DNA of 16,161 nucleotides from Candidatus Fraserbacteria bacterium (GCA_037443265.1 JBBIOR010000002.1:89049-105209), one strand, 5' to 3'; shown: positions 1 to 16,161, counted from the stretch's first letter. The notes: generated by a model from the sequence alone, not told the origin. Numbers and translations: made by a program.

Positions 1-61
1 GCTGAGGCTGAGGCTGAGGCTGAGGCTGAGGCTGAGGCTGAGGCTGAGGCTGAGGCTGAGG
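1..61. repeat. Perfect hexanucleotide tandem repeat (GCTGAG)x10+, encoding a (Pro-Gln)n tail of FtsH
   Basis: Directly visible. In the ftsH frame it reads ...[12 protein letters not shown]... (CCT CAG) to the window edge. Confidence 0.97.
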
Positions 62-1900
62 AGCAGTCTCCTTGAGCAGCTGGTCCAGCTTGTCGCCTTC
101 GAGGACCTCGACTTCTAAGAGCTTCGTGGCTAGCCTCTTGAGCGTCTCGCGGTGCTGGGTGAGCAAATCCTTGGCCCGCTCGTAGCAATGCTCGATGATG
201 GCTTTGATCTCCTCATCGACGACCGAGGACATCTTCTCGCTGTGCTCGCGGTTTAAGATCAAATCTTGGCCCAAGAAGACGTTGCCGTCCTCACGGCCCA
301 GATTGATGGGACCCACCCGCTCGCTCATCCCGTAGCTTACGACCATGCGCTTGGCGATCTCTGTGGCCTTCTTCAGATCGTCGTAGGCACCGGTGGTGAT
401 CTCCCCAAAGATGATCTCTTCGGCGGCCCGGCCTCCGAGCGTGCTGGTCAAGCGATCGAGCAATTCCTGCTTCGAGTAGAGATATTTGTCTTCCAGGGGG
501 AACTGCAGGGTGTATCCCAGGGCCTCGCCGCGGGGCACAATGGAGATGCGATGCACGGGATCGGCCTTGGGCAGGAGTTTTCCCACCAGGGCATGGCCCG
601 CCTCGTGATAGGCAATCTTAATCTTTTCCTCCTCGCTGATGAGCCGGCCCTTGCGCTCGATGCCCGCGATCACCCGATCGATGGCATCTTCAAAGTCTTT
701 GAGGCCGATAGAGTCTTTACCGCGGCGGGCCGCCAAGAGCGCGGCCTCATTGCAGAGATTCTCTAAATCCGCGCCGACGAAGCCAGGCGTACGGCGGGCC
801 AGAATCGCTAAGTCCACATCTTTTGCCAGCTTCTTGTTCTTCGTGTGGACTTTGAGAATGGCCTCGCGCCCCTTAATATCCGGAGGCGGGACGGTAATCT
901 TTCTGTCGAAGCGGCCGGGGCGCAAAAGAGCAGGATCTAAAATATCGGGGCGATTGGTGGCCGCCAACACGATCACGTGCTCGTTCTTCTCGAAGCCGTC
1001 CATCTCCGAGAGGAGTTGATTGAGCGTCTGCTCGCGCTCGTCGTGGCCGCCGCCGATGCCCGCCCCGCGCTTTCTTCCCACCGCATCGATCTCGTCAATG
1101 AAGATGATCGCGCCCTTCTTGCCCTTGGTCTCTTCTTTGGCCCTTCGGAAGAGATCACGCACCCGGGCCGCGCCCACTCCCACGAACATCTCCACGAAAT
1201 CACTGCCAGAGATCGAGAAGAACGGCACATCGGCCTCGCCTGCGATCGCCCGCGCCAGAAGAGTCTTGCCTGTGCCCGGCGTACCCACGAGCAAGACGCC
1301 CCGGGGGATCTGAGCCCCCAGGCGCACAAACTTCTGGGGATCTTTCAGATACTCGACGATCTCCTCGACTTCTTCTTTCACTTCATCGATGCCCGCCACA
1401 TCCGCGAAGGTAATCTTTGAATATTCTTTGTTGAAGATCCGCGCTTGGCTTCGGCCAAACGAGAAGGCACTGGTGCCTTCCCCCTGCATCCGGCGGATCA
1501 TCAAGAACCAGAGCATCCCGAAGAAGAAGAGCGGCAAAAGATAAATGAGAATCGTCCAGAACATCGAAAAGTCCTGCTCCGGCTCCACCTTGACCACTAC
1601 ATTCTTCTCCTTGAGCAGCTGAATTAAACCGGGATCATCAGGCCAGATGAACGTAGAGAATCTCTCTTTGCCGCCTTCGGACCAGGTGACTTGCCGGCCG
1701 CGGAGCACGACTTCGCCGACGCGGCCCTGCTCGACGGCTTGGAGGAAATCGCTATAGCTCTTGGCCTCGCCGGGAGCCGGCGCCCGCAGCGACTGCACCA
1801 GCACGATCACAAAGACCGCCGCGATGATCAGGAGCACAATCGTGCGGAAATTGCGGCTCCTTCGGCGCTGCTCGTCCTCAGGGCTCAGTTTGCCATTCAC
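1..1900 (-). CDS. ftsH: ATP-dependent zinc metalloprotease FtsH (3' end outside window)
   Basis: Absent from the ORF track because there is no stop in the window; translated by hand. GTG start at 1900 with RBS AAAGGAGAGG (1911-1920). Two N-terminal TM segments, [10 protein letters not shown], Walker [30 protein letters not shown], Walker [33 protein letters not shown] and the zinc motif AYHEAGHAL (about 590-610). Confidence 0.98.
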
Positions 1901-1936
1901 AGTCGCTGGACCTCTCCTTTAGCTGCCAGCTGGTTC

Positions 1937-1966
1937 ATTGTATCTCAAAGGAGTGGGAGACTTCAA
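1937..1966 (-). promoter_or_regulatory. Putative sigma70-type promoter of ftsH
   Basis: Minus strand TTGAAG-N18-TACAAT, upstream of the RBS. Confidence 0.55.
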
Positions 1967-1974
1967 GCAGAATC

Positions 1975-2895
1975 CTACTGAATTGCGTTTTGGGTCGCCT
2001 CCGTCGGATGACGGAGTGCGGAGACGACTCTCTGGGCGATCTCTAGGCCCGCGCGGCGCTGGGCCTCCTCCGTCTGCGCCCCGATGTGAGGCGTAAGAAT
2101 CACGCTCGGATGACCCCTCAAGCGCTCCTCGTTGGCCACATCCGCAGCATAGCCCGCCACTCGCCCCTCATCTAGAGCTTTGAGCATGGCAGCCTCATCC
2201 ACGACCTCGGCCCGCGCGGTGTTGACGACATAGACGCCCTCCTTCACGCGCTTAAGCGCCTCGGCGTCGAGCAGCTGCCGCGTCTCTTCCGTGAGCGGGA
2301 CGTGAATCGTGAGGATGTCGCTCCCGCCCAAGACGGCGTGGAAGTCGACTCGTTGGAGGGGCAGATCTTTTGGCCCGGCGGTGGGATCGGGCTCATGCGC
2401 GATGAGCTCCATGCCAAAGGCCGCCGCTAAATGGGCCACCCGGCTGCCGATGCGCCCCAGACCCACGATGCCCAGCCTCTTGCCCCGAAGCTCCCAGCCA
2501 TAAGTCTTGAGTCTTTCCCGCGAGCTGAAGGCCTTGGGCAGCTGGCGCGCCAGAGCGATGATCAAGCCCATCGTCAGCTCAGCTACGGCGTTCGCGTTGG
2601 CCTGTGGAGTATTGAGCACAAGCACATGAGCGCGCTCGGCCGCTTTAAGATCGATATTGTCCAGTCCCGTGCCAGCCCGGCCGATCACCCTGAGCTTAAA
2701 GCCTCGCCGGATCTCTTCGGCTCCCACGCGGGTGCGACTGCGCACGATCAGGGCATCGACTTCGCCTAGGGCCTGCAGCAGCTCCTGGCGGGAAATCTCC
2801 GGCTGTAGGAGCAATTCTACATCCGGCTGAGACGTAAGCCAAGCAATCGCCTCCGGATGCAACGGGTCACTCACTAGAATCTTAAACGCGTTCAT
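1975..2895 (-). CDS. serA: D-isomer-specific 2-hydroxyacid dehydrogenase, D-3-phosphoglycerate dehydrogenase-like, without ACT/ASB regulatory domains
   Basis: LIVRSRT, IGRAGTGLDNID, NANAVAE, Rossmann GLGRIG, HVPLTEET, NTAR and TPHIGAQTEEAQ. RBS GAGGAG upstream. The family is secure; the exact substrate is less so. Confidence 0.8.
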   Translation of the reverse strand: MNAFKILVSDPLHPEAIAWLTSQPDVELLLQPEISRQELLQALGEVDALIVRSRTRVGAEEIRRGFKLRVIGRAGTGLDNIDLKAAERAHVLVLNTPQANANAVAELTMGLIIALARQLPKAFSSRERLKTYGWELRGKRLGIVGLGRIGSRVAHLAAAFGMELIAHEPDPTAGPKDLPLQRVDFHAVLGGSDILTIHVPLTEETRQLLDAEALKRVKEGVYVVNTARAEVVDEAAMLKALDEGRVAGYAADVANEERLRGHPSVILTPHIGAQTEEAQRRAGLEIAQRVVSALRHPTEATQNAIQ

Positions 2896-2919
2896 GGCCT
2901 TTCTCCTCGATGGGTTTTT

Positions 2920-2948
2920 AATCTAGCAGGGAAGGCCCCGCTTGGCAA
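2920..2948 (-). promoter_or_regulatory. Putative sigma70-type promoter of the serA-like gene
   Basis: Minus strand TTGCCA-N17-TAGATT with an extended -10 TG (TGcTAGATT). Confidence 0.55.
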
Positions 2949-2982
2949 GCCGCCTCCCTCTCTGATATGCTCTCTTGACACC

Positions 2983-5900
2983 ATGAAGCGAAAGTCTTTT
3001 ATGCTGTGTATCGCGGCAATCGCGTCCATCGGCAGCGCGTTGCAGGCGGCGGCCCAACTCCCCGAGCTGGCCCAAAGCCCCTCGTATAAAGTCTCCGGGC
3101 AGATCAGCTGGCTCTTGCGCTATGGAGGAGGTGACGGGCAAGGCTTAAGCCAAAAGGGCTACTCCCGAGGCCTCTTCTTCTCCCAGGCCCTCAGCCTCGA
3201 TGCCGACATTTCAGTGAGAGTCGAACGCCCCATGGCGGGCATCCTCTCGCTCAGGGCGCTCTTGGACAATCAACAGCCGGACTTCTTGCAGTCGCTCGAG
3301 ATGCGCTGGCAGGCTAGAAGCTGGCAGATCGAATTCGGAGATTTTCCGATGGGCCGGCCAGGAAGCCTCTTGGCCTCCCCTTCCAGGCTGCTCAAGGGCT
3401 TTCGGGCAGAGTGGCAGCTGAGCGATCGTCTCACCCTGGGCGGGATCTACTCCCAAGTCTCCGGCATCCTGCAATCGCGCACCTTCCGCGGGAACAGCGT
3501 GGAGCAGACGATCACGTTCGCGTTCCGTCGGCCCGACCGACCCCTGCTCGAAGAGCCGTATCTGCGCAACCTCCGCGGCCTAGATTATTTCCCGTTGGGA
3601 AAGAGCTACGTGGAGGGCTTCACCCCAGTGAGCCTGGCCTTCAAAGCGGACTCCCGACTCGAGGAGATCCTGCGGGACTATGACTTAGGCTCTCTGTTCA
3701 AGACGATCGCAGATGATCCTGAGCTGGATCTCGATCCCTCTGCCTACACGGTGATCTTCACCGGCGAGGAATATTTTCTAGCGCTCACCCGTGAGTTCTT
3801 AGCCCTCGTCCGAGAACGTCTCTTAAAATATATCGACGACTACAATCTCGCTTATGGGAGAAGCGGGGAAGATCGCAAGGAGTACCCCTTCAGCGAGGGC
3901 ACAGAGTATGAGCTAGGGTTTCTTAGGCGCCTGAGCGAGATCGTCGCCCTGAAAGTGGGCTCGCTCTCTTTCCGAGCGCAGGACGCCGCCCGCCAGAGAT
4001 TCTATGCCCTGGGGCATCAAGATATTCAAGCCGAGAGCCTGAAGATAGAGATCAAACTCGAAGAGGATTTTAAAGATATTCGCGACCCGGCTCTGGGGGA
4101 TTATAGATATAAAATCTACGCCGATGTGGGCATAATTGAGCTCGATTTTCCCGCGGATTTCTTTAAGAACCCCCAGAGCGGCGTGCGGGTGACCTATAGC
4201 TATCAATCGGGCTCGGGGACGTATGTGCTTGGGCTCTCCATCCTCAAGGGGAGCGAAAAAGTCTACCTCAACGGCCAGCTGCTCCAGTCTGGAGTGGACT
4301 ATCTCATAGAGTATGAGACGGGCTTCCTGATTCTTCTTAGGGAGATCAAGAGCGATGATGTGCTGCGCGTGGATTACGAGCTGGCCCGTGGGGCGCTGGG
4401 AGTCGGCGGCGACTACGGCCAGAGCTTCCAGGGCCTGACGCTCTCGTATGCGCCGCTTACGAACTTGAAGCTCAATTTTGATCTGCTGCAGTCGTTCGAG
4501 ACTCCTAGGCCGGGCGCCGCCCCTGAGACTCTGCCCACCATGCCCAACACCCACACCGTGCTGGGCATAAGCGGCCGGCTGGAGAACGAAACGCTTCAGA
4601 GCCAGTTCGAGGCCGGCTTTACGATCAATCGCTTCCCGCCGGATGACAATCTCAAAGAGAATCTCCCCAATAGAATCAATGCCATCTATGCCTTCGAGCA
4701 CGGGGGGCGAGCCTTACTGCTCTTCGGCCACCGCAATGGGCTTCTGGTCTACGACGGCCGCGACTGGAGCTCCTATGGCCTGGCGGAGGGCTTAAGCGGC
4801 CTGACGATCTATGACATCGCCCAAGCTCCCGAACAGCTGGTCCTGGCGACTTCGGGAGGGATCTCGCTCGTCAGAATCCAGCCGGGAGATCCCTCCTCCA
4901 GCTTCGCCCGCCGGGCCAACTGGAAGAGCCTCTCGGAACAAGACGGCCTGCCCAGCAGCACCGTCTACGCCCTGCTCATCGAGGGTGGCCAGCTTTGGGC
5001 AGGCACGGAGAAGGGCCTAGCCCAGGCCCCTCTTACGGATTTGACCCGCTGGAAAGTCTTCGATCGCCGCACGCATCCGGAGATGCTGAGCGAGCGCGTC
5101 TTTGAGCTGGCTGCCTCCCGAGGCCGGATCTACGTGGGCACAGACAAGGGCCTTATGATCTTTGACCCGCAGACGGAGAGGTTTCAGATGGTGGAAGATC
5201 TTCGCGGGCTCCCTATTCGCGCGCTCGCCATAGACGGCCCGCTGGTCTACGCGGCGACGGATCGAGGCGTGCGCGCCCTAGAAGACGGGCTTTTGCTCGG
5301 CTGGATCGTCTCGAACACCCCTGTTAAGGCCATGGCTGTGATGGGCGGCGAGTTCTGGTACAGCACTCCCCAAGGGCTCTATGGGCTTAAGAAGGGCCTG
5401 ATTGCCGAGACGCGCGGGAGAGTCATCACGGCGCTGGGCGGCTCAGGGGAGGCCCTCTGGGCCGGAGAAGAGGCCACGGAAGAGTATGAGCTCATTCTAT
5501 TTGAGGTCCGCTCGGATCTGGAAGGAGCCCGCCGCCATCTTCAGGCGGAGACGCTTCTCGACGGCCGGGCCCGCGATCGCTATCGGGACATTCCCGCTTT
5601 TGAGCACACGGACTACGGCTGGATCGGCCGCTGGCTGATGAGCAAACAGCTGGGGCCCCTTAAGCTCGAAGGTTCTCTTGAAGGCAGCTCGCCCCGATAC
5701 ACCCCCATCGGCACGCTCAGTCGCCAGGATCAACTGAGACTGGGCCTCAGCGCGCTCTACCCCCTGAGTGAAGCCCTAAGCGTGCGCGCCCGCCACGAGG
5801 AGGGACTCTCAGATCTCTTCCGGGCCCCGTCTTTGACCCTGCAAGATGGGATTGGGCTCCAGTTCAGCTCAGCTTCCGGCCCCCAGCTCAGTTTAGAATA

Positions 5901-7032
5901 CACCATCCGCCACATCGATCAGGATCTAAAGAGGCCAGGCTACGATCGCCAGGAGTGGGCCTATACTCTATCGGCCCTCCAGAGATTTTTGGACTCGCGC
6001 CTCACGCTCCGGCTCAGCTACGAGCTCTCTCAGACGGAGGCCCCACGACAGCCGCTCTACTCGTCTTGGCTGAGCAATCTGAACGGCCAGGCGACGTTCC
6101 ATGCCCTGCCGGGCCTTACGCTTAGGCTCAACTATCGTCTGCCGATCCAGTGGCGCTTCGGTCAGACGCTCGGAGATCACCGGCTGGATTGGGGAGCGCA
6201 ATATTCCACGGGGCTCGTGTTGGCGCAGTTGCCCCTCTCCGTGGACGCCAGCTACGGCGGCCGAAGCCAGCTCTCTCTCGCTGGCCTGGGGAACGCTCTG
6301 GATCAAGATGCCAGCGTGCTCTTTAGAGTAGCAGCCGTGCAGCTGGGCGGGCTGACTCTGCTGCCCCAGGCGTCCTTCTCCCTGCGCTCGGGGGATCTCT
6401 TCGGTCCCAATGCCAGTTTTCAATGGAGCGGCGAGGGCACGCTCGAGGGGCGCCTTTTGGACCTGAGCGGCCGCCTCACCTACAGGAGGGCGCAATTCTC
6501 CTATCCCCGCAGCCAGCTCGCTCGCCTCCAAGACAGCTTAAGGATCAGCCTGGACTATCAGGGCTTCTCAAGCCTACGGCCCACTTTGGAGCTCTTCGGC
6601 ACGCTGGAGACGCTCGCCCACCCCCTCTTTGGGCGCAAGACCCGCGGGCAATATGACATCGCTTTGAGAGTCGTATGGCAGGCCCTAGGGCCGCTTCAGG
6701 CCGAGCTTCAGCTCAGCCATCGCCGGGAAGAGAACGATCGGGCGCGAACGGCCTCGTATCTGCTCCAGCAGAGCCTACAGTATGCGCTTCTGCCAGGCTT
6801 AGCCCCCCGGCTAGACTTTCAAGTCGAGTATGTCCTGGGTCAGGAGGGAGGGGAGGCCGTGGAGAGGCTGTCGGGAGAGCTTACGCTCGCTTCCGAACTG
6901 AAACTCATGGAAGAGTGGAGCGCGACTCTTTCTGGGGCGTATCTTTTCGGGCTCGACGCGATCCGCCCTTCTGGGTCGTATCATAGCTTCGCCCTCACGC
7001 TGCAAGTGGGGCGCCCCTTTGCCCTCTTTTAG
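2983..7032 (+). CDS. Large outer-membrane beta-barrel protein with SprA/Sov-like motifs and an inserted beta-propeller (putative T9SS-like translocon)
   Basis: 1349 aa with a Sec signal peptide. Motif GSEKVYLNGQLLQSGVDYLIEYETGFLIL...LRVDYE (about 4249-4380) resembles the SprA EGVDYxVDYxxG segment and is preceded by a degenerate copy (about 3997-4200). Reg_prop-like repeats (GLSGLTIYDI, GLPSSTVYALLIEGGQLWAGTEKGL, IYVGTDKGL; about 4660-5520). Long amphipathic beta-strand C-terminal region ending in Phe. Confidence 0.65.
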   Translation: MKRKSFMLCIAAIASIGSALQAAAQLPELAQSPSYKVSGQISWLLRYGGGDGQGLSQKGYSRGLFFSQALSLDADISVRVERPMAGILSLRALLDNQQPDFLQSLEMRWQARSWQIEFGDFPMGRPGSLLASPSRLLKGFRAEWQLSDRLTLGGIYSQVSGILQSRTFRGNSVEQTITFAFRRPDRPLLEEPYLRNLRGLDYFPLGKSYVEGFTPVSLAFKADSRLEEILRDYDLGSLFKTIADDPELDLDPSAYTVIFTGEEYFLALTREFLALVRERLLKYIDDYNLAYGRSGEDRKEYPFSEGTEYELGFLRRLSEIVALKVGSLSFRAQDAARQRFYALGHQDIQAESLKIEIKLEEDFKDIRDPALGDYRYKIYADVGIIELDFPADFFKNPQSGVRVTYSYQSGSGTYVLGLSILKGSEKVYLNGQLLQSGVDYLIEYETGFLILLREIKSDDVLRVDYELARGALGVGGDYGQSFQGLTLSYAPLTNLKLNFDLLQSFETPRPGAAPETLPTMPNTHTVLGISGRLENETLQSQFEAGFTINRFPPDDNLKENLPNRINAIYAFEHGGRALLLFGHRNGLLVYDGRDWSSYGLAEGLSGLTIYDIAQAPEQLVLATSGGISLVRIQPGDPSSSFARRANWKSLSEQDGLPSSTVYALLIEGGQLWAGTEKGLAQAPLTDLTRWKVFDRRTHPEMLSERVFELAASRGRIYVGTDKGLMIFDPQTERFQMVEDLRGLPIRALAIDGPLVYAATDRGVRALEDGLLLGWIVSNTPVKAMAVMGGEFWYSTPQGLYGLKKGLIAETRGRVITALGGSGEALWAGEEATEEYELILFEVRSDLEGARRHLQAETLLDGRARDRYRDIPAFEHTDYGWIGRWLMSKQLGPLKLEGSLEGSSPRYTPIGTLSRQDQLRLGLSALYPLSEALSVRARHEEGLSDLFRAPSLTLQDGIGLQFSSASGPQLSLEYTIRHIDQDLKRPGYDRQEWAYTLSALQRFLDSRLTLRLSYELSQTEAPRQPLYSSWLSNLNGQATFHALPGLTLRLNYRLPIQWRFGQTLGDHRLDWGAQYSTGLVLAQLPLSVDASYGGRSQLSLAGLGNALDQDASVLFRVAAVQLGGLTLLPQASFSLRSGDLFGPNASFQWSGEGTLEGRLLDLSGRLTYRRAQFSYPRSQLARLQDSLRISLDYQGFSSLRPTLELFGTLETLAHPLFGRKTRGQYDIALRVVWQALGPLQAELQLSHRREENDRARTASYLLQQSLQYALLPGLAPRLDFQVEYVLGQEGGEAVERLSGELTLASELKLMEEWSATLSGAYLFGLDAIRPSGSYHSFALTLQVGRPFALF

Positions 7033-7035
7033 GGC

Positions 7036-8034
7036 TCAATGAGTCGGATCGTCTGGCGGGCAGAACTCCGGCCTGAGCGCACACAACAGCACATTCGGCG
7101 GCCCAAACACAGCTGAGAACGAGATCCTGTGAACACCCGGAAGCACCGGATGCCAAGCAAAGGCATAATCCACTCGAAAATCATTGACTCTTAGGCCAAA
7201 GCCGATGCTGGGCGCAAGCAGCGACCCCAGATTCTTAAGCCCCAGACGGACGCTGAGCTCCGCCATGCCCAGGGTCTCGAGGCCCCGCAGCTGCCACTCG
7301 CCCCCCAGATGGAAGGTCCCATTCGCTTCCACATCGAAGGCCATAGATAGGCCATCGGGAAGCGTGGCGGCGGCTCCCAGCCTAAGCCCCGGCCCCCAGG
7401 ATTCGTAATGCCCGCGGCCGTAAGAGATCCCCGGGCTCAAAAGATCTGAAGCGATCAGCCCAAAGCGCAGAGTCTGCACGGGAATTCCGGCCAAGAGCAA
7501 GCGCTCCTGCCTCCACAAGAGGCTGGGCGCGAGCGAAAGGGTCGTCCCGCTGCCCTCAGGGAGCGTGTTGACGCGATAGATCTTAAGCTGAAGCCCCACG
7601 GCCAGAGGCAGATCCAGCTCCAAGGGGGCTTCGCTCAGCCAGAGGCCCGCACCGGCTATGAGGCCCAGCTGCCCATAGGGCAGCTCTCCCAGAGGCACGG
7701 CCCGTTCATCGCGCTCCGAGATGCCTGGGATGCCGAGGAAGAAGAGTTGCCCTCCGAAGTTGGGCAGAGCCAACGCGAGCGTGCCGTAGTTGACGCGCGC
7801 AAAGCGACTCTCGTAGAGGCCACTAAAATATAATTCTTTCAGGGACGCCAAAGCCGCGGGGTTATAAAAAATGGCGTGCTCGTCCTCCGCCAAGGCGACG
7901 AAGGCCCCGCCCATCGCCAAAGGACGCGCACCCTCCTCCAGTTCGAAGAGGCCCACCAAGCTCTGGGCACGGACGGCTGACGGCTGATAGCTGAAGGCTA
8001 AAAGGGCCAGCAGCACGGCTGTTAAGATCTTCAT
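7036..8034 (-). CDS. PorV/PorQ-like (UPF0164, FadL-fold) outer-membrane protein, copy B
   Basis: Signal peptide; family signature GARPLAMGGAFVALAEDEHAIFYNPAALA; C-terminal GFGL...FRVDYAF...HRISF. The start overlaps the upstream stop (ATGA). Confidence 0.85.
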   Translation of the reverse strand: MKILTAVLLALLAFSYQPSAVRAQSLVGLFELEEGARPLAMGGAFVALAEDEHAIFYNPAALASLKELYFSGLYESRFARVNYGTLALALPNFGGQLFFLGIPGISERDERAVPLGELPYGQLGLIAGAGLWLSEAPLELDLPLAVGLQLKIYRVNTLPEGSGTTLSLAPSLLWRQERLLLAGIPVQTLRFGLIASDLLSPGISYGRGHYESWGPGLRLGAAATLPDGLSMAFDVEANGTFHLGGEWQLRGLETLGMAELSVRLGLKNLGSLLAPSIGFGLRVNDFRVDYAFAWHPVLPGVHRISFSAVFGPPNVLLCALRPEFCPPDDPTH

Positions 8035-9107
8035 CGTTGGATCACCAACACCTCCACGCGCGAGGTGAGCACCCCGCCGGGCGTAGCAGCTCGCACCAGG
8101 AAGAAATAAGGCCCGTTGGGCACAGGACTACCGCGCTCATCCCTGAGGTCCCAGAAGAACTCCCTTCGCGTGACATCGAGCGGGCGGGTCAAGACCGGTC
8201 GGCCCAAAAGATCAAACAAAAAGAGCGTCGCCTGCGTGGTCCCCTCCGGCAGGAAATAGACGAACCGAGTGAAGGTCCGGGCCGGATTGGGGGCCACCGT
8301 CACCAGGATCTCATTGGGTCCAGGAGCCTGGAAGACGTAGAGACGCTTGACGACTTCGCCGCTCGCGCCGCGGTTATCCGTGACCGTGAGCCGGACGGTG
8401 TAGATCCCGCTTTGAGCAAATCTATGAGAGGGGGTCTGGACGTCAGAGGTCGTGCCGTCGCCAAAATCCCAGAGCCAGCGGGTGATCCGGCCGTCGGGAT
8501 CTCGAGAGCGATCGAGGAATTGAAGGGTGTCGCGGGCGCTGGGGAATGGGGGCGTCCAGTCAAAATCGGCCACGGGCGGCTGATTGACCCCTGATATAAT
8601 GCGAATTATTCCAGGCACCACACGGTGGGGGATGAGTTGAAACTGCCGATTGTGGAAGAACTCAAAGGCGGGATTGAGGGTGGCCGTCTGCCCCACAGCT
8701 CCGGCGGCTTTAATAATCAAGCGAAAGAGCTCGCCCTCGGCGATGCCTTCTTCTCCCTGCGGGCCGGGGCACTTGGTCGCCGCGAAGCGCACTACTTCCG
8801 CTTCAATCTTCGCGGCCGTCACGGGGCAGTCCGGGGGAAACTCGACCCGCAGAACTTCGATCACCGCGGGATTGAAGCTGAGAGTCCCTTGGTAGCTCAC
8901 CAGCTTCATGTCTGCAGGAATGTCTTTGACCGTGACTTGGATCGTCGCCTCTGCTCCCTGGGGGACATCGGCACTTTCTACGGTGATGACCGCCTGAGGC
9001 TGTCCTGAGGGCGTCTGGACTTGAGAGAAGGCCGGAAGAGCCCCCACCCAGAGTAAAATCAAGCCCGACAGGGCCAGGCCTATGCGTCGCTTGCCCATTC
9101 TGGTCAT
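8031..9107 (-). CDS. Secreted cohesin-like + PKD + T9SS type-A-like/FlgD-Ig C-terminal domain protein, copy B
   Basis: Signal peptide; cohesin-like YQGTLSFNPAVIEV...GELFRL; PKD NQPPVADF...WLWDFGDG...YTVRLTVTD; CTD VAPNPA...FDLLGR...WDLRDERGSPVPNGPYFF...LVIQR. RBS AAAGGGG. Confidence 0.85.
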   Translation of the reverse strand: MTRMGKRRIGLALSGLILLWVGALPAFSQVQTPSGQPQAVITVESADVPQGAEATIQVTVKDIPADMKLVSYQGTLSFNPAVIEVLRVEFPPDCPVTAAKIEAEVVRFAATKCPGPQGEEGIAEGELFRLIIKAAGAVGQTATLNPAFEFFHNRQFQLIPHRVVPGIIRIISGVNQPPVADFDWTPPFPSARDTLQFLDRSRDPDGRITRWLWDFGDGTTSDVQTPSHRFAQSGIYTVRLTVTDNRGASGEVVKRLYVFQAPGPNEILVTVAPNPARTFTRFVYFLPEGTTQATLFLFDLLGRPVLTRPLDVTRREFFWDLRDERGSPVPNGPYFFLVRAATPGGVLTSRVEVLVIQR

Positions 9108-9143
9108 CGCTCTTCCCCTTTCTGTGCACCTTACGCTTCCAGG

Positions 9144-10094
9144 CTACAGCCGCCAAGAGAGAGAGAGTCGATGGGAGCCTGGAAGCTCGGGATGGCTCAC
9201 GAAGGCGTAATCGATTTGAAAGTCCTGCACTGTAAGGCCCAGGCCCAGGGTGATCGAAAGGAGTCCTTCGCGGACCATGCCCCCAAGACGGATCGCCAGA
9301 TCTCCCATCTCGGCCAGGGGCCTTAGGCGCACTTCGCCTCCCAGATGGAACTCAAAGGGGACAGCCAAGTCAAGTCCGATGGCCAGTCTTGGCATGAGCA
9401 CGGCCGAGCCCAGGCGCAGTCGAATCGGCCAGCCCTCCCGGCGGCCGCTTGCGGAGAGCGTCCCGGTGCTCAGCAGATTCTCCATGGTCAGGCCCGCTCG
9501 CAGGGCCTCCAGCCTAAAGCCCGCCAGTTTCACCTCGGGCAGACTCATCAAGAACGAGGGGTCGAGTCCGAAGCCTGCGCCGCTTGCGGGGCCCAGGGTG
9601 CTCACGAAGAGCACCTTCGCTCTCAGACCTGCAGAGAAGCCTTGCAGGCCGCGCGTCCTGCTCCCCACCCAGGGCAGCTCGCTCAGACTCACCCCAGTAG
9701 CCCCCATCAGGGCCAGTTGGAGATGGCTGAAGGAGCCCTGGGGCTGATCGTTGGCATCGCGCTGTTCTACGCTGCCGAAGTTGAAGAGCGAAAGCCCTAC
9801 TCCCAAGCGGCGCATGCCAAAGGCGGCGCTCAGGTAATCTGAGCTGGCAAAATGGCTCTCGTAGAAGGCGCTCACCCGCAGATCTTCCAGAAAAGCCAGC
9901 CCAGCTGGATTGTAGTAGAGCGCCTGCTCGTCATCGGCGAGGGCCGCAAAGGCCTCCCCCATCCCCAGCGCGCGCACTCCTGCGCCCAGCTCGAAGAGCG
10001 TCCAGGTGGGAAGCTGAGAGAAGCCGCTCAGAGCCAGCATAGCCAAAAGTCCCAGCGCTACCCCCAACGCTTGCAGCTTCTTTGTCATGTCCAT
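9144..10094 (-). CDS. PorV/PorQ-like (UPF0164, FadL-fold) outer-membrane protein, copy A
   Basis: Signal peptide; GVRALGMGEAFAALADDEQALYYNPAGLA; C-terminal GLGL...FQIDYAF...SHRLSLSWRL. Confidence 0.87.
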   Translation of the reverse strand: MDMTKKLQALGVALGLLAMLALSGFSQLPTWTLFELGAGVRALGMGEAFAALADDEQALYYNPAGLAFLEDLRVSAFYESHFASSDYLSAAFGMRRLGVGLSLFNFGSVEQRDANDQPQGSFSHLQLALMGATGVSLSELPWVGSRTRGLQGFSAGLRAKVLFVSTLGPASGAGFGLDPSFLMSLPEVKLAGFRLEALRAGLTMENLLSTGTLSASGRREGWPIRLRLGSAVLMPRLAIGLDLAVPFEFHLGGEVRLRPLAEMGDLAIRLGGMVREGLLSITLGLGLTVQDFQIDYAFVSHPELPGSHRLSLSWRL

Positions 10095-10101
10095 CGCCCT
10101 T

Positions 10102-11136
10102 TCATCGCTGGATGACCAGCCGCTGGACGGCAGAAGAAGTCATCCCTCGATCCTGAATGGCTGCCCGCACCAGATAATAATAAGGCCCACTGGGTAGATC
10201 TCGGACTTGTGAATCCGTCAAGTTCCATTGGAAGGTGTTGGCCGTGATCGACAGCGCCGTGGTGAAGACCTGTCGTCCAGTCAGGCTGAAGACGTATAGT
10301 GTGGCCGCGGTAGTCTTCTCCGGCAGGGTATAGCGAAAGGTGGCTGATAGGCGAGCCGGATTGGGGAAGACGTGGACGCTGACCGGCGGCAGCTGCCCCG
10401 GTGCGACAACAGTGATTTGTTTGGAGGCGGTACTGGTGGCCCCTTGGCTGTCTTTCACCGTAAGCTTCACGGTGTATGTGCCAGCTGTCTTGTATTTATG
10501 ACTAGGAGTCTGCAGGGTGCTCGTGGTGTTATCTCCGAAGTCCCAACTCCAGGAGGTGATCTGAGCACCTCCGCTGGATTTATCAAGAAATTTTACTTCT
10601 TGGCCGGCTTGGGGCTCGGCAGGCTCCCAGGAGAAGTCGGCCTTCAGCTCCGCAGCCGCAGTCACACTCAGCTGGCCATTTATGATCGTAGGGGCCACAT
10701 AGGCCGTGGGCGTGTTGAAGCCGTTGACGGTGAAGGTGAGCGTAAGAGTCGTCTTCTGTCCCGCGGTACCGGTGGCCAGCAGATCGAACTGCATGAACTC
10801 CCCTTGGGTAAGAAGCGGCTCGGTGATCTTAAAGCCGATGAAGCGCACCTCGCCTAAAGCATTGTCTATCTGGAAGGCGGCTATGGTATAGCCGTTCAGC
10901 CCGAGGACGTTCTGGGCTGTGGCCACCTTGGGATCGTAGCTCAGCCGCCCCTGGAAGTTCGAGAGGCCGGGCGAGGGCATCCCTTGCAGGGAGACCTTCA
11001 CTGCACCCATCCGCCCTTGGCCGACCGTGATACTGGCCACCGTGACGGTCGCCTGCTGAGCCTTCAAAGTCCAAAAGAGTAGGCTGATCAACACCAGGGC
11101 TGCGCCGGCATACGGAGCGAATCTTCTATGGGTCAT
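10102..11136 (-). CDS. Secreted cohesin-like + PKD + T9SS type-A-like/FlgD-Ig C-terminal domain protein, copy A
   Basis: Signal peptide; cohesin-like FQGRLSYDPKV; PKD ADFSW...WSWDFGD...YTVKLTVKD; CTD VFPNPA...FSLTGR...WNLTD...LPSGPYYY...LVIQR. Confidence 0.85.
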   Translation of the reverse strand: MTHRRFAPYAGAALVLISLLFWTLKAQQATVTVASITVGQGRMGAVKVSLQGMPSPGLSNFQGRLSYDPKVATAQNVLGLNGYTIAAFQIDNALGEVRFIGFKITEPLLTQGEFMQFDLLATGTAGQKTTLTLTFTVNGFNTPTAYVAPTIINGQLSVTAAAELKADFSWEPAEPQAGQEVKFLDKSSGGAQITSWSWDFGDNTTSTLQTPSHKYKTAGTYTVKLTVKDSQGATSTASKQITVVAPGQLPPVSVHVFPNPARLSATFRYTLPEKTTAATLYVFSLTGRQVFTTALSITANTFQWNLTDSQVRDLPSGPYYYLVRAAIQDRGMTSSAVQRLVIQR

Positions 11137-11215
11137 GAGAAAATCTGCATGGCTATTCTAGGCTGTGAGGCCTGTGAGGCCGAAGGACAGCCGTCCTGAG
11201 CCAAAGGCCCTTCTG

Positions 11216-12412
11216 TCAACGGTCTTCAAAGAACTCCCAGCTTCTTGAGAGGCTGAGAACCCCCTTGTCCCAGCCCGTGGAGGAGATCCACGACGAGGAG
11301 CCAGAGAGCTCCCAGACGTCAGAAGATACGCTGCCCGAAAGATCCAGCAGCCACAGGCTGCCCGTGTAATTGAATACCCCATTCAACAGGGCCACCTCAT
11401 AGAGGGCTTGGCCCAAGAGCATCCCGTTGGCGATGCCCGCCGGCCCCAGCCCCAGCTTGCCCTGAAGATTAAAGCCAATATCAATCTTAGAAGCCTCAAG
11501 TTGCGCCCTCCAGCTCCCCGGCAAAAGACTTAGGGTCGCCTGCGCGGAGTCTGCCAAATTATGCCAGCGGCCTGCCAGCTGCGTCTCCAGCCAGCCACCT
11601 GGCCCCCAACGCACCAGGCCACGGGCATCGATATCTGGCCGTAGAGGCTGCTCGGCTTCCACCCAGGCCTCTTGCCATCCAGACCCAGACGGAGAGAGAG
11701 ACGAGCCTAGGCTGAGCGGCCCACTCCTGAGCCCAAGCTCCAGCTTTCGCCAGAGCCACCGTGACGGCTCCTCGGCTGCTATGAATTGCCCCAGCCAGCT
11801 TAGCTCTTCCGCCGGGGAGAACCTCCAGAGGAGACCCAGATTCAGGGGCAGATCTTTTGCGCTGTCAAAGCTTACTTTCACCGTGAGTGGCTGGCTCAAT
11901 GTCCACAAGAGCTCGGCCCCCTGGAGTGTCCACTGATCCTTTTGCCATTGGAGCTGGGCGATTTGTAGGTTCCACGCTGGGCCTTTGAGCCAGCCCTGGA
12001 GCGTCCAAGTCGAACCTGAAGGCGAGAACTGGACGCTCAATGCCAGCTGTCCGAAGGAGATGCGGCTCTCCAAGCCTAGCTGCACGGAGTAGCTGGAGCT
12101 GGAGGAGGGGGCGTCCATCTCCCAGCGGGCAGAAGCCCTAGCTCGCCAGCTGGCCTGCTCCAGGCTCTGGGAGAGGCCGAGGCGCAACGATGGAGTCTCT
12201 TGCAGGCTCCGGGTGGCTTCCAGTTGGGCCTGCCAGGCGGCTCGCTTTAAGTCGGCACGCAGGGTGAGCTCGGGGGCGGAGTGGGCGAAGAAGCTCACTT
12301 CGAAGGCCAGCTGAACTTGCCGAAGATCTTCTGAAATCTCCTGCCCCCAAGCAAAAGAGCTCATCAGGGTCAGCAGGGCCCCAAGCAAGGCCCCTGCTAA
12401 TCTTTTGAGCAT
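11216..12412 (-). CDS. Hypothetical exported protein, probable outer-membrane beta-barrel
   Basis: 398-aa ORF with a signal peptide (AWG/Q). Trp/Gly/Leu-rich alternating amphipathic strands throughout and aromatic residues near the C-terminus (SWEFFEDR). No family recognised. Confidence 0.6.
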   Translation of the reverse strand: MLKRLAGALLGALLTLMSSFAWGQEISEDLRQVQLAFEVSFFAHSAPELTLRADLKRAAWQAQLEATRSLQETPSLRLGLSQSLEQASWRARASARWEMDAPSSSSSYSVQLGLESRISFGQLALSVQFSPSGSTWTLQGWLKGPAWNLQIAQLQWQKDQWTLQGAELLWTLSQPLTVKVSFDSAKDLPLNLGLLWRFSPAEELSWLGQFIAAEEPSRWLWRKLELGLRSGPLSLGSSLSPSGSGWQEAWVEAEQPLRPDIDARGLVRWGPGGWLETQLAGRWHNLADSAQATLSLLPGSWRAQLEASKIDIGFNLQGKLGLGPAGIANGMLLGQALYEVALLNGVFNYTGSLWLLDLSGSVSSDVWELSGSSSWISSTGWDKGVLSLSRSWEFFEDR

Positions 12413-12429
12413 AAGTGCAGGATAGCGCT

Positions 12430-12476
12430 TTGCCTCCTCTTCTGTGTGTGTCTTGAGCTTACGGGATGATCATCTC
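12430..12476 (-). repeat. Repeat copy R1 (partial): orphan RTX-gene 3' tail plus CA-rich linker, no hairpin
   Basis: 12455-12476 matches 15094-15115 at 21/22 nt (GAG ATG ATC ATC CCG TAA GCTC = EMIIP*). The following CTCAA..CACACACA..GGCAA matches the linker of copy R3. Confidence 0.85.
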
Positions 12477-12517
12477 AATCTCAATATGGACAGAGTCACT
12501 CAAAGTGAGGCAGAGAC

Positions 12518-13084
12518 TCAGAAGACCTCATCCAGGGGGATCTCCAAGCCCGCAAGCAGCGGCGACTTCAGCCTCTCCCCGCGGTGATAGAGGCCCACCC
12601 GCTGGTAGCCTCGCTCCTTAAGCTGAAGCACCTCAATCGTCTGAAGCTCGGGCTCTACGATCCAATATTCCTTCACCCCATGCCGAGCGTACAGGGTGCG
12701 CTTGTAGGCGCGATCCTTTTCGGCAGTAGTTGGGGAGAGAACTTCTACTACCAGATCTGGAGCTCCACGGATCTCGTCTTCTTGAATGATGCGGCGTCGG
12801 GCCTTAGAGACGTAGAGGATGTCCGGCTGGACGACCTGCTCCATCCCAGGCTCTCCAAGCACCACGTCCAACGGAGCCTCATACACACGACCTAGCTGGC
12901 GTTCCTTAACAAAATGGCGTAGATGGAAGGCAAGTTCTCCACAGGCCCATTGATGGGCCTCTCCGGGTGAAGGAGGCATGGGAATCAACTCCCCCCCTAA
13001 GAGCTCATACCGCTGCCGCTCGGAGTAGGGCAAGCTCTTGTAGTCGTGATAGGTAAACCGAATTGGGCTCTGGACTTTGGCCAT
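12518..13084 (-). CDS. Uma2 family (DUF820) PD-(D/E)XK putative endonuclease
   Basis: RYELLGGEL, PSP..HQ, VVQPDILYV, GAPDLVVEVLSP, DR..KRTLYARHGVKEYWIV. Confidence 0.93.
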   Translation of the reverse strand: MAKVQSPIRFTYHDYKSLPYSERQRYELLGGELIPMPPSPGEAHQWACGELAFHLRHFVKERQLGRVYEAPLDVVLGEPGMEQVVQPDILYVSKARRRIIQEDEIRGAPDLVVEVLSPTTAEKDRAYKRTLYARHGVKEYWIVEPELQTIEVLQLKERGYQRVGLYHRGERLKSPLLAGLEIPLDEVF

Positions 13085-13100
13085 GCCTACTCACCGTCGT

Positions 13101-13129
13101 ATTATCGTTCTTCCGCTTCAATCTGTCAA
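13101..13129 (-). promoter_or_regulatory. Near-consensus sigma70 promoter of the Uma2 gene
   Basis: Minus strand TTGACA-N17-GATAAT, 16 nt before the ATG, with GGTGAG as a possible RBS. Confidence 0.75.
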
Positions 13130-13135
13130 CGTTCG

Positions 13136-13255
13136 ATCCACTAATCCGTTCTCGATCCGTTGACAGAGAGCAGAAAACGCAAGGAGCCCCGGGTTCTCCC
13201 CAGGGCCCCTTCCCTTGGCCATTGCAGTCGTTGACCCTAAGGCTCACGTCATCTC
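13136..13255 (-). repeat. Repeat copy R2: degenerate tail, terminator hairpin and CTGTCAACGGAT motif
   Basis: Aligns by eye with 13738-13840 and 14228-14346 (TAATCCG......ATCCGTTGACAGA...AAGGRGCCCCGGG...GGGCCCCTYCCCT). Confidence 0.85.
13172..13211 (-). terminator. Intrinsic terminator (in R2)
   Basis: Minus-strand 13-bp GC stem with two G-U pairs (13181-13211), followed by GCGTTTTCT. Confidence 0.7.
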
Positions 13256-13600
13256 GGCTTGAAGAGGATCTTGCGATCGGCTTCCTCAAAGATGATGCTG
13301 AAGCGCTCGAAGATGTCCAATCGACCCAAAAGCAACGGGACCTCCTCAATGAGTGCCCACGCCACCCGGGCCTCAAATTCCTGATCACCCAGGCGCAGGG
13401 GAATTCGGGAGACAATCATGGAGACGGCCCCTTCGCCAATCCCACGGAGCTCATCGATTTGCGCTTGCGCAATCTCTAAGCCTAAGAGGCGTCCGAACGA
13501 GAGAGGGATCAGGGTGATGTCCGCTCCGGAATCGATATAGGGATGAGCTTCGATCCACTCACCACCGGCTTCGCTCCTCTCGATAGTGGAACTCGATCAT
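13249..13600 (-). pseudogene. Retropepsin-like (clan AA) aspartic protease, frameshifted
   Basis: The ATG at 13600 overlaps the upstream stop (ATGA) and reads MIEFHYREERSRW* (stop 13559-13561). The body EWIEAHPYIDSGADITLIP...PLLLGRLDIFERFSIIF...KPR* (stop 13249-13251) is in another frame, with no start codon before the DSG motif. Confidence 0.8.
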
Positions 13601-13740
13601 CCTAAGACGAGCGTTTCCGCTTTGGGGACCTTGGCGAGTGAGATGCGCTTACCCGGATACTTGGCCTGTGCTTGACGATAGACCTCTTCGGCTTCATCTC
13701 CGCTGGTGGCGACTTTCCCTTCGACCAAAGCCACCCATTC
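13597..13740 (-). pseudogene. 5'-truncated DUF5678-like small protein
   Basis: EWVALVEGKVATSGDEAEEVYRQAQAKYPGKRISLAKVPKAETLVLG* is the usual upstream partner of such aspartic proteases. Upstream, the frame runs directly into repeat R3, with no plausible start. Confidence 0.7.
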
Positions 13741-13840
13741 CCATCCGTTGACAGAAAAGAACAAAGGGGCCCCGGGTTCTCCCAGGGCCCCTCCCCTTGC
13801 CGTTCGTTGTGTGTGCGTTGAGGTTACGGGACGATCGTCT
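13738..13840 (-). repeat. Repeat copy R3: orphan RTX-gene tail (TIVP*), linker, terminator hairpin and CTGTCAACGGATGGGAA
   Basis: 13738-13756 is identical to 14242-14260 (19 nt). 13824-13840 reads AG ACG ATC GTC CCG TAA, versus AG ACC ATC ATC CCC TAA at the end of the gene at 14329. Confidence 0.9.
13752..13792 (-). terminator. Intrinsic terminator (in R3)
   Basis: AGGGGCCCUGGG-AGAA-CCCGGGGCCCCU (12-bp stem, one U-G pair), followed by UUGUUCUUUUC. Confidence 0.8.
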
Positions 13841-13948
13841 TCACTTTGGGCTGTGCCGGGCTTTGCGGATGTCACGTATGATGGTGGGCAGGGTGAACGC
13901 TAAGCCCCCGACGAAGATGATAAGCAGCAACAGCAGCACACTATCCAT
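13841..13948 (-). CDS. 35-aa single-TM peptide with basic C-terminus
   Basis: MDSVLLLLLIIFVGGLAFTLPTIIRDIRKARHSPK, with RBS GAGAGGTGG immediately after the stop of the 61-aa gene. Confidence 0.65.
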   Translation of the reverse strand: MDSVLLLLLIIFVGGLAFTLPTIIRDIRKARHSPK

Positions 13949-13964
13949 CGGACCACCTCTCTTC

Positions 13965-14150
13965 CTAGTCGGCTCCTTTAAGAAAGAACAGTCCAATCGC
14001 ATAGAAGGTAAGCCAAATGACCCCTCCTGCAACTGTCCAGATCCAATTGAATTCCTTGGAGATGATCTGACCGATCAAGAGTGCACCGGCAGCGAAGTTG
14101 GCCACATCCATAAGCTTCTCGGCCAGCACCTCCCGTTGCTTAGGGGTCAT
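13965..14150 (-). CDS. 61-aa two-TM small membrane protein
   Basis: MTPKQREVLAEKLMDVANFAAGALLIGQII...WTVAGGVIWLTFYAIGLFFLKGAD. A TATACT -10-like box at 14160-14165 lies just upstream, with no clear SD. Confidence 0.75.
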   Translation of the reverse strand: MTPKQREVLAEKLMDVANFAAGALLIGQIISKEFNWIWTVAGGVIWLTFYAIGLFFLKGAD

Positions 14151-14227
14151 GGTCTCTTCAGTATAGCCTAAGAGAGGGTTGTATGCATCTATCTTCGAGA
14201 GGGGAAAGATCAGCGAATTGCCCAGTT

Positions 14228-14346
14228 ATCCGTTAATCCGCTTCCCATCCGTTGACAGAAGAAGCAAAGGGGCCCCGGGCTTTCCCCCTGGGGCCCCTCC
14301 CCTGGGCCGTTTGTGGGTTAAGGTTAGCTTAGGGGATGATGGTCTC
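14228..14346 (-). repeat. Repeat copy R4: native 3' end of the RTX-like gene, terminator hairpin and CTGTCAACGGAT motif
   Basis: Most complete copy; aligns with R2 and R3. Confidence 0.9.
14256..14298 (-). terminator. Intrinsic terminator of the CTD-RTX-RTX transcription unit
   Basis: AGGGGCCCC-A-GGG-(GGAAAG)-CCC-GGGGCCCCU followed by UUGCUUCUUC, 30 nt after the stop at 14329. Confidence 0.8.
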
Positions 14347-15030
14347 GCAGGTGTCTGTTGAGCCACCCACTAGAGCGAGCTGCCGCAAGTTCACCAGGAC
14401 GCCCCCTTTGCGGCCTACCGCCTTAAAGTTTCCATTGAGATAGACTATATCAGCACCTGGACCGCAGTCGATGAAGTCTTGCCCGCTGTTGCGGTCGAGA
14501 ATGATGGTGTCGTCTCCGCCCCCTGCCCGCACCGTGTCCGGCTCGTTGTCACCCACCAAGTTGATCGTAGACTCGGCATCTAAGTTAAGCACGTCTCGAC
14601 CCCTACCATCCACAATGGTGAATTTCGCCGAGGAAGTTTGTACCGTTATGGTATCGTTTCCTAATCCACCATCCAGATAGTGTGGGCCGCCGCTCGTACC
14701 TGTGCTTATGATCAAGTCGTTGCCAGACTCCGCGAAGACGGTGTAGGCTCCGCTTCCGCTGAGTGTGATCTGGTCGTTGCCGCTGCCGAGGAAGTGCTGA
14801 TCTGTCCCCGCACTGCTATTGGTGACGACATCGTTACCCCCGAGCGCGTAGACCGTGTCCGAACCTGCGAACATTACTGTCATCACGTCATTGCCATTGG
14901 TGCCGACGCAGGGGCCTCCTCCTCCTGGACAAGCGATGATCGCGGCGTGGGCCAAGAAGGCGACGGCACCCAGCATCGCCACGAGGCTCGCTAGCCCCCC
15001 CACCAGCATCTGAGGGTTTATCTTCCGCAT
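14329..15030 (-). CDS. Secreted calcium-binding protein with RTX/hemolysin-type GGxGxD repeats, paralog 2 (233 aa)
   Basis: True start at 15030 (MRKINPQML...), supported by RBS AAGGAGG and alignment with paralog 1. Signal peptide, CPGGGGPCVGT, repeats LGGND/GSGND/ESGND/GGLGND/GRGRD, C-terminus DTCETIIP. Confidence 0.88.
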   Translation of the reverse strand: MRKINPQMLVGGLASLVAMLGAVAFLAHAAIIACPGGGGPCVGTNGNDVMTVMFAGSDTVYALGGNDVVTNSSAGTDQHFLGSGNDQITLSGSGAYTVFAESGNDLIISTGTSGGPHYLDGGLGNDTITVQTSSAKFTIVDGRGRDVLNLDAESTINLVGDNEPDTVRAGGGDDTIILDRNSGQDFIDCGPGADIVYLNGNFKAVGRKGGVLVNLRQLALVGGSTDTCETIIP

Positions 15031-15097
15031 GTATGCCAACCTCCTTCGCATCTGTCCGAGATCTTTTGCCAAGACTTTGGGCCTCAGAACCTCGAGC

Positions 15098-15811
15098 TTA
15101 CGGGATGATGATCTCGCAGGTGTCGGTCGAGCCGCCCAAGAGTGCAATCTGGCGCAGATTGACTAACACACCGCCCACGCGGCCCACCGCCTTGTTGTTC
15201 CCGTTGAGGAAGACGATGTCGAAGCCGCCCCCACACACGATGAGGTCTTGGCCGCTGTTGCGATCCAGGACGATGGTATCAGCATTCCCATCGGCAGGGT
15301 CTATAAAGACGCTGTCCGGTTCGTTATCTCCGACCAAAAAGAGGGTGACACCACCAGTAGCTGCTAGGATATTGATTGCATCGCGACCCGGACCGTCTGT
15401 GATGGTCACACCTGCGACGATACCAATGATGTTGAACGTGTCATTCCCTCGTCCGCCGTTTAGCGTGGCTCCAAGCGCAAGAGCGCCAGTGACGTTGAAA
15501 ATATCGTTGCCGTCCTCGCCAAGGATAGTTTTAGCTCCCGTGCTGGTTATATTGAATGTGTCATTGCCGGTGCCACCAAAGATCAGGTGGGCAACTGCTG
15601 TAGTATCATTGATGGTATCGTTGCCTCCGAGCCCGAAAATGCTCTGAGCAGCGGTTCCAGCGGTGATCGTGTCCGCGGCATTGGTACCAACACAAGGCAC
15701 TCCTCCTGCTGGACACCCAATGATGGCCCCATAGGCCAAGAAGGCGACGGCCCCGAGCATCAGGAGCAGGCTCGCCAGCCCTCCTAACATCTGCGGTTTG
15801 ATGTTACGCAT
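15098..15811 (-). CDS. Secreted calcium-binding protein with RTX/hemolysin-type GGxGxD repeats, paralog 1
   Basis: RBS AAGGAGG; signal peptide; CPAGGVPCVGT; repeats GLGGND, GGTGND, GEDGND, GGRGND, DGPGRD; C-terminus DTCEIIIP. Confidence 0.9.
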   Translation of the reverse strand: MRNIKPQMLGGLASLLLMLGAVAFLAYGAIIGCPAGGVPCVGTNAADTITAGTAAQSIFGLGGNDTINDTTAVAHLIFGGTGNDTFNITSTGAKTILGEDGNDIFNVTGALALGATLNGGRGNDTFNIIGIVAGVTITDGPGRDAINILAATGGVTLFLVGDNEPDSVFIDPADGNADTIVLDRNSGQDLIVCGGGFDIVFLNGNNKAVGRVGGVLVNLRQIALLGGSTDTCEIIIP

Positions 15812-15845
15812 CTTGCTAACCTCCTTCTTTTCTCATTGTCGCTGG

Positions 15846-16161: not shown

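Follow-up and report, generated by a model that had tools for sequence, protein, structure and literature searches.

Does the outer-membrane (OM) core of a T9SS exist far from Bacteroidota? The question is raised by positions 2983-12412 of a 16,161-nucleotide stretch of DNA (the window), which an earlier note had described as a contiguous row of a SprA-motif protein, PorV-signature genes and CTD proteins, with a third CTD gene apart. Every gene named there was found in its place. On the plus strand lies BIG (2983-7032; 1349 aa), an exported, half-size SprA/Sov-like candidate OM translocon, whose open reading frame encodes a signal peptide at the start and a C-terminal Phe. The minus strand carries a row of five genes. 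It is led by an orphan gene for an exported protein of 398 aa with a signal peptide (11216-12412), followed by cargo 1 (10102-11136; 344 aa) and, 7 nt downstream of it, PorV-like barrel 1 (9144-10094; 316 aa), and then by cargo 2 (8031-9107; 358 aa) and, downstream of it, PorV-like barrel 2 (7036-8034; 332 aa), the start of which overlaps the cargo 2 stop by 4 nt. Barrel 2 and BIG are convergent, their stop codons being 3 nt apart. The locus is thereby built of two tandem pairs, each a cohesin-PKD-CTD cargo gene followed by a PorV-like barrel gene, set against BIG and complemented by the orphan gene, and all six complete proteins have a signal-peptide-like N-terminus. The third CTD protein (15846-16160, minus strand) is a C-terminal fragment ending ...NGVYLYVVTV...RSEVRKLVVLR; its gene is incomplete because contig C2 stops where the window does.

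The host belongs to Bipolaricaulota, with records named Fraserbacteria nearest. All named relatives are Bipolaricaulota, Acetothermia or Fraserbacteria, and none belongs to Bacteroidota or to another lineage of the FCB (Fibrobacterota-Chlorobiota-Bacteroidota) group, so that the placement outside Bacteroidota, previously only apparent, holds. Bipolaricaulota and Fraserbacteria are described, in the available text of the source, as diderms related to Thermotogae (10.1101/2021.05.31.446380). The host is a member of the diderm Terrabacteria, outside the FCB group, and its phylum is deep-branching and without lipopolysaccharide (LPS): LpxC is missing from 25 of 26 phylum genomes (1/26 has one; controls were positive), and Omp85 is present in all 26 Bipolaricaulota genomes examined. 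Genomes in the phylum are small (1-2 Mb), and the host genome is 88% complete, with about 12% unassembled. The host genome also encodes a dockerin protein.

The two cargo proteins share one design, with a signal peptide, a cohesin-like module, a PKD domain and a CTD, located at 8034-8300 in cargo 2 and, as a type-A-like domain, at 10105-10371 in cargo 1. The Pfam model PKD_4 matches both (E 1e-20 for cargo 2, 8e-19 for cargo 1), and the Pfam Cohesin match in cargo 2 (0.0014) is under the cut-off. On the CTD model TIGR04183, which has a cut-off of 23 bits, cargo 1 reaches 28.7 bits and the third CTD protein 26 bits, and cargo 2 stays under the cut-off with 20.9 bits. On a local CTD model, the third protein is the top match (105.9 bits) and the CTD of cargo 2 scores 91.6 bits, at the very C-terminus. 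The marks of a T9SS type A CTD, namely a score of >23 bits and a place at the very end of a protein exported by Sec, are found here, with cargo 2 under the score cut-off and all three CTDs C-terminal. A profile of these domains (A6) has its best PDB match in the CTD of PorU (6za2, E 6e-11) and further matches a F. johnsoniae substrate CTD from the translocon structure (7.5e-4) and PorZ (7.9e-4); cargo 1 itself also matches the C-terminal part of the PorU model (E 2.4e-13). The proposal that the locus encodes secreted proteins with a T9SS-type CTD is borne out by these matches. Counting such proteins in the host genome, as had been suggested, yielded 11 ORFs with a local-model CTD, in 10 of which the domain lies at the C-terminus or at most 2 residues from it.

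For the small barrels, a resemblance to PorV had been claimed, and it proved to extend over nearly the full length of the protein. A profile including barrel 2 (A5) finds PorV (6h3i_F) as its best PDB match, with an E of 4.7e-14 over positions 10-294 of 294 of the query. The PorV/PorQ model NF033709 is matched by all 25 PorV-like members (best E 6.3e-24). Barrel 1 scores 70.8 bits on this model (E 1.4e-19) and barrel 2 scores 49.2 bits (E 5.4e-13), both under the cut-off of 90 bits; a third copy elsewhere in the host genome scores 77.8 bits. On NF033710, the model for PorV proper, the score of 33.4 bits is under the cut-off of 250 bits. The two barrels of the window are 40% identical, and barrel 1 also matches the PorV2, PorQ and PorV models. 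FadL/UPF0164 barrels (PF03349, PF03687) show some likeness as well, with barrel 1 passing the Pfam UPF0164 cut-off (24 vs 21.4 bits) and a FadL-type protein as the second PDB match of A5. However, the FadL match is far weaker than the PorV match (0.014 vs 4.7e-14), and every copy of the PorV-like gene follows a CTD gene. By their sequence, the small barrels are nearer to PorV than to any other solved protein and belong to the PorV family.

BIG, which had been read as a SprA-like translocon, is the most divergent component. It fails the cut-off of the curated SprA family, with 22.4 bits on TIGR04189 against the required 200 bits (E 1.5e-5), in a local match confined to residues 403-466 (4189-4380), and it has no match to Pfam SprA_N (PF14349) at E<=0.01; Fibrobacter SprA scores 1120 bits on TIGR04189 and also matches SprA_N. 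The local match is found in 29 of 29 BIG family members (best E 1.7e-10), 24 of which end in Phe. The family includes 28 full-length homologues of BIG, 27-64% identical to it, and the named ones are from Bipolaricaulia or Fraserbacteria. Profile comparison extends the relationship to an N-terminal region of residues ~32-553 (3076-4641). Aligned by hhalign with short SprA-like proteins and Fibrobacter SprA, the BIG family reaches 99.3% (E 3.5e-20, 461 columns), and a profile of the N-terminal region (A3) matches the solved SprA (6h3i_A) in two colinear stretches with an E of 8.1e-11, the next match being at 0.3. Searching 1.84 billion representative proteins with A3 returned 2284 matches at E<=1e-3. 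These include intermediates: of 30 sampled matches outside the BIG family, 27 match the SprA model, 3 of them exceeding its 200-bit cut-off and 9 more scoring 138-193 bits. Short SprA-like proteins of 1300-1900 aa from uncultured bacteria (P0134, P0142, P0156 and others) bridge BIG and canonical SprA in this way, and reduced SprA-family barrels thus exist outside Bacteroidota, both as these short proteins and as BIG-like proteins labelled Limnochordaceae or Bacillota.

The C-terminal half of BIG (residues 860-1349; 5560-7029) is beta-rich and presumably supplies barrel strands, and its similarity to SprA-like proteins is weak (hhalign 41%, E 2.7e-4), albeit colinear to both C-termini. A profile of this half has no PDB match at E<=10, and the full-length profile finds only propellers in the PDB. 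The demonstrated homology covers the first ~40% of BIG. The claim of a SprA-like translocon hence stands for the N-terminal ~530 residues, over which BIG is, as judged from these alignments, a true but very divergent, half-length SprA relative, and is not sustained beyond weak similarity for the C-terminal half. SprA has been described as a 36-strand transmembrane barrel that is capped on the outside and has a lateral opening (PMC10994853). Going by size, BIG, with 1349 aa that include a propeller of ~300 aa, cannot therefore reproduce the full SprA architecture.

Whether these three components belong together can be gauged from their distribution. BIG is present in 175 of 184 phylum genomes (70/71 of high quality), in most of them as a single match, PorV-like barrels are present in 177 (71/71) and CTDs in 178 (70/71). 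In a gene-order sample of 20 loci from 11 families, a CTD gene lies directly upstream, on the same strand, of all 22 PorV-like genes, and likewise all 3 PorV-like genes of the host genome directly follow a CTD gene. The predominant arrangement, found in 16 of 20 loci, is a subtilase-CTD gene, a PorV-like gene and BIG on one strand, confirming in related genomes the synteny that had been suggested for checking; the PorV-like gene abuts BIG in 17 loci, and one locus is convergent like that of the window. The upstream CTD genes tested all encode S8 subtilases (10/10), whose catalytic Asp, His and Ser are retained in 17-18 of 18 sequences. In the family of the host, the operon of subtilase, PorV-like gene and BIG seen in other families is broken up. 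Because the same three families neighbour each other across the phylum, their adjacency exceeds chance.

A near-universal, mostly single-copy gene could also have a housekeeping role. BIG might serve diderm Terrabacteria as a general envelope protein, acting for example in OM biogenesis, tethering or uptake, so that its adjacency to the other genes would reflect envelope co-regulation and not a shared machine. FtsH adjoins BIG in the window and at 7 of the 20 loci sampled, and the C-terminal half of BIG is without demonstrable SprA homology. Moreover, neither a PorV-like nor a CTD gene occurs within 8 kb of the BIG-like genes of two metagenome contigs, the protein cluster of which bears the label Bacillota; the big barrel therefore need not always work with such partners. 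Yet BIG is no more widespread in the phylum than PorV-like barrels and CTDs are, and the run of overlapping or near-abutting CTD, PorV-like and BIG genes on one strand, seen at 16 of the 20 loci (11 families), is hard to account for without a functional link. The sole characterised homologue of BIG, furthermore, is a protein translocon. We consider a general envelope role improbable.

The orphan gene is not part of this shared arrangement. Its 398-aa product has no family match in Pfam and NCBIfam at E up to 10, only 2 homologues among 5.8 billion clusters and, for the barrel that the note had proposed, only weak porin-like leads. Within the order, the gene occurs in 5 of 8 genomes of the host's family and in 0 of 26 genomes of other families, sharing a contig with BIG in three of its genomes. 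This distribution marks the orphan as a putative lineage-specific accessory.

A different function for the assembly is suggested by the propeller inserted into BIG (residues ~560-860; 4660-5562). The insert is of the Reg_prop type, with a weak match to the Pfam model, and the BIG family profile matches the propellers of hybrid two-component sensors (E 8e-21) and of PorZ (5m11, E 0.0045); the PorZ model NF052228 is matched by 15 of 29 BIG members (best E 1.4e-5). The locus could accordingly be a surface-anchoring or attachment module and not a translocon, with PorV-like barrels holding the CTD proteins, BIG and its glycan-sensor-type propeller serving as a platform like PorV-PorU-PorQ-PorZ, and cargo crossing the OM otherwise. 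In line with this, SprA likeness is demonstrable in the N-terminal part of BIG only, and the CTD profile is nearest to the CTD of PorU, a protein of the P. gingivalis attachment complex (6ZA2 for PorU, 5M11 for PorZ). The order of a CTD-protease gene and a PorV-family gene likewise recalls porU and porV of P. gingivalis, which we take to be adjacent genes. However, the protease here is an S8 serine subtilase in place of a C25 cysteine sortase, BIG carries the propeller within its own chain, and there is no anionic LPS to which cargo could be attached. Peptidase_C25 was found neither in the host genome nor in more than 2 of 26 phylum genomes (a search that had no positive control genome), and anchoring by a PorU-type C25 sortase on anionic LPS thus has no counterpart here (LpxC 1/26). 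In addition, we saw no other candidate OM route for folded CTD proteins, and SprA, the homologue of BIG, is the pore itself in the translocon described in the available text of PMC10994853. Attachment without translocation is in our view an unlikely function of the locus, slightly less so than a general envelope role.

How would such a system be powered? No GldKLMN or PorU gene had been seen in the window, and we found none in the host genome (88% complete) either: the models for GldL, GldM, GldK and GldN (TIGR03513, TIGR03517, TIGR03525, TIGR03523) have no match, and the PorU model matches CTDs only. The negative results for GldL and GldM are weak because Fibrobacter genomes with a genuine SprA (1120 bits) likewise have no match to the GldL, GldM and GldM_1st models, and the GldN model matched no control genome. 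These failures, together with the unassembled 12% of the host genome, leave some room for a complete T9SS, whose GldLM/PorLM motor and GldKN/PorKN hub would be either too divergent for the models or located in the missing part; canonical transport, according to the available text of PMC10994853, does require energy for release. On the other hand, stators of the MotA/ExbB/TolQ type were absent from all 75 phylum genomes searched, two single-contig genomes included, with 9 control genomes positive, and the phylum is therefore without the usual inner-to-outer-membrane energy transducers. There is also no conserved motor-like neighbour within 8 kb of BIG in the 20 loci, and the genomes are small. 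A hidden motor-driven T9SS is thus about as improbable as a general envelope role of BIG.

We favour, with moderate confidence, the reading that the locus is a stripped-down T9SS-related module for export and display, possibly motorless. Our reference is the F. johnsoniae SprA-PorV translocon with its type A CTD substrates (PDB 6H3I, 6H3J, 8GL6, 8GLJ), as covered by the available text of PMC10994853. In agreement with this system, BIG is SprA-homologous over its N-terminal ~530 residues, the barrels are PorV-homologous and the cargo CTDs match those of the T9SS; all parts are Sec-exported, and carrier and cargo genes are linked. In contrast to SprA with its 2403 aa, BIG has 1349 aa, carries the inserted Reg_prop propeller, stays under the TIGR04189 cut-off and is without a SprA_N match. 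Further differences from the F. johnsoniae system are the lack of detectable GldKLMN/PorU in the Bipolaricaulota host, the absence of LPS for anchoring, and the presence of several paralogous PorV-like carriers, each next to its own cargo. In a neighbour-joining tree without support values, the carriers appear split by cargo class. A dedicated OM carrier gene linked to a cargo gene is also known from the F. johnsoniae type B CTD and PorP/SprF pairs, and by analogy with these the carrier probably sets the surface destination of its cargo (PMC12618676, available text). Unlike in type B pairs, the tag is here type-A-like, and the carriers are of the PorV/PorQ family and not PorP/SprF. We found no paper describing this cassette.

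If the locus works like the F. johnsoniae translocon, the Sec-exported and folded cargo would have its CTD bound by the loops of a cognate PorV-like carrier docked on BIG, would pass the outer membrane via BIG and would leave together with the carrier. We infer the binding of CTDs by the PorV-like barrels from gene order alone (22/22 follow a CTD gene). Given that LPS is lacking in the phylum and that the search for a PorU-type sortase was negative, exported cargo is probably retained at the surface by its carrier, in the way that PorP/SprF retains type B cargo. The surface cargo would then display cohesin modules able to dock the host's dockerin protein. Alternatively, the CTD-tagged S8 subtilases of the phylum may set the cargo free. 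In the canonical T9SS, a motor is needed to release the carrier-cargo complex (PMC10994853, available text), and because none was found here, a purely analogous mechanism is incomplete: either release needs no proton-motive force in these bacteria, or an unknown energiser would have to exist.

With a half-size SprA relative, carrier-like barrels and tagged cargo in Bipolaricaulota, the OM core of the T9SS seems to exist far from Bacteroidota. More tentatively, and as a possibility that we hold well below the export-and-display reading itself, the SprA-PorV-CTD triad may be an ancient, self-sufficient OM export device that predates the elaborate machine of Bacteroidota. Such a device would do without motor, hub, LPS and Ton/Tol/Mot stators, using a half-size pore and one carrier per cargo class, and release or anchoring would be achieved by carrier binding or a CTD-tagged subtilase instead of proton-motive force. 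If this is true, the system would have a history reaching to early diderm Terrabacteria, marked by the pore relatives labelled Limnochordaceae and Bacillota.

The protein encoded by the convergent gene of the window (BIG, 1349 aa; 2983-7032, + strand) had been proposed in the earlier note to be a SprA-like translocon, and homology to SprA can be demonstrated for its N-terminal ~40% only. BIG on its own gave a local match to the SprA model TIGR04189 (22.4 bits, cut-off 200, residues 403-466 only), a match common to all 29 members of the BIG family, with a best E of 1.7e-10. Pfam detected no SprA_N domain and nothing but a weak Reg_prop match, an ESM Atlas look-up yielded no usable lead, and the full-length family profile matched only sensor-kinase propellers in the PDB, SprA not being among the matches. 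A profile of BIG residues 25-560 derived from 21 genomes of the phylum (A3) returned 2284 matches (E<=1e-3) among 1.84 billion representative proteins, 713 of which reached E<=1e-10, those outside the BIG family being proteins of 1300-1900 aa. When 30 of 150 listed matches were sampled and scanned against NCBIfam, 27 matched the SprA model, three of them exceeding its cut-off (204, 210 and 243 bits) and nine more reaching 138-193 bits. Profile-profile comparison of the BIG family with 12 of the sampled proteins and a genuine Fibrobacter SprA (1120 bits) gave an hhalign probability of 99.3% (E 3.5e-20, 461 columns, BIG residues 32-553). In the PDB, A3 directly matched Flavobacterium johnsoniae SprA (6h3i_A) at E 8.1e-11, the next match having an E of 0.3, with positions 19-150 and 387-500 of A3 corresponding to SprA residues 147-284 and 695-804, respectively. 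Given the hhalign result and the direct match to 6h3i_A, we regard the N-terminal 40% of BIG, on sequence grounds, as a true SprA homologue. Residues ~560-860 form a Reg_prop propeller that resembles the propellers found in hybrid sensor kinases and, to a lesser degree, in PorZ. The C-terminal 490 residues aligned weakly with the SprA-like proteins (hhalign 41%, colinear to both C-termini), and the C-terminal half had no match in the PDB. Compared to SprA with its 2403 residues, BIG is thus a smaller candidate translocon. Apart from their 2278-aa SprA, Fibrobacter genomes (L109-L118, L120; G184:C95:42222-42383) carry a separate ORF of ~968 aa, whose SprA motif shares 45-48% identity with BIG residues 396-466 and which may represent another reduced member of the SprA family. 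Among 14 control genomes scanned at a loose threshold, TIGR04189 also matched Thermus thermophilus below the cut-off, and the motif may likewise occur in Deinococcota.

For the 316- and 332-aa proteins, previously described as PorV-like, the profile evidence extends over nearly the whole length. An alignment of 25 such proteins (A5; three from the own genome, 22 from other genomes) found F. johnsoniae PorV (6h3i_F) as its best PDB match (E 4.7e-14), followed by a FadL-type protein at 0.014. The PorV/PorQ family model matched all 25 members, the best at E 6.3e-24; the three own-genome copies scored 49-78 bits, under the 90-bit cut-off of this model. In NCBI records, close relatives are annotated as "hypothetical", and distant ones from Eisenbacteria and Zixibacteria are named PorV/PorQ family. 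The putative export tags were compared in the same way. An alignment of 19 C-terminal domains (CTDs; A6), in which PNPA stands close to the beginning, G.Y.Y forms the core and LVI.R the end, matched the PorU CTD (6za2, residues 1060-1154, E 6e-11), a F. johnsoniae substrate CTD in a translocon structure (8glj_D, E 7.5e-4) and the PorZ CTD (E 7.9e-4), and FlgD Ig-like domains were also matched at about 1e-5. Eleven ORFs of the own genome carry the CTD, with no more than 2 residues separating it from the C-terminus in ten of them, and the phylum search returned the same count. They include two S8 subtilases, a Kelch/BNR protein, a CARDB protein and the two cohesin-PKD proteins of the window. The sole non-C-terminal domain occupies residues 47-120 in an ORF of 475 aa (C26:1759-3186, minus strand; L040:1759-3186) that matches no Pfam family; a fusion, a wrongly called start or a frameshift could account for it.

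These three components are both widespread and linked. Matches were found in 175 of 184 genomes of the phylum for BIG (70/71 of the high-quality ones), in 177 for PorV-like proteins (71/71; 1-10 matches each) and in 178 for CTDs (70/71; 1-28 matches each), the own genome included in each case. Gene order was examined in 20 BIG loci, chosen by hand to span all 11 families; the HMMs used on them were partly built from these very loci, and first-pass models derived from the own genome only gave identical genes. In 16 of them, a CTD gene, a PorV-like gene and BIG follow each other in this order on one strand, with overlaps or gaps of less than 100 nt. A further locus, which belongs to the own family, has the convergent layout of the window, and three have no CTD or PorV-like partner inside the fetched stretch. 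All 22 PorV-like genes in these loci have a same-strand CTD end directly upstream, and adjacent BIG and PorV-like genes were seen by eye in at least 30 genomes among the matches listed. The upstream CTD gene encoded an S8 subtilase in 10/10 cases tested, with the catalytic Asp, His and Ser retained in 17-18 of 18 aligned sequences. Second, divergent pairs combine PKD-rich CTD proteins with further PorV-like barrels; in a neighbour-joining tree without support values, and thus a sketch, the subtilase-linked and PKD-cargo-linked carriers separate, both window copies falling with the latter. The third PorV-like gene of the own genome, on contig C27, is likewise located directly after a CTD gene. 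On that contig (L034), the 364-aa CTD ORF (7747-8841, + strand) just before it is overlapped by 25 nt by a 993-aa ORF (4790-7771, + strand) with weak BatD/MG10-like matches; a single gene with a frameshift may underlie both. Across the 20 loci, the only conserved neighbours of BIG are CTD genes, PorV-like genes, FtsH (in 7 loci), a gene of ~390 aa (in 6) and two groups found in 5 loci each. The triad is not universal: on two metagenome contigs, neither PorV-like nor CTD genes were found within 8 kb of the BIG-like genes, whose protein cluster is labelled Bacillota. We therefore rejected the idea that BIG-like proteins are always accompanied by the other two components, and the finding counts against an obligatory triad. 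Such partnerless loci could accommodate a BIG with an unrelated role in the envelope; set beside the SprA homology and the recurrent gene order, we consider such a role quite improbable.

The window itself, the terminal 16.2 kb of contig C2 in a genome of 1.69 Mb (44 contigs, 88% complete), shows a variant of this cassette. FtsH (2-1900, minus strand) lies at its left end and is separated from BIG by a gene for a phosphoglycerate-dehydrogenase-like enzyme (1975-2895, minus strand). BIG is convergent with five minus-strand genes, encoding in transcription order an orphan 398-aa protein (12412-11216), cargo 1 (11136-10102), PorV-like barrel 1 (10094-9144), cargo 2 (9107-8031) and PorV-like barrel 2 (8034-7036), so that it faces two tandem cargo-carrier pairs, the cargo being of the cohesin-PKD type. 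According to ORF coordinates, the genes of this row are spaced by 79, 7 and 36 nt, followed by a 4-nt overlap, and 3 nt lie between the stop codon of BIG and that of barrel 2. All six proteins carry a signal-peptide-like N-terminal segment, and the last residue of BIG is Phe, as in 24/29 family members. A promoter and terminator scan gave nothing above chance, and Rfam yielded no match. The genes and observations of the earlier note at this locus were all recovered, except for the barrel identity of the 398-aa protein, which has no family match and only weak, porin-like leads in the ESM Atlas. The 398-aa protein, for which 5.8 billion clusters yielded two homologues, is a fast-evolving orphan; within the taxonomic order of the host it occurs in the own family only (5/8 genomes), its gene sharing a contig with BIG in three.

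Within the own family, BIG stands apart from the subtilase pair and is placed tail to tail with PKD-cargo pairs, an arrangement that the own-family matches listed show on a shared contig in G098, G100, G101, G102, G103 and G104. The subtilase-CTD genes of the own genome reside on contigs C33 and C3, with no PorV-like gene after them. What the window adds locally to the cassette is its rearranged layout and cargo of the cohesin type. The cohesin-like module of the window cargo stays under the Pfam cut-off and exceeds it in one relative (33.4 bits). A single dockerin-type ORF is present in the own genome (C3:6005-6160, minus strand; Dockerin_1, 38.4 bits, above cut-off), with which the cohesin-like modules of cargo 1 and 2 might pair. 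Beyond the secretion-like row, a gene for a Uma2-family putative restriction endonuclease (12518-13084, minus strand; Pfam E 1.9e-41) leads to a repeat region, in which an element of ~80 nt occurs three times (13136-13217, 13724-13799 and 14228-14304; spacing ~505-588 nt). In the element, CCGTTGACAGA is joined by a short spacer to a GC-rich palindrome (GGGGCCCCGGG...CCAGGGCCCC); it has no Rfam match. Because at least two copies are located directly 3' of a minus-strand ORF, it may be a repeated terminator or regulatory element. To its right, two tandem minus-strand ORFs (14329-15147, 272 aa; 15098-15811, 237 aa) are paralogues. Both have a hydrophobic segment at the N-terminus and glycine-rich repeats of the GNDTI type, which match RTX/HemolysinCabind weakly, and both end in ...GGSTDTCE.IIP; their starts are uncertain, since the two ORFs overlap. 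The last gene of the window, for a third CTD protein, is truncated by the contig end and retains its C-terminal 104 codons.

The cassette had been suspected to reside outside Bacteroidota, and the names of its relatives agree with this. Where labels are given, the 28 full-length BIG homologues (27-64% identity) belong to Candidatus Bipolaricaulia or Candidatus Fraserbacteria. A single BIG sequence found no relative among genome contigs, but the family alignment, run against named genome records, found 79 loci; most full-length matches were labelled Bipolaricaulota, Acetothermia, Bipolaricaulis or Fraserbacteria, a minority uncultured Thermotogae or bacterium, one was Neomarinimicrobiota, and the top identities of 59-63% were to Fraserbacteria records. 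Because its relatives bear these labels, the host is not a member of Bacteroidota or of another lineage of the FCB (Fibrobacterota-Chlorobiota-Bacteroidota) group. Bipolaricaulota and Fraserbacteria have been placed, in the accessible text of one study, among diderm Terrabacteria beside Thermotogae (10.1101/2021.05.31.446380), and LPS genes were reported, in the available part of another, to be missing from one closed Acetothermia genome (PMC6092417). Consistently, Omp85/BamA was detected in 26/26 genomes of the phylum, the own included, and LpxC in only one of these 26, with four control genomes positive. The exception is G052 (270 bits), a 3.7-Mb bin with 5% contamination, so its LpxC may be a contaminant; an LPS-bearing outlier lineage may also account for it. 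An ordinary Bacteroidota/FCB host with a canonical T9SS (type IX secretion system) was rejected in view of the names of the relatives, the half-size pore and the lack of LPS.

We also searched the own genome for further T9SS parts. The GldK, GldL, GldM and GldN models found no match and the PorU model recognized CTDs only, a negative that is weak for GldL, GldM and GldN: GldM, GldL and GldM_1st also lacked significant matches in Fibrobacter genomes holding a genuine SprA, and GldN was matched in no control genome. For these reasons, we do not claim that the motor is absent. Peptidase_C25 was absent from the own genome and present in 2/26 genomes of the phylum. The same failure of the controls would fit a complete T9SS whose motor genes escaped detection; no motor-like gene was seen among the conserved BIG neighbours in the 20 loci, and we judge a complete system to be very unlikely. 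The result for the MotA/ExbB/TolQ family is robust, as it was found in none of 75 genomes (71 high-quality ones and four others, the own included), with nine control genomes matched. The phylum therefore does without the usual proton-driven stators that power outer-membrane processes, and Ton, Tol and flagellar stators appear to be missing entirely from Bipolaricaulota. In canonical T9SS, detachment of the carrier-cargo complex from the translocon is attributed to pulling by the motor (PMC10994853). A platform that only anchors proteins is a further reading, which we consider unlikely next to the homology of BIG to the SprA translocon.

The likeliest reading, which we hold with moderate confidence, is that of a reduced T9SS-related export and display module composed of a SprA-like pore, PorV-like carriers dedicated to neighbouring cargo and type-A-like CTDs, operating with no LPS anchoring or PorU and possibly no motor. 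What the sequences establish is homology, gene order and distribution. By analogy to the canonical system, BIG would form the pore and the carriers would bind the CTDs, and the proposed route and fate of the cargo are drawn from the same analogy. Reviews to October 2026, in their accessible text, describe T9SS as confined to Bacteroidota (PMC13721041; PMC10994853), and two further papers, in their available parts, extend its range at most to the FCB superphylum (PMC12398890; PMC9170169). A literature search, with subscription journals and supplementary files outside its scope, returned no paper on T9SS in Bipolaricaulota, Acetothermia, Fraserbacteria or Terrabacteria, and the cassette proteins are annotated as "hypothetical" in the records. 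Conserved in nearly every genome of this deep-branching, LPS-free and stator-less phylum, the cassette would widen the evolutionary range of T9SS. It would represent a natural minimal T9SS, offering a test of the claim that energy serves only carrier-cargo release, and its smaller translocon would lend itself to structural and reconstitution work. Such a module would also explain how proteases and cohesin-type scaffolds reach the surface of these uncultured peptide- and polymer-degrading bacteria.
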